In this document: one piece after another, positions 1 to 64,000 of the stretch
Position numbering within the stretch: the stretch's first letter is position 1
Layout: every line of letters begins with the position of its first letter
Source of the DNA: Octopus bimaculoides
Lineage: Eukaryota
Reading direction: 5' to 3'
DNA: 64,000 bases
Assembly: GCF_001194135.2 (NCBI RefSeq)
Contig: NC_068989.1
Span: 48,355,607 to 48,419,606, forward strand
Notes under the pieces: generated by a model
Databases searched by the model: none
Told to the model about the DNA's origin: nothing
What the model saw: the letters and a program-made list of their open reading frames with translations, nothing else
Position numbers and translations under genes: made by a program

Positions 1-429
1 TTTGCTGCTAGGTTATTTTTGTTTTCTTCCTCCAACTAAGAAAGTTAAATCAGTCAAAAACTTACTTTTTTCCCTCTGTCATTCATACTTGAATTATCCA
101 AATTCTTTATATCTACCCACATATGGGTTTTTTTTAGCTCTCCAATCACTTTTCTTAATCATACAAATTACTGTTGGGTAAAAATATCATTAATGACTTT
201 ATCAAATTTCATATAAGAACCTAAATAACCAGAACTAAATTATTTCAAAATACAATTTTTTGGGACATTTTCTTGACAAGTCTGTATTTTCAGATTTAAG
301 ATACTGTTATGAAAGCTTGCTTTAGTGCATGGTGGGGAGAGCATAACATAAAAAAGGGTGGGAGGAGACTTGATTAGTAAGAACAAAAGATAAAGAGATT
401 GTTCATTATCAACATCGTGTTATTTCAAG

Positions 430-1226
430 ATGATGGCAGTAACTGTTTCGCGGCATGCAATAGCTGATGACTGTGAACATATTATTGGTTTATTCAAGGT
501 ATGTGCTGAATACTTTAAGTGAACTTTTATTTGTTAATTAATTTTGGGGGCTAAAATATATTTAAGTATCATAAAATCTTCATGTAATCTCCTTTATTGT
601 GACAGCCAGAACTGCAGCATTTTATCATTATGAACAAAGTGAGCTCGTCATATTATATTTATTTAGTTGTCCAAATAACAAAATAACAATCAGCTCTTGC
701 ATTGCATCTTTTTTCATGCACTCCTTTGTTGAGCATTCAACTTTACAGTCCAAACCAAAATAATGCAAAAAACAAAAATATTGAAAAATACTTGACTGCC
801 CAAGTCATTTTACTTGCTTGAAGAACTTTTAATGTATATGTTGCAACTGTGACTATTCTATATGATTTTTTTTCTCTTTTGTCAACTCTCTCAATATATT
901 GAGCAAAATTTAATATAATTCCTGATAAAAATTATTTCAGAACAATACAATTTAAAACAAATGCTAACTCCTATCTAACTAATTATCATGAATTGTATTA
1001 AATTTATTGAATATTATTGTAACCCTTGTTCACTATTTTGTCAGTGTTTGTGTTTGTGTGTGTGTGTGTGTGTGTGCGTGCACGTGCGCGCACATGTGTG
1101 TGTGTGTGTACATACACACATGGAATTTTGGTTTAAGCACCCCATATAACTCCTTATAACTTTTTCTGTTGGACTTAGAAAATTTTTGCGAATTTGTGTT
1201 TTAAACACTGGAGTTGATACGATTGT

Positions 1227-1296
<70 letters not shown>

Positions 1297-4200
1297 CTTT
1301 CTGTTTATCCCCCACCAGGTGTTGGTATGTTTATGTCCCCATAACTTAGTAATTCAGCCAAAGAGATTCATAGAATAAGTATCAAGCTTAAAAAATAAAA
1401 TAAGTACTGGGGCCAATTAGTTTGACAAAAATTTCAAAGTGGTGCCCCAACTTGGTCACAGTCTAATGACTGAAACGAGTAAGAGATAAAAGACATTACA
1501 CACACATATATATAAATATTTTTTTTCTTGGAACCATGTCTGCATCAATGAATTATTGAATTTAACTTTTCTCTGAAAGATAATGAGGCGATAATGTTGG
1601 GTGTCAAAAACATTGAGTGATCAAGAATGACCAATGAATGTGTGATTGAAAGAAAGACAGGGAATTATTTGTTTATGTGAACTCAAACTGATCAATGAAT
1701 TGGATCTTTTTGGTGCAGACCTGTTCAAAAAAGCCATAATATGAAAATTGTAATCTTCATAATTAGAGGTCTTAATAATATAGATTATATGAAACTTTCA
1801 GTTAATTTTAATTATAGTGTTTAACTGGTGTTTGATTATGAGAATATATTTTGGTTCTCAATACTAGGAACAAGTAAAATCTGGAGAAAAGAAAAACCCA
1901 CCTTCTGTGGATGGTAAGTATATGTCCCTTATTGCTTAACTTTGTTCCAATCAGTCTTGAATGTGAAATAATAATTAGTGTATTTACAAACATGAAAATT
2001 TTGTTTTGTTGTTTGGTTGCTTACTAGTCACCAAAGCATGAAGGTGGTGTATTTGGACCAAACTGCTGGTATGAATTTCTGACTGTTGTGATCTGAATTT
2101 AACTCTTTAGTATTCAGATTACTCTGTCAAATGCAATACTTATTTATTTTCATTGTTTTGAATTAATCAATCATTATCTCAAGCATTGAGATTTTGATGA
2201 TGTGATTGCTTATTTTTAGAATGAGATTGTTGGGTAGGTGTGGGAGGCCAGATCAAGTCAGTTTGAACATAAAACATGTAGAATATTTAATGAAGTTGGC
2301 AGAATGGAATAAGTACATTTATTTGCAAGGGATGTGAGTTCTGAAGTTTTGAGTAAAACCCTTTCTCAGAAAGAGAAACTGAAACTGCTTAAGCTAGCAT
2401 TACTAATCCAAACCCTGGGTTTTATATTCAGTTTTGTGTAAAGTAGACATTATGTAGACATGGCTGATATTTGATTGAGGATTTTTTCCCCTTTTTATCT
2501 ACAAAAGAAAACTGAAATTACCAGTCTTTGTTGCCTTACTAACACCAACCACTTTACATCATCTACTGAGTGCTTTTTTTTTTTTTTTCATCACACTAGC
2601 ACTAGTGAGGTCACCATGTTGCTTGCAACTCTATGAATCCCAAGGAGTTGGGAATCAGTTTTATAGTAAAGGACAAGGTGTTAAAGAATGAGAGTAGGTG
2701 GGGGTGTGGGCAGAAGAGGTACTTTAGAGTAGGATGGTTACTCACAGTTGATTAAAAGTGGAAGAGAATGATCAGTTGGAGCTTTGAAGAGATAAGTAGT
2801 GGAGGCGAGGAGTCCTGGTGACCTCCACCCATCAAGGCAAGAGGTGAGTGGAAGGTTTTTATTGAGGAGCAGGAGATGGGGAGGAAGACTGCAACTGTTA
2901 ATGTTTTATAAAGAAGATATTATTTAACTTATTCGTTCATACTATAACAGTAGTTGAAGAGGAAAGAAGCCAACTAATGGTTATATTTTTATGTCTACTT
3001 TATTTTAGATCTAAAAACCTACTGTTTGAATGGAGAGAACTCGTTCAATATCCTCATTGCTGAATGGAATCATAAAGCTCCTTCAAAAGGTGAGATTTTT
3101 GTTCAGTGTTGCATTCTTCTCTCTGTCTCAGTGGCCAACTTGCACATCTCTGTGTTGACAGCAAACTCGACTGTGTCTGTGTTGGATTCTATGACTGGAT
3201 GCTCTTCTTAAAACCAACCACTTTACAGATTGTAGTGGGTGCTATTTTTTTTTTGTGGCCCCTGCACTGGTGAGGTTACCAAGTACTTGCAAGACAAGAC
3301 CCCTCAACTGATTGGTATAATGACCTTTTGAATGATAACTGACAAGAAAAGAGCACGTCCATGTCTTGTGTGTGAGTTTTCCATTTGCTCCTTTGTTGAG
3401 CTTCTGTTTACATATTCACATACACATTCTTACAATTGTCGTGATTTTCTAGCAGTTGACAGACCAAGCACAGGACCATTGGTTGGATATATGTTCTACC
3501 AATACATATTCTCCACATGGGAAGGCATGACTATACAAATAACTGACCTGTACGTGTCACCACTACCACAATATGAGTTCATCTGTAAAGATCTGTTTCA
3601 TTTCCTATCCAAGGTAATATAAATTTAGTTTATCTTTTTCTTTGTATTGTAGTTTGCTTAAAAGATTGCAGTATGTGTAAATGATATGTTTGAGAAAATT
3701 TTTTTTTCCTCATTTTGAGCAATTCAGATAAGCAAACAATAAGAAAAGGTACTGTTTTATTTAATATGCATTGTTTTAATGATCCTATAATATTGGGTCA
3801 TCCCATATATAATGAGGATTTTATACTTCTTTTATTTTTCAAAATCAAGATAAACAAAGTTCTTTTTTAATGTGAAATATACTCACCTTCATTTTCTACA
3901 TTGCTCTTCCATCCATCTGGCAGACTTGCAAGGCTTCTCTTCCAAGATTCACTTGTCCGTGATGAAAGATACTCCTCCAGTACTGTTCTGACCTCATCTA
4001 CAGAATTCATATTTTTTCTGTCCAAATAATTTTGAAGACTGCAGAATAAATGATAATCAGATAGGGCAATGTCTGGTGAATATGGGGGGTGGGGTATCGT
4101 TTCAGCCTCTGGAATGTCAACCTTGCTGTATGTGGCCAAGCACTATCCTGACAGAACACCTTTCATCTTGAAACCAAAGATTGTCAATTTTCTTCTAGCA

Positions 4201-6771
4201 CTGACTTAAGCCACTCAAGCTGCTCACAGTAGATCTCCTTTGTTATTGTTTGGTTTGGATTTAAAAGTTCAAAGTGGACTAAACCTTTCACATCCCACCA
4301 AACAGATAACAACACCTTACATGGGTGACGACCTTCTATAGCCTGAGGTGTCAGTGTTTCTCTTTTCCCTACCCACTGTCTTCTGCACTTGACATTTTTA
4401 TGGAGAACCCATTTCTGTCACTATCTGTCCCAAAAAGGTTCATTTGTGGGATGTGACAGCAAAGAGAACACATTCACTCTCTGCATGTAATTAGACTCAG
4501 AAAGTTTGTGAGGAACCCACTGACTCAATTTTCTAACTTTTCCAATGGCTCACAAGTGTCAATGAATGGTTGAATGACCAAATTCAAGCTTCTCTGCTAG
4601 TTCCTCAACAGTTACAATGGGATTTTGTTCTACCAGGGTTTGCAGGATGCTCTTGTCAAGCTCTATAGATCTTCCAGGATGAAGATCATCTTTTAGGCTG
4701 TAGTTTCCTGCTCGGAAATTCTGGAACCACCGTTGACACTGGCTTATGTTTATTGTCTGATCCCTATATACTGCATTAATATTCCTTGCACTTTCTGTTG
4801 CACTGTTGCCTTTATTGATTGCATAGAGCTGAATATGCTGAATATGCTCCTTTATCACTTCCATTGTAGCTTTGAAAAAAATTACTGTTAAAATCAAACT
4901 GCACTCTTCAAAACTTGCACTAAGAATAAGGGCAAAGTTAAAATTACTACCTGCTTTTATAGCAAGTTGATGCAGGTAGTTTATCCTGTTCCCCTCTGTC
5001 TTTTAGTTAATGCAATTGAAACAAATGCATTATTTATGGGATGACCCAATATTTCAGGAAAGATTTCTCCTTTTCAAATAGAAATGTATTGTTACTAGCA
5101 AGTGTACTTCTATAGTTTTTCATTTTATACAATACTTTAAGTGAATTTGGTTGATGGAAACTGTAGGAAGCTCATCACATATGCATGTGAATGAGTTTAA
5201 ACGCACACATGCAAACGTGCTAGAATGTTGATATTCCACAGTTTCATTTGTCACCACCAGAATGAAATGGTGTTGATGTTTATTGTTTACATTCCTTGTT
5301 GGTGTTATGACTGGTTACTCCACCCCTTTGAGTACCTGTTGAATAAAAAAAAAATCCCAGACTTGACTTTGATTCAGTCCCACTGTGCAGTAGCTTGGGC
5401 AAGTGTTTTCTGTTATAGATCCAGGCCAGTCAAAGCTTTGCAAGTAGATTTTGTTGATAGAAACTGAAAGAAGCCCATTGTGTATATGTATATAATAATT
5501 TATATATATAAAATTAATAAGGTAAAAAATGGAGAGTTGAGGACGTATAGTTAATTTATTTGTATCATAGTTTGTTGTTAAGATTTAAATACAAATAAAT
5601 TTTAAAAACACAATAGAAAACTCAATAATCTACGTATTCTGACCCCTTTGTAATGCGTAATCCAAAGCATTTGGGTTAAATCCCATGTTAAGAATTTGTT
5701 ATCATTTTAAGCTGTATGGGGCAGAATCTCTTCAGAGTTTCTTGTTTTGATAAAATGGAGGTTACATATTTATTGAAGGGACTCAATTCAACAACTAAAG
5801 AAGTTTAAAATGTTATTTCCTATATATTGAGTGAATGTACTTGTTAAGGTTATCATTCAAGAAAAATTAAAGATAAAATAAAATAAACATATATTTAAAA
5901 AAATATATGAATAATATGAATAATAAAATAAAAATAATGCTATATCTGTATGGGAAAATAATCATGTAATAAAATAAATAAATTAAAAATATACAATAAA
6001 TAATAAGTAATGAATAATAAATAAACCGTTATAATTGTATATTTTCCATTGGCTCGCTATTAGATACAAGTAAATATTCATGTATATGTGTTCGTCGAAT
6101 CATATCTAATCAAATTTAATCGTTTATATATATGTTAGTATCTACTCAAATTTGAATAATCTAGCCGTTAATAGATGTATCAGTCAAGTTAATATATATA
6201 CATAGACTTCTATACAAGCACTTGACAACTAGTGTTGGTTTGCTTACATCCCTGTAATACAGTAGTTTAGCAAAAGAGACTGATAAAATAAGTATCAGGC
6301 TTAAAAAAAAATAAGTATTGGGGTCAATTTCTTCTGCCCTTCTAGACTGTACCCCAGCATAGTTGTTTCCCATGGACAGAAACAAATAAAAGATAAGATA
6401 CTTGAAAAACCGGTGAGAGTTCTGGACAGGAAGAGCATCTGGTCATAAAATCTTACCTTAAATAAGTCCTCATGGAAAAATGGACATTAAATAAAGGAAT
6501 TAATCTCATACTTTTAATGATGTCAACATTTTTATTTAACAGCAAGATCATTATAAATCATAGCTTTTAATTGTGTGTGTTTTCTTCTTTTCCCTTCTTG
6601 CAGATGTCTGTAGATGAGAATTGTGTTCAAGTGCAATGGCGAACAAATGGTAACAATGACTTGAAAAACTTAAGCAAATATTTTAATGCCATGAATATGA
6701 CAGAGATGGCAAATTGTCTTGCAAAGAAACTCGAAAAGCATCAGCTGAAAGAAATTTGCTCTAGTTGCTAA
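430..6771 (+). CDS. SSAT/diamine N-acetyltransferase-like GNAT protein, copy 1 (5 exons, ~173 aa; probable pseudoenzyme)
   Basis: Exons 430-498, 1868-1913, 3009-3089, 3456-3613 (or 3453 via TAGCAG) and 6604-6771. All introns are GT-AG and phases 0,1,1,0 are compatible. Protein: MMAVTVSRHAIADDCEHIIGLFK-EQVKSGEKKNPPSVD-DLKTYCLNGENSFNILIAEWNHKAPSK-VDRPSTGPLVGYMFYQYIFSTWEGMTIQITDLYVSPLPQYEFICKDLFHFLSK-MSVDENCVQVQWRTNGNNDLKNLSKYFNAMNMTEMANCLAKKLEKHQLKEICSSC*. It aligns by eye to human SAT1 ([41 protein letters not shown]), and intron positions and phases match as recalled. Confidence 0.85.
3793..5049 (-). mobile_element. Full-length degraded mariner (Tc1/mariner) transposon in an intron of SSAT-like copy 1
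   Basis: TIRs ttgggtcatcccata.. / ..tatgggatgacccaa, TA target duplication at 3791-3792 and 5050-5051. Transposase relics carry the HTH region, WVPHKL and HPPYSPDIA motifs with stops and frameshifts. The empty site is seen in copy 2 at 29179-29200. Confidence 0.9.
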
Positions 6772-9569
6772 GAAATGCAACTTTGTTCTCTTTTTTTCTA
6801 AAGGAAAATTAAAGACTAATAAACGGTAACTGTTAATATTATTTGTTCAGTTTATATTTTCTTTCGTATTTTTCTGACAACAGTTATGAAATGTAGATTT
6901 TAGGTTAAAAATTCACAAGAAACAATGTTCTTGTTGTCTAGTTCTATATCAGCTCTAATCAATCTGACCTATGGAAAAGTCATTGTATCTTTTTAGAGAC
7001 TTATATTATCTAATGTGTCCTTCCTTTTTTTCTTTTGAGACTGTATGGCTTGTTTTAAGAGGGATTTAACTGTTGTTTCTAGCTAGTCAAATACCTCCAC
7101 ACAGACTCTCTTGTTAGCTCAATTCATAGTGGTCATGGTACATGTGTCTTGTACTGTAGTTTCAGGTTGAACAATAACTTTTGAGTGGAATTTGGTTGGG
7201 GAGAACTGTTGTTGCATGTTGAATATTCTGTCAAAGATGTAAATATTTGTATGAAACCCAATGGACTGATGTTCTGCAAATGAAGTCCTTTGTGATATTT
7301 GACCTTTATGAATTTAAAGATACTCCCTTGTCACTCTTGTTAGGAATGTAATGAACCAGTGACTGACCTGATGGAAACCTGTATGTAATCAATACTATTA
7401 TTCACATATTGCACTATAATATATGTAAATAGATGGATGCAAGCATGGCTTTGTAGTTAAGTTTTCAGGTCTATTCTACTGAGTAGCACTTTGGCCCCAT
7501 ATATTCTCCTATAGTACTGTGCCAAGCAATGTCTTGTCAAGTAATTTGGTGCATAGAAGTTCAGGAAGCTTGTTTGTGTAAATATTTGTATGTGTGTGAA
7601 TTAATGTTTGTATTCCATGCTTCAGCAAATTAGTGGTGATATAGACATTATGACTTGTGGCTCTGTGCTTTCAAAAACCTCTGAATCAGAGAATCTCTTA
7701 CTATAAAAAAAAAAAAATGGTGGCAAGTGATGGCCATGATTGTTTTTTGTGTGTAAGTAGAATATCAAGTATACCAAAGATGGATGATATTTGCTTTCTA
7801 ATAAACATGCAGATGTACAATAAAAATGAGTTTATATAATTAAATTTAATGGTTTCAAATTTTTGCACAGTGCCAACAGTTTTTGTGGGGAAGGGGGTTA
7901 GTTGATTACATCTACTCCAGTACTTGACTAGTACTTATTTTACTGACCCTGAAAGGATGAAAGGCAAAGTTGACATTGGTGAAATTTGAACTTTAAACAT
8001 GCCTATCAATATTTTGATAGGTTCTGCCATGATAATGGTTCTGCCAGCTTGTCACCTTTACAATTAAACTTAAAGCTTTGAAATGATTTTATGAAGCAAT
8101 GTATTTTATCTAATAATAATTAAAAACCAAATATGAAATGACATTTAAATTTTTTTTACAAATCAATAACAAAAACGTCAATGATATTTTTTAAAAAAAG
8201 CTCTTTAATTTAATTGTTCAGTAATCACAGTTGTTGCTGCCATATATATATTTCTTTTTCTCTAATTTCAAAATCTACTGTCTTAAGTCTTGTACCATAT
8301 GTTCCAATAAAAAGAATTGGAGGAAATATATCCTAATTCACTACAAAAAGTATTCCAAATAACTGGAGTCAACTTACATAACAGTACATTAGTGTGTGTG
8401 TGTTTTATAAGGCATAGTTTTTGGATATTTTCATATCAATTTTGCTAAACCAAATATCTCAGAGCTCAATTAAATTAACAGGAATACCTAAAAAAAATTC
8501 TAGCCATTTGCCTTAAATAATGTCTGTACTATACATATGTTATCAGAAGGGGTTAATTTCAGTTCTTAAACTAATACTGCACAAAAGTCAATGAAAAAGT
8601 CTTTCAACACAATTCAAAAAGGTTTTCCTTTCTCATTTTTTTTTCTTCTTTACAATGAGGTGTCTATATTTTATTTTATTTTCTTCATATACAGAGAGCA
8701 AAGGCAGGAGATAAGGGCAGAAGAAAAAATACACAAGCAAGAATCTGCAGATGGATGGATAAACATTTATATGTGTGTGTAATTATTGCATATTGCTTTA
8801 TTTTTTAATTGTAGCTATTTATAGAATAAATATTAATTGAAGAACTCTATACCTTTTAAACAGACTACTGTATTTTCTTTTCTTCAAAAAGATTGTCAGT
8901 GACTTCAAAGTTTCAATATAGTTGCCTTTGTCAATCAACAGTAGCTAAGCTGAAACTGAGATGACTTGATTTTTTCCTGAGATTAAGATATAACAGCAGA
9001 TGAAAGTTAATAAAGGAATTTCTCCTTCTTTTCTTCCTACCCAACTCTGGCAACATACATCTTCAATATGTAACAGTACAAAATCCCACACATACACACT
9101 TCTTTGTATAGAAGTGTGGGGACTTTTCTAGTAGTGATGAAGTGCCAGCTATTATCTTAATTCATGCACTGAATAAATTAAGATTATGCAGATTATAGAC
9201 AAGAGTCATGTCATGTTTTAATACTTACAATTACACTAAACAGTGGATTGGTAAAATTGTTACAGTATCAGAAAAATGCTTTCTGCTTTTGTATCAGCTC
9301 TTTACCTTCTAAATTCAAATCTGCCTTTTGTCCCTCTGGGATCAATAGAATTGGCTAACCCCATGCCTCAAAATTAATGGTTTTGTGCCTCAGCTGGAAC
9401 CAATATTTATACATCACTGCTAAATGCACATTTCATATCACTTCTCTTATACATAACTGATTGTGTATGTTTAAACTTTGTACAGAGATGACTCAAAACT
9501 AAAGTAGGGGAGAGTTATCATCAGTTTCCTTTACTGGCATGGGTTTGATGGCTTGACGGAAACTACCAT

Positions 9570-10740
9570 GCAAATGTCCTTAAAGATGGATCTGACCCTT
9601 TTTTCAGAATTTGCAGAAAATTCAGAGAAAATTGATCATGTTGTTTCTGGCTGCCCAGTCTTCACTGAAAAAGATTTAGGTGGTCTGTTTGTATCAGGGT
9701 TGTGGTGTCATCTAAATATGACTCTAGAAGGCTGTAATATCATTTGACAGGAACATAGTGTAAAGAATACATAAAACAAGGCTGTAACTTTAAATGCCTT
9801 TAATGTCAGCCACACGTATATATACAAGCTGAATGATAAATGGAAATGGTTTGATGCGTAGAGGCCATGATCTATCTTCTCCTGTGCATTGCCTCCTGTC
9901 TGCTAGTTGCCGTGTGTCATGAGAGAGTCAACTAGATTATGTCTTCACGGTCCAACATCTAGATGCCAAAAGAGAAAGTCACAAGGCCTCGTATCAGAAT
10001 CTCACAATCTAGTGCCAGTTTGTTTAAACCTGCAGTCAAGGGAGGTAACTGCGCCTACAAGGAATACCTCATAAGACATGACAGACTAGGGCAGTACATC
10101 CACTGGAATGCTTGTAAATACTACAAAATTAAATCCCATGATAAGTGGTACAGGCACCAACCAGAGGATGTAGGAAATGGCGAGGGCATCACCATCTTTT
10201 GGAACTTCCCAATACAGACAGACAGAAAAATTGACTCCAATCAACCAGACATTGTGATCAAGGACTACAACAGAGGAACTTGTCTGTTAATAGATATATC
10301 TGTCCCACAAGATCAAAATATCTCAAGAAAAGAATACGAAAAACTTTCTCACTAAAAAGATCTGCAAATAGAAATCACAAAAATGTGGAAGCTTAGTACT
10401 ATGATAATACCAGTATTAATCGGTGCGTTGGGAATGATAAAGAAGGGAGCTGAGAAGTATATTAAGCAACTCCCTAGTAACTCCAATCTCCGTGAACTAC
10501 AAAAGATAACCTTGATGGGTACAGCCCATATACTACGGAAAGCACTCTCCATCTAAAACACAATAAATGTGGTGTTAATTTTAGAATACATAGCAAAACA
10601 AAAGTGCCCTTGCTACTTTTGGCCTCCAGACGATGCCTGGACCTTTGCCAACACAATACCAATGTCCTCTCAACAATTAACTCGAGATGATTTTTAAAAT
10701 GAGAATATCTGAAATAAAATCCTTCAGTGAATATCATGAG
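9570..10740 (+). mobile_element. 3' fragment of an RLE-bearing non-LTR retrotransposon (R4/Dong-like)
   Basis: IDHVVSGCPV (CCHC remnant), YLIRHD, IFWNFPIQTDRKIDSNQPDIVIKD..CLLIDISVP (PD..D endonuclease) and IPVLIGALG. A CR1/L2-like piece interrupts it at ~9700-10040. Confidence 0.8.
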
Positions 10741-11267
10741 ACCTTTTGTTTTTCTCTTCTCTTAAATTCTGCTCTTCCTTTAGTAATCCTGTTGTTTTAG
10801 ATCAATGTATAGAATTACGTATATATGTAAGTATACTGTAAAGTGTTAAAATGTATGTATAATCTCCTAATATAATAATGAGCATTGTCTTTTTATGTTT
10901 GTGTGTATGTGTGTGTGTGTATATGCTCACACTTCAAATGCCGTTTATTGGCTTTTTCACTCCTTTTGTTATTCATCTCTCACCCTTTCCTTTCTCATTC
11001 ACACGACACTCTCTTTACCATTTATCTCCTCTACCATCACCTCTCACTCCGGCTCTATTATATAAATGTGCACATATATATATATATGTGTCGTGTGAAT
11101 GAGAAAGGAAAGGGTGAGAGATGAATAACAAAAGGAGTGAAAAAGCCAATAAACGACATTTGAAGTGTGAGCATATGTGTATGTAAAAGAGAGGTATGNN
11201 NNNNNNNNATAAACGACATTTGAAGTGTGAGCATATGTGTATGTAAAAGAGAGGTATGCTTGCATGC

Positions 11268-11313
<46 letters not shown>

Positions 11314-12149
11314 AATGGAATTGGGATGGTAATGTTCAATGCTGAAAATATGTGAGTATATATGTGTATGTGTGTACAAGAGAAACTTTACATGTACATA
11401 TAAAGTTTAAAAAATCTGAAAAATAATCCAGAATCCTTGTCCAGTACTGGATTGATCCCAAAATCTAATGAGACTGTGCCAGTCATGAGGGCAAACATCC
11501 CTGAAAGTTTCATCCGAATCCATCCAGTGGTTCTTGAGATATTTTCTCCACAGACAAACAAACAAACATGACTGAAAACAATACCTCTGCCTTAGCGAAG
11601 GTGGAGGTAATAAATGTCCTGATGCTGTGTCAAGCAGTGGCTCTCGTGGCTTCTGATCTTAACTGATTGGAAGTGCTATCATGTACATTGTTTTGTCTTG
11701 AGATAAAAGATGGGCTACAGCAAATATTCTGTTTAATACCACAGATTTGCTTGTCAGTTGTTTGACCTTAACCAGTTGAGCATGTCCCTTAGTTGCTGAT
11801 GATATGTGCGTATCTGAGGAGCATTATAGCCATGTATTGAAAGGAATTCTTTAAGGTTTGAATAATTCACCTCTGGAAACATGGGTGTTTTGTTTAACAT
11901 CCTTAAACAACTCTTATTCAGGAACCTTTTGAGTGGGATGGGCTACTCAACCTGAAGAAAATTCTAACTGGGCCCCACCTGCAAGGTCATGTGCTGTTTA
12001 TTTTGATATGAGATCACCATGTTGTGAGCATATGGCTGTGGTGCATGTTCCTGGTATACCCTTATCAGATGAGTAGTCATTATGGGTATACTGGGCTTTG
12101 TATATTTTACCCCAGTGTCACTTTGATGGCATGCTCTGCTCTCTCACTC

Positions 12150-12183
<34 letters not shown>

Positions 12184-12235
12184 TATACATACATACGCGC
12201 GCGCGCACGCACGCACACGCACGCGCGCGCGCGCG

Positions 12236-12287
<52 letters not shown>
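12150..12287. repeat. Compound microsatellite (TAA)n-(CG/CA)n; also (TG)n at 1035-1110, 1225-1293 and 11270-11310
   Basis: Directly visible. Confidence 0.95.
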
Positions 12288-12290
<3 letters not shown>

Positions 12291-12770
12291 GATGCAGTGA
12301 AAAAAATGTCTAAATTATGAAAAAATGAAAATAACACTGACACCTCATTTTAACAGATACATTTACCAAAATTACATTAAAATATCTTGAAATACTAAAG
12401 AGCAAATTTATTCAATAAAATCGCCATTGGCTTCAACCACGGCCTCCAGGCGACTTCGGAATTTCCTGCAACTCTTCTGGACAGTCTCCTTGTTTAAGTT
12501 GGTCAATGCTGCCATATTCCTTGCCTTCAGTTCATCTTTGGTGTTACATGATTCTTTTGTTAGTCTCTTACTTAACAGCACTCCAAACATAATAATCAAG
12601 GAGGATGCAGTCTGGGGAGTTAGGCAGCCAGATGTTAGGAGTGATTTGATTGTGGAAATTGTTTGACTACCATGACTGGGTTCTCCTGTTTGTGTGGCAT
12701 GGTGCAGAGTCCTGTTGCCAGACATAGGGTCTTCCAGCAGCTGCCCTCTTGATCCAGGGCAGCACTACCT
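12287..12770 (-). mobile_element. Tc1/mariner (maT-like) transposase 3' fragment
   Basis: ORF 12408-12725 ends TKDELKARNMAALTNLNKETVQKSCRKFRSRLEAVVEANGDFIE*, typical of Tc1/mariner C-termini. Confidence 0.75.
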
Positions 12771-12779
12771 CCTCCATAA

Positions 12780-13255
12780 TATACTGTTATGAAAGGTTTT
12801 TATTGTGCATGGGAGGTGGGAGCATAATATAAAAAAAAGGTGGTTGGGAGACTTGATTGTTGAAAACAAAAGATAAAGAGATAGTTCATTGTCAATATAG
12901 TTTTATTCCAACATGGTGGCACCAACTGTCTCATGGCATACAACAGCTGATGATTGTGAACACATTATTGGTTTATTCGAGGTATGTGTTGAATATTTTA
13001 TGTGAAATTTTATTTGTTAATTAATTGGTAATTTGGTGGAATTCGGCTTTATGCATGGTATATAACATTTTTATTTTTTCGAATTTTCAAAAAATTTTGT
13101 GAATTTGTGTTCAACACATGTCATTTTGCATGCTTGAAGAACTTTCAACATATATGTTCCAACCATGACAATACCATGCAGCATTTTTTTTTACTCTCTC
13201 TTATGAACAAATGAGCAATGCAAAATATATTGAGCAACATTGTTCAACATTTTAA

Positions 13256-13289
<34 letters not shown>

Positions 13290-13320
13290 NNNNNNNNNNA
13301 TATGTATATTTTTATTAATA

Positions 13321-13359
<39 letters not shown>

Positions 13360-14420
13360 ATTCTGCTTAAAGCATCTCATATAACCTCTTAACTTTTTTA
13401 TTTTTGGGAATTTTCAGAAAACTTTTCCAAATTTGTGTTTTACACACAGAAATGCATATGATTATGCAAAAAATTTCTGAAAATTAAAAAAAGTTATGAG
13501 GGGATACTTAAACCACCCAGATATGTATTTACTTCTCTTTTCACAGTCGAACTGAACTCAAAACCATGTGGTTTGGAAGCAAACTTCAAACCACACAGCC
13601 ATGCCTCCACATATATATTTATACAAAAAGATGTAATGTATACACACACTGAGACACTTCAACTGTCAGTCCTAGTTTCTTGTATTACATTGTATTTTAC
13701 TCCACTTTGATGGTTGGTTGTCAGTTCTCTACAATTATTTGCAAAATGTGTCACAGACATAACTGTATAGTTATGTAGTTTGCATTGCAATGATGTGTTA
13801 GGTTTCTATCTTACTATCACTTTAGGAAGATGCCTCCTACTATAACTGCAGACTAACTGAGCTTTTGGTTGTAACCCATGCCAGTATGGAAAGCGGATGT
13901 TAAATGATGATGATGTATGTAAATGCTCACATTCTGTGTGTCCCTTGCTTGATACTGTGCAAGCAAAAGGATGACACTTACATTTCTTGCAAACAATACT
14001 TCCGGTCATTTTGCTTTTGCAGCGACTCAAGGAATAAAAGAATAATTGCTTATTAAAAAAACAGAGAGACAGAAAGGATATCTGGCAGTAAAATATTCTT
14101 TTCTACTCTAGGCACAAGGCCCGAAATTTTTGGGGAGAGGGCCAGTCGATTAGATTGACCCCAGTATGCAACTGGTACTTAATTTATTGACCCTGAAAGG
14201 ATGAAAGGCAAACTCAACCTTGGCAGAATATGAACTCAGAAAGTAAAGACAGATGAAATACTGCTATGCATTTCACCTAGTGTGCTAACGTTTCTGCCAG
14301 TTCACCACCTTCTGGCCATAAAATATTGCTGCAGTAACTCTCTGTCCAGCCCTTACCAGTAAGGAAAAGATAACATAAAACAAACAACCTAGAGAAAGTG
14401 TCATCTACTATAACCACGGG
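12780..14420 (+). pseudogene. Truncated third SSAT-like copy (upstream region, exon 1 and part of intron 1)
   Basis: Exon 1 12913-12981 reads MVAPTVSWHTTADDCEHIIGLFE|gtatgt. Flanks match 300-520 and 800-1210 of copy 1 and 21678-21780 of copy 2. No downstream exons were found. It abuts a Tc1/mariner fragment on the left and a Gypsy fragment on the right. Confidence 0.75.
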
Positions 14421-14449
14421 TTAACACTGAAATGGGGGATCTGCTCCAT

Positions 14450-15870
14450 TGAAATCAGGATGGATTCGGCTACCACTGACAAGAAGAGGGTGTGAACCAA
14501 AGGGGCTGCGGAAATGCTAGTGAAGCGCTGCCTAGGGATTCTAGGGGAGCTGATTGGCAAGTGCGACCTGAAGCTGAGTGTGGTCTTTGTGCCTTCAGAG
14601 AGAAACAAGGCAGATGCTCTAACCAGGGTAAAAAAGGCCTGGTTACGGAAGCCAGAAGAATCGAAGCAAGGGGTAGCCATGGTGTGTTAGTTAAGTGACT
14701 CCGAGCTAAGGAGACTGCATACCATGCATCATATAAGCATGGATAGGTGCCTGTATCTCACCAGGAGGATTGACGCCAACATTACCAGATGGAGCATCCA
14801 GAAGGTGGTCAGTAACTGTGACAGGTGTCAATCCATCAACCCTGCTCCAGGTGTGCATGAGCAGGGAAACATTTTGGTAGAGCACAACTGGAGACAATTA
14901 GCAGATGGTTGATTGTGGGCTGGGCCACATGGCCATTTGGAGGGAATTGAGGACAGGCACTGCAGATGAGATGGCATGTATTCTAAATGAGGTATTCTTA
15001 GAGTGGGGCTCTATGGATAAATTGCTGATAGACAACAGTACAGCATTTTGTTTGGAAGCACTGAAGGAGATGCTTGACAGGTGGAAAGTGCACCGCTTTT
15101 TCAGAGCAGCATACAGTGGAAATGGTATTGTGAAGAGACATCATCGAACAATCAAGGTCACAATCAAGGAAGTGGTGTTCTGGTACAACATATTGCCTTG
15201 ATCAGGACAGGCCGAAGCGTTCGTGCCACATAGAGCGATATTCAAATATGAATGGTGGCATCTGAGTAAATCATCGAGATTCCCTGTGAAAGAGAGAGGG
15301 CCTGCTTTGGTGGAGATGAGAATTGAAGTCTGGATCTAGACACCAAAGACACGCTGTACAACTCAGTGTAACAGAAGAATAGTGATGGCTGTCAATTTCA
15401 AAAACATCTCTGTGGATGGAATACTGTGTCATGTCTTGGCTGTTTGTAGGATTCTCGCTTCGTCGGATGATGATTGTGAAGAAGAGGAAGAGAACGAGGT
15501 TCCCAGTTTAAGAAGATCACAATATGTAAGGCGCCCACCTAGGTGGGTGGTAGATTTCGACATGGAGTGAAGTGAGGAGGTGATTTTTGAGATCAGGAGG
15601 GCATGTGGGGATGAGCCAGAAGAAGAAGACCATGACGTCAATGGTCAAGGGACTGACCAGAAGAGGAAGTGTGAGAAAGGAAGTGCAGGAGAGGGGGACA
15701 GGAGAAGGTCATCCTCTTTTGGCCGGCCGAGGCATTGCAAACAGACATGAAGGAATTCGCTCTTGGGTTGGAGATAGCAGCTGCTTATACTGGGTGACAG
15801 GGTAGGACAGGATCACCTGAGTGACTACTACTAGATGGGTGCAGACAAGAGAGGAAGGTAGGTGAACCTC
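14450..15870 (+). mobile_element. Gypsy-like LTR retrotransposon relic (RNase H, integrase, start of 3' LTR)
   Basis: VPSERNKADALTRV (RNase H), H..HH..CDRC zinc finger, VDCG..AIWREL, DNSTAF and GNGIVKRHHRTIK (integrase core). A purine-rich tract is followed by TGTGGG at ~15604. Frameshifted. Confidence 0.8.
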
Positions 15871-15873
15871 TTT

Positions 15874-16220
15874 TCATTTCCCACGCACGACAGCGTTATA
15901 TGATTTAAGGATTATATGCGATTCCCTTACACACAATGTAAACCTATCTGAACTATTACCATATGGGGGATCCCTCACAATTATGGACCATGTCAGGTTG
16001 TAAGGCAAGTTACAATCCCTAAGTTTATTTATATATGCTGTTAAGGTAGTGGAATTCTTATAATTAGGGTTTGAAAAGGAATTCAGATGGACCCTATATC
16101 GTCTTTTGCAGTCTATCATACTACCTATACATATATATCTTGTTTTGTCTATTGGGTACACTAACTATACATTTATACACAACATTGTATCAAAGACATA
16201 ATCCAGCAAGTAGACAGGTT
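15874..16220 (-). mobile_element. Penelope-like element GIY-YIG endonuclease fragment
   Basis: YICIGSMIDCKRRYRVHLNSFSNPNYKNSTTLTAYINKLR..LTWSII...LCVRESHII fits the Penelope GIY-YIG pattern. Confidence 0.7.
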
Positions 16221-17065
16221 TTGGGGGCTCTACAGTTACAAATTTTATTCAGTTGCGTCCTACTATTAATGTTCTTATTTATATTTCCAGCATTATTAAT
16301 ATCATCAGATTGGAGTATGGTACCTGGTTTTAAATTCATTAAAGTTTGATTATTATTATACATGTCACTTTTATCTCATATCTTAGTTGTATTAGGAATT
16401 TTTAGATGATTTAGGCAGTCTGCCATTTTGAAGATTGACGTTTTTATTCCTATATCTATCAACCTCTCATTCGTTTTCTGCCTCCTATATTTATCACGCA
16501 TAACTTTTTACATGGAATCCTTATTTATATGTAATTTTATATGTATTTTTATATGCTTTTATATTTCTCTTATATTTTTATGTATGTTTGGTTTTATTCT
16601 TTATATCTTTGGAGAATTTTTATGCCTGGACATGCATGCTTTATATTGATGTATATAAATATATAAGATTCAATTACATTGATCGAATATCTTCATTTAT
16701 GTTCATGTCTTCATTTATTTTCATTTACGTGTTCGGGAATTTGGTTGATTGCGTAGGATTTGTGTTTTCATTTTCCTCTACTTTGTATAAATACACACAC
16801 ACACACACACATATTCACATGCGCGCACACACGCGCACACACGCGCACACGCACACACACACACATATGTAGGTCAAATACTATAATGTTACACTTGTCC
16901 TTCAGCTGATAGTGAAAATGACATTGCCACTTTGAATTACTTGAAATTCAACACTGCATTTCCTATCAACCTCACTATCAGAGAATGAAAAAACAAGCCC
17001 AAATCTTAAGCTGATCCCTTCTCACAATAATTGAACTTTTCTAGAATTTCCATATAGAAACAAAA

Positions 17066-20000
17066 CATCATCATCATCATCATCGTTTAACGTCCGTTTT
17101 CCATGCTGGCATGGGTTGGACTGTTCGACTGGGGTCTGGGAAGCCAGGAGGCTGCACCAGGCCCCAATCTGATCTGGCAATGTTTCTACAGCTGGATGCC
17201 CTTCCTAACGCCAACCACTCCAAGAGTGCTTTTTACGTGCCACCGGCACAAGGGGTCAGAGGAGCTGGCATCGACCACAATCGGATGGTGCTTTTTATGT
17301 GCCACTGGCACGGAAGCCAGTCAAGGTGGCACTGGCATCAGTCATGTTCGGATGGTGCTTTTTACATGCTACCGGCACGGGGCTCACAACTACAATTTCC
17401 ATTTGATTCCATTTTGATATTGATGTTGATGTACTTGACTCAATAGGTCTACTCAAGCACGCCATGTCGCCCTACGATCCAAGGTACTTTTGAGTGGGCC
17501 GGTTATGCGACAGTGGTGTAGGTTACAGCTGTGAACTCACTTTATTTGCCGGGTCTTCTCAGTCACCGCATATCTCCAGAGGTCTCGGTCTTTTGCCATT
17601 GCCTCTGTGAGGCCCAACGTTCGAAGGTCATGCTTCACCACCTCATCCCATGTCTTCCTGGGTCTCCCTCTACCCTGGATTCCTTCCACTGTTTGGGAGT
17701 GGCACTTCTTCACACAGCTCTCCTCATCCATCCACAGTACATGACCACACCAACACAAACATCTCTCTTGCACTCCACATCTGATGCTTCTAATGTCTAC
17801 CATTTCTCTCAAGGCACTTACACTCTGTCATGTGTGCATACTGACATTACACATCCTGCGGATCATGCTAGCTTAATTTCTTTCGAGCCTACGCATGTCT
17901 TCAGCAGTCACAGCCCATGTTTCACTGCCATGAAGCATGGCAGTTCACACACATGCATCATACAATCTATTTTTCACTCTGAGCGAGAGGCCCTATGTCA
18001 CCAGTAGGGGTAGAAACACTCTGACCTTTGCCCAAGCTGTTCTTATTCTAGTGGTAACACTTTCTGAGCATCCAACCTCACTACAGACTTGATAGCGGAA
18101 GCTATAAACTACTTCTAGTTTCTCTCCCTTGCATGTGATGGAGTCTGTTTTCTGAGCGTCTGTGTTGTTTATTGCCTCTGTGCATCTGCTGCATGTGAAA
18201 GCGATTTCCCAGTTAATCTTCCGTTGATGTTGCTGCACCTCTTATGTGTCCATAGTTTACACTGGGTACATCTTATGGAATTTCTACCTACACATTTTCC
18301 ACAGATCGAGCAGGACCACCTACCTGAAGGGGTGTGATGTGTTCACCTTCCTACTTATTAGAACTTTGGTCTTTGCAACATTGACTCTAAGGCCCTTCGA
18401 TTCTAAACCTTGCTTCCAGACTTGAATTTTCTTCTCTTGTTCTGGTAGGAATTCTGCTATGAGGGCCAGATCATCAGTACCGAGGAGTTCCCAGGGACGA
18501 CCTGTCTTGAATTCCTCTGTTATTGCCAGGAGGACTATGATGAATAAGAGGGGGCTAAGGGCTGATCCTTGGTGGACCTCAACTTCTACCCGGAATTCTT
18601 CACTATACTCATTTCCAATCCTAGCCCTATTGACGGCATCTCTGTATAGGGTCTGTACAGCTCTTATTAACCATTCGTCAATCTCCAGTTTCTGTATTGC
18701 TCACCAGATAAGGGATTGGGGGACCCTGTCAAAGGCTTTCTCCAAGTCCACAAAAGCTAAATATAGGGGTTTATCTTTGGCTAGGTATTTCTCCTGCAGT
18801 TGCAGTACCAGAAATATAGCATCAGTGGCACTTCTACCTGGCACAAAACTGAACTGCATCTCATCTAAGCAGACTCTCTCCCTAGTTAGTTGGGCTATGA
18901 CCCTCTCCATGACCTTCATCACCTCATCCAGCAGTTTGATACCCCCTGTAGCTATTTCTATCTAAAGCATCACCTTTACCTTTGTAGCAGTTGACTATGG
19001 TGCTGCTACGCCAGTCATTGGATATGACTCCATCATGAACTACCTGGTTTACAATACAGGTGACTAGGCCAAAGCCCACACCACCAGATGTTTTAAGCAT
19101 CTCAGAGGTGATTCCTGATGGGTTGGGGGCTTTTCCTGGCTTCATATTCTTAATTGCTTTATCTACCAGGGTGCTGTCTATTCGGATAGCTGGTCCCTCT
19201 ACTGGATCAACATTTGGCAGGCTCTCCTCCTCCTACTCATTCTCCACGTTCAACAGTCACAATGGCTCCTCCAAGCCTCTTTCTTTTCCGAATCACTAAA
19301 AGCAAGTGCACCATCATCCATGTGGACATATTTCTCTCCTGTGACATCACAATTTTCTCTCATACACTGTCTCGCAATCTGGAATACTTCAGTTCTTTGG
19401 TCCTCCTGTCACTGGACATTGGCAAACTTCTTCTATTCTGCTTCGCCCTTGGCTATGTATGCCTGTCGCCCAGCCTCCCTTTTGGCTCTCTGGTATGGTT
19501 CCCTGCTACCCCAACCCTTCCAGGCTTTCCAGGCCTGTTTCTTTGCTCTAATGGCATTGTCTACTGTATTATTCCACCACCACGTTACTCTAAGTCTGGA
19601 AGGGACTTTGCACCATTTGCAGACTTGGTCTGTGGCAGTCAGTAAGCTATCCCATAAGAATTTCCAGCTACCCTCTATGTCCAAGGACTGTAGTTCCTCC
19701 TCCCTCTCATCAAATTTCTTGATGAGGATGTCCCTAAATCTCTGACCATGTGAAGGGTTCTTTAGCTTCCAAATCCTTCTCTTGTGGATTGGTCTGCTTC
19801 AAGGCATCCTCCTGGCCTCGACTCAAAAGTCACTAATGACTAGTCTATGTTGGTGGAGTGCATTCCTCACCTGAGAGGGTCTTTGTATTTAAGAGCAACC
19901 CTGCGTCCCACTGTCTGGTGAGGATGAACTCAATCTGGCTAGCAGAGTCCTCTGATTGATAGGTTATCAAGTGGCTGTCTGGCTTCCTGAACTTAGTGTT

Positions 20001-20115
20001 GCAGATCAAAAGGTTACATGCATCACAGAACTCCAGTAGCCTAGTTCCCTCATCGTTCCAAGAACCAATGCCATGGCCCCCGTGTACACCAGATTCCTGC
20101 CCAACATGCCCATTA
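17066..20115 (-). mobile_element. 5'-truncated RTE-clade LINE (APE end, RT, C-terminus, 3' UTR, (GAT)n tail)
   Basis: GKAPNPSGI, KGKGDALDRNSYRG, QFSFVPGRSATDAIF, LYLAFVDLEKAFD, HQGSALSPLLF and CGVQERCLCWCGHV. (CAT)n lies at 17066-17083. Many frameshifts. Confidence 0.9.
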
Positions 20116-20598
20116 AAATGTTCTTAAATAAATTAACAAATGTTCTTATCAAGAACATGGGACAAAACAGTTATCACAGTGCCCCAGCAATCCACTTTGA
20201 AATCCTTTGTCATATGTCCATCATGTATCGATTTTGTTTGGAATAAGCACCTCCTAGAATTCAACAAACCAGGAACCAGTATGATATGCGAACATGAAAC
20301 TTTTATTGCTGGTACACAAGCAACACAACCCTCCAGACAACTGTTTTGCAAATTCAACCATTAACCACGCTGTCTTAAAATTTATATTATCATCATTTTC
20401 CTCTAGATAACCAGAACTAATTTATTTGAAAGTAAAATTTTTTTTCTTTTCTTTTTTACATTTTCTTGACACCTCTGGATTTTCAGATTTAAGATACCGT
20501 TATGAAAGGTTATTATAGTGACTTATTATAGGGACTTGATTGGTCGGAACAAAAATAAAAGAGACTATTCATTGTCAACACCGTGTAATTTCAAGACG

Positions 20599-23500
20599 AT
20601 GGCGCTAATTGCCTCGCGGCATGCAACAGCTGATGACTGTGAATTCATTATTGGTTTATTCGAGGTATGTGTTGAATGTTTTATGTGAACTTTTATATGT
20701 TAATTAATAGGTAATATTTTATGCTAAAAAATGTTTATATCATAAAGTCTTCGAGCGTATTCTTTTTTCTTTATCGTGACGGCCAGAACCGCAGTATGTT
20801 TTCATTTATAAACAAAGTGAGTTCGTTTATTATATTTATTTAGTTTCACCTCTTGCATTGCATCTCTTATCATGCACTCCTTTTCGGACATCCGACTTTA
20901 CGGTCCGAACCAAACCAAAGTAAAAAAATATTTAAAATTTGTAAAATACTTCACTGTTGAAGTCATTTTGCATACATGAACTTTCGACGTATGTTCCGAC
21001 CGTGACTGTCCCATGCGGTTTTGTTTTCAACTTTCTTATTAATAATTAAACAATGCAAAATATATTAAACAAAATTTAATATAATTTGTGATAAATATTA
21101 TTTCAACATAATACAATTCAAAATAAATACTAGTTCGTTTAGAACAAGTTTTACACCTATTACACTATTTTTCTTTTGTTTTTTCGCTCGGGTCAAGCGC
21201 TTTAGTTTAACCAAAATTTGAATTACAATATTTTTGTTGTTGTTGCTTATAATCCACCAATGGACCACGCGTGTGTTATTTGGTTTGGGATGTGCTACAA
21301 ACCCCAGCCAAATCTCCCTTGAATCGTCCACCTTTTCCTCTGAAAACGATACTAATGATATTTATTCGTGTATGTACTCATTTTTTCTTTCTTTTTTTTC
21401 TCTCTTGTTTCAGTCATTTGACTGCGGCCATGCTGGAACACCGCCTTTAGTCGAGCAGATCGACCCCAGGACTTATTCTTTGGAAGCCTAGTACTTATTT
21501 TATCGGTCTCTTTTGCCGAACCGCTAAGTTACGGGGACGTAAACACACCAGCATCGGTTGTCAAGCGATGTTGGGCGGACAAACACACACACACACATAT
21601 ACATATATACGACAGACTTCTTTGAGTTTCCGTCTACCAAATCCACTCACAAGGCTTCAGTCGGCCCGTGGTTATAGGATATCTGGCAGTAAAATATTGC
21701 TGCAATAACTTTTCCAGCAAGGAAAAGTTAACATAAAACGAACGACCTTGTGTGAGTGTTGTCTACTAAAACCACAGGTTGACCAAAGCTTTTTGAGAGG
21801 AAACTAAAAGAAGCATATTGTGAGTGTGTTTGAGTCTTTGTATTTGTATCTCCCCAATTCCAACTTGTTAATTAATGTGGCTTGTGTATATCCCTGTAAC
21901 GTAGCGGTTTGGCAAAAGAGACCGATAGAATAAGTAACAGGCTTTAAAAAAAGTACTGACAGTGTCCCAGCATGGCCATAGTCCAATGTCAGAAACAAGT
22001 AAAAGATACATAAAGACCCACACTACGAAGCACAATGTATTTTACCTCTATTCAACCCAGAAAGACATGAAAACTAACTGAAACTGCTGATGTTAATATT
22101 AAAACATTTTGATTAAAGAAAAAAAAATACCGAGAACCACTTGGATGTTTCCACTGGTAGATGGTTGGGTAGGTTATTGGAAAGAGATATAACAATCAAA
22201 CCTACTGTGTGTGTGTGTGTGTATCTGTAAGAGGGAGAGAGAGATGGTATTCCATCTTGGCCTTCGTCGTAATGGCTAAATACCTAAAGAACACATGGTC
22301 TCCATCTCAGTTTCTTTTAATAAGGTTGATAAACTATTTTTTTTTTTAGCCATAATTCTGATATGTGCCACATTTGGAAAACACCTAAAGACTCATCTCA
22401 CAAATAGTTCTCCCCACTACCTTTATAAAAGGTGTGTGTTATGAGTTTTAAAAAATGTGTAGTGTGGATTTTTTATTTGGTTGATAATCCAAAACGAAAG
22501 AGCAATAGATGGATTTGTTTGGGTGTAAAGCAAAGTGCTCCGAAAGTGAAAGTAAACAACCATAAAATTTATGTAAAAACTACTTTCATAGGTACTGGCA
22601 TTGTTGTATAAGAAGCTTGCTTCCCAACCACATGGTTCTGGGTTCAGTCCCACTACGTGGCACCATGGGTGAAAGTCTTCTACTATAGCCTCCGGCTGAC
22701 CAAAGCCTTGTGAGTGCATTTGTTAGATGGAAACTGAAAGAAGCCTGCCATATATGTATGATTATATGTATATGTTTACATCCCTGTAACTTAGCAGTTT
22801 GGCAAAACAGACTGATAGAATAAGTACTAGACTTACAATTCATATTGTTCCTAAAATACATGTATACTTGGACTGTGGAAAGAGAAATTTATACATGCTT
22901 TATGGCTCAGACCTTTTATCAAGTTAGAGTAGCATTTCCCAACCTGTTTTCTCTCAGGACCCACTATAACTTTCCCAAAAAATGTATGTCTCACTACTTT
23001 TTGGTAAAAAACAACTTTATCTTTAATATCTTATCACGTTTAACATAAAAGAATCTACTCTTTTATTAAGTACTGAGTTCAAAAAAAAGAAGTACATTAT
23101 TGACAAAGAAATAAAAGTTAATCACTTTAATGAGAACCTTGTACCAGGCGACTTCAGCACCAAGCCCTACCACATTTTTCCTTGGTCCCCACCAGTGGGG
23201 TGTATGCCCCACGTTGGGAATCGTTGAGTTAAAAAGAGAAAAGTGAAATTTTAAGAAAAAAATATTACATGCTGTTAGACAGGTGTCATTATAGTTACAG
23301 AGACAGGAAGTGGGAAGGTAGTGGTGGATTTTGAAGAGGGGTGTTGGTGAGTATGGTAGGCATTTTTTTGCCATGAATATGTTGACTGATTTATTGTTTC
23401 AGTATTTAAGGATAAATACTAAATACAGAGACTGATGATAGTTGTGTGAATAGGTCATGATGACTCAGTGATAGTATTAGCTAGATGCCATGCTCTATTA

Positions 23501-26500
23501 TGTGTATCTTGTCATGTTCTAGTTTCTGTAAGAACTTCACGACAAACCAATGATTGGAGCCTCTTCATAATTACTCAACCTGCTAGAAATAGCAGTCCAA
23601 TCTCTAATTACTCCATACTGTCTTGAGAAAGGAAAGACTATATTGAACCATTAATTCTACACACATATGGCCCAGACCATGATTATCAACATGAACATCA
23701 AACTTCAAAAAGTAGTTAGCTATTTAATGGTTTTAGTAAATTTATACAGAAAAAGTAAGCATTATACCATCCAGCATAAATAAAAGTCAACTTCACTATA
23801 TTTTTTCTGTAAAAACCTATTCTGACATTAAATGAGTCAACTTCTGGTATGAATGTTTACATTTGTACATCATTTTTCAACAAAAAAGAATTTCTAAAAA
23901 ATTCTGGAAACTATCTACTCATGTAATTTACGCACCCCCTAAAGTTTATTTTTGTTTTTGCAAAAGAAGTGCGTAAATTACATGGGTTTTTACAGTATAT
24001 TCTATGGCTTTTCAAGGATTCCTGGATGTCTCTTAATACAATCAATTTTCATTATAAAACTGCACCTTGTTGCCAATACCCATGGATGATCTGTATAAAG
24101 CAAACTACAAGGTCTATAACCAAACTGAATTTACATATATATATATAAATTGGAAATGTAAAAATAAAAACAAGACACAAAGGATTCTGTGGTACACGTG
24201 TTTCAAGCTTTTGTTTTTATTTTTACATTTCCAATTTATTCCTTCACCCCGGCCACAATCTGGCATACACAGGTGCTTATAATTATCAAGTATTACCTCT
24301 AACATTTATATATATATATAAATTGGAAATGTAAAAATAAAAACAAGACACAAAGGATTCTGTGGTACACGTGTTTCAAGCTTTTGTTTTTATNNNNNNN
24401 NNNTTAATGCTTAACTTGCTCCAATCAGTCTTGAATGTGAAATAATAATTAGTATATTTACAAACATGAAAATTTTGTTTTGTTGTTTGGTTGCTTACTA
24501 GTCACCAAAGCATAAAGGTGGTGTATTTGGACCAAACAGCTGGTATGAATTTCTGACTGTTGTGATCTGAATTTAACTCTTTAGTATTCAGATTACTCTG
24601 TCAAATACAATACTTATTTATTTTCATTGTTTTGAATTAATCAATCATTATCTCAAGCATTGAGATTTTGATGATGTGATTGCTTATTTTTAGAATGACA
24701 TTGTTGGGTAGGTGTGGGAGGCCAGATCAAGTCATTTTGAACATAAAACATAAATATTTTGGCTGGTTTAAATGCAAAATGGTTAATTCCATTTGTTAAA
24801 ATTCATCTGATTTATGTATCATCATTGTCATCATTATCCCTGTTTTACATATACATTTTCCATGCTGGCATTGGTTAGATTTGTCTCACTGTTTCTCATC
24901 ACTTGTTGTAATTCTTCATAATCTACCACATAGAGAGAAAGCTCTGTGAATTAAGTTCAAGAGTGGCCAAGATTACTTTTGCCTTTCATCCTTTTGAGAT
25001 AGTGGATTGACCAAAATGTAAGAATGTTGGATCCAACACCTTGCAGTGTTTGCTATGGTTCTCGACATTCCAAGCTCAAATCCAGCCTTGACCTACAAAT
25101 TTGCCACCTGGCACTTTGGATGCTTTTATTGAAGTCCATTCTGTTGCATGTATCTGGACCAGGCTTTCAATTTGAGGATGCCTTCTTCCCCTTCACCAAT
25201 GTCAGTGGATCTGTAACAAGTCATAGACACTGCCTTCTCTTGTGACTAAAAGATAAATAAAACCTGCTGATATTTGATGTGTAAGCTCTGTTTGAGTTAG
25301 CCTCTTCAAGGCTGGAATATACTTCAATACCCAACAGTTATTGACACTCTACAAAGCTCAAGTGAGGCCTACAGTAGGGTGTTGCTTTCACATCTAAGAC
25401 AGTGCTGTTGCGATACACACATACATGTTCTAGACTGAATCATGAAAATGGCTATATTGGCTGATTAGCACAAAATCACTTACAGATGCACTCCATGCTC
25501 TGGCCTACAGATGTACTGTCACCTCTGTGCTTGTTCTACTACTATTATCATAGGGATCTTTCTTCTTCACTCCACACAAACATTCCTGTCCTACTCATCT
25601 TTTCCTCTCATCACCCTTGTTTTGTCTAACTCCAGTAGGTCTTGTAATAATCACTACACCAAGTCTTTCCTTCCCAAAATGTTGGCCTTCTTGGAATTCT
25701 ATTCATACTGATGTCTCATCTGCAGATATTGACTTGCAAAGATTCAAGTGGAACCTTAATGGCATCAATCTTGCTGGTCTAAGAAGGTTTGTGAAGGCCA
25801 TGGGCACTGCACCACCTAACGACCTGCAAATATTAAAAAATCATTCAAATACATAAGATTCTTCACTGACCTGTTTTAGCATTTAGTGAAGCTGATAGAA
25901 TTGAATAAGTACATTTGTTGACAAGAGATTCGAGTTCTGAAGTTTTGAGTTAAACATCTTCTCTGAGAGGGAAATTGAAACTGCTCAAGATAGCACTGTT
26001 TCCTCAAACCCTGGGTTTATATATAAAATGTTGTGTAAACTGAAATTTATGGAGACATAGTTGTTGTTTGATTGAAGCTTCTCTACCCGTGTTGTCTACA
26101 AAAGAAAACTGAAATCATCAGTCTTTATTACCTTACTAACACCAATTACTTTACAGTATTTACTGGCTGCATTTATTTCATGACACCACTACTAGTGAGG
26201 TCACCATGCTGCTTGGAACACTATGAACCCTGAGGAGGAGGAGGAGGAGGAGATCAGTTTTATGGTAAAGGACAAGGGGTTAAAGAATGAGAGGTGGGGT
26301 GTGGACAGAGGAGGTTCTTTACAGTAGGATGGTTACTCGCATTTAGTAAGAGAGTAAGAGGAAGATCAGTAGGAGCTTCAAATAGATAGTGGAGATGAGA
26401 CGTCCTGGTGATCTCCACCCCTCAAGGCAAGAGGTGAGTAGAAGTAGGTGGGTCGAAAGTTCGCAAGATTGTATTGAGGTACAGAGGATGGAAACTAAGA

Positions 26501-27808
26501 CTGAACCTTAATGTTTTATAATGAAGATATTATTTAGCTTATTCAGCATCTGTGCTGGTGGCATGACATCGAGGCAATGACAAATGACCAAGACCTTTGG
26601 CAATATGCTGTGCTTGAGAAAACCCATTAACCCTTTCATTACCGTATTTATTTTGAGATGCTCTGTGTTTCTTTCAATTAATTTTAAATATAACAAAGAA
26701 TTTAGTAAAATAACTTAGTTACCATTAAGCTAGTGTTAGGAACATAAATCATGACTAAAGTTTGGTGAAAGATTTTAATTCAGAACTTATGAAAGCAAAA
26801 CATTTGTACTTCAGGGCCAGAGGTGGTTTCAGCCAGGTTAGTATTGAAAGCGTTAAGTGAAGTGAAATCATAGTCATGACAGATACTGGTGTCATGCAAC
26901 TGGCACGTAAAAGCACCCATTACATTCTTGGAGTAGTTGGTGTTAGGAAGGGCATCCAGCCATAGAAACCATGCCAAATCAGCCGTGCTCAAACTTTCCA
27001 ACCCATGCCAGCATGGACAACATATATTAAATGATGATGATGATGTTTGTATTGTAACAGTACTTGAAGAGGAAACAAGCCAACTAATGGTTATATTTTT
27101 ATGTCTACTTTATTTTAGATCTAAAAACCTACTGCTTCAATGGAGAGAACTTATCTAATATCCTCGTTGCTGAATGGAATCATAAAGATCCTTCAAAAGG
27201 TAAGATTTTTGTTCAGTGTTGCCTTCTTGTCTCTNNNNNNNNNNNNNNNNNNNNNNNNNNNNNNNNNNNNNNNNNNNNNNNNNNNNNNNNNNNNNNNNNN
27301 NNNNNNNNNNNNNNNNNNNNNNNNNNNNNNNNNNNNNNNNNNNNNNNNNNNNNNNNNNNNNNNNNNNNNNNNNNNNNNNNNNNNNNNNNNNNNNNNNNNN
27401 NNNNNNNNNNNNNNNNNNNNNNNNNNNNNNNNNNNNNNNNNNNNNNNNNNNNNNNNNNNNNNNNNNNNNNNNNNNNNNNNNNNNNNNNNNNNNNNNNNNN
27501 NNNNNNNNNNNNNNNNNNNNNNNNNNNNNNNNNNNNNNNNNNNNNNNNNNNNNNNNNNNNNNNNNNNNNNNNNNNNNNNNNNNNNNNNNNNNNNNNNNNN
27601 NNNNNNNNNNNNNNNNNNNNNNNNNNNNNNNNNNNNNNNNNNNNNNNNNNNNNNNNNNNNNNNNNNNNNNNNNNNNNNNNNNNNNNNNNNNNNNNNNNNN
27701 NNNNNNNNNNNNNNNNNNNNNNNNNNNNNNNNNNNNNNNNNNNNNNNNNNNNNNNNNNNNNNNNNNNNNNNNNNNNNNNNNNNNNNNNNNNNNNNNNNNN
27801 NNNNNNNN

Positions 27809-27850
<42 letters not shown>

Positions 27851-30174
27851 CAAAGCTGCAAAAATTCTCAATCTAAATTGTCTGACAAACAGGAACATGA
27901 AACTCTGAGTAGCAGTTTTTTGTGATGTATTTGCAGCTTTAATGATAGTAAAGTATATATATATATTCGCATGCTCATTGTTTGAGTTGTCATTGTGATT
28001 TTCTTGCAGTCAACAGACCAAGCACAGGACCATTGGTTGGATATATGTTCTACCATTACATATACTCCACATGGGAAAGCAAGTCTATACAAATAACTGA
28101 CCTGCATGTGTTACCACTACCAGAATATGAGTCCATCTGTGAAAATCTGTTTCATTTCCTGTGCAAGGTAATAGAATTTTTTTTTTTTTTGTCTTTGTAT
28201 TGTAATTTGCTTCAAGCATTGCAGTATGTTTTTAAATGATATGTTCGAAATATGTTGAGAATAAAAAGAAATTATTTCTCTATCTTTCAATACATCTCAT
28301 CACTTCTAAAACAAACTTTGTTTGTTTACTTTCATCGTAAGTTGAATTTAACATTAGCGTCTTATGAAGCTAAATTTATAAGTTCTAAAATTGCAGAAGA
28401 ATTCGTTACTGAGCAGTTTAGCTTAATGGTAAAGCACTTGACGCGTAATCACAGGATGTGAGTTTGAGTCTCATAGCTGGCCAGTAGCGTATTTTTCTGC
28501 AATGTATGGATAATTTATCCTGATCACACTATTTATTAGCATTATCACGCGTTTGAGAATAAAAAGAAATTATTTCTCTATCTTTCAATACATCTCATCA
28601 CTTCTAAAACAAACTGTTTGTTTACTTTCATTGTACAGTTTTATTTAATATAGGTTGTTTTAATGATCCTATATTTCAGGAAAGATTTGTCCTTTTCAAA
28701 TAAAAATGTTATTAGCCACCTAATATAAGAGATGGGTTTTTTTCCTTTGTTTTCCTTTCTGTGTGTAGAACAACAGTGTTGAGACAAAATATTGATAGGG
28801 AAGGAGTAGAAGCAGGAACAAATTTGAAGAAGAATGATTTTAGGAAAAAGTATTCAGATGAGTGAGGGAAATTATAATGTGGGGAGGGGTGACAGCTACA
28901 GCAAGGGGATGGTAGTTTTGATAAAATTCTGGAACTTGTCCCTTGCTAAAGTAACAGTATATATGCTCTCTTGTCCTTGGAGCTTTGGTGTGCAGGTTGT
29001 GCTTTGAAAGACAAAATGGATAATAAACCTTGTCCAAGGGCATGTCTATATAACAGTTTGATATACTGAAATATTACATAGGCATGACTGTGGTTAAGAA
29101 GTTAGCTTCAAAATTGTGGTTTTAGGTTCAATCCCATGCTGTGCATATACTGTTTTATTTAATATAGGTTGTTTTAATGATCCTATAATATTTCAGGAAA
29201 GATTTCGCTTTTTCAAGTAGAAATGTTGTCATTAGTAAGTGTGCTTCTATAGTTTCCATGCTAAATAATGCCTTATGTAAATTTGGTCAATGGAAACTGT
29301 AGGAAGTTTATCACTGTGTGTGTGTGTGTGCATGCACACATGCAAATGTGCACAACTGCTGATATTCCAGTTTCGTTTGTTACAACCAGAATGAAGTGGT
29401 GTTGATGTTTACATTCCATGTTGGTGTTATGACTGGTTACTCCATTCCTTTGCGTACTTGTTGAATAAAAAAGATCCCAGATGTGGCTTGAGTTCTGTCT
29501 CGGTGCAGCACCTTGGGCAAGTAACTGTTTTCTATTGTGGCCCCTAGCCAACTAAAGTTTTGTAAGTAGATTTGGTTGATGGAATCTAAAAGAAGCCCAT
29601 TGTGTGTGTTTCTTTAGTTTGTTTCTTCTTCACCAGTGTTTGACAACAGGTGTTGGTTTGTTTACATCCCTATAAGCAAAAGATTGATGGCATAAGTAAT
29701 GGGGGGGGGGGTCAATTTCTTCAGCACTTTAAGGCTGTACCCCAGCATGGCTGCAGTCCAGTGACTGAAATAAGTCAAAAAGAAGATACTTGAAAAACAG
29801 GTAAGAGTTCAAGACAAAGGGCATCAGGTCATTAAATCTACCTGAAATTAGTTCTCATCCAGTCCATGGTTACATGGAAAAATGAACATTGAATACATGA
29901 AAAAAACCTCATATTTTTCATAATGTGCGCATTTTTATTTACCAGCAAAATCTTCATAAGTCATAGCTTTTGTTTGTATTTTTTTTCTTTTCCCCCCTCA
30001 TTGCAGATGTCTGTAGATGAGAATTGTGCCCGAGTTCAATGGCAAACGAATGGTAACAATGATTTGAAGAACTTGGGTAAATATTTTAATGCCATGAATT
30101 TAATAGAGATGGAAAGTTGGCGAGTAAAAAATTTTGAAAAACATCAGTTGAAAGAACTCAGCGCAACAAGTTGA
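20599..30174 (+). CDS. SSAT-like GNAT protein, copy 2 (exon 2 missing at an assembly gap)
   Basis: Exon 1 20599-20664 (MALIASRHATADDCEFIIGLFE), exon 3 27119-27199, exon 4 28010-28167, exon 5 30007-30174 (TGA). Splice sites are canonical and exons 3-5 match copy 1 in length. Exon 2 is expected inside the gap at 24394-24403. Confidence 0.8.
21395..21672 (-). mobile_element. tRNA-derived SINE, family B (other copies ~1290-1500, 22600-22830, 33150-33490, 44530-44895)
   Basis: The shared body (..ttgccgaaccgctaagttacggggacgtaaacacacc.. / ..ccagcatggccgcagtcaaatgactgaaacaag..) recurs many times in both orientations. Confidence 0.75.
23807..23997. mobile_element. Degraded Tc1/pogo-type MITE
   Basis: Inverted repeats ctgtaaaaacc / ggtttttacag, plus a perfect 16-bp pair catgtaatttacgcac / gtgcgtaaattacatg. 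Confidence 0.5.
25030..25850 (+). mobile_element. CR1/L2-like LINE 3' relic (related tail at 58260-58560, minus strand)
   Basis: YKAQVRPTVGCCFHI*DSA and NNHYTKSFLPK motifs typical of CR1/L2 ORF2 ends. Confidence 0.6.
26631..26852. mobile_element. piggyBac-type MITE (TTAA-flanked); similar TTAA/CCC elements at 45092-45307 and ~58030-58255
   Basis: TTAA|CCCTTTCATTAC ... GTATTGAAAGCG|TTAA. Confidence 0.6.
27235..27808. other. Assembly gap (others: 11199-11208, 13290-13299, 24394-24403, 51527-51774)
   Basis: Runs of N, mostly adjoining (AT)n tracts. Confidence 0.99.
28412..28481 (+). pseudogene. Decayed tRNA-Thr(CGT)-like sequence or SINE head
   Basis: A-box tagcttaatggt, anticodon loop cgCGTaa and T-arm gtgag-tttgagt-ctcat. 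Acceptor and anticodon stems are mismatched. Confidence 0.5.
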
Positions 30175-33100
30175 TAAAGAACAGTGGTGTTGTTAAGGAA
30201 TGCAACATTACATTTTTCTATTTTTTCTAATGAAAATAAAAAGTAACTATTATTTGTTTGGTTTACATTTCCTTTTACAATTTCCTGATAAGAGTGGTGA
30301 AATGTAGATGTACAAAATTCACTGGAAACAATGTCCTTTTTGTCTAGTTCTGTATCAGCCCTAATCAAGCTGACCTATGAAAAAAGCCATCCTATCTTTT
30401 TAGGCTTATATTATCTAATGTGTCTTTCCATTTTTGAGACTGTATGGCTTGTTTTGAGTGAGATTTAACTGTTGTTTTTAGCTAGCCAAATACCTCCACA
30501 TAGACTCTGTCGTTGGCTCCAACGTTTGTAGTGATCATGGTCCAAGTGTCCTGTACCATAGTCTTGGGTTGAACAATACTACGAGTGGAATTTGGTTGGG
30601 GAAAACTGTAGTTGCCTGTTGAATATCATTTGCCAAAAGATGTAAATATTTGTATGAAAACCAAAGGACTGATGCTCTTCAAATGAAGTCCTTTGTGATA
30701 TTTGCTCTTTATCAATTTAGAGATACTCCCTTGTCACTCTTGCCATGAGGAGTGCAATGAACCAGTGACTGAGCTGTTGGAAACTATGGAATCAATGCTA
30801 TTGTTCACTTATTGGTTTCAAATTTTAACACAAGGCCAGCAATTTCAGGGGAGGGATAAGTCGATTACATCAACCCCCTTTGCTCGGCTGGTACTTATTT
30901 TATCGACTCTGAAATGATGAAAGGCAAAGTTGACCTTGGTGGAATTTAAATGAACTCAGAACATATAGATGAAGTGCCACTATGCAATTTGCCTAGCATG
31001 CTAACGATTCTGCCTGATCACTATTGTTCACACACTGCGCTTAAAAATATGGAATAGATGCAAGCATGGTTGTGTGCTTAAGAAGTTTTCTTTGCAGCCA
31101 CGTGGTTTCAGGTTCAGTCCTACTGTGCAACACTTTGGCTAAGTATGTTATCCTATAGCCTTGTGCCAAGCAATGTTTTGTCAAGGAATTTGGTGGGCAG
31201 AAATTGAGAAAGCCTGTTGTTTGTGTCTGTGTGTGTGAATTATATTCCAGGCATTATAACCTGTGGCTCTGTGCTTATAAAGACCTCTGAAGCACAGAAT
31301 CCTAAGTAGATAATGATTTTTTTAAAAAAACGCTAAGATTTGATGACAGTCGGAGCATCTTGTTAAAAATCTTGCTTCAAATAACTCCGTCCGAATTGGG
31401 GATGGTGGTGGAAGGAACGGACATTCAACAAACGAAATAGAAGGGAGATAATTTTTATTGACTGACTAAAAATTCTAAATGTCTATAGTAAAACATTTCT
31501 TAGCATTTATATAAAATAATTTTGAACATGTACATAGTATTCAGTTAATGTTTCTGCAGTTGGAGGTTCTACTGACGGCTAAACAATTAAATATAAGCTG
31601 GGCGAATTGGCAGTCGTCAGAACATGAGTTAGAATGCTTTGCAGTATTTGTTCTGAATCCTACCACATTGAGTTCAAATCCTATTGAAGTCAACTTTGCA
31701 TGGTTAGTAAATAAGTACCAGTCCAAGGCAGTCGATTGGCAGATTTGTAAGAATGTTCAACCAAATGCCCTGGCAAAATCCTGTCATCTAATTTAACACT
31801 ACCATGTTTTTATACCTTTTTGTAGACTCTATTGCAAGCATTTAGACCAGGTCTTTGGTGTATGGATGCCTTCTGATCAGTTTCAGAGACTTTATAAGGG
31901 GTCAAAGGTGCACTATCATTTCATCTGGCTAAAAGATGAATAGAAAAAACATTTTAGACATTTGAGTGTTTGGTTGTCAGAGAGACGGTGAGTTGTTTTT
32001 GATCATTTGATGTTTCTAGTGCAAACAAATGTATATTTGGTAACAGACCTCTCATCCTTTTGCCAATTTCACTGGTGTCATGAGGTGTAGGAACAATAAC
32101 TTACTACTCCAAAATGTTTAAGGACACTGCTATTCCTCGTCCAAATCCCTCAAGGTTGACTTTGGCTTGTCCGTATCAATAAAGTAAGTTAAATAATGGA
32201 GCTCATTTGATTATACACCTTTGTGACCTTCTGTCTGTGTAAAAAAAATTTATTCACATATAAAACAATGTCAGATTGCCAGACTAAATGCCAAATATTA
32301 TCTTTCTAACATCCTATGATTGGTAAATAAGTGTCAATGTTGAAATATAGCTGAGTATTGCTTTACCCTCATTCGTTTGGTTTTTACCATTTTTCCATGC
32401 TAGCATCAGTTAGATGAATATAGGCCCTTCTTGTCGCTAATCCACACCTGTTTTTCAAGTAAGGGATTTCTTAGCCAGCAGAGGATTTCTTGATAGAAGT
32501 GACAACACCACCTCTTATATTTCATGATCTTCAGAGAAGCTTTATTTCATTCTACCAAACCTACCAAGCTTTAGTCAGCCCAAGGCTATAGAAGACGTTA
32601 GCTCAAGGTGCCATACATTTGGACTAAATTGAAAACAACATTGTAGGTTAATGAACTCCTTAACCACACAAACTTGCCTTCAGTAACAAGTACTATATAG
32701 TTACTAATATATCGGTGTTGATTTCATTGACTAAATCTATTTTTACTGTAATTTGTGTAAGAAATGATTATAATGGTGTGTTATGAAGAGCAAGAGGTCA
32801 ACTTATTGCAGTTATTACCAAGTTTTTGATTTCTGTGTTTAGGATGCTGTACTTACAATGTTAATCTATAGGGAGTGGGGATATGAAACTATTAACTTGC
32901 CAGAAATAGAAACCAATGGAAAAGGATGTAGTACCATAGACACATATTTCATTGTGTAATTGCTGTTTCATTAGTTTGCAGTACAAGACTGAAATTTTCC
33001 TGTGTACATCAGAGGAACCAATTTGGAGAATTACTATATAGTCATACAGAATTATTTAAAAATGAACAGCAATATTTTCCAGAGGTGTATCAATCAATAA

Positions 33101-35408
33101 TTAAAAAAATCTAAGTTCAATTACAAAATTAACTTTTTTTTTTGTGACAAGTAGCTTGCTTACCAACCACATGGTTCCGGGTTCATTCCCACTGCGTGGC
33201 ACCTTGGGCAAGTGTCTTCTATTATAGCCTCGTGAATGGATTTGGTAGACGAAAACTGAAAGAAGCTCATCGTATATATGTATGTATGTGTGTCTGTTTG
33301 TCCCACCAACATCGCTTGACAACCGATGGTGGTGTGTTTACATCCCCGTAACTTAGCGGTTTGGCAAAAGAGACCGATAGAATAAGTGTTAGGCTTACAT
33401 AGAACAAGTCCTGGGGTCGGTTTCCTCGACTAAAGGCGGTGCTCCAGCATGGCCACAGTCAAATGACTGAAACAAGTAAAAGAGTAATAGGATAAAACTA
33501 TGCTCATCAAATGAGATTGTATCTCTTGAAGTTCAAAATTCTTTTGTCCTTTAATCATGCAAAGTAATGTTGGGCTTTTCTTACAAGTTTTCTTTACACC
33601 CATTATAGCTTAACATTTCTCTAATGAAGTTGTGGGTTCAATTCCTGAGCTGTGTCCTTGAGCAAGATACTTTTTTACATTGCTCCAGTCTACTTTACTG
33701 AAAGTAAACACCAGCAAATTACTGGAGCCACTCTTTCTTTCCAGCCCTCAGTGTCTTGATATTCTATCGAGTCTGGAGTGGGAGGGCCAACAGGGTGTCT
33801 ATGTCTGCTTACAACTACATAAGCACCTCAAAGAATTAGAGAAACCCTACTACATACAACTAAATCCTAATTGGTGGCAAGTGATGGCCATGGCTGGCTT
33901 TTGTGTGTGTGTGTCCAAGTAGAATATTGAGTCCAGTAATGATGGATGACATCTGCTTTCTAATAAACATGAAAAAATGAGTTTATATAATTAAACTCAA
34001 TGGTTTCAAATTTTGGCACAGGGTCAGCAGTTTTTGAGGGGTAGGGGAAGTCAATTACATCGATCCCTTGGATAAATTTAAGCTCAAAACAAAGACAGAC
34101 AAAATGCCTGACCGCATTTTATCTGGCGTGCTAACAGTTCTGCCAGCTTGCCACCTTCATAATTAAATTTAACGAAGCAATTTATTTTATCTAATAATAA
34201 TTAATATGAAATGACATTCTTCAATTTTTTTTTTTTACGAATCAATAACAAAAACATCAATGATATATTTTAACAAACTCATTAATTTAATTGTCCACTA
34301 ATCACAATAGTTGCTGCCATATACATTTTTCTTTTCTTCTAATTTCAAAATCTACTGTCTTAAGTCTTGTACCATATATTCTAATAAAAAGAAATGGAAG
34401 AAATACATCCTAATTCACTCCAAAATAAACTCCAAACAACTGGAGTCAACTTATGTGACAGTACGTTAGTGTGTTTTATAAGGTATAGTTTTGAAATATT
34501 TCCATATTGTGTTGAATCAGATATTTCAGAACGCAATTAAATTAACAAGGATACCTGAAAAAAATGTCTAGTCATTTGCCTTAAATAATATCTGTACTAT
34601 ACATATGTTATCAGAAGAGGTTAATTTCAGTTCTTAAACCATAACCACATAAAAGTCAATGAGAAACTCATTCAACACAATACAAAAAGGTTTGTGTTTT
34701 CATTTTTTTCTTTACAATGACCTGCTTATATTTTATTTCCCTTTCTTCACACACATAGATAGAGCAAAGGCAGGAGATAAGGGCAGAAGTCAAAAATACA
34801 CAGGCAAGATTCTGCAGATGGATGTGTGTTTGCATATAGCTTTTTTTAATGTAGTTATTTATAAATATTAATTGAATAACTCTCTTTTAAGCAGACTACC
34901 GTATCAACCCTTTCCTGAGACATATATAAAAGCAAATTGATAGATAAAAGAATTTCTCTCTAGTAACCCCCACTCAACTGTTTTTGCTTTTATGAAACTA
35001 TATCATTCAGGTTCTTCTCCCCTACCTCAAACAGCTACCCACCTGGAGACATCTACAATATGTAACAGTACAAAACCCCACACAGTCACACACTTCTTTG
35101 TATGGGAGTGTGGGGACTTCTCTAGTGATAAAGTACCAGCTAGTATCTTAATTTATGTGCCTAATAAATTAGGATTATTCAAATTATAGATAAGAGACAA
35201 GACGTTTTAATATTTAAGATTTTGATGTATATCACTAGAACAGTGGATTGGTAAAATTGTTACAGTATCAGAAAAATGTTTTGTGCTTTTTGTATCAGCT
35301 CTTTACATTCTAAGATCAACTTTGCTTTTCATCCATCTGGGGGTTGAAATATTTGGCTAATGCCACCCCTCAAAATTGCCTTCTGCCTCATTTGGAAACA
35401 ATATCTGT

Positions 35409-35765
35409 TTGTTGTTGGCACTCCGTCATTTACGACTGAACAGCCTGCTTGTGAAATTAATGTGCAAGTGGCTGAGCATTTCACAGACACGTGTACCCTT
35501 AACGTAGTTCTCTGAGATATTCAGCGTGACACAGTGTGACAAGGCTGACCCTTTGAATTACAGGCACAACTGAAACAGGAAGTAAGAGTGAGAGAAAGTT
35601 GTGGTGAAAGAGTACAGCAGGGTTCGTCACCATACCCTGCCGGAGCCTCGTGAAGCTTTAAGTGTTTTCGCTCAATAAACACTCAACGCCCAGTCTGGGA
35701 ATCGAAACTGCGATCCTATGACCACGAGTCCGCTGCCCTAACCACTGGGCCATTGCGCCTCCACT
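35409..35765 (-). mobile_element. tRNA-derived SINE, family C, with 11-bp TSD
   Basis: TSD acaatatctgt at 35398-35408 and 35766-35776. tRNA-like head on the minus strand. Absent from the paralogous position at ~9400. Confidence 0.8.
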
Positions 35766-37146
35766 ACAATATCTGTATATCACTGCTAAATGCACATTTC
35801 CCATCACTTATACATAAGTGGTTGTGTAGGGGGTGGGTATCAGTTTTCCATGCTGGCATGGATTGAATGACTTGACAGGAGTTGGCAAGCCAGAGGACTG
35901 CACCAAGCTCCACTGTCTGTTTTGGCACAGTTTTTACAGTTGGATGCTCTACCTAACACCAACAACTCTACTGAGTGGGCTGGATGCTCTATATTCTAAT
36001 TTTAATCATCCCGAAATTTAACCCAAACTTAGCTCAAAATGTTATTTGTAAGGGGCGTCCAGCTGTGACACACTGCCTTCAAGTCTTGCTCAAGCCAGAC
36101 AGAAAAATTTAATAAATGTATGATTTTGTAATTTAGACACAAGGCCAGCAATTTTTTTTTTGAGGGGATGGAATTAGATGATACCATCAACACTGGTACT
36201 TGACAGGAAACTTTATTGACCCTAAAAGAATGAAAAATAATCTTGACTTCAGTGCGATCTGAACTCAAAACATAAAGAGCGGGAACAAATACTGCAAGGT
36301 TTTTTTTTCCTGATGCTAATTTGACTTGTAAAAATGAGGGTCGAATGGCAAATGGCACTCTTTACTCTCTAGTTCTTTAGTTCGTTGTAGCCTTCCTACC
36401 TTAATTTATGCTAGCATAGTTTCTAATAAGCCATCATATTTTGCTTTTTACTTCATTAGTCATTACATTCTAATAAATTACCAATATCCAATACTTAACT
36501 GAATAAGACAAAGAATATTTAATGTAATCAAATGTAAAACATTTGCAAATTGGGATGAAAAACTAGATATAGAACAGTCATTAGGAGATAGTAGATTAGC
36601 AGAACCTGTAAAATACCTTGAGGAAATTTGGTCATTTTTGAGAAGAAATCCTGCTAGAGTTTTTTGGCATGTACTGTTTGCTCAACATTAATCAACTATG
36701 TATCTAAGCTTTACCCTAAATTTATGGCTTTGTGCCATTACATATATGTAATGGCATATATAAACTTCCAAGAAAACATGAAATAATTCTTTTTTGGAAT
36801 AGAGGCTCTCAAGGGCTACATTAAGGTTAGAATAAGAATTTGTAAATATTGGGTTGAAAATCCTGTTTGGATAGCAAAAAAAAAAATACTTTTCGACTTG
36901 GTATTACAAACTATTATTTATAGCTTTATGAGAATGAGGGCCCCTATTCCCAAAAAGAATGCATATATTATATGCATCTCTCTAATACAGTTCTGAGTGT
37001 ATTTTTTTTTCTTTTTATGAAATATGGTAGATATCTTTGCAGACAAAGCTTCTGATCTGCAGTCTGTAACGGATATCTGGTATTTACAAAAGAGTTCACT
37101 CAAATGAAGTTAATAATTATGAATCTAAAATATCTACTTGTTGACA

Positions 37147-40100
37147 CTATTTCCATATTCTCTTGATGACATCTGGAGATGGATCTCGTCCACGGAACAT
37201 TCTGAAAATTTTGTTGGCTGATATTGAGCCACCCAATGCAAGAAATGTGTCGCGAAATCTGGAAACAAGACAAAAAGCAAGAACAAAGTTATTGGGCCAG
37301 TAATTAGGTCAGTAAAATTTTTTAAAAAAACACTTAGGAGGATTAAATAGGTAAATAAAAAGAAATGTGAGTAATAATCACAATGAGAGCATATTAAGAA
37401 TAAATGTTTTTCTTCTGAAATGATTGAAAAAGAAATATTTGATCCATATTATATAAAGTTTTTTTTACAATTTCTGATATTCAAAATATTTGAAGAAAGA
37501 TTTTCTTAAATTAAAAATTATCAATCATAGTAAAAAAAAAAAATAATAGGATAAAACATATTCTGGACTGCAGTCAATGCTACTTCTACAGTTTATCACA
37601 TAAATAAATGTGTTTGGTAAAATGTAAATGCTTCTTTCCCAAATACATAAGTACAGCACTCTCTGCCATCTGAACGAACAGGACATTCTATCATGACAGA
37701 AATCTTTAAGGAATTATTCATTAATTATTATTAAGTGAAAAAGGGTACTTGGAAGCTTTTGTGTTCAGTCCATGTCTGCCTACCCACTTGAATTCTAAAC
37801 CCGATAATTAAAGTATCTAATTATGAACAAAAATCAAATAGTAATATAAATATTTAAGAGAGTTTAGATGTCAGTAAATTCAGTTGATGGAAGGAGCTTC
37901 ATATTATAAAATTTCCAACAATTTTAATGTTCAAACACTTACCTCCAACGAGAGTGGAATGGTTATCTGGTGTTTTACAACATAAAATTGTAAGAGGGGA
38001 AGAAATCTACAGTCCAGGGAAACAATTGAAGATTTGCATCAATAAGAAACAGTAAAGAGGAAGAAGGCAGCGAGCTGAGAGAAACGTTAGCACGCCGGGC
38101 GAAATGCTTAGCAGTATTTCGTCTGCCGTTACGTTCTGAGTTCAAATTCCGCCAAGGTCGACTTTGCCTTTCATCCTTTCGGGGTCGATAAAATTAAGTA
38201 CCAGTTACGCACTGGGGTCGATGTAATCGACTTAACTCCTTTGTTTGTCCCCTCTATGTTTAGTCCCCTGTGGGCAATAAAGAAAGAACAGTTAAGAGGA
38301 AGAAGACCCCCCCCCCCTCCTTAAAGTATCAGGATTTGTCTCCTATCTCAACAAACATTTTATGAATTTTGAAAATTGCACTGTAAGCCTATAATCACTA
38401 TAAATGATATTCAATTACTGGAGCCTCCAGTACTCAGCTCTCAACTCATGGGTTACAGTTTAATTGTAAGAGATAATCTTTCACAGTTACTTACCGTCTT
38501 CCAATGGCTGATACAAGCTCTGTCTGTTCCAGACCAACTTCTTCAAAAGCAGCAAAGATGTCAGCTGCTATCATCTGAAAGGAGAGATTTAAATTTAGCT
38601 TCTGTTGGTGTTAAGAAGGGAATCTAGCCATAGAAACCATGCCAAAAGTAGACATTGATGCATGACACAGTACTCCAACTAGTCAGACCATGTCAAACCT
38701 TCCAACACATGCCATCCTGAGAAAGTGGATGTTGCATTATGATGAAAGTGTGAAAATTGAAGCAAAAAATCTTGAAAAGATTCAAGTAAGTTACTCTTGG
38801 AATTGACCCAGCTGTTAACAATGTAACTCTTATTATTAGGGAATGCTATTACCAAATTTTGCACCAAAATGAAATAGCTGAGATGTTTAGATATCAAACA
38901 ACTGAATAAAAGAGTCATGAGTTCAGATCTCAGTCTAGGCATTCCACTGCAACGTCACAGTTATATATTGCCTCAACTTCTTTAGCTGAATAATGTGTAC
39001 CAGGATAAAATTTTTCTATCCCTGAGTAGATTTATTTTTTTCATATAAATTAGCCAAATGATGGGGAGGAGTAATGTCTTTGACCATTGCATGCTGCTCT
39101 CCCACACTGGTGAGATTGATGTAGCTTGATATTTGGACTGAACATCTGTAGGCAAAATGTCCTCTGCAAAATAGGGACAGCAGCAGCCCGTCGGAGAAAT
39201 GAACCCTGCGAGGTGGAGTGGCTACTGCAGTGAGTGTCACTGGCCATTCTCCACAGCAACGCCATTGCAGTCATTACTGTGGGGTGCAGCTGAGCACCCC
39301 ACTTGTTCTAGGACATGTGGCCCATCACCCCCGAATCCATTTTCTTTAATTTTTTATTTTTTATTTTCTTTCTGTTCCATCTTTTTAAATCAAGATTTGA
39401 AATAAAGTTAATGTAATGTCAAAAAATAAAAAATTAGGTTGCAACTTACTTCAGACCACTTATGAGAGTAATAAGCTGCTGGATGTTGATCAGAGAAAAT
39501 ATGGGTGAAAGAGCAAGGATGGGCATCATCGTCACTGAGAGGTAGTAACATGTATTCATCCCAGATGCGATTCATTATATCATGCCAGTGTTCTTTGCTG
39601 GAATTTCATGAAAAAATAATAGAGAAAAAAAGGATTGATATGAGATGAAAATGAATACCACTCGCATAATATATAACTTAAAGTTTTAATGATATTGGAG
39701 TTATGGAGATGGCAGGAAGCCTGTTTCAAACTACATTTGATGTTCAAATTTTGCTGATGTTTGGTTTAGTCTTTCATTTCTCTAGTGAAATAAGTACCAG
39801 TAATATACTGGTTTTCATTCGACTGACTACTTACTCTTCACTCCTACAAAATGCATAACCCTTGTCTTTATATAAGAAATTGCTTTTTGATACATTTGTT
39901 CTAATTACTGTTTTTCTAGGTATCAATTACTGTAACTACTGTACTTCTGGGACACTTTAACCTCCAAAACACATCCCAATTTTAACTTGTGGATTTTGAA
40001 AAAGGATGAACATAAAAACAAGATCTCAGCAAGTTCCCAAACTTCCTATTTCCTATCTCAGGGTTGAACAGCATTTCTCAAGAAGCAGGCCACATGAGAC

Positions 40101-43100
40101 AAGGCTTACTCCTAAAAGAATTTAAGGTATTTTTTTGTTAGGCATGCTATTCACCATTATTATTGCCATGCCCAAAACCATCATTGCAAAGACCACTATA
40201 TGATTAAAGACATGAAGAGAAGGAGTAAATTGAAGCTAAGCTATTTTACATCAACTGCACACAATTTCATGTCTGTGTGTTTATGTAAGTAAATATTGTC
40301 TTGAGCCCGAGGACCATAAGGCCAGTTACATGTTTTCCATCTTGTACAAGTGACTGTGCCCCCTGAATTAGGTAAGTCTGTTGCAGAGTTTACAGCTAAG
40401 TGAACTGGAGCAAGACGAATTGTTTAGCTCAAGAATATAATGCACCATTCAATCTGGGAAGCAAAACCACAAGTACAACATGCTAACCATTAGGTCATAC
40501 ACCTTCATGTATCTGTGAAAGAAATGAATATTAAAATGAAGGATTTGTAGGGAACTGGTCAGTTTGCCGATATCATTAGCACTGTCAATTCGCCAATATC
40601 ATTGGTACCATGACTTTACTGATATCATTAGCCCCATCACTTGGCTGATATCATTGGCACTGAGTTTGCCAATATCATTAGCACCATTATTTTGTTGATA
40701 TCATTGGCACCACATAAGCAGAGAAACAGAGTACTTACCTGATATATAATTCCATGTCTAATGCACTAAGGTAGAGCTGTCGCATCATATCAAATCCAAT
40801 CATGTGTTTCTGACCTGACAATAACAAATTTTATAAAAAGCCATATCAGAAATAGAATCAAATTAAATAATTAATATTAGTTTCAAATTTTGGCACAAGG
40901 CAAGGATATCAGAGAAGGAACTAAGTCAATTACATTGACCACCGTGTTCAACTGGTACTTATTTTATAGACCCCAAAAGGATGAAATGCAAAGTCAACCT
41001 TAGCAGAATTTAAGCTCAGAAAATAAAGAGGGGTGAAAATTTGCTAAGCACTTTGCCCAGTGAACTAATGATTCTGCCAGCTCACTGCCTTAATTAGATA
41101 ATATAATTAATACTGATAATTAAATGGACAAACTGCTAGAAAATATATAACTTAATCTGAACCAAAATGGGGATGTTGACCTGCTAGAAATAACATTCAA
41201 ACTTCCTTGAAATTAGATCCATCTTGGTAAAAGAGGAGTACAATGGTCAATGCAAAGCAAGATAGACAAAAAAGCAGGAGGGCCTTGGGTGGAATGCCTT
41301 CTATCATAGATTTATTAGACTAGGAATGACCTGGGGCTAAACAACAGCAACCACAATATAATTGTATAATTCATTGAACTTTATCATTACAAAGAATGCT
41401 GGATGACAGACTCAGTAGAGTGGCAGACTTGCTCATTTTGATTACATTCTGAATTCAAATCTTGCCCATGTCAGGTTTGACTTCCATGAATTGATGGTTA
41501 ATAAAGCAAGTACCAGTCATGTGCTGGGATTGATATACACAACCATACATCTCCTGGCACCTTGACAAAGGGCCAAGACACCTGATGCCTTGCTATATTC
41601 AAGAAAACCTGTTCTTCACGTCAGAATTGATACTAATGGTGATGTCATGTAAAAAGCACTGGTGCTGGTGTTACATAAAAAGCACTCAGTACACTCTAAA
41701 ATGGTTGGCATTTGGAAGGGCATCTAGCCATAAGAACCATGCCAGAACAGATAATGGAGCCTGGTGCAGCCTCTGACCTTGCCAGGTCCTGTCAAACCGC
41801 CCAACCCATGCCAACATGGAAAACAATTAAATGAAATGATGATACACTGCTTCAAATAAAAAAAAATAAAAAATACTGCAGTCTATTGTATCATTAATCA
41901 TTGATATCAGTAGGAAAAATGAATGTGCAGCTCTATTGATCATATAGTTATGAATTCAAATTTTATGACAATTATTGTGTTGTATTCATGGGCATGGTAC
42001 ATAAGTGTATAACTGTAGTGTGCTCCAGTTTACTTAACTGACAAAATCAGGTTGTGCTTGTACTTCATTGTTGAGTGGTTAACAATAAGAATAACAACCA
42101 CCTGAAGAAAACCCAGACAGCTTCTGCTCAAATTTATAATGTGAGAAAAGCAAGTTAAAATTAGTCCACCATGCAAATATGGAAAAATGACTAAATACAG
42201 ACAGGCAGAGGCATAAACATATGATTAAGGAGTTTGCTTTACAACCTCATGGTTTTCAGTTTAACCCTCAAATGTCTTCTACTGAAGCCCCAGGCCAACT
42301 AAAGCTTTGTGAGTATGTTTGGTTAGGGAAATTGAAAGAAGCACAATATGTATGAGAAAATTAATAGTTGAATATTTTCATCTTAAAGCCCATCACGCCT
42401 TTATACATGCAAATACACACAGCCCCCACTACTCTCACACAAAAACCAAAGATATAAATAAAGAAAACCTTTAAGAAGTGTGTCCACCATTTCATCAGGC
42501 ATAGGTTCGCCTGTCTGATAGTGAGATGTTAAACTTTTCAGGGTACGTGCATCAGATAACCACATAGTCATGAAACTGGAGCAGACGTGGAGTGCATCCC
42601 ATTCCACATTTCTTTGACCTGCTATCTCACTGTATGGAACTGTAGTTAACATTTGTTGTAGACCGTGACCAAACTGGAATAAAACAGAATGAATTTATCA
42701 AGGAAATATGACAAATATCATTATCATTATTAACGGTTTCATTTCTAAGAACAAGATAATTTTTTTTAAAACTCAGATCCCATCTAGAGCAGTGGTTCAC
42801 AACCACTTTATTACTATTTTATTCTGGTGGACCCCTATAGCCATTTCTGTTTAAAAACTAGTTTCATAGATACTTCTTTCAAAATTCATATTTTGTTGAT
42901 CACACAATTACTTATGTAGGTTGTATTATGTAAAATGTCAGACAAAGAAACATAGCTGCTTCTTGCAATGAATACATCTAAAGCAAAATTTTTTCATGGA
43001 CTCATAAATTACAACTGTGGACCCAATTTACTATTTTTCTTGTGTGGACCACTCTTTCCCCACAAATCTTATATGGACCACAAGGGGGTCATATGGCCTT

Positions 43101-46100
43101 TGGTTGAGAACCACTGTCCTAGAGGGACAGACACTAAGCAGATATGTCCTTATCTATCACACAAAAACAGTGGTTGCAGTCATAAGGTAAAACAAAATGG
43201 AGGCAAAGCATACATCTGATTGATAATTTAGTTAAATAATGGTTACTCACACCACACATATAAGTAAGTAAATGGATCTCTGTTGGTTTTGACAGTGAGG
43301 ATTCAGTCACTCAAATGAATTATCCACTCATCGAATTAATGAGTGGCTGAGTATTCCACAGACATTCATATCCTTAACGTAATCCTTAGGCAGAATCAGC
43401 ATGATGCAGTGTGTGACAAAAAAAGTACTTCTGGATTATAGGTACAATACATTTGATGGGTTTCCACACAGTTTCTGTCAACCCAATTTCACTCAAGATT
43501 TGGTTTGACCCGAGGCAAATGATTTTGTGGGACCACGTGGTTGCAAAGTGAACTTCTTAGCTACGCTGTATCCACACTAAAACACACACACTTGAATGAA
43601 GGGTCAATGCTGAATATAACAAACCAATCAATGATGGCATGTAAAAAGCACACAGCACACTCTGTAAAGTGGTTGGCATTAGGAAGGGCACCCAGCCGTA
43701 GAAACCAGGCCAAATCAGACAGGAACCTGGTGCAGGTCTCCTGCTTGTCAGCTCTGGTCAAACCGTCTAAGCCATGCCAACATGGGTTAGATGAATCAAT
43801 CTCTTGACAGCACCTGCAAGTGAACTGAGTAATGAACTGATATTAGAATAAAGGGCTGGGTTAAAGATAAACTGTCAATACCTCTGAGAACAACATATGG
43901 ACTTCCTGAAGTGTCATAAGAGTTGGTATACTGGGCACAAGTGGTTTGTGAAGGTTTAGCACCAAATAAGAAAATGGTTTCAGGTCATGTAAATCACTTC
44001 GCTCTGAAAAATTAAAGATAAACTAATTAATTTATTGATTAAATTTAATGTCTAGAGGAATTATTATAACTTAAAACAGGTTTGCACAACACATATATTA
44101 CAACATGCAGACTGCAACACATGAAGCATAATAATACATGGGCCACGACACATTGAGCATTAATAACATTCAAGATATTGTGATTGACAGAGTGTATTTG
44201 TCTCATTGCATATCTCTGGACAACTTCTAAACTGATTCCTATACTGGACGAAATGGGGTTCCAGACTGGAGATATAAACTGAATGTGGATGTACCACAGC
44301 CATAGATAAGTGGCAAGCAGCTAACTACCGTTTTACTGAGTGATACTGAAACATCTTTAGCCCTTTTGACAATTTTAAGAATGTGATGAGCCCAGTGCAG
44401 ATCATTGTTGATAACAATAACTAGGTCACATTTACTAGTAGACTTCTTAAGGTTCGTATTGAGGAAGGGTTAAAAAAAAAAGGTATCCACTGAGAACATT
44501 AATTTTTTTTTTTTTATCATCTCGGTTCCATGGTAAGAAGTTTGCTTCTCAACCGCATAGTACTGGGTTCAGTCCCAAGGTGTAGCACCTTGGGCAAGTG
44601 TCTTTTACTATAGCCTCAAGCCAACCAAAGCCTTGTGAGTGGATTTGGTAGACAGAAACTGAAAGAAGTCCATCGTGTGTCTATATGTCTGTGTTTGCCC
44701 CCACCACCAACAGACAACCGGTGCTGGTGTTTACTTCCTCACAATTTAGCAGTTCAGCAAGAGAGACCAATAGAATAAGCACCAGGCTTTAAAAAAAAGA
44801 GAAAAAGTTCTGGGGTTCATCAGTTCAACTAAAATTCTTCAAGGTAGTGCCCCAGCATGGCCACAGTCTAATGACTGAAACAAGTAAAAGATAAATTTAT
44901 TAAAGAATATAATTTAGAAACAATAACAATGTAATGAATCTCACCTCGACCAATTTCCATCCATGTTCCACTCATTTTACCTTGATGTGCATAGGGATCG
45001 AAAAAGAAAGATGCCCTATATTCACCTGAAAAAAATAAATAATTTGAAAAGGAAGTAGTTTCAATATAACATTTCTGATGGGTATAATTAACCCTTTAGC
45101 ATTCAGATTATTCTGTTAAACGGAATGCTTATTTATTCACATTATTTGGAGTTAATCATGCCTTGTTTTGTAGCTTCAAGATTTTGATGAGGTAACTGAA
45201 TTTTTTGAATGACATTGTAGGGTTAGTGTCAGAGGCCAAATCTGGCCAGTTTGAACATAAAACAGGTAGAATGTTTTAGCTGAATATAGCTGGTTTAAAT
45301 GCTAGAGTTAAATGTATGATTACTACTGGTGAATTTATAGCTCCACATAGAATTTTACCAATCAGTCTGCTTCCAGTAAACTAGTGTGGTTACTTCTATA
45401 TTTAGTAATATTGGTTTAAAATTTTGGCACAAGGACAGCAGTTTCAGGAAGGGGTTAAGTTGATTACATCAACTTCAGTACTTCACTGGTACTTATTTTA
45501 TTGATTCCGCCCAAAAGGCAAAGTGTACCTTGATGGAATTTGAAGATGATATATGCTGCTAAGTGGCTTGTTTGGTGCAGTGATAATCTTTTGTTTCAAA
45601 TTTTGGCACAAGGCCAGCAAGTTCGGGGGAGGGTGTAAATCGATTATATTGACACCAGTGTTCAAGTATTACTTATTTTATCAACCCTAAAATGATGAAC
45701 AGCAAAGTTAACCCCAGCAAAATTTGAACTCTGAAGGTAAAACGGACGAAATGCCATTAAGCATTTTTCCCGGCACTAACAATACTGCCAACAAGTTCAA
45801 GGGAGGGTGTAAATCGATTATATCAACCCTAGTGTTCAAGCAGTACTTATTTTATCAACCCCTAAAGGATGAAAGGCAAAGTCGACCTAGGTGGAATTTG
45901 AACTCTGGGCATAAAACGGACGAAATGCCACTAAGCATTTTGTCCAGTGCGGTAACAATTCTGCCAGCAAGTTAGGGGGAAAATGTAAATCGATTATATC
46001 TACCCCAGTGTTCAACTGCTAATAATTTTATCAATCCCAAACGAATGAAAGACAAAGTCATCCTCGGACATAAAAACAAATGAAATGCTGTAGAGCAATT

Positions 46101-49100
46101 TGCCTAGTATGCTAACAGTTCTGCCAGCTTGGTGTTTTACTGTATTCAGTAATATTACTGGTTATGGTATATAGAGTATATATAGGATAAAGATGATAAA
46201 CACAAGATGAAGTTTATACCATTTGTTCCTTACGTGTTTCATTCACCATTGTGGCTATTTGCATCTTATGCAGTGGATGCTCATAGCACATTCAGATGCA
46301 GATCCACAACGACTTTTCGGGGGGCTACTATTACATTATGTTTCAATAAAAAGGTTATTTTTATTTACTCATAATGTCACTTTGTTTTTTGAAGGATGAA
46401 ATGTAAATAGATATAGTTTCCAATATCTTACTGATAAATACTTGCTCAGAAAGGAATTGAATTCAGAATATCAAGACACAACTAATCCAGATATAAAGTG
46501 TTCAATATGGCTCAATACAATATTTATTAAATTCAATACATTCAGATGCACAGTTTCCTACTTTCCCTATATGTGTTTATATATATATATGTTTACAAAT
46601 CTATCTAACTATTTGGAGGAAATCAACTGTTGAAAAAAGAAAAAAAAACTTGTGGTAGAGAGGGGAGAGCACTCTGACATCAATTTTTATGCAGTGGCTG
46701 GTAATTGGTGATATCTTAAAAAATACACACTAAAATAATAAACCATAAGAGATTAAAAAAATTCTTACCTTTTTCATCATAAACACCAAACAGTTTCACA
46801 TCTGGCAGTGAATTGTCATTTTGATCAGATTCATCCTGTTGTACAGAATAAAAAATCTTTTTAAAGTAAAAAAAAAAAATCCACCTACCAATTTTGTTTC
46901 CTCATAACTTTCAGAAAAATAGATATATCTAATGAAATTTTCAATGAATATCTTTCAGACCTCTTAAGAGTTGAAATAAATAATCAATCAAGTATAGGAG
47001 TCAACATAATCTGTTAAATCCCCTCCCCTCAAAGTGACAAATTATTATGATGTACTTGAGATAACTGTTCACAAACCTTGATTATAATTCCAAAAAGTTT
47101 TTCACAAAACTTGAAGAGAGAATTCAAAACATGAGACAACGGGAAATATTGAGCTATCTGGCTTTCATTGATGCTAGATAAACAAAGAAATAAAAAATGG
47201 TAAAGACATATTTTAGGAAATTTATAGAAATCATCATCATCATCATCATTTTAATGTCTACTATTCCACCATGCTTGCATGAGTTAGAGGAAACTCGGTG
47301 AGACAGATTTTCAACTGCCCTATGCTGCTCCTAACACCAACTTCTCCTGTTTCCAAATAAGGAAACACTTGCCCCTAGTCTTTTGAATGTAAACAGTACA
47401 TTAGCCACACATTTACTTGGAAGATTGCAAACAATTGAAGCTGCTTACAATTAGCATGTAATATCAAGATAAGGAGACATAAACATACTCATGCACAAAC
47501 GCAGACACACACATACAACAGGCTTCTTTCATTTTCTGTCAACTATATCCACTCACAAAGCTTAACTATAGAACCATATGTGAACCTACATCCACACAAC
47601 CATGATGTCTGCATTAATGTACAAATATACTTCAATGTAGTGAGACATAGGCAGTTAAATGTAGAAGGGCTAGAGAGAAATGGTGCAAATAAAGCCTTTT
47701 GGAAATATAACATCAATTTGCATGGAAAGTAGGCCATAGATAAGAGAACATTTTATGTATGCAGGAGAGGAATTTGTACTGCTATGGACATATGATGTAC
47801 ATGAACAAGGAGTGCTAGGTTTTTAAATCAATCATCTGAACACCTAGTTAACATTTAAAATAAACCAAAGAGGGATTTCTAGAGTATAGTAGTAGTGTGG
47901 AGGAAAGATAGGCAAAAAGAACTTAGTGTGGATTGGGAAGTGAAACTTAAGGTATTTTGTTGAGTTTGAACCAAGATTCTTCATTCTACATGTCTCATGT
48001 TACCTAACTATGAAAAATAAATTATTTGCAGCCACAAAGAAAACAGAGAAAGTGTATTTGTAATTCTACTCACCCATAATACTGGTTTTTGTGTATCCTT
48101 CTCCAGTAAGGAACATCCCAACACTGTAACTCATGGGGAAAGCCTTCAGAAACAGCAAAATCCTGCAACTCTTCTAATTCTTCTTTAGCAATAGGTTTAA
48201 AATGATTTTTATATCTAAACAAACAAACAAATAATAATAATAATAATAAAAACTGTAAAGGTTGTGCCTATGTTAATTGGTGCATTGGGACCAATAAGTA
48301 AAGATATAGACAAATGGTTGAAGGAGACTGGAATAGAATGTACTGTAGAGCTTCTACAGAAAGTTTGCCTCTTAGGGACAGGAAAGATTATCAGGAGGGT
48401 TCTAAACACTAGAAAGACTAGTGAAAGCTTATGGATACCTAGGATTACAGGTAGTAACTTGCTCCCCACATAGATCCTACAAGGAATAAGACCAAAGCTG
48501 AGTCAATAATAATAATAATAATAAAAGCAAGAAGACGATATATGATCCTAGAGGAGCAAAATAAACAAACAGTGTAAGGTCATAGATTTTGCAATTCCCT
48601 ATGATAGTAGACTCAATACCAAAGAAATTGTAAAAATTGAGAAACATTAGGATCCAGCCAGGGAGCTGAGGAGACCAAGACAATAATTATTCCTGTAGTA
48701 ATTGGTGCACTTGGCACAACACCTAAAATGCTTCCTAAAAGACTGAAAAAAGTGGAATTTAAACTTGCATTGTTGTCTTGCAGAAAAGTATCATCTTATA
48801 TTCTGCAAGAATCTTAAGGAAAGTTCTTAAGATTTGAGAAAACTTGTTGTCACTGAACCTCAAGATAAAATCCCTGTTAATCAAATTAGCATGTACCAGC
48901 TTACTACTACTACTAATAATAATAATAGTAGTAAAAATAATAATAATAATAATCCTTTCAACTATAGGATCTTAGGGGTGGGAGCTAGTTGATTGCATCG
49001 ACCCTTGAACTTGATTGGCACTCATTTAATTGACCTCCTTGAAAGGATGTAAAGCAAGATCAACCTTGGCAGCATTTGAACACAGAATGTAAAAATGGAC

Positions 49101-52100
49101 AAAACGCTGCTAAGCATTTTGCCAGCTCACCACTTAAGTTCCGTTGATGGTGGCTTCAATACCAGTAGAGTTTATCTAGAACAGGTAATGTCCCACTGTA
49201 GATTGTCCATAATCCCCAACCTAGTATTCCAGACAAGACTACTAAGACTGTCATCAATGATGCCCAAATTGCTCCCAAGCCATTGCCGTGCATACCTTCC
49301 ATTAACTGACTTTTCACTGATTGTTTGGTCCAGTTGATAGTGTGCAGTACATGCTTGCCTCATGGTCCATTTGGTAAAGTATATCATTCTAGATGCCCAA
49401 ACATGATCTGCACTTAACCAAGGACAGTATCTCAAAAAGAAGAGCTGTAGAAAAGTATACTACACAAATGGCAGATATGTCAGCCTCAGTGTCGGACTAC
49501 ATATCATCAACCCCAGCAATTCTTCCCCCAAAATATGTGGCTGTATAACTAAAAAATTCACATACTTATACAGGTTGTTCAAGCTAAATTTGACAATTTT
49601 TACGTCTTTTTTTTTTCAGAAACAGCTTGATGTATTGGTGAACAATGAAAGACAGTGAAGTATAAAGATTAAAACTGTAATTGAGAAAAAGTTAACTGAC
49701 ATTGAGAACTGGAAGCTTTCTAAATATTGGAAAAGATTACCTGTGTCATGATGATTTGCACCAGCCATCAAAATGCCAACATCATGAATGTTACACAAGG
49801 CTCGTGAACACTGTAAAGGCTGTAAGATGTGACATGAACAGCTGCAATGATGACTATGAAGCTATAGCCAGCAGGAACAAACACACCAGGCATTTGACTA
49901 CATCTGCACACTGGAATCCATCCCCACATCTTTGAACAACGTCTTAAGCTCAATTCAGACAGTTACATGAAGCTGCTGGAGACTGTTGTCAAACTCTGAC
50001 TGGAGATGGTTGCTGTTGGAAGGCAACAGGATTTGGCTCCTTGCATACTTCCACAGAAGTAGTTGTTGAAGATTTTCTATGACCTCTCCAGCCCCAATTT
50101 CTGGCCTCCTAATTCCCAATTACTATGTGTGGGGTGCAGTTGAGAAAAACACCAACCAGTTTGCCAGCAACATCAAGGCCAAGCTGGTGGGCCAAGATGA
50201 AGGAGGAATACATGTGCGAAGTTCCAGACCCTTCTTGAGACCATGGTAGAAGCTACTTGATATTTTTTTGATTTCTTAAAATACTTTTATTTTTAGCTGG
50301 AATATTGTGTTTTGTTTTCCTTTTCCATTTACATCCCTATAACTTGGTCATTTGGCAAAATGAGACCAAAACAATAAGTACCAAACTTGAAAATATGTAC
50401 AGAATAAATTATGGCAAATAAACTCTTCAAAACTGATACCCCAGCACGTCCACAGTGCAATGATTGAAACAAGTAAGCGAATAAAGGAATAAAGAAAATA
50501 GGTATATGTATGGAACTTACGTTTCTAACATGGTGAGCACATTCTCTACAGATCCTGCCATTTTGGTCTCCATAGACATATGAGCAAAACTGTTATACCC
50601 TAAAATGTCAGCAATGTCCTGTCTGCAAGAAATAGAAAAAAAAACCGGTTCTTAATAAATAAAACTGGAGAAATAAGTTTTATATAATAAGTTCCAAAAA
50701 TTAAACAGAAATACAACAAAGATACAAATGGAAAATTCACAACCAAAAAAGGACACTGCCATTTCCTTGACAGTTATCATCCCAAAAATCCTTACAATTT
50801 CAATGGTCATGCCAACAGAGAGAAGCTGTTGGGAATGGCAAACGAATGTTTAGGACAGTGACGGAAACAAACACAAAACAAATATTTATATACATATAGT
50901 TAGTAGTTAATAAACTGTATGGTAGTAAAGCACATTCACAGCAGCATCCTACCTGTGAGGGATCGATACTAGATGAGTCCAAACGATTATAGCGATCAAT
51001 AAAGATTCTCGTATATTACATCTTCCATCCCTCTCATTAATTATATATATCCGCCTTTTTAAGTCCCACTCCCTGACCCCGATTGTTCCTGTTAATATAA
51101 TTCTAAAATATTGGAGAGTCTGAGAAGATTATTGCTGAGATTTATCCAGAGTGATTTTCATAAGAGCTAACCAGTCATACTGTCTCTTAAGACAGCAAAA
51201 CATTCCCTCAATACACACAAGAGAGAAAAAAGCCAGGTCAGTTCCTCCTCATTTTTGCGATTATCAAAGAATATCTATATGTATTTTTCCATACATGTAT
51301 TTTCATACTTACACTGTTTCAAACATTTTCATCTTGTTATCAGAGATGTGTAATAATCAGTATGTAACACTACAAAGTTCATACAAAGCTTTATACTTTA
51401 AATATATTCCTCTTATTATCATCAAAGAATGTATATATGCATTTTAATATTCAAACTGTTTTTTAACATTTTTTATTATTCTCAAAGACTTTTGATAATC
51501 TTTTTCTAAAAAAGTGAAACCAGTTANNNNNNNNNNNNNNNNNNNNNNNNNNNNNNNNNNNNNNNNNNNNNNNNNNNNNNNNNNNNNNNNNNNNNNNNNN
51601 NNNNNNNNNNNNNNNNNNNNNNNNNNNNNNNNNNNNNNNNNNNNNNNNNNNNNNNNNNNNNNNNNNNNNNNNNNNNNNNNNNNNNNNNNNNNNNNNNNNN
51701 NNNNNNNNNNNNNNNNNNNNNNNNNNNNNNNNNNNNNNNNNNNNNNNNNNNNNNNNNNNNNNNNNNNNNNNNNNATATATATATATATATATATATATAT
51801 ATACTGAACAGTATTAAATCCAATTTTTTAGGTTAGTTTTGCAAATTTAGATATTTGCCATTACTTTATCAACTACCATCATTATTATTTCCATGTCTAT
51901 TTTCCAATGCTGCACAAGGTGGGACAGGCCCCTCTCAATCCTCTTAGACCTATGTCCGCTAGTCTTTGAGACCCAATATCCTGAAAACTGACATTCCACA
52001 CTGATCATGTAAGAATGATATAGTTAATTTAATCCATTAGCATTCAGATTATTCTGTCAAATGCAATACATATTTATTCATATTGTTTTGAATTTAATCA

Positions 52101-55100
52101 TGCATTATCTTGTAGCTTTAAAATTTTGAAGATGTGATTGTTTATTTTTAAAATGACACTAGGGTAGATGTGAAAGGCTAGATCAGGCTGGTATATTCAT
52201 AAAACTGATAGAATATGGATGAGGGTTGATGACAGAATTCAGCCTAATTTCTGTCTGACCTATACAATCATAGAAAAATGTCCATTAAGATAAGATGGTG
52301 GTGGTGGAGGTGTATTTTCATGTGTAAAAAAACATTTTAAAAATTACTAAATTCTAAAGGTCTGGGAATAGTGGCAATTTGCTGTACTTGAGAAGACACA
52401 TCAAGCCAAGTAAGATTGCTGCCATACATACAGGCTTATCCTTTACAGGTGCTGATGCCACATAAAATGCACTCTTGGTGGTGGCACATAAAAAGCACCC
52501 AGCACACTCTGTAAAGTGGTTGGCATTAGGAAGGGCATCTAGCTGTAGAAACCATGCCACGAGAGATAATTGGAGTTTGGATAGTTCTCCAGCTGGTCAG
52601 CTCCTGTCAAACCATCCAACCTATACCAGCATGGAAAACAGACATATGATGATAGTGATAATGGTGATGATGATAGAAGCTCTTAAGTAAAATATTTTGA
52701 CATCCTTGTGTTTTGAAGTGTAACAAAGAGAGTAAACAAATTTCACAATTTTTAAGTTGGATGAAAATTAGTACATTTCAAAATTCTAAGATTCATTAAT
52801 GAAAAAATGTTATGCATTCAATCTTGACCTCCAAGTCTTCTCTGGGTCTATCTTACCTCTGACTGAAAGCCATTACAAATTTACAATATTTTTTTACCAT
52901 TCAATGATCACTTTTCATTCTCATCTCAAACATATTGCAACGACTGAAAAAAAAAAAATCTCATAATAAATATATATATTTATATATATTACCGAAGAAG
53001 CCTTATTTCATGAATAATTTTGTGGTTCGCAAGATCTCGTTCCTGATGCTTTGGTCCTGCACGGCTATTGTATGCTTGCCATACATTCCAACGAAGTGTC
53101 CGGTTGTGGCAGTGCTCCAGGAATGCTTGGTATACCTGACTCTGAAGTGTGACTTGCCATGGTCCAACTTTGGGTTGTTGTCTGGTAATTGAAATACAGT
53201 TTCATGTTAAACATAAAATTATTACAAGGACACTTAATGGTTTCTTTAGACCAAACAGCAGTCCAACAATTTTTGAGAAAGAAATATAGTTTACAGTCAG
53301 ATGGTTTGGTACTGTAATATATTACTGAAACAGTTTTGGTATTTAATTTAGGCCTATGGACTGAAGAAAAACTAAATCAGTTTCAATGGAAATTTGAACT
53401 TAGAACATAGAGGAATTAGACTAAATATTGTAAGGCTTTTAGTCTGGGGATGTACATTTTCTGAAAACATGTCAGCCTTTCTAAAAAATATTCCCATAAT
53501 TGTGTCTGTTCTAAAAAATTATTTGTAACGTCGTATGTAAACAAACAAGTTTGTTTTTCGAAGCGCTGAAATGTATGGTAGAACAAGTAGAAAGATAAAT
53601 TTTATTCAACACAGATACTAAACAGTATAGATATAAAGGATAAAATTCTTTTCTTCTTTTTAAAAGCAGAAAAATTTGTCAGCAGCCAGCCATGAGGATC
53701 GAACTCACCGATCCTCATGGCTGGCTGCCGACAAATTTTTCTGCTTTTAAAAAGAAAAAAAGATTTTATTTTTTATATCTATACTGTTCAGTATCTAATT
53801 ATTTGTAAGTTAAAGAACGATAAAGTCACTAGAACACCTGATTCTCCAACTGGAGGAACCTCCTCTTGACTTTGCTCAGTAACATTTATTTGGTGTTGGA
53901 ATTTCATTTTGAGGATTTGCTTTAGTCACTCCACTAGTCCTAAGGGTTGATCAGGGTGTTTGTAGACATCTCATCAAAATGTAGATAGCCAAAACAAACA
54001 CCACAAAGTACCTAGTCTGACAATCAGACAGTTCTGCCAATACACTACTCTGGATTGATAACTATTTTTTATCACTCTCAAAAGGATGAAAGGCAAGGTT
54101 GACTGTAGCAGGATTTGAATGAAAAAGTTCATGAAATTAACTAGAGTTAAAGTGATGCGATAAGCTTTATGTAAAATTGAAAGAAAAAGAATATTTAAAA
54201 CATGGAAAAATGTGTGTAGACATGGACATGCAGTTAAGAAGTTCATTTCCATACACAACAGTTCTAGGTTTGATCCCCTGGACCAGTGTCTGCCATCATA
54301 GCCTCAGATAACCAATGCCTTGTGAGAAAAATTTGTTAGAAAGAAATTATGCTGTAGCATGTGTATACACACACACACACACACACATATATATCACATT
54401 AAGTTCTCTACATAGTTCATGGTCTGCTGTATTCTTACCAAGCAACACTAAAACTATTTGATGAAGGCCTAATCAATCAGACTCAAGCTGTAATTAGTAA
54501 AAGTCAAATACATATTAGAAGAGGTCAAGTATATATTATTAGTTTCAAATCAATATTGAACATCTTAACAGTATTAGTTCAGATCATATTATATATATTA
54601 GAAGTATTTGGCAAGAAATCATTGTATTTAGCTGTTGTTGCTTAGCATCAAGCCAGCTTTGATTACACAGATCTATGGCAGGTAATCAAACAGCTAACCC
54701 TAAGCAATAATTCTGTTATTCTAAATAAACCATACTACCATCTAGTAGAGAACCATACTCTGACATGCAGTGATTTGCTGTTTGGCAGTACAGACATGTT
54801 ATATTTTACCCCACAACACACCAGTCTGTTTTAATATGTTCACACAGTCTATGGTGGTGGCCACAGTGGCAGAGAGTGATGTAGACTTGGTCAGAATTCT
54901 CTGTCTTTATCAGTAATAAAATACACCACAAGGCAATACCTAAAATATTAACTAGAGGTCATTCATTACATTCCAGCTATACTTACATCAGATAATTTTG
55001 CACATATCAGCTATACAAACTTGAGCTCATATTATACATTTTCACTACCTTAGATAGAGGTTATATTGTACATTTTGGCTTTGATAACTAGAAGTCATAT

Positions 55101-58100
55101 TGTACATCATCATCATCATTTAACGTCTGTCTTCCATACTAGCATGGCTTAGATGGTTTGACAGGAGCTGGCCAGCTGAAGGCCTGCCTGGATTCCATGT
55201 CAGTTTTAACATGGGTTTCTATGGCTGGATGCCCATCTCAATGTCAACCACTTTACAGAGTGTAATGGATGCTTTTACGTGGCACAAGCACAGGTATTTT
55301 TATGTAGTACTGGCATGGGTGCTTCTTACATGGCACTGGCACCATACATCTATGTAGTGTTGGAACCTTTACATTTTCATTATACTAAACAAAAGTCACA
55401 CTGCTCATTTTGGTTATATTTACAGGGTGGACTTAGAGCATTTTCTCATGCTAGCAGCATATATGTACACCCACACAATGAGCATCTGCATTGTTTCTGT
55501 GAGTTTCACTTACAAGATATTAGTACAAGACACACAATGTACTACTGGCAGTGAGATTGAATGCAGTACCACGTGGTTTCAAAGTGAACTTCTTCACCAC
55601 ATAATAGTTGCTTGCACCTGTGGAAAGGTGATGTCTAGTTTTGAAAGAATGTGTGTATAGCTGTAGAATTTACAAAATTAGCCAAAAGTTTCCAAAACAA
55701 AGAAATTCAACTTACTTGTCAGCAGCCATCATGGATATTATAGCAGGAGACATGTTTTTGACAAAAGAGTAATCAGTGACCCATTGAGAAAACATATTCT
55801 GACACACCATCACTTTGCTCCTGAACAAATTGAAAAAGAAATATATCTTATATAATAATACCTTAATAAATGATTTTTTTTTTTTTAAATTTGCTTTTTT
55901 AAGTAAAGATGGTAAGCATTACCCATGAATTTTTACAAGGCCCCTGAGACAGGTGAGAGAGAGTAAGGTATCTTTACACTGGAGACTTGGTATGAGTTTG
56001 TTTTTTTTTCTTTTTCTACAATAGGCATAAGGCTGGAAATTTGGGGGGTGGGGGCAGAGACTAGTTGATTATATTGAACCCCCACGCCCCACTCACTGCT
56101 CAAAATTGACACTTTATTTTATTGACTTTGAAAGGATGAAAGGCAAAGAACCCTGGTAGAACTTGAACTCAGAACATAAAGCCAGAAGAAAAGCTGCTAA
56201 GCATTTTATCCGGCTGGTTAATAACTCTCCCAGCATAAATTCTTGCAACAGAATGGACTCCACTAAAGGCACCCAAGATGCCAGGTATTGTTATTAAACA
56301 AGGCAATGGATTGAAGTCTACCACTCAAGTGAGCCATGGTGAAATTTGAACTAAGAAAGCAAAATTTCAGAGGAAATACAGCAAGGTATCTGATCCAAAG
56401 TTTTTTAAGTTCAACCAATCCATCACTCTTGGTACACTTTTTAACAACCCCAAAATAATGAAAAGCAAATATGATTTGGGCGGGATTTGAACTCAGAATG
56501 CAGAGAGAAAGAACAAAACCTTTGAGATATTGTATCTGATGCTAAGATAGTCTATTCAATTGATTATTTTAATGCATATAAGACTCTTCTCTATTTATGT
56601 TCTCTGGCTTAAAATTTATTGTGTCACACTAAAATTCTATTGTTTCTTTCTTAGCTCTGTGACCATATCATTCATTTAAAGTAGTTTTTCTCAACCATTT
56701 TTCAACTATGGACCCTTTGATTCCTATTTTACTTGGATAGACTCTCTTAGCTATTCAATGTTAAAAAAATCCTATTATATTTTTATAATTAAATATTATT
56801 ACAAATTGTATAATAATAATTATCAAAATATTTTGTGTATTGTAGAAGTACAACTAATTTAGTGTAGATAAATTTTAACAAAATCTTTTATGGACTTCAA
56901 AGGTCATATGGACCTCAATTATGAACCACCACTTTAAAGTAAACAAGTTATAAGTGTTGAGTATTATACTAAGATAAATTTGAATACCATATATAATGTA
57001 AATACAAGCAAACTTTTTAAGTTATCATCCTTCATATAATAATGAAATTTTAAAGGACATTTGTTTTAATTTGAACATAGAAAATTAAACAAGAGTGGTT
57101 TCATGTATGTTAATAACATAGAAATATAGATTTTGGGTTGATATCAAAAGAATTAAAGAGAAATGAAAGCTTTGCAAGCAACATTCTCAAGGATCAGCTA
57201 TATGCCACTAACTAGTGGTTTCATTTACCATTAATTCCTACAAAGAAGGCCAAATATACTTAAAAATATGTAATTTCTTGTTTGTACACATTTAGAATAG
57301 AGGCAAAGACATCTTCAGACATCTCACTGAATTTAACTTCATTAGTATTATGATAGTTGAAGGTTAAAAAATACAGTTGAAGGATATCATCATCATTTAA
57401 CATCAGGTTTTCATGCTTGTACAGGCTGGACAGTTTGGCAGGAACTGATAAGATAGTGGATTGTAGACTAACCACCATGGTAGAGAAGGAATAGATTAGG
57501 GATAGGATGATTGAGAAAAGTGGGAGGATAGTGTGTGTGGAAAGGTGATAGAGTGGATAGTGTAGAGGGGTCTAGGGCTATCCTATATTATAAGAAGAAG
57601 TATATAAAGATGTGAGGGAAAGGGGACATGTAGGGAACAATAAACTAGGATAGAGGAATCATTAGACTCAGCAAAGGTGAGAGAGGTGTAGGGGCCATGG
57701 AGTTAGGTCTTGGGAGAAAAATAAGAAGGGGCATTAAGGAGGTACAGAAGCTGTCGGGAGAGGATAGGAGGCAGAGACAGAACAAAGAAACTTGTTTGGC
57801 AACTGTGAGTAGTATATCTTACCTAAATGTATTCCTTTCACGTGTTAGTTTGCGTAAGATATCAATAAACTTTTTCCTGCTGGACCCACTGATCTCAATG
57901 CCATTTAAGTGGCCTTCTAATAGATAAAGATTAAGTAACTGCTGCTGGTAGCAATCCAATTTAGAACGGTCTGCATTCACTTCCTGAAAACAAGAGAAGA
58001 AAATTATAAATAAATACATAAATACTTTAACCCTTTTGCATTTAAGCCAGCCATATCCGGCCAAAATATTTTATTTGTTTTATGTTCAAACTGGTCAAAA

Positions 58101-61100
58101 ACACTCTCTTACGCCTACCCTACAATGTCAAACAAAAAGTAAATAATCCCATAATCAAAATCACAAAGCTACAAGATAATATATGATTAATTCAAAACAA
58201 GGTGAATAAATAAGCATTATGTTTGGCAAACTAATCTGAATGCTAAAGGATTAAAGGAGATGAATGAATAGTTGTGTGATTTAGAAATTCCCTTTTTTTC
58301 GTTTTTATTTTTTACACTTGCAGTGCCCATAACCTTTACAGGAGCTCTGAAACTGGTGAACTTACTCATATCAATGCTCTGCTTAAACAGTTGCAAATCA
58401 ACACCCTCTAAAGGAAAGACACAAGTAGGGAGCAGATTCCAGAGGGTCAAAGTTCTGGGGAGAAAGGACTGGATATAATTGTTAGTAAGGGTCCTGAAGA
58501 CAGTGGGTGTTGGACACAACTGCATGGTTCCCACAATGTGGAACCCTGAGAATGTCTTCTAGCACAAGCTTGGGTCGCCCAAGCCTTGTGAGTAAAATTG
58601 GGTGGATGAAAACTGTGTGGAAGCTTCTTTTATGGTTCAGGTGTGGGCGCATATATTAGTTATTGAGTAATATTGTTTTATTTTTAACATTGTATATTTA
58701 AAGCTTATAATGTAGTGGTGTACAGACATAAGATTATAGTGATGTATAGCTGTGAGAGTACAGTAATATACAGTTCCATGAAGAAAATAATTTAGTGTCT
58801 CAAGAGTTATTGTGATTTCACCCAGAGAAGTGATACCAATGTGCTATGTAAATGAGAGAGAGAGGGAGAGAGAGATACTAAGTAACACAAAGAAGGCATA
58901 GAAAAAATGAGGTCTTCATAGATTGAAGCCCTTGAATAAATAGTATGGTAAAATCTTCATAGCTGAGTGGTTAGGATTAAATTAACAAGAGAAACTATCT
59001 GAGCAATGTAGTTAAAGGTTTGTATAAGAGCTGAAATTAATAGGAAAATATTAGCAAGAGTATAAACAGCCTGAGTGTAGCTATCAAAAGATCTATTCAA
59101 CTCTGCTTGTTTAGGGGACACACATACTGTCTTTAATATTTGGAGAAGTGTAGAAACAAATAAATATTTAGTGGTTGTGTAACAACTTACCTTTACTGCA
59201 TTATACAATGGTTCACTTATCCACCTCTCATTCTTAGCTTGATCCACTTGTGAATGAATCTAAAAGGTAAAAGATAGAATTTAAATAGTTATACAACAGC
59301 TGATAATTTAACAGCTGTACAGCCAATGGTATAGTTAAGAAGATTCTCAACCATATGATTTCAGGTACAGTCCCACTGTGAAGTATCTTAAGCGAATGCC
59401 TGCTACTATAGCTTAAGATCAACCAAAGCCTTGAAAGTAAAGTTGACCTCAGGATTTACACTCACAGCATAAAGAAACAGAAATAAATACTGCAAAGGAT
59501 AATAATAAAAATAAGAATAATGGTTATTATTATTCCATAACTGAAGATGGTGGATTAGTAGAGTTGTCAGACAAAATGCCCTGCAGTTCTTTACTTTCTG
59601 GGTTCAAATCCTGCCAACTTCAACTTTGCCTTTCATCCTTTCAGCTCAGTAAAATAAGAAAAGTTAAAGACTAGATTTGATGGGTCAGAAACTGAAAGAA
59701 GCCCATTGTATGTATATATGTGTGTGTGTTTTGTGTCTTTGCCTTGATATCACAAGACACTTGTAAATGAGTGTCACCATCTTACAAGCAGTATCCATTT
59801 TTAATCTACAAAAACATGTCAGGCCATAAAGAAATACCACCTTGCTTGGAAACAGGTGAAGGTTGGCAAAAAGAAGGGTTTCTGGCTGAAGAAAATCTGC
59901 CTCAATGCAAGCATGGAAAATTAGTAATTTAAACAATGATGATCATGATGACTACTGTTAACTCCATGGTAATGCCAAGGAAATAAACAAGTGTTACAAA
60001 AGCAAACCCCTCAGTTGAGAATCTGAATTTGTATTTAATATTTGTGTTCAATAAAAGTGATCAATTTTTGTTTTTATGCCCTGAGCTTTGACTGAGCAGA
60101 AGACCTATGGCCAAAAGCATTCCCATCATGATTATCTTATCTTTTAATTCAAACAGTGTATCTAGGACTCCATTACCTAATAAAAAATCAATAGGATGTT
60201 AATATTACTATTATCATTGTTAAAGCAGTAAGTTGGTAGAATTGTTTGCAAGCTAGGTGAAGTGTTTAGTGGCATTTCATCCATCTTCATGATCTGAGTT
60301 CAAATTCTGCTGAGATCAACTTTGCCTTTCATTCTTTCAGGGTCAATTAAAATAAGTACCAGTTGAGTACTGGGTTTGATGCAACTAACTTACCCACCCC
60401 TGCCGAAATTGCTGGCCTTGTGGCAAAATTTGAAATCAATATTATTATCATTATTATTTCGATAGCTGAGGAATAGAAAAAGTAAACATTTATGTTCAGA
60501 ATTCAAATCCCACAGGAGTTGAATTTGCTTTTCATATCCATACAGCAATAATATGATTAGAATTGATTCAATTGGTCTTACACCCATCCAGATTTGTAGT
60601 ATGTAACAATACAAAAAGGGCAGCACATTGGCAGAATTATTAGAGCATCAGACAAAATGCCTTGTGGTATTTAATGGTATATTTTTATGCACTGAGGTGA
60701 ATTTTGCCTTTCATCCTTCAAGGGTCAATAAAATAAGGCTGAGACAAATCTTTTACAAAATGCTGGACACTATAGTACCACCCACATATCTCAGAAAGAA
60801 CACCTAGTTAGAATATGTAGATATTCCAGAAGGAATACAAAAGAAAAACAACTATCTGTTTGATAACCAAGGAGAGAGTACAACCATTGTACAACCAGAT
60901 AGAAATAACAGCTAAATTTCCCTCACATCATATCCTCCCAATTAAAAAAAAAAAAGGAATGAGGTAACAAATGCTATAATCCTAAATACAACAATATACT
61001 TGAAAATAGACAGGATGGTCACATTTGGAATGCCATTGAACAAAGGTCTGTTTAATCATGCTTGACTTGGAGTTGACAATGAAAACAATACATTCATTTT

Positions 61101-63517
61101 AGAATGTACACAAAGAAAAAGAAGTACAGCTATCTGTTTGGTAGCCAAGAATTCACTGACCTGTTAAAACTGACTTCCATGTCTCATCTGCTGTTACAAA
61201 AATAATCATTTGGAAGAGAAAGAGAGAAATAGACAGACAAATAATACAAAGAAATCATATATCTACTTACTCTCTGGAAAGACTCCCTGAATTTTTCATT
61301 CCCTTTTATGTAGCTGAGATGTTTAGCAAGGCGCCAAGCATAGTTTAATGGAACTGAGATTTCCTCAATAGGATTGAAAACATTCTCAAATGTTTTCTCC
61401 ATCTGAGGATCTAAAGAACAAAGAAACAAAACAATCAACATTCTTTTCTACTCAAGGCACAAGGCCCAAAATTTTAGGGAAGTGGGGCCAGTCAATTAGA
61501 TCGACTCCAGTACTTAATTTATTGACCCTGAAAGGATGAAAGGCAAAGTCAACCTCGGCAGAATTTGAACTGAGAACATAAAGACAGACGAAATACTGCT
61601 AAGCATAAGGTGGCGAGATGGCAGAATCGTTAGCATGCCAGGCAAAATGCTTAGTGGTATTTCGTCTGCCGCTACGTTCTGATTTCAAATTCCACCGAGG
61701 TCAACTTTGTCTTTCATCTTTTTGGGGTCAATTAAATAAGTACCAGTTACGCACTGGGTTGATGTAATCGACTAAATCCTTTTGTCTGTCCCCTCTATGT
61801 TTAGCCCCTTGTGGGCAATAAAGAAATAAATACTGCTAAGCATATCGCCCGGCGTGCTAACATTTCTGTCAGCTCGCCGCCTTAAAACAATCACTATTAC
61901 AATCAATATAAACAAAACAATCAATATTAACAATACTTTGATGATGTGTCTGCTTCAGAATTTGAACTAAACATAGATCACTGCCTTAAAAAAATGGAAG
62001 GATACATTGGATCAATTTTCATCACTTTTCCTTGTTTTCCTCTTTTGCAGCTTCTTTCCATTTGGATCACGTGCTACCTCTTTACACAACTGCCATCTTT
62101 TATACACATTACATGCCTGTAGTTGTACAGTTTTCTCTCTTGCACATGACATTTGATTCCCCTTGTACCCAGTTTTTCTCTTAGTTCATTTGTACCATGT
62201 TATTCAAACATTACACATCCAATAGAACATATTTGTTTCATTCCTTTCCAATATTTACACATCCTATGTATTCAATACTTATGTTTGGTATCATGCAGCA
62301 TCACTTTTTGTATACATACATCTTATCTACTTTTCACTAAGAGAGAGAATCTCGCTTTTGTTTGCAGAAGTAACAGCTTCCTGAACACTTTTTTCACCCC
62401 ATTTTCACTCAGATAACTATGCTTTTTCAACATCTTCCTCAGTCACTAATTAAGTCATTCAATTCTCAAATACTTCTAAGGAGTCTCAAGATCATTTGAA
62501 AGAATTTATTTCACGAGTACTCTAACTGCTATTAGTCTTGCTAGTCTGCTATACATAGAGACCTTCTGTCAACCTGCATATGATCCTAATGCACCTGCTT
62601 TACACCTACACACTGAGTATACCACAAGGCATTCCTACCAACTCATTTTCTGCAAGCTAAACATAGCCTGTTCCTAGATGGCAGGAGAGTTTTGTCTTCT
62701 TTCCTACAAATTAAAATTAACAAGAGGAGAAAGAGCAGTGCCCATGCCACTTTACAGGGTCTTTGAAATTATTAGAAGGAAATCAACTTCAGACCAGAGA
62801 CCTGGCCCAAATGCCTGCAATAGAATGAACATCCCTAAAGGTATTCAAAGGTTAGGTGTTAGCATCAACCCTTTGCCTATTTAAAAATTTGCTTGCATGT
62901 TCAGAATTTTTTTCTATAATTCTTACAAAGATTCAACAATGATATAGGTAATCAGCATACAAAGGTTCCCATGAATTGTAACTTTTAAACTCTTCTGTCT
63001 TAGCCTGAAGAACTACAATAAACAGAAGAGGGCTAAGAACCAAACCCTGAGAGATATCTTCCTACATGCTGAATTCCTCGCTGAACTCCTTGCTAATTCT
63101 CATCTTGTTAACAGTATTTTTGTACATAGCTTCCATGGTACTCATGAGCCATTTTTCAACACCACTACAGAGCATGTCACTCTGCCAAATGCCTTCTCCA
63201 GGTCAATAAATGCTGAATATAGTGGTCTGTTCTTTGCTAAGAACTTCTTGATACTGTTACAACATGAATATATATTTGAATATAGACAATTAATTGCAAT
63301 TAATTGTAATTAAAAGAGAAGCAAAAGACTGAAAATAAATCTAAGCTACAAACCTTTTAACTGTTCTAGATGGTTGCCTAATTTAGTTTCAAATTCAATG
63401 GCAAGTTTAGCAGCACCCAACACGACATCCTTTGGCGTTATGAAACCAAATTTGGGGAGTTCTTTAAATCGCATGACAGCATTGGTTTCAGCTGTGTCTG
63501 GTGGTATTTCTGGCAAT
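37147..63517 (-). CDS. Peptidase family M3A, oligopeptidase A (PrlC/OpdA)-like protein with an altered zinc site; 5'-partial (17 exons, 685 codons in window)
   Basis: Exons in transcript order: 63517-63354, 61410-61271, 59259-59191, 57983-57823, 55820-55716, 53181-52993, 50622-50521, 48214-48074, 47173-47077, 46835-46769, 45025-44945, 44003-43882, 42673-42469, 40814-40739, 39597-39450, 38574-38495, 37258-37147 (TAG). All introns are GT-AG and the frame is continuous. M3 motifs: GPWQVTL, LGYNSFAHMSMETKMAGS, WDVPYW, QYFPLSHVL, FFDPYAHQGKMSGTWM, NVEWDA, CSFTHIF, FRDTFLALGGS, FRGRDP. Confidence 0.93.
38066..38286 (+). mobile_element. tRNA-derived SINE, family A (core gcctttcatcctttcggggtcgataaaattaagtaccag); many copies in the window
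   Basis: A/B-box-like head. 18-bp TSD aacagt(a/t)aagaggaagaa at 38048-38065 and 38287-38304. Confidence 0.85.
40560..40712. repeat. ~25-bp minisatellite, 6 units, core (g/a)atatcatt(a/g)gcac
   Basis: Units are directly visible and begin ~27 nt into the intron after the 40739 donor. Confidence 0.8.
42790..43116. mobile_element. hAT/Charlie-like MITE (related copy ~56684-56930)
   Basis: TIRs cagtggttcacaacc / ggttgagaaccactg. Flanking 8-mers atctagag / tcctagag. Confidence 0.7.
45597..46130 (-). repeat. Head-to-tail trimer of family A SINE (~172-175 bp period)
   Basis: Units are joined at gcca(a/g)caag, at ~45617, 45788 and 45963. Confidence 0.75.
48250..48900 (+). mobile_element. Two 5'-truncated RLE-LINE (R4/Dong-like) 3' ends embedded in (TAA)n
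   Basis: VPMLIGALG..LQKVCLLGTGKIIRRVL and CKVIDFAIPYD..PVVIGALG. (TAA)n tracts lie at 48231-48249, 48505-48524 and 48901-48954. Confidence 0.75.
49960..50280 (+). mobile_element. Tc1/mariner transposase relic (same family as 12287-12770)
   Basis: WPPNS..YYVWGAVEKNTN-like translation; degraded. Confidence 0.55.
52440..52670 (+). mobile_element. Short retroposon carrying the RTE 3' tail (also ~26860-27045, 41640-41840, 43620-43790, 55100-55330)
   Basis: aaaagcacccagcacactctgtaaagtggttggcattaggaagggcatc...ccagcatggaaaac..(gat)n is the reverse complement of 17084-17230. Confidence 0.7.
53529..53796. repeat. TSD-flanked fold-back insertion with an 89-bp inverted repeat
   Basis: Arms 53613-53701 and 53709-53796, loop aactcac. 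12-bp TSD aattatttgtaa at 53517-53528 and 53797-53808. Confidence 0.85.
61447..61882. mobile_element. Family A SINE (plus strand, 61607-61827) nested inside an oppositely oriented family A SINE
   Basis: Perfect 16-bp TSD aaatactgctaagcat at 61591-61606 and 61828-61843. Confidence 0.85.
62050..63260 (-). mobile_element. Old RTE LINE relic, interrupted by a 170-bp repeat
   Basis: AFIDLEKAF, SQGLVLSPLLF, LYADYL and ELREKLGTRGIKCHVQER align with the 17-20 kb RTE. Confidence 0.65.
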
Positions 63518-64000
63518 CTGAAATAAAGAAAAAGAAAAAAATTCAAAATAAAATAGGTTTTCCATCCAAACATTGATTTTATAACTTTAATGTATTGAAG
63601 ATGAACACAAATGAATTTGGTGTGCATGGTCACTTTTTTCTTAACTTAATAAGAAGAGAAAGAGCAGTGCCTATGCCACTTTTTAGGGTCTTTGAAATTA
63701 TTAGGAGGAAATCAACCTTAGACCAGAGACCTGGCCCAAATGCCTGCAATAGAATGAACATCCCTAGAGGTATTCAAAGGTTAGCTGTTGGTATTAACCC
63801 TTTGCCTATTTAAAACATTTTCATAAGTTTGTCCACAATGTTTAAACATGTTTTCATACTCTTAATTTGTCCAAGTTTCATACATTGAGAGATATAAAGC
63901 TTTCCTTTCATAAGTCCCAAGTTAATTTCGTTGTTAAAAAAAATTGGGAATGTGTATCACATATGACAAATGGATGCCAGGGAAATATGTTCTGCTTATC

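Follow-up and report, generated by a model that had tools for sequence, protein, structure and literature searches.

In humans, SSAT2 (SAT2, the thialysine N-epsilon-acetyltransferase; PDB 2bei) and SSAT1 (SAT1; PDB 2b4d and others) share a fold that forms obligate dimers, with the active sites shared across the interface. Dead paralogues are known elsewhere in the polyamine pathway: antizyme inhibitor is an inactive ODC paralogue, and trypanosomatids have the AdoMetDC "prozyme" and a dead subunit of deoxyhypusine synthase. Within the GNAT fold, the C-terminal pseudo-HAT of human O-GlcNAcase has a degenerate acetyl-CoA site and is not known to act as an acetyltransferase.

We analysed a window of 64,000 nucleotides from Octopus bimaculoides (the window is the whole stretch of DNA), which contains two copies of an SSAT-like gene. 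The encoded proteins are homologous to SSAT2 and SSAT1 over the full length (173 aa versus 170–171 aa), share their GNAT topology, including the C-terminal strand and helix, and have R7, D13, C14, G73, D93, Y95, V96, and A145 in common with them, but lack Glu92, Tyr140, the motif A glycines, Gly144, Trp132, and Glu28. We think it rather likely that both genes belong to a cephalopod family of SSAT-derived pseudoenzymes, which has kept the SSAT-type GNAT fold and lost the apparatus for acetyl-CoA-dependent N-acetylation.

As in the dead paralogues of the polyamine pathway, where a duplicated enzyme has one copy without catalytic residues that is retained by selection, the octopus family would be maintained for something other than catalysis; those paralogues have different folds and derive from different enzymes. 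The O-GlcNAcase pseudo-HAT resembles the octopus proteins in its GNAT fold and degenerate acetyl-CoA site, but it is one domain within a larger enzyme and unrelated to SSAT, whereas the octopus proteins form a tandemly duplicated stand-alone family. The bacterial polyamine/canavanine acetyltransferases of the PaiA/LcGNAT type are SSAT-like GNATs that likewise have a degenerate P-loop; unlike the octopus proteins, which lack both residues, they are active and keep Glu92 and Tyr142, mutation of either of which impairs activity (PMC10416765).

Structure of the two gene copies

Copy 1 is a five-exon gene on the forward strand (430–6771, 173 aa) in which all exon joins are GT-AG (Table 1), and RefSeq protein P0001 equals the full model (99–100% identity). 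The interval 3456–6771, given in the preliminary description, holds only exons 4 and 5; the gene begins upstream of it. A NAGNAG acceptor permits an alternative start of exon 4 at 3453; the acceptor of the 3456 type is the sole option in copy 2.

The qPCR primers published for O. maya "diamine acetyltransferase 2" each align to spliced copy 1 with a single mismatch; the forward primer straddles the exon 2/3 junction. The amplicon predicted on copy 1 with the 3456-type acceptor is exactly 127 nt, the same as in the O. maya report. This match suggests that a close orthologue of copy 1 is transcribed and correctly spliced in the oviducal gland of this sister species, where the qPCR difference between stages was not significant.

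Table 1. Coordinates of the gene features within the window
Feature	Position	Strand	Remarks
Copy 1 exon 1 (MMAVTVSRHAIADDCEHIIGLFK)	430..498	+	beta1 and start of alpha1; ATG, then GT donor at 499
Copy 1 exon 2 (EQVKSGEKKNPPSVD)	1868..1913	+	AG/GT boundaries; stands where SSAT1 has the acidic alpha1-alpha2 segment
Copy 1 exon 3 (DLKTYCLNGENSFNILIAEWNHKAPSK)	3009..3089	+	
Copy 1 exon 4	3456..3613	+	beta3, beta4, degenerate cofactor loop, alpha3
Copy 1 ITDLYVSPLPQYEFICKDLF	3539..3598		
Copy 1 Thr codon (ACT) at SSAT1 Glu92 position	3542..3544	+	three alignments
Copy 1 QYEFIC replacing R101-G-F-G104-I-G106 of motif A (pyrophosphate-binding loop)	3569..3586	+	alignments
Copy 1 exon 5	6604..6771	+	beta5, alpha4, C-terminal strand and helix, stop codon
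Copy 1 NNDLKNLSKYFNA	6652..6690		
Copy 1 Ser codon (AGC) at catalytic Tyr140 position	6673..6675	+	three alignments
Orphan third copy of exon 1 (MVAPTVSWHTTADDCEHIIGLFE)	12913..12981	+	GT donor; ~250 nt of flanking homology
Copy 2 exon 1 (MALIASRHATADDCEFIIGLFE)	20599..20664	+	
Assembly gap, 10 N	24394..24403	.	expected place of copy 2 exon 2
Copy 2 exon 3	27119..27199	+	574-N gap 27235–27808 downstream
Copy 2 exon 4	28010..28167	+	Thr codon 28096–28098; EYESIC 28123–28140
Copy 2 ITDLHVLPLPEYESICENLF	28093..28152		
Copy 2 exon 5	30007..30174	+	Gly codon (GGT) 30076–30078 at Tyr140 position
Copy 2 NNDLKNLGKYFNA	30055..30093		

For copy 2 (20599–30174), the assembly lacks exon 2, so that the reading frame is broken between exons 1 and 3; the claim of intact open reading frames therefore holds for copy 1 and not for copy 2. 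Homology to copy 1 picks up again at 24404, which corresponds to copy 1 position 1929, directly after a gap that is flanked by a 97%-identical repeat. Because of this exact coincidence and the flanking repeat, an assembly artefact is the simpler reading of the missing exon, with the intactness of copy 2 unproven.

The window copies, especially copy 2, might instead be lineage-specific duplicates that are decaying or have no function, which would still allow the wider family to be functional. Such decay would fit the broken frame and the RefSeq model of copy 2, which is a fragment of only 96 aa (P0112), as well as the orphan exon 1, a partial, dead duplication at the same locus for which no downstream exons were detected in the window, and the single hybrid gene that O. 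vulgaris has where O. bimaculoides has a pair. Against it stand the intact copy 1 with its canonical splice sites, the O. maya transcript matching copy 1, and the simpler explanation of the missing exon; together with the selection data given below, this makes decay improbable.

Residue replacements and fold

Residues were compared in three independent alignments: phmmer against 2bei, MAFFT of 20 sequences, and a profile–profile comparison by hhalign of the cephalopod clade with 17 canonical SSATs, with a SAT1 reference identical to PDB 2b4d_A. Judged by the scores, the likeness to SSAT is far beyond chance: copy 1 matches human SSAT2 with E = 3.5e-10 (phmmer, query residues 8–153), and hhalign gives a probability of 100% (E = 5e-42, 164 columns). 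Identity to human SSAT2/SSAT1 is only 22–25%.

All three alignments agree that in both copies Glu92 is replaced with Thr and Asp93 is retained, that copy 1 has QYEFIC and copy 2 has EYESIC where SSAT1 has Arg101-Gly-Phe-Gly104-Ile-Gly106, with Cys for Gly106 in both, and that the Tyr140 position holds Ser in the first copy and Gly in the second. These are the replacements listed in the preliminary description, all of whose quoted residue strings are exact in the window; no Tyr or Gly-rich loop takes the catalytic positions in any of the alignments. Compared with SSAT1/2, both copies also have Asn for Gly144 and for Trp132 and have lost Glu28. Copy 1 also lacks Glu152 and Trp154, two residues still present in copy 2, in O. 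vulgaris OvB, and in most other clade members, and copy 2 has His for Tyr95.

The replaced positions are strongly constrained in the 17 canonical SSATs: R101, G106, N133, and Y140 never vary, at least 90% of the sequences have E92, and Glu28, Trp132, and Gly144 are nearly invariant. RxxGxG as the defining loop was thus correct for Arg101 and Gly106 but not for position 104, which is non-Gly in three otherwise canonical invertebrate SSATs. All 15 members of the cephalopod clade have other residues in place of Glu92, Tyr140, Gly106 (pyrophosphate loop), Gly144 (motif B), Trp132, and Glu28; the Tyr140 position, Tyr in 17/17 canonical sequences, is occupied by S, C, V, A, T, or G, and the Glu92 position by K, D, T, I, or S. 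The core residues R7, D13, C14, A57, E58, G73, D93, Y95, V96, and A145 persist in the clade, with Asp93 in 14 of 15 members.

The AlphaFold2 model of copy 1 (pLDDT 87.5, pTM 0.84) has the predicted GNAT order of elements, beta1-alpha1-alpha2-beta2-beta3-beta4-alpha3-beta5-alpha4-beta6(-beta7). The best 20 Foldseek matches in the PDB are all SSAT2/SSAT1 (TM 0.61–0.75), and the best 50 of 535 matches at E ≤ 0.001 comprise only acetyltransferases of the GNAT fold and related GNAT proteins; alignments and model agree that Asp93 and the fold core are kept, as had been proposed. Copy 1 matches no Pfam family even at E ≤ 10, and P0004 and P0102 have no Pfam match at E ≤ 0.01. The less degenerate members P0110, P0024, and P0008 pass the Pfam acetyltransferase profile (Acetyltransf_1/7/10 above the gathering score), and motif A is still recognisable in two subfamilies, P0024 (RNKGIA) and P0010 (RTQGIS), both of which match Acetyltransf_1.

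A cephalopod clade under purifying selection

The 15 degenerate sequences, taken from O. bimaculoides, O. vulgaris, O. sinensis, Argonauta hians, Acanthosepion pharaonis, and Sepia esculenta, are monophyletic in 200/200 bootstraps of an NJ tree, a support that long-branch attraction could inflate. Intact 173-aa orthologues and paralogues occur in O. vulgaris, and intact orthologues or paralogues also in Argonauta and cuttlefish; by this distribution the clade is old, comprising octopods and cuttlefish, with repeated tandem duplication.

The cuttlefish A. pharaonis has, alongside degenerate paralogues, a canonical SSAT (P0048, CAE1281408.1, annotated "speG") that keeps VEDFYV, CRKIGMG, and INFYKRYGA. 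It is the canonical sequence nearest to the degenerate clade (sister in 55% of bootstraps in the NJ tree) and is only 28% identical to copy 1. The RefSeq annotation, and the assumption of the O. maya oviducal-gland study, is that the octopus proteins are ordinary thialysine/diamine N-acetyltransferases, and SSAT2 and SSAT1 are indeed their best database matches; with the defining catalytic and cofactor residues missing, no Pfam GNAT match for copy 1, and a separate cephalopod SSAT with all motifs, we regard this as very improbable.

Exons 3–5 give omega values of 0.30 for copy 1 versus O. vulgaris OvB (p = 3e-5), 0.35 for copy 1 versus copy 2 (p = 5e-4), and 0.31 for copy 2 versus OvB (p = 0.015), with ~0.32 on the copy 1 branch. 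Exon divergence is ~2.7-fold below intron divergence (p = 2e-6). These estimates indicate purifying selection on the core exons 3–5, looser, at ~0.3, than in typical enzymes. Omega exceeds 1 on exons 1–2, where there are very few sites; this would be in line with decay, against which the values significantly below 1 for both copies argue. The genes would accordingly not be decaying pseudogenes, with the reservation made above for copy 2. The earlier proposal that these are duplicated GNATs of SSAT type lacking the catalytic Tyr and Glu, with a degenerate acetyl-CoA loop, is borne out and extended by the clade, its bootstrap support, and the dN/dS of ~0.3.

Residual chemistry and binding

The proteins are homologues of an active family without its key catalytic residues, kept under purifying selection and conserved across species, two of the marks by which a pseudoenzyme is defined operationally; for the third, expression, the evidence is indirect and comes from the O. 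maya primer match and from S. esculenta contigs. Probably, therefore, the clade has a role other than the enzymatic one assigned to it in databases, and the genes probably form a branch of pseudoenzymes within the SSAT family that carries an enzyme annotation.

It is also conceivable, although unlikely, that the proteins are still acyltransferases with non-canonical chemistry and possibly a new substrate. Backbone amides of the loop would then hold acetyl- or acyl-CoA, Asp93 (Asp97 in copy 1) would act as the base, and the place of Tyr140 would be taken by Tyr95 or another residue. The beta4-alpha3 loop is as long as that of SSAT1 and is confidently modelled, Asp93, Tyr95, and Val96 of beta4 are common to the clade and the canonical group, so that the conserved Asp93 and Tyr95 could in principle support altered chemistry, and the P0024 and P0010 subfamilies keep motif A and a Pfam match. 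Active PaiA-type polyamine acetyltransferases tolerate a degenerate P-loop, and a second Tyr near beta4 aids their catalysis (PMC10416765). Because of these enzymes and of the non-Gly residues at position 104, a degenerate P-loop alone does not prove the loss of acetyl-CoA binding.

Since the residue at the Tyr140 position varies across the clade, no replacement catalytic residue is conserved there; in O. vulgaris and O. sinensis, Ser replaces the Tyr of a nearby "KYF", and copy 2 lacks Tyr95. Further evidence against residual catalysis is the joint loss of Glu92, Gly106, Trp132, and Gly144, and the presence of Phe and Cys, or Leu in paralogue 3, at two Gly positions of motif A. Tyr140 is the general acid of SAT1, and Tyr140Phe by itself abolishes activity (PMC7271128); Glu92 is the proposed water-mediated general base, according to the statement in PMC10416765 that cites Hegde 2007.

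As a pseudoenzyme, the family would not acetylate polyamines or thialysine and would act by binding through its conserved beta-sheet core. The likeliest mode would be dimerisation, either with itself or with further subunits of the SSAT family, or association with a different protein, so that the family would modulate polyamine catabolism or be decoupled from it instead of catalysing it. By analogy with the dead paralogues, the obligate oligomeric state of the parent enzyme makes it plausible that regulation works by hetero-oligomer formation or the capture of a partner. Regulation of an active SSAT through heterodimers, as put forward in the preliminary description, may occur; in A. pharaonis a canonical SSAT and degenerate paralogues do occur side by side.

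Binding of polyamines or biogenic amines, as suggested in the preliminary description, is weakened by our results. A non-catalytic buffer or sensor using the old substrate channel would be consistent with Asp93 in nearly all clade members, with the acidic character of most of them (pI 4.8–6.2), and with the co-regulation of the O. maya orthologue, "diamine acetyltransferase 2", with spermidine synthase in the oviducal gland. We take Glu28, Glu92, Glu152, and Trp154 to be part of the polyamine site or channel in SSAT; Glu28 and Glu92 are gone clade-wide, as are Trp132 and Gly144, and with the further loss of Glu152 and Trp154 only Asp93 of this presumed site is left in copy 1. In the alpha1-alpha2 region, the acidic EYMEEQ is swapped for the Lys-rich KSGEKKNPP, and some members are basic (P0024, pI 8.7). 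An amine binder is thus doubtful, even more so than residual acyltransferase chemistry, and protein binding is judged likelier, as the acidic residues of the substrate channel are mostly gone.

The basic S. esculenta member P0024 is an intronless ORF on mRNA-like RNA-seq contigs of 1.7–1.9 kb from at least 112 runs, which points to transcription and correct splicing of a cuttlefish member in larvae.

Catalytic residues and fold of the SSAT-like proteins

The two octopus SSAT-like proteins descend from SSAT and have jointly lost catalytic, cofactor-loop, and several substrate-side residues. Equivalences to human SSAT1 were taken from three independent and concordant alignments: phmmer against SSAT2 (2bei; E = 3.5e-10, residues 8–153), MAFFT with 20 sequences, and profile–profile hhalign of 12 cephalopod against 17 canonical SSATs (probability 100%, E = 5e-42). 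All peptides quoted in the preliminary description were located in the window sequence, and the three substitutions it had proposed hold. Glu92 is replaced by Thr while Asp93 is kept, LEDFFV of SSAT1 corresponding to ITDLYV in copy 1 and ITDLHV in copy 2. Motif A, the acetyl-CoA pyrophosphate loop, is lost: PLPQYEFICKD (copy 1) and PLPEYESICEN (copy 2) align to the SSAT1 loop with no indel, with Arg101 changed to Gln/Glu, Gly104 to Phe/Ser, and Gly106 to Cys. Tyr140 has become Ser or Gly, where NEPSINFYKRRGA pairs with NN-DLKNLS/GKYFNA, an equivalence fixed C-terminally by the conserved Ala145.

R101, G106, N133, and Y140 are invariant in the 17 canonical SSATs and E92 is nearly invariant; since position 104 is not Gly in 3 of the 17, more weight falls on the loss of Gly106 and Tyr140. 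A Pfam search of copy 1 gave no GNAT match even with the threshold relaxed to E ≤ 10. A shifted alignment placing the Tyr of 'KYF' at the catalytic site was rejected, as this Tyr lies two residues downstream in all three alignments, and O. vulgaris and O. sinensis have Ser in its place.

The AlphaFold2 model, built on a 25-sequence alignment (mean pLDDT 87.5, pTM 0.84), has the elements β1 (4–9), α1 (12–27), α2 (37–45), β2 (52–59), β3 (75–86), β4 (90–100), α3 (106–123), β5 (128–132), and α4 (137–146), followed by a strand and a helix, in the order expected for an SSAT-type GNAT. The best 20 Foldseek matches in the PDB are all SSAT2 or SSAT1 (TM 0.61–0.75). The SSAT fold is retained in the model, and the active-site residues are lost.

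The Tyr140Phe substitution by itself abolishes SAT1 activity (PMC7271128), and Glu92 is the proposed general base (PMC10416765); on these two grounds, we read the octopus proteins as putative pseudoenzymes that would act by binding rather than catalysis and, judging from their sequence, would not transfer acetyl groups. Residual or altered acyltransferase activity is the main rival reading and, in our estimate, an unlikely one: active PaiA-type enzymes also have degenerate P-loops and Asp93 and Tyr95 are still present in the octopus proteins, but neither the Tyr140 position nor its surroundings hold a conserved substitute, and rescue by A-to-I RNA editing was rejected because A-to-G changes in the codons ACT, TTC, TGT, and AGC never give Glu, Gly, Gly, and Tyr, respectively. 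By homology and fold, the genes belong to the SSAT family, but they fail the enzyme-defining Tyr140, Glu92, motif A, and Pfam profile; they would thus count as pseudoenzymes in the operational sense, apart from the lack of activity itself.

Distribution, selection, and expression of the family

Scanned exhaustively with phmmer, 1.8 billion representative proteins gave only 99 matches at E ≤ 1e-3, of which the nearest are all cephalopod: three proteins of Argonauta hians, a fused tandem pair of Acanthosepion pharaonis, O. bimaculoides paralogue 3, and several Logan contigs assembled from public sequencing runs. The protein P0024 is an uninterrupted 166-aa ORF on contigs of 1.7–1.9 kb assembled from at least 112 runs, of which two are Sepia esculenta larval RNA-seq. 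A profile search added the O. vulgaris protein P0110 and the Logan protein P0111; a word-indexed homologue search returned only three clusters with copy 1 and only gastropod matches with a gastropod SSAT.

All 15 members of the degenerate cephalopod clade have K/D/T/I/S at the Glu92 position and S/C/V/A/T/G at the Tyr140 position. Motif A is kept only in two subfamilies (RNKGIA; RTQGIS/C), both of which still pass Pfam Acetyltransf_1, and the octopod subfamilies with the window genes and paralogue 3 fail it. Eleven positions conserved in at least 75% of the 17 canonical SSATs are kept in at most 20% of the clade (I21, L24, A25, E28, P50, E92, G106, W132, Y140, G144, and R158), and fold-core residues are common to both groups (R7, A9, D13, C14, E23, L41, A57, E58, G73, D93, Y95, V96, and A145).

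In a neighbour-joining tree (Kimura distances, 200 bootstraps), the 15 sequences form one clade in 200/200 bootstraps, sister in 55% of them to the canonical cuttlefish SSAT, P0048 of A. pharaonis. The motifs of P0048 (VEDFYV, CRKIGMG, and INFYKRYGA) are canonical, so at least one cephalopod has a normal SSAT beside degenerate paralogues. Since the clade occurs in octopods and cuttlefish, the loss of catalytic residues is older than the split between the two lineages roughly 250–300 Myr ago. At least four subfamilies later arose, and tandem duplication recurred. The canonical sequence P0143, found on a contig of a Logan assembly, shares only 42% identity with the cuttlefish SSAT.

The O. vulgaris locus (L001; OX597822.1, 4.40–4.46 Mb) contains two intact five-exon 173-aa genes with an exon structure identical to that of the window gene and with the same residue substitutions: OvB, the counterpart of the window genes, and OvA, a more distant paralogue present in O. 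bimaculoides as XP_052826630-33. Nei–Gojobori estimates for exons 3–5 indicate purifying selection, with omega = 0.31 for copy 2 against OvB (8 synonymous and 11 non-synonymous changes, Fisher p = 0.015), 0.35 for copy 1 against copy 2 (p = 5e-4), 0.30 for copy 1 against OvB (p = 3e-5), and about 0.32 for the copy-1 lineage by branch subtraction. Copy 2 and OvB diverge by 4.7% in exons versus 12.7% in the adjacent intron (p = 2e-6). For exons 1–2, omega is above 1, on about a dozen changes, and is not significant.

Evidence of expression comes from qPCR primers for 'Diamine acetyltransferase 2' (TRINITY_DN14910) in the O. maya oviducal gland (PMC8976471). Each primer differs from the spliced copy-1 CDS at a single position, the forward one crosses the exon 2/3 junction and is non-contiguous in the genome, and the amplicon predicted with the 3456 acceptor, 127 nt, is exactly the published size; therefore, a close copy-1 orthologue is transcribed and spliced as modelled in O. 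maya. RNA-seq classed the gene as up-regulated in mated females, with a qPCR trend that was not significant (PMC8976471). Orthologues, selection, and expression in relatives are three lines of evidence for a live gene. The duplicated non-catalytic GNAT subfamily proposed initially is borne out in its SSAT descent, duplication, and loss of catalytic residues; the lack of catalysis itself would be a prediction from these losses.

Possible mode of action and current annotation

SSAT1 and SSAT2 are obligate dimers, and homo- or heterodimerisation, possibly with canonical SSAT, would be the most economical mode of action. Precedents in the polyamine pathway are antizyme inhibitor, the trypanosome AdoMetDC prozyme, and the dead subunits of DHS. 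Amine binding, put forward in the preliminary description, is weakened, and we rate it as probably less likely than protein binding because the acidic α1–α2 segment EYMEEQ of SSAT1 has become the Lys-rich KSGEKKNPP, Glu28 and Glu92 are lost throughout the clade, and copy 1 is also without Glu152 and Trp154, all four being residues that we take to belong to the SSAT polyamine site.

A broader proposal, which we consider doubtful, is that a duplicate of canonical SSAT gave rise in cephalopods to at least four subfamilies of dead subunits, which might act on polyamine catabolism as regulatory partners or as decoys, for example as heterodimers with active SSAT, in the manner of antizyme inhibitor or the trypanosome prozyme, with one octopod subfamily used in the female reproductive tract during sperm storage.

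The genes are already annotated, but as enzymes: RefSeq and other submitters label them thialysine or diamine acetyltransferases or 'speG'. The sequence speaks against this working-enzyme reading, so pathway inferences built on it need revisiting. In particular, SSATs are catabolic and the O. maya orthologue is without the catalytic residues, so its interpretation as a biosynthetic contributor needs revision. At least one published transcriptome study had treated that orthologue ('SAT2') as a functional polyamine enzyme that contributes to spermine and spermidine synthesis (PMC8976471). Our literature search found no paper that describes these genes as non-catalytic. The system is not novel in kind, and its function is one that we infer. 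A dead family kept in octopods and cuttlefish and repeatedly duplicated beside canonical SSAT would be a new example of a polyamine-pathway pseudoenzyme and a tractable test case of whether GNAT pseudoenzymes regulate active paralogues by dimerisation; the practical value lies in correcting the annotation and the reading of 'SAT2' in octopus reproductive transcriptomics.

Structure and history of the locus

The copy 1 model, built with human SAT1 as a guide (a sequence identical to PDB 2b4d_A), encodes 173 or 174 aa and is 99–100% identical to the RefSeq protein P0001 ('thialysine N-epsilon-acetyltransferase'). The interval 3456–6771, from which the preliminary description started, contains just two of the five coding exons, with a 3-kb intron between them.

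Exons of the two SSAT-like genes (window positions)
Feature	Positions	Strand	Remark
Copy 1 exon 1	430–498	+	GT-AG model
Copy 1 exon 2	1868–1913	+	GT-AG model
Copy 1 exon 3	3009–3089	+	GT-AG model
Copy 1 exon 4	3456–3613	+	GT-AG model; NAGNAG acceptor permits 3453 too
Copy 1 exon 5	6604–6771	+	GT-AG model
Copy 2 exon 1	20599–20664
Copy 2 exon 3	27119–27199
Copy 2 exon 4	28010–28167
Copy 2 exon 5	30007–30174

The tandem acceptor of copy 1 exon 4 (tag/cag, 3451–3455) adds or removes one Ala; the upstream AG is used by P0001, and the downstream AG fits the O. maya amplicon size. OvB exon 4 has a matching acceptor (L001 43985–43989), and copy 2 has lost it (ttg/cag). Intron 4 of copy 1 carries a broken mariner/Mos1-type transposase on the minus strand (3867–4897), in which the ORF 4559–4897 matches Pfam HTH_48 ('HTH domain in Mos1 transposase', E = 2e-18) and the ORF 3867–4139 resembles the C-terminal part of such a transposase. 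Intron 4 of copy 2 has no mariner remnant and is about 1.15 kb shorter.

Self-comparison of the window showed that the locus 221–7411 is duplicated in full at 20403–30814, mostly at 72–85% identity. The earlier claim of intact ORFs is confirmed for copy 1 but not for copy 2, whose exon 2 is absent from the assembled sequence and expected at the 10-N gap 24394–24403, right after which homology to copy 1 restarts (24404 equals copy-1 position 1929). Without exon 2, the reading frame does not carry over from exon 1 to exon 3, and RefSeq copy 2 (P0112) is a 96-aa fragment starting within exon 4.

The 5′ half of OvB (exons 1–2 and flanks) is orthologous to that of copy 1 (window 2–2288, 85–89% identity) and its 3′ half with downstream DNA to copy 2 (24404–32134, 86–89%), versus only 70–84% for the reciprocal halves. 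The O. vulgaris gene appears to be a deletion hybrid of copy 1 exons 1–2 and copy 2 exons 3–5 with the break in intron 2, which suggests unequal recombination there. The dS between the copies is about threefold that between the species (0.36 and 0.11), so the duplication is older than the species split. A 349-bp intron-2 patch adjoining the N-gap (1929–2277 against 24404–24751) is 97.4% identical between the copies, compared with about 72–93% in the rest of the duplication, and is either gene conversion, which could mediate such recombination, or an assembly artefact (collapse or misjoin).

Several database models join adjacent paralogues. P0002 (O. sinensis, 269 aa) and P0003 (O. vulgaris, 241 aa) fuse exons from OvA with OvB exons 2–5 (L001 10001–46336); OvA and OvB are each an intact 173-aa ORF with its own exon 1, that of OvB at L001 39160–39228. 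The 318-aa A. pharaonis 'speG' is likewise two fused tandem copies.

An orphan third exon 1 (12913–12981, plus strand; flanks 12777–13466) represents a partial duplication between the two genes; with promoter-proximal and intron-1 DNA, it is 80–83% identical to the exon-1 regions of copy 1 and O. vulgaris. Its ATG and GT donor are intact, yet no downstream exons were found in the window, and a third full paralogue there was rejected. (GT)n/(CA)n microsatellites occur repeatedly in both introns and intergenic sequence (1040–1110, 1224–1300, 11044–11379, 12190–12285, and 16790–16870), and several assembly gaps lie within or beside simple repeats (11199–11208, 13290–13299, 27235–27808, and 51527–51774).

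Between both genes, at about 14000–20000, lies a degraded retroelement with a GC content of 0.40–0.46 versus about 0.34 elsewhere. Its minus-strand ORF 18701–18922 matches Pfam RVT_1 (E = 1e-7), RT-like ORFs occur nearby (18924–19145 and 17537–17812), and a possible integrase-like fragment at 14905–15201 (plus strand) has no Pfam match. Window positions 33486–38716 are collinear (81–92% identity) with a stretch of O. vulgaris DNA in which a Peptidase_M3 (thimet-oligopeptidase-like) gene lies on the opposite strand; the 3′ end of the orthologous gene is probably located in the right-hand part of the window.

Follow-up and report, generated by a model that had tools for sequence, protein, structure and literature searches.

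A gene lying in a 64,000-nucleotide stretch of the Octopus bimaculoides genome (hereafter the window) is likely to be the cephalopod orthologue of oligopeptidase A (OpdA), present here as exons 2–18, which has kept its clamshell and lost catalysis and which we interpret as a peptide-binding pseudopeptidase, probably mitochondrial. We favour a conserved pseudopeptidase because the gene belongs to a protostome-wide lineage of the OpdA/PrlC/plant-OOP type of M3A gene, in which catalytic residues have been lost in mosaic fashion. The whole two-domain fold is predicted to be retained, while the zinc-peptidase machinery, namely the first zinc His, the ligand Glu and both transition-state Tyr, was lost. 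The former substrate channel may then close round short peptides, binding instead of cutting them, with the mitochondria as the presumed site of action. A pseudopeptidase had been the first alternative offered by a sequence-only reading of this DNA, and it fits all the evidence described below.

Splicing of the minus strand from 63517 to 37147 yielded 17 exons with GT..AG borders and 685 codons in frame, free of internal stops (Table 1). All 16 introns are canonical at their borders and no frameshift occurs across the 685 codons. The product read from the window is an M3A oligopeptidase-A homologue of 685 residues. The exon sizes are identical to those of Argonauta exons 2–18. The gene had been described as intact with 17 exons in frame; the exons stand, although coding exon 1 with the start codon lies beyond position 64000, upstream of the window end. 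In Argonauta this exon comprises 113 nt (~38 residues) and is found at the expected position.

Table 1. Coding exons of the octopus M3A gene within the window, in order of transcription.
Feature	Position	Strand	Remarks
Coding exon 2 of 18	63354..63517	-	164 nt, as Argonauta exon 2; phase-1 acceptor; encodes LPEIPPDT...; first exon within the window
Coding exon 3	61271..61410	-	140 nt; spliced frame and Argonauta size
Coding exon 4	59191..59259	-	69 nt; spliced frame and Argonauta size
Coding exon 5	57823..57983	-	161 nt; spliced frame and Argonauta size
Coding exon 6	55716..55820	-	105 nt; spliced frame and Argonauta size
Coding exon 7	52993..53181	-	189 nt; Peptidase_M3 domain begins here
Coding exon 8	50521..50622	-	102 nt; spliced frame and Argonauta size
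Coding exon 9	48074..48214	-	141 nt; spliced frame and Argonauta size
Coding exon 10	47077..47173	-	97 nt; spliced frame and Argonauta size
Coding exon 11	46769..46835	-	67 nt; spliced frame and Argonauta size
Coding exon 12	44945..45025	-	81 nt; spliced frame and Argonauta size
Coding exon 13	43882..44003	-	122 nt; 3' end ...EVHMLFSE; Ser469 and Glu470
Coding exon 14	42469..42673	-	205 nt; FGHGLQQMLT...WDALHVCSSFMTMW; His473, His499 and Cys501
Coding exon 15	40739..40814	-	76 nt; spliced frame
Coding exon 16	39450..39597	-	148 nt; HIFSDQHPAAYYSHKWSE; His607 and His614
Coding exon 17	38495..38574	-	80 nt; spliced frame
Coding exon 18	37147..37258	-	112 nt including stop codon 37147-37149; C-terminus ...DVIKRIWK, then stop

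By homology the protein belongs to M3/M3A, with a match to Pfam PF01432 Peptidase_M3 over residues 233–681 (379.9 bits, cut-off 27) and an N-terminal PF19310 TOP_N match (46.7 bits). The best NCBIfam model was oligopeptidase A NF008159 (residues 11–680), at 371.4 bits and thus well short of its equivalog cut-off of 927. We assessed the fold on the Argonauta orthologue P0064, which is 88% identical to the window protein and has the same pattern at the six catalytic sites. Its AlphaFold model is a full two-domain M3A clamshell (pLDDT 90.9, pTM 0.87), and Foldseek aligned it to 4KA8, 4PUT, 1S4B and 1I1I (Arabidopsis OOP/TOP2, thimet oligopeptidase and neurolysin) with TM-scores of 0.82–0.87. By both sequence and fold, the best matches among solved structures were Arabidopsis OOP/TOP1 and the cytosolic TOP2 (4KA7, 4KA8, 4PUT). 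The architecture of TOP_N followed by Peptidase_M3 is common to OOP and the octopus protein, a 183-residue piece of the latter matched OOP with an E-value of 9e-35, and the Argonauta model is ~32% identical to OOP/TOP2. The octopus protein is also collinear with E. coli oligopeptidase A (PrlC/OpdA, M03.004) over its whole length.

The catalytic residues do not follow this conservation of fold. We numbered the six sites by E. coli PrlC (469, 470, 473, 499, 607 and 614) and placed them by alignment to PrlC and to Arabidopsis OOP (PDB 4KA8). The residues at 473 and 499 bind zinc in canonical M3 enzymes; in TOP and Dcp, 607 and 614 lie on a loop that closes over the substrate. Splicing exons 13 to 16 gave ...EVHMLFSE/FGHGLQQMLT...NVEWDALHVCSSFMT... 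and ...HIFSDQHPAAYYSHKWSE, with the motifs LFSEFGH, WDALHVC and HIFSDQHPAAYYSHKW. Four of the six residues (H469, E499, Y607 and Y614) differ from PrlC. The first zinc His is Ser (TCA, 43885-43887), giving SEFGH in place of HEXXH, and the zinc-ligand Glu of WDAVELPSQ is His in WDALHVCSS (CAC, 42587-42589). Both loop Tyr are His within HIFSDQHPAAYYSHKW, at 607 (CAT, 39483-39485) and 614 (CAT, 39462-39464). The general-base Glu470 (GAG, 43882-43884) and the second zinc His473 (CAC, 42665-42667) are retained. Splicing and alignment thus bear out the residues of the sequence-only reading, including both loop His, except that the codon given for His607 (39480-39482) is the neighbouring Pro CCA. An alternative exon restoring HEFGH, which it had named as a possible refutation, does not occur in the window: a six-frame scan detected no HExxH-like motif, and the only xFHE strings were on the plus strand and unrelated. 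OOP, by comparison, has HEFGH, the WDAVELPSQ Glu and both Tyr. The octopus protein therefore lacks the HEXXH, the ligand Glu, the two loop Tyr and the equivalog score of an active oligopeptidase A or OOP, a zinc peptidase of the EC 3.4.24.70 type.

We compared homologues in a MAFFT alignment of 122 sequences including PrlC. The full set HEHEYY was found only in PrlC, Priapulus, five deuterostomes and one coral-like sequence (P0161), making Priapulus the sole named protostome with all six residues. None of 112 degenerate animal homologues retained all six, and every named one among them is a protostome; about 40 further clusters (50% identity) were likewise degenerate, with very diverse patterns. 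Loss of catalytic residues extends to every sampled protostome orthologue except Priapulus, across molluscs, annelids, nemerteans and arthropods. Glu470 and His473 are retained in nearly all lophotrochozoans, most of which have Gln at 499, while arthropods carry Lys or Arg at 470 in place of the general base. The alignment shows two routes of loss: arthropods replaced Glu470 by Lys/Arg, and lophotrochozoans exchanged Glu499 for Gln or another residue. Lophotrochozoan members with HEHQYY, which lack the ligand Glu only, might perhaps still bind zinc weakly. Lophotrochozoans retain 123 of the 238 columns in which ≥95% of canonical proteins agree, and the loosened ones are concentrated round positions 465–510 and 590–617.

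The canonical animal proteins of OpdA type (from echinoderms, hemichordates, amphioxus, cnidarians and Priapulus) are orthologous to the octopus gene, belong with it to one animal clade whose tree follows the species tree, have the same leader and length, and keep HEHEYY. Their identity, whether among themselves or with the enzymes of cyanobacteria, is 55–68%, against ~40–46% between them and the remaining, degenerate protostome members, which lie on a long branch. In a neighbour-joining tree the protostome clade was recovered with 100% bootstrap support on a long stem (0.33); the branching within it is close to the species tree, and the window sequence is sister to Argonauta. The window protein shares derived residues of this clade, such as Ala610, the PAAYYS motif and Cys501 (42581-42583), which replaces Pro in nearly all protostome homologues. 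A canonical HEXXH paralogue, the search for which had been proposed earlier, was not found in the protostomes sampled beyond the Priapulus HEHEYY sequence; for cephalopods this covers Argonauta, RNA-derived assemblies and other protostomes, proteins of the genus Octopus being absent from the protein database. Searching with the canonical starfish OpdA returned echinoderms, hemichordates, amphioxus and cnidarians, then cyanobacteria, and no protostome. Since no canonical protostome copy was found and the tree matches the species tree, the degenerate gene is, as judged from these sequences, the orthologue itself, whose inactivation took the form of E470K/R in arthropods and of E499Q in lophotrochozoans. 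Three canonical fragments (P0002, P0013 and P0161) considered as a hidden protostome paralogue were rejected, being 81–88% identical to coral proteins.

Using an exact reconstruction of the Argonauta coding sequence, we obtained pN 0.061, pS 0.639 and an omega (dN/dS) of ~0.04 for the window gene, which indicates strong purifying selection on the protein despite its loss of catalytic residues. The introns did not align between the two species except in repeats. Constraint is strongest in the helices of the former zinc site, with a pN of 0.007 over the 60 codons round the site. The pocket clearly still has some role, because Glu470 and His473 persist in nearly all lophotrochozoans and the octopod pocket is the most constrained region. 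We infer that the octopus protein would have no peptidase activity and would bind peptides.

It is unlikely, in our judgement, that the protostome pocket has instead been repurposed for a new role in ligand binding or catalysis through residue sets that are specific to each lineage and conserved within it, which in cephalopods could be a metal centre of His473, His499, His607 and His614. The sets concerned are S-E-H / H(Y) / H / H in cephalopods and x-K/R-H / E / W / H in pancrustaceans.

The narrower proposal that these four histidines form a His-rich metal site with different chemistry in cephalopods seems to us quite improbable. The four positions are predicted by homology to face the former catalytic pocket, the pN given above shows how strongly that pocket is constrained in octopods, and all three full-length cephalopod sequences have Ser469, His607 and His614. 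However, P0065 and P0003, both from other cephalopods, have Tyr and no His at 499; His614 is no cephalopod novelty, being the commonest state (75 of 121 animal homologues) and occurring even in insects with a pocket that differs considerably in other respects; and none of the six positions varies more across the clade than 469, where 13 different residues are found. The surroundings of the canonical zinc site (P501, S502, Q503, E506 and N507) are also changed or variable. The site had been described as rewired, with three histidines gained round one pocket. The alignment instead points to mosaic degeneration affecting all named protostome homologues but that of Priapulus: His499 is scattered (8 of 121, in octopods and other lineages) and only His607 is specific to cephalopods. 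Variable histidines among orthologues had been counted beforehand against a rewired site and not against a pseudoenzyme, and this is the outcome of that comparison.

A similarly low probability attaches to weak or altered hydrolysis by Glu470 and His473, with His499 as a metzincin-like substitute ligand. In other zincin clans the third zinc ligand can be a His, and the general base and second His have been kept, as noted, in nearly all lophotrochozoans. Against residual activity, the first zinc His is gone from a position that varies freely among relatives, both transition-state Tyr are replaced, arthropod orthologues swap the general base itself, the clade sits on a long stem, and some half of the positions that are invariant in canonical proteins have loosened.

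Finally, decay into a pseudogene, or an error of assembly or sequencing, might be suggested by four changed catalytic residues and a start codon outside the window. This is effectively refuted by the uninterrupted frame, the 16 canonical introns, the low omega and exon 1 in Argonauta. The octopus residues also recur in the independent Argonauta assembly, and RNA-derived contigs from another cephalopod carry the Ser and the two loop His as well. Stops, frameshifts, intron loss and neutral evolution, the marks of a processed or decaying pseudogene, were all absent, and the ORF of the cephalopod orthologue P0065 (LFSEFGH) runs without interruption in 17 assemblies derived from RNA. The earlier view that the gene is not decaying is thus upheld by selection, by the conserved exon structure and by transcription of an orthologue in another cephalopod.

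Returning to the pseudopeptidase, the protein is probably mitochondrial, because its animal orthologues carry an Arg/Lys-rich, acid-poor N-terminal stretch of ~30 residues; the basis is the leader composition of these orthologues, as the octopus exon 1 lies outside the window. The cyanobacterial homologue has no such stretch, and the leader is disordered in the P0064 model. An organelle-type leader is also a feature of OOP. The peptides that OOP cleaves are 8–23 residues long (Kmiec et al. 2013, as cited in PMC9291397). If the octopus channel binds peptides without cutting them, possible roles include the sequestering of presequence peptides or peptide sensing in mitochondria.

Metallopeptidase pseudoenzymes include the M16 core proteins of respiratory complex III, inactive relatives of ACE and neprilysin such as ACE3 and Drosophila Nepl15, and the non-catalytic ADAMs. 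Like the octopus gene, these have conserved their fold under selection after losing zinc ligands or catalytic residues, but they belong to other families and folds (M16, M2, M13 and M12) than M3A. We found no functionally studied M3A pseudoenzyme and no account of inactive animal M3A/OpdA homologues in the full-text literature, subscription journals and MEROPS lying outside the scope of this search. If correct, our interpretation would reveal a large and old M3A pseudoenzyme lineage for which we found no earlier description, and a natural system for asking what use a clamshell that encloses peptides has after losing the ability to cut them. It would also correct how function is inferred in degradome and proteomics work on invertebrates, where the annotation "probable cytosolic oligopeptidase A" implies an active enzyme and the present evidence suggests otherwise.

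On its minus strand, the AT-rich eukaryotic DNA of the window encodes a homologue of the M3 peptidases. Splicing four exons gave a 183-residue piece that matched Pfam Peptidase_M3 (E 1e-43) and read ...EVHMLFSE/FGHGLQQMLT...NVEWDALHVCSSFMT... and ...HIFSDQHPAAYYSHKWSE, exactly the translation proposed in a sequence-only reading. With E. coli PrlC and then the best database match, the Argonauta hians 'probable cytosolic oligopeptidase A' (P0064), as guides for exon finding, the gene resolved cleanly at all junctions into 17 exons that span 63517-37147. Each of the 16 introns separating them has GT..AG borders and a pyrimidine tract, and the 685 codons in the window contain no internal stop, which upholds the earlier claim of 17 in-frame exons. 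The first in-window exon begins at a phase 1 acceptor, and a search between it and the window end found no counterpart of the Argonauta N-terminus. The Argonauta orthologue has 18 coding exons. Since the sizes of its exons 2-18 equal those of the 17 window exons exactly, coding exon 1 (~38 residues) is the sole part of the gene absent from the window.

The full window protein has TOP_N and Peptidase_M3 domains; with the equivalog model for oligopeptidase A it reaches 371 bits, where the cut-off stands at 927. The nearest solved structures to the 183-residue piece are Arabidopsis organellar oligopeptidase and TOP2, whose FHEFGH, WDAVELPSQFMENW and HIFAGGYAAGYYSYKW align with FSEFGH, WDALHVCSSFMTMW and HIFSDQHPAAYYSHKW of the window protein, respectively. 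Codon checks located the substitutions at H469, E499, Y607 and Y614 (PrlC numbering; see table). The coordinates initially assigned to three of them were all correct; for Y607 the change to His stood, but the codon assigned to it, 39480-39482, is the following one and encodes Pro.

To place these substitutions in the family, we aligned PrlC with the best 120 homologues of the window protein, in which the named protostomes were molluscs, annelids, a nemertean, Priapulus, chelicerates, a myriapod, crustaceans and insects. The full H469-E470-H473-E499-Y607-Y614 set occurred only in PrlC, Priapulus, five deuterostomes and one coral-like sequence. In all remaining aligned sequences one or more of the six were missing, in a mosaic pattern. 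Thirteen amino acids occur at position 469 (Q, H, K, R, Y, N, S, F, A, G, L, E and T). Lophotrochozoans have Glu at position 470, and arthropods have Lys or Arg there (80/121). At position 499, most pancrustaceans carry Glu and most lophotrochozoans Gln; H, Y, P, R, D and N are found too. Position 607 is Trp in pancrustaceans. A Priapulus query against 1.84 billion cluster representatives added ~40 degenerate clusters at 50% identity, whose six-site patterns were highly diverse. At least 95% of canonical proteins agree in 238 columns. In lophotrochozoans 123 of these are retained, 19 are switched and 96 vary, and the loosening extends to residues around the zinc site (P501, S502, Q503, E506, N507) and to the Tyr loop. 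Two very long sequences, P0298 (7248 aa) and P0335 (2119 aa), each contain 3-4 separate M3-like stretches and may be tandem arrays merged by gene prediction.

This family-wide mosaic does not bear out the original view of a rewired, His-swapped active site with three gained His residues round one pocket. Y614H is old and widespread (His in 75/121), E499H is found in octopods and scattered others (8/121), and only Y607H is cephalopod-specific (3/121). A cephalopod-specific His-rich metal centre, an unlikely alternative, would fit the homology-based placement of all four His positions (residues 482, 508, 611 and 618 of the window protein) facing the old pocket, but this explanation is weakened by the wide distribution of His614 and by the fact that within cephalopods position 499 is either His or Tyr (the latter in P0065 and P0003). 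Residual peptidase activity is unlikely, as a zinc ligand and both Tyr are all missing.

The M3 gene is live. We rebuilt the Argonauta coding sequence exactly for a dN/dS comparison; the two proteins share 88% amino-acid identity, with pN 0.061, pS 0.639 (near saturation) and omega ~0.04 (crude pN/pS 0.095). The 60 codons round the former zinc site form the most constrained stretch of the protein (pN 0.007). Between the two genomes the exons can be aligned and the introns, repeats excepted, cannot. In 17 RNA-derived Logan assemblies, P0065 from a more distant cephalopod (76% identical) is encoded by a 2169-nt ORF without interruption, and it reads LFSEFGH; therefore, the Ser-encoding exon is in the mature mRNA of a relative. 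A pseudogene or artefact is effectively excluded by omega, the conserved exons, the Argonauta agreement and this mRNA ORF. The Argonauta orthologue, modelled with AlphaFold2 as a stand-in for the spliced window protein, gave pLDDT 90.9 and pTM 0.87 with disorder confined to residues 1-35, and Foldseek matched it to OOP, TOP2, thimet oligopeptidase, neurolysin and Dcp (TM 0.77-0.87).

Neighbour joining united all protostome sequences in a single clade (100% bootstrap) on a long stem of 0.33 substitutions per site, with an internal order near the species tree, and placed the cnidarian and deuterostome sequences on short branches adjoining cyanobacterial enzymes. A canonical starfish query retrieved echinoderms, hemichordates, amphioxus and cnidarians (58-81% identity) and then cyanobacteria (55-57%); no protostome, nor any canonical HEXXH paralogue from one, lay between the animal and cyanobacterial matches. 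Unnamed canonical fragments, considered as hidden protostome copies, were rejected as coral-like. From the tree, this search and these fragments, it appears that protostomes have no OpdA-type gene of the canonical kind and that the degenerate protein is the orthologue. The canonical animal proteins themselves (P0100, P0193-P0297) share 55-57% identity with cyanobacterial M3 peptidases and adjoin those enzymes in the tree, not PrlC.

Because the ecdysozoan Priapulus keeps all six catalytic residues and arthropods and lophotrochozoans lost different ones, the simplest reading would be two independent inactivations. Priapulus shares derived residues with all other protostomes (P501C, S226C, Y236W, W49F, Q90H, G610A), which suggests that a functional shift was under way before catalysis was lost.

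Conservation covers the clamshell fold and the helices lining the channel, lophotrochozoans retain Glu470 and His473, and in octopods the pocket is the protein's most constrained region; therefore, the former pocket still matters. Against a metal-dependent peptidase speaks the fact that the first zinc ligand varies freely. The evidence best supports a protein that would bind peptides without cleaving them. Its site of action may be mitochondria: ahead of a conserved YYVLLPE motif, canonical and degenerate animal orthologues alike have a leader of ~30 residues, rich in Arg/Lys and poor in acidic residues, and this leader, absent from the cyanobacterial homologue and disordered in the Argonauta model, points to that location. 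Plant OOP degrades presequence peptides in mitochondria (PMC9291397).

We rate this as a probable pseudoenzyme lineage inside a well-known peptidase family, a clade-wide pattern more remarkable than the narrower initial claim. Its relatives are publicly annotated as active oligopeptidase A. A full-text search of openly available literature found no published description of inactive M3A/OpdA homologues in animals. Automatic labelling of such proteins as non-peptidase homologues may exist in MEROPS.

Substituted catalytic codons and other features of the window
Feature	Position	Strand	Basis
H469 to Ser (TCA)	43885-43887	-	codon check
E499 to His (CAC)	42587-42589	-	codon check
Y607 to His (CAT)	39483-39485	-	codon check
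Y614 to His (CAT)	39462-39464	-	codon check
Tandem repeat in M3 intron, period 50/76, ~2-3 copies	40561-40712		
Tandem repeat in M3 intron, period 174, 2.6 copies	45613-46060		
SSAT2-type GNAT-like gene copy	28000-28170, 29998-30123	+	PDB 2BEI match
SSAT2-type GNAT-like paralogous pair	3446-3616, 6604-6699	+	
Short interspersed repeat, core TGCCCTTCCTAATGCCAACCAC	17197 (+), 26933 (-), 41701 (-), 43669 (-), 52516 (-)		motif count
Mos1/mariner transposase remnant	4559-4897	-	Pfam HTH_48, E 2e-18
GC-rich block, GC 0.40-0.46 (~0.35 elsewhere)	~14000-20000		
Broken reverse-transcriptase ORFs of a retroelement, in GC-rich block	e.g. 18701-18922	-	RVT_1, E 1e-7
Integrase-like ORF	14905-15201	+	without Pfam match
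N runs (assembly gaps), (TA)n/(TATA) simple repeats at flanks	~27230-27840, ~11200		

An SSAT2-type GNAT gene (diamine/thialysine N-acetyltransferase-like), present as two copies in tandem, runs convergently to the M3 gene, an adjacency kept in Argonauta. In the alignment to PDB 2BEI (E 2.7e-9), the acetyl-CoA loop EYRGQGIG becomes EYES--IC, reflecting either a second degenerate enzyme homologue adjoining the M3 gene or a missed exon. The five occurrences of the interspersed repeat core compare with 0.01 expected by chance; three copies lie within M3-gene introns, and related copies are found in Argonauta introns.
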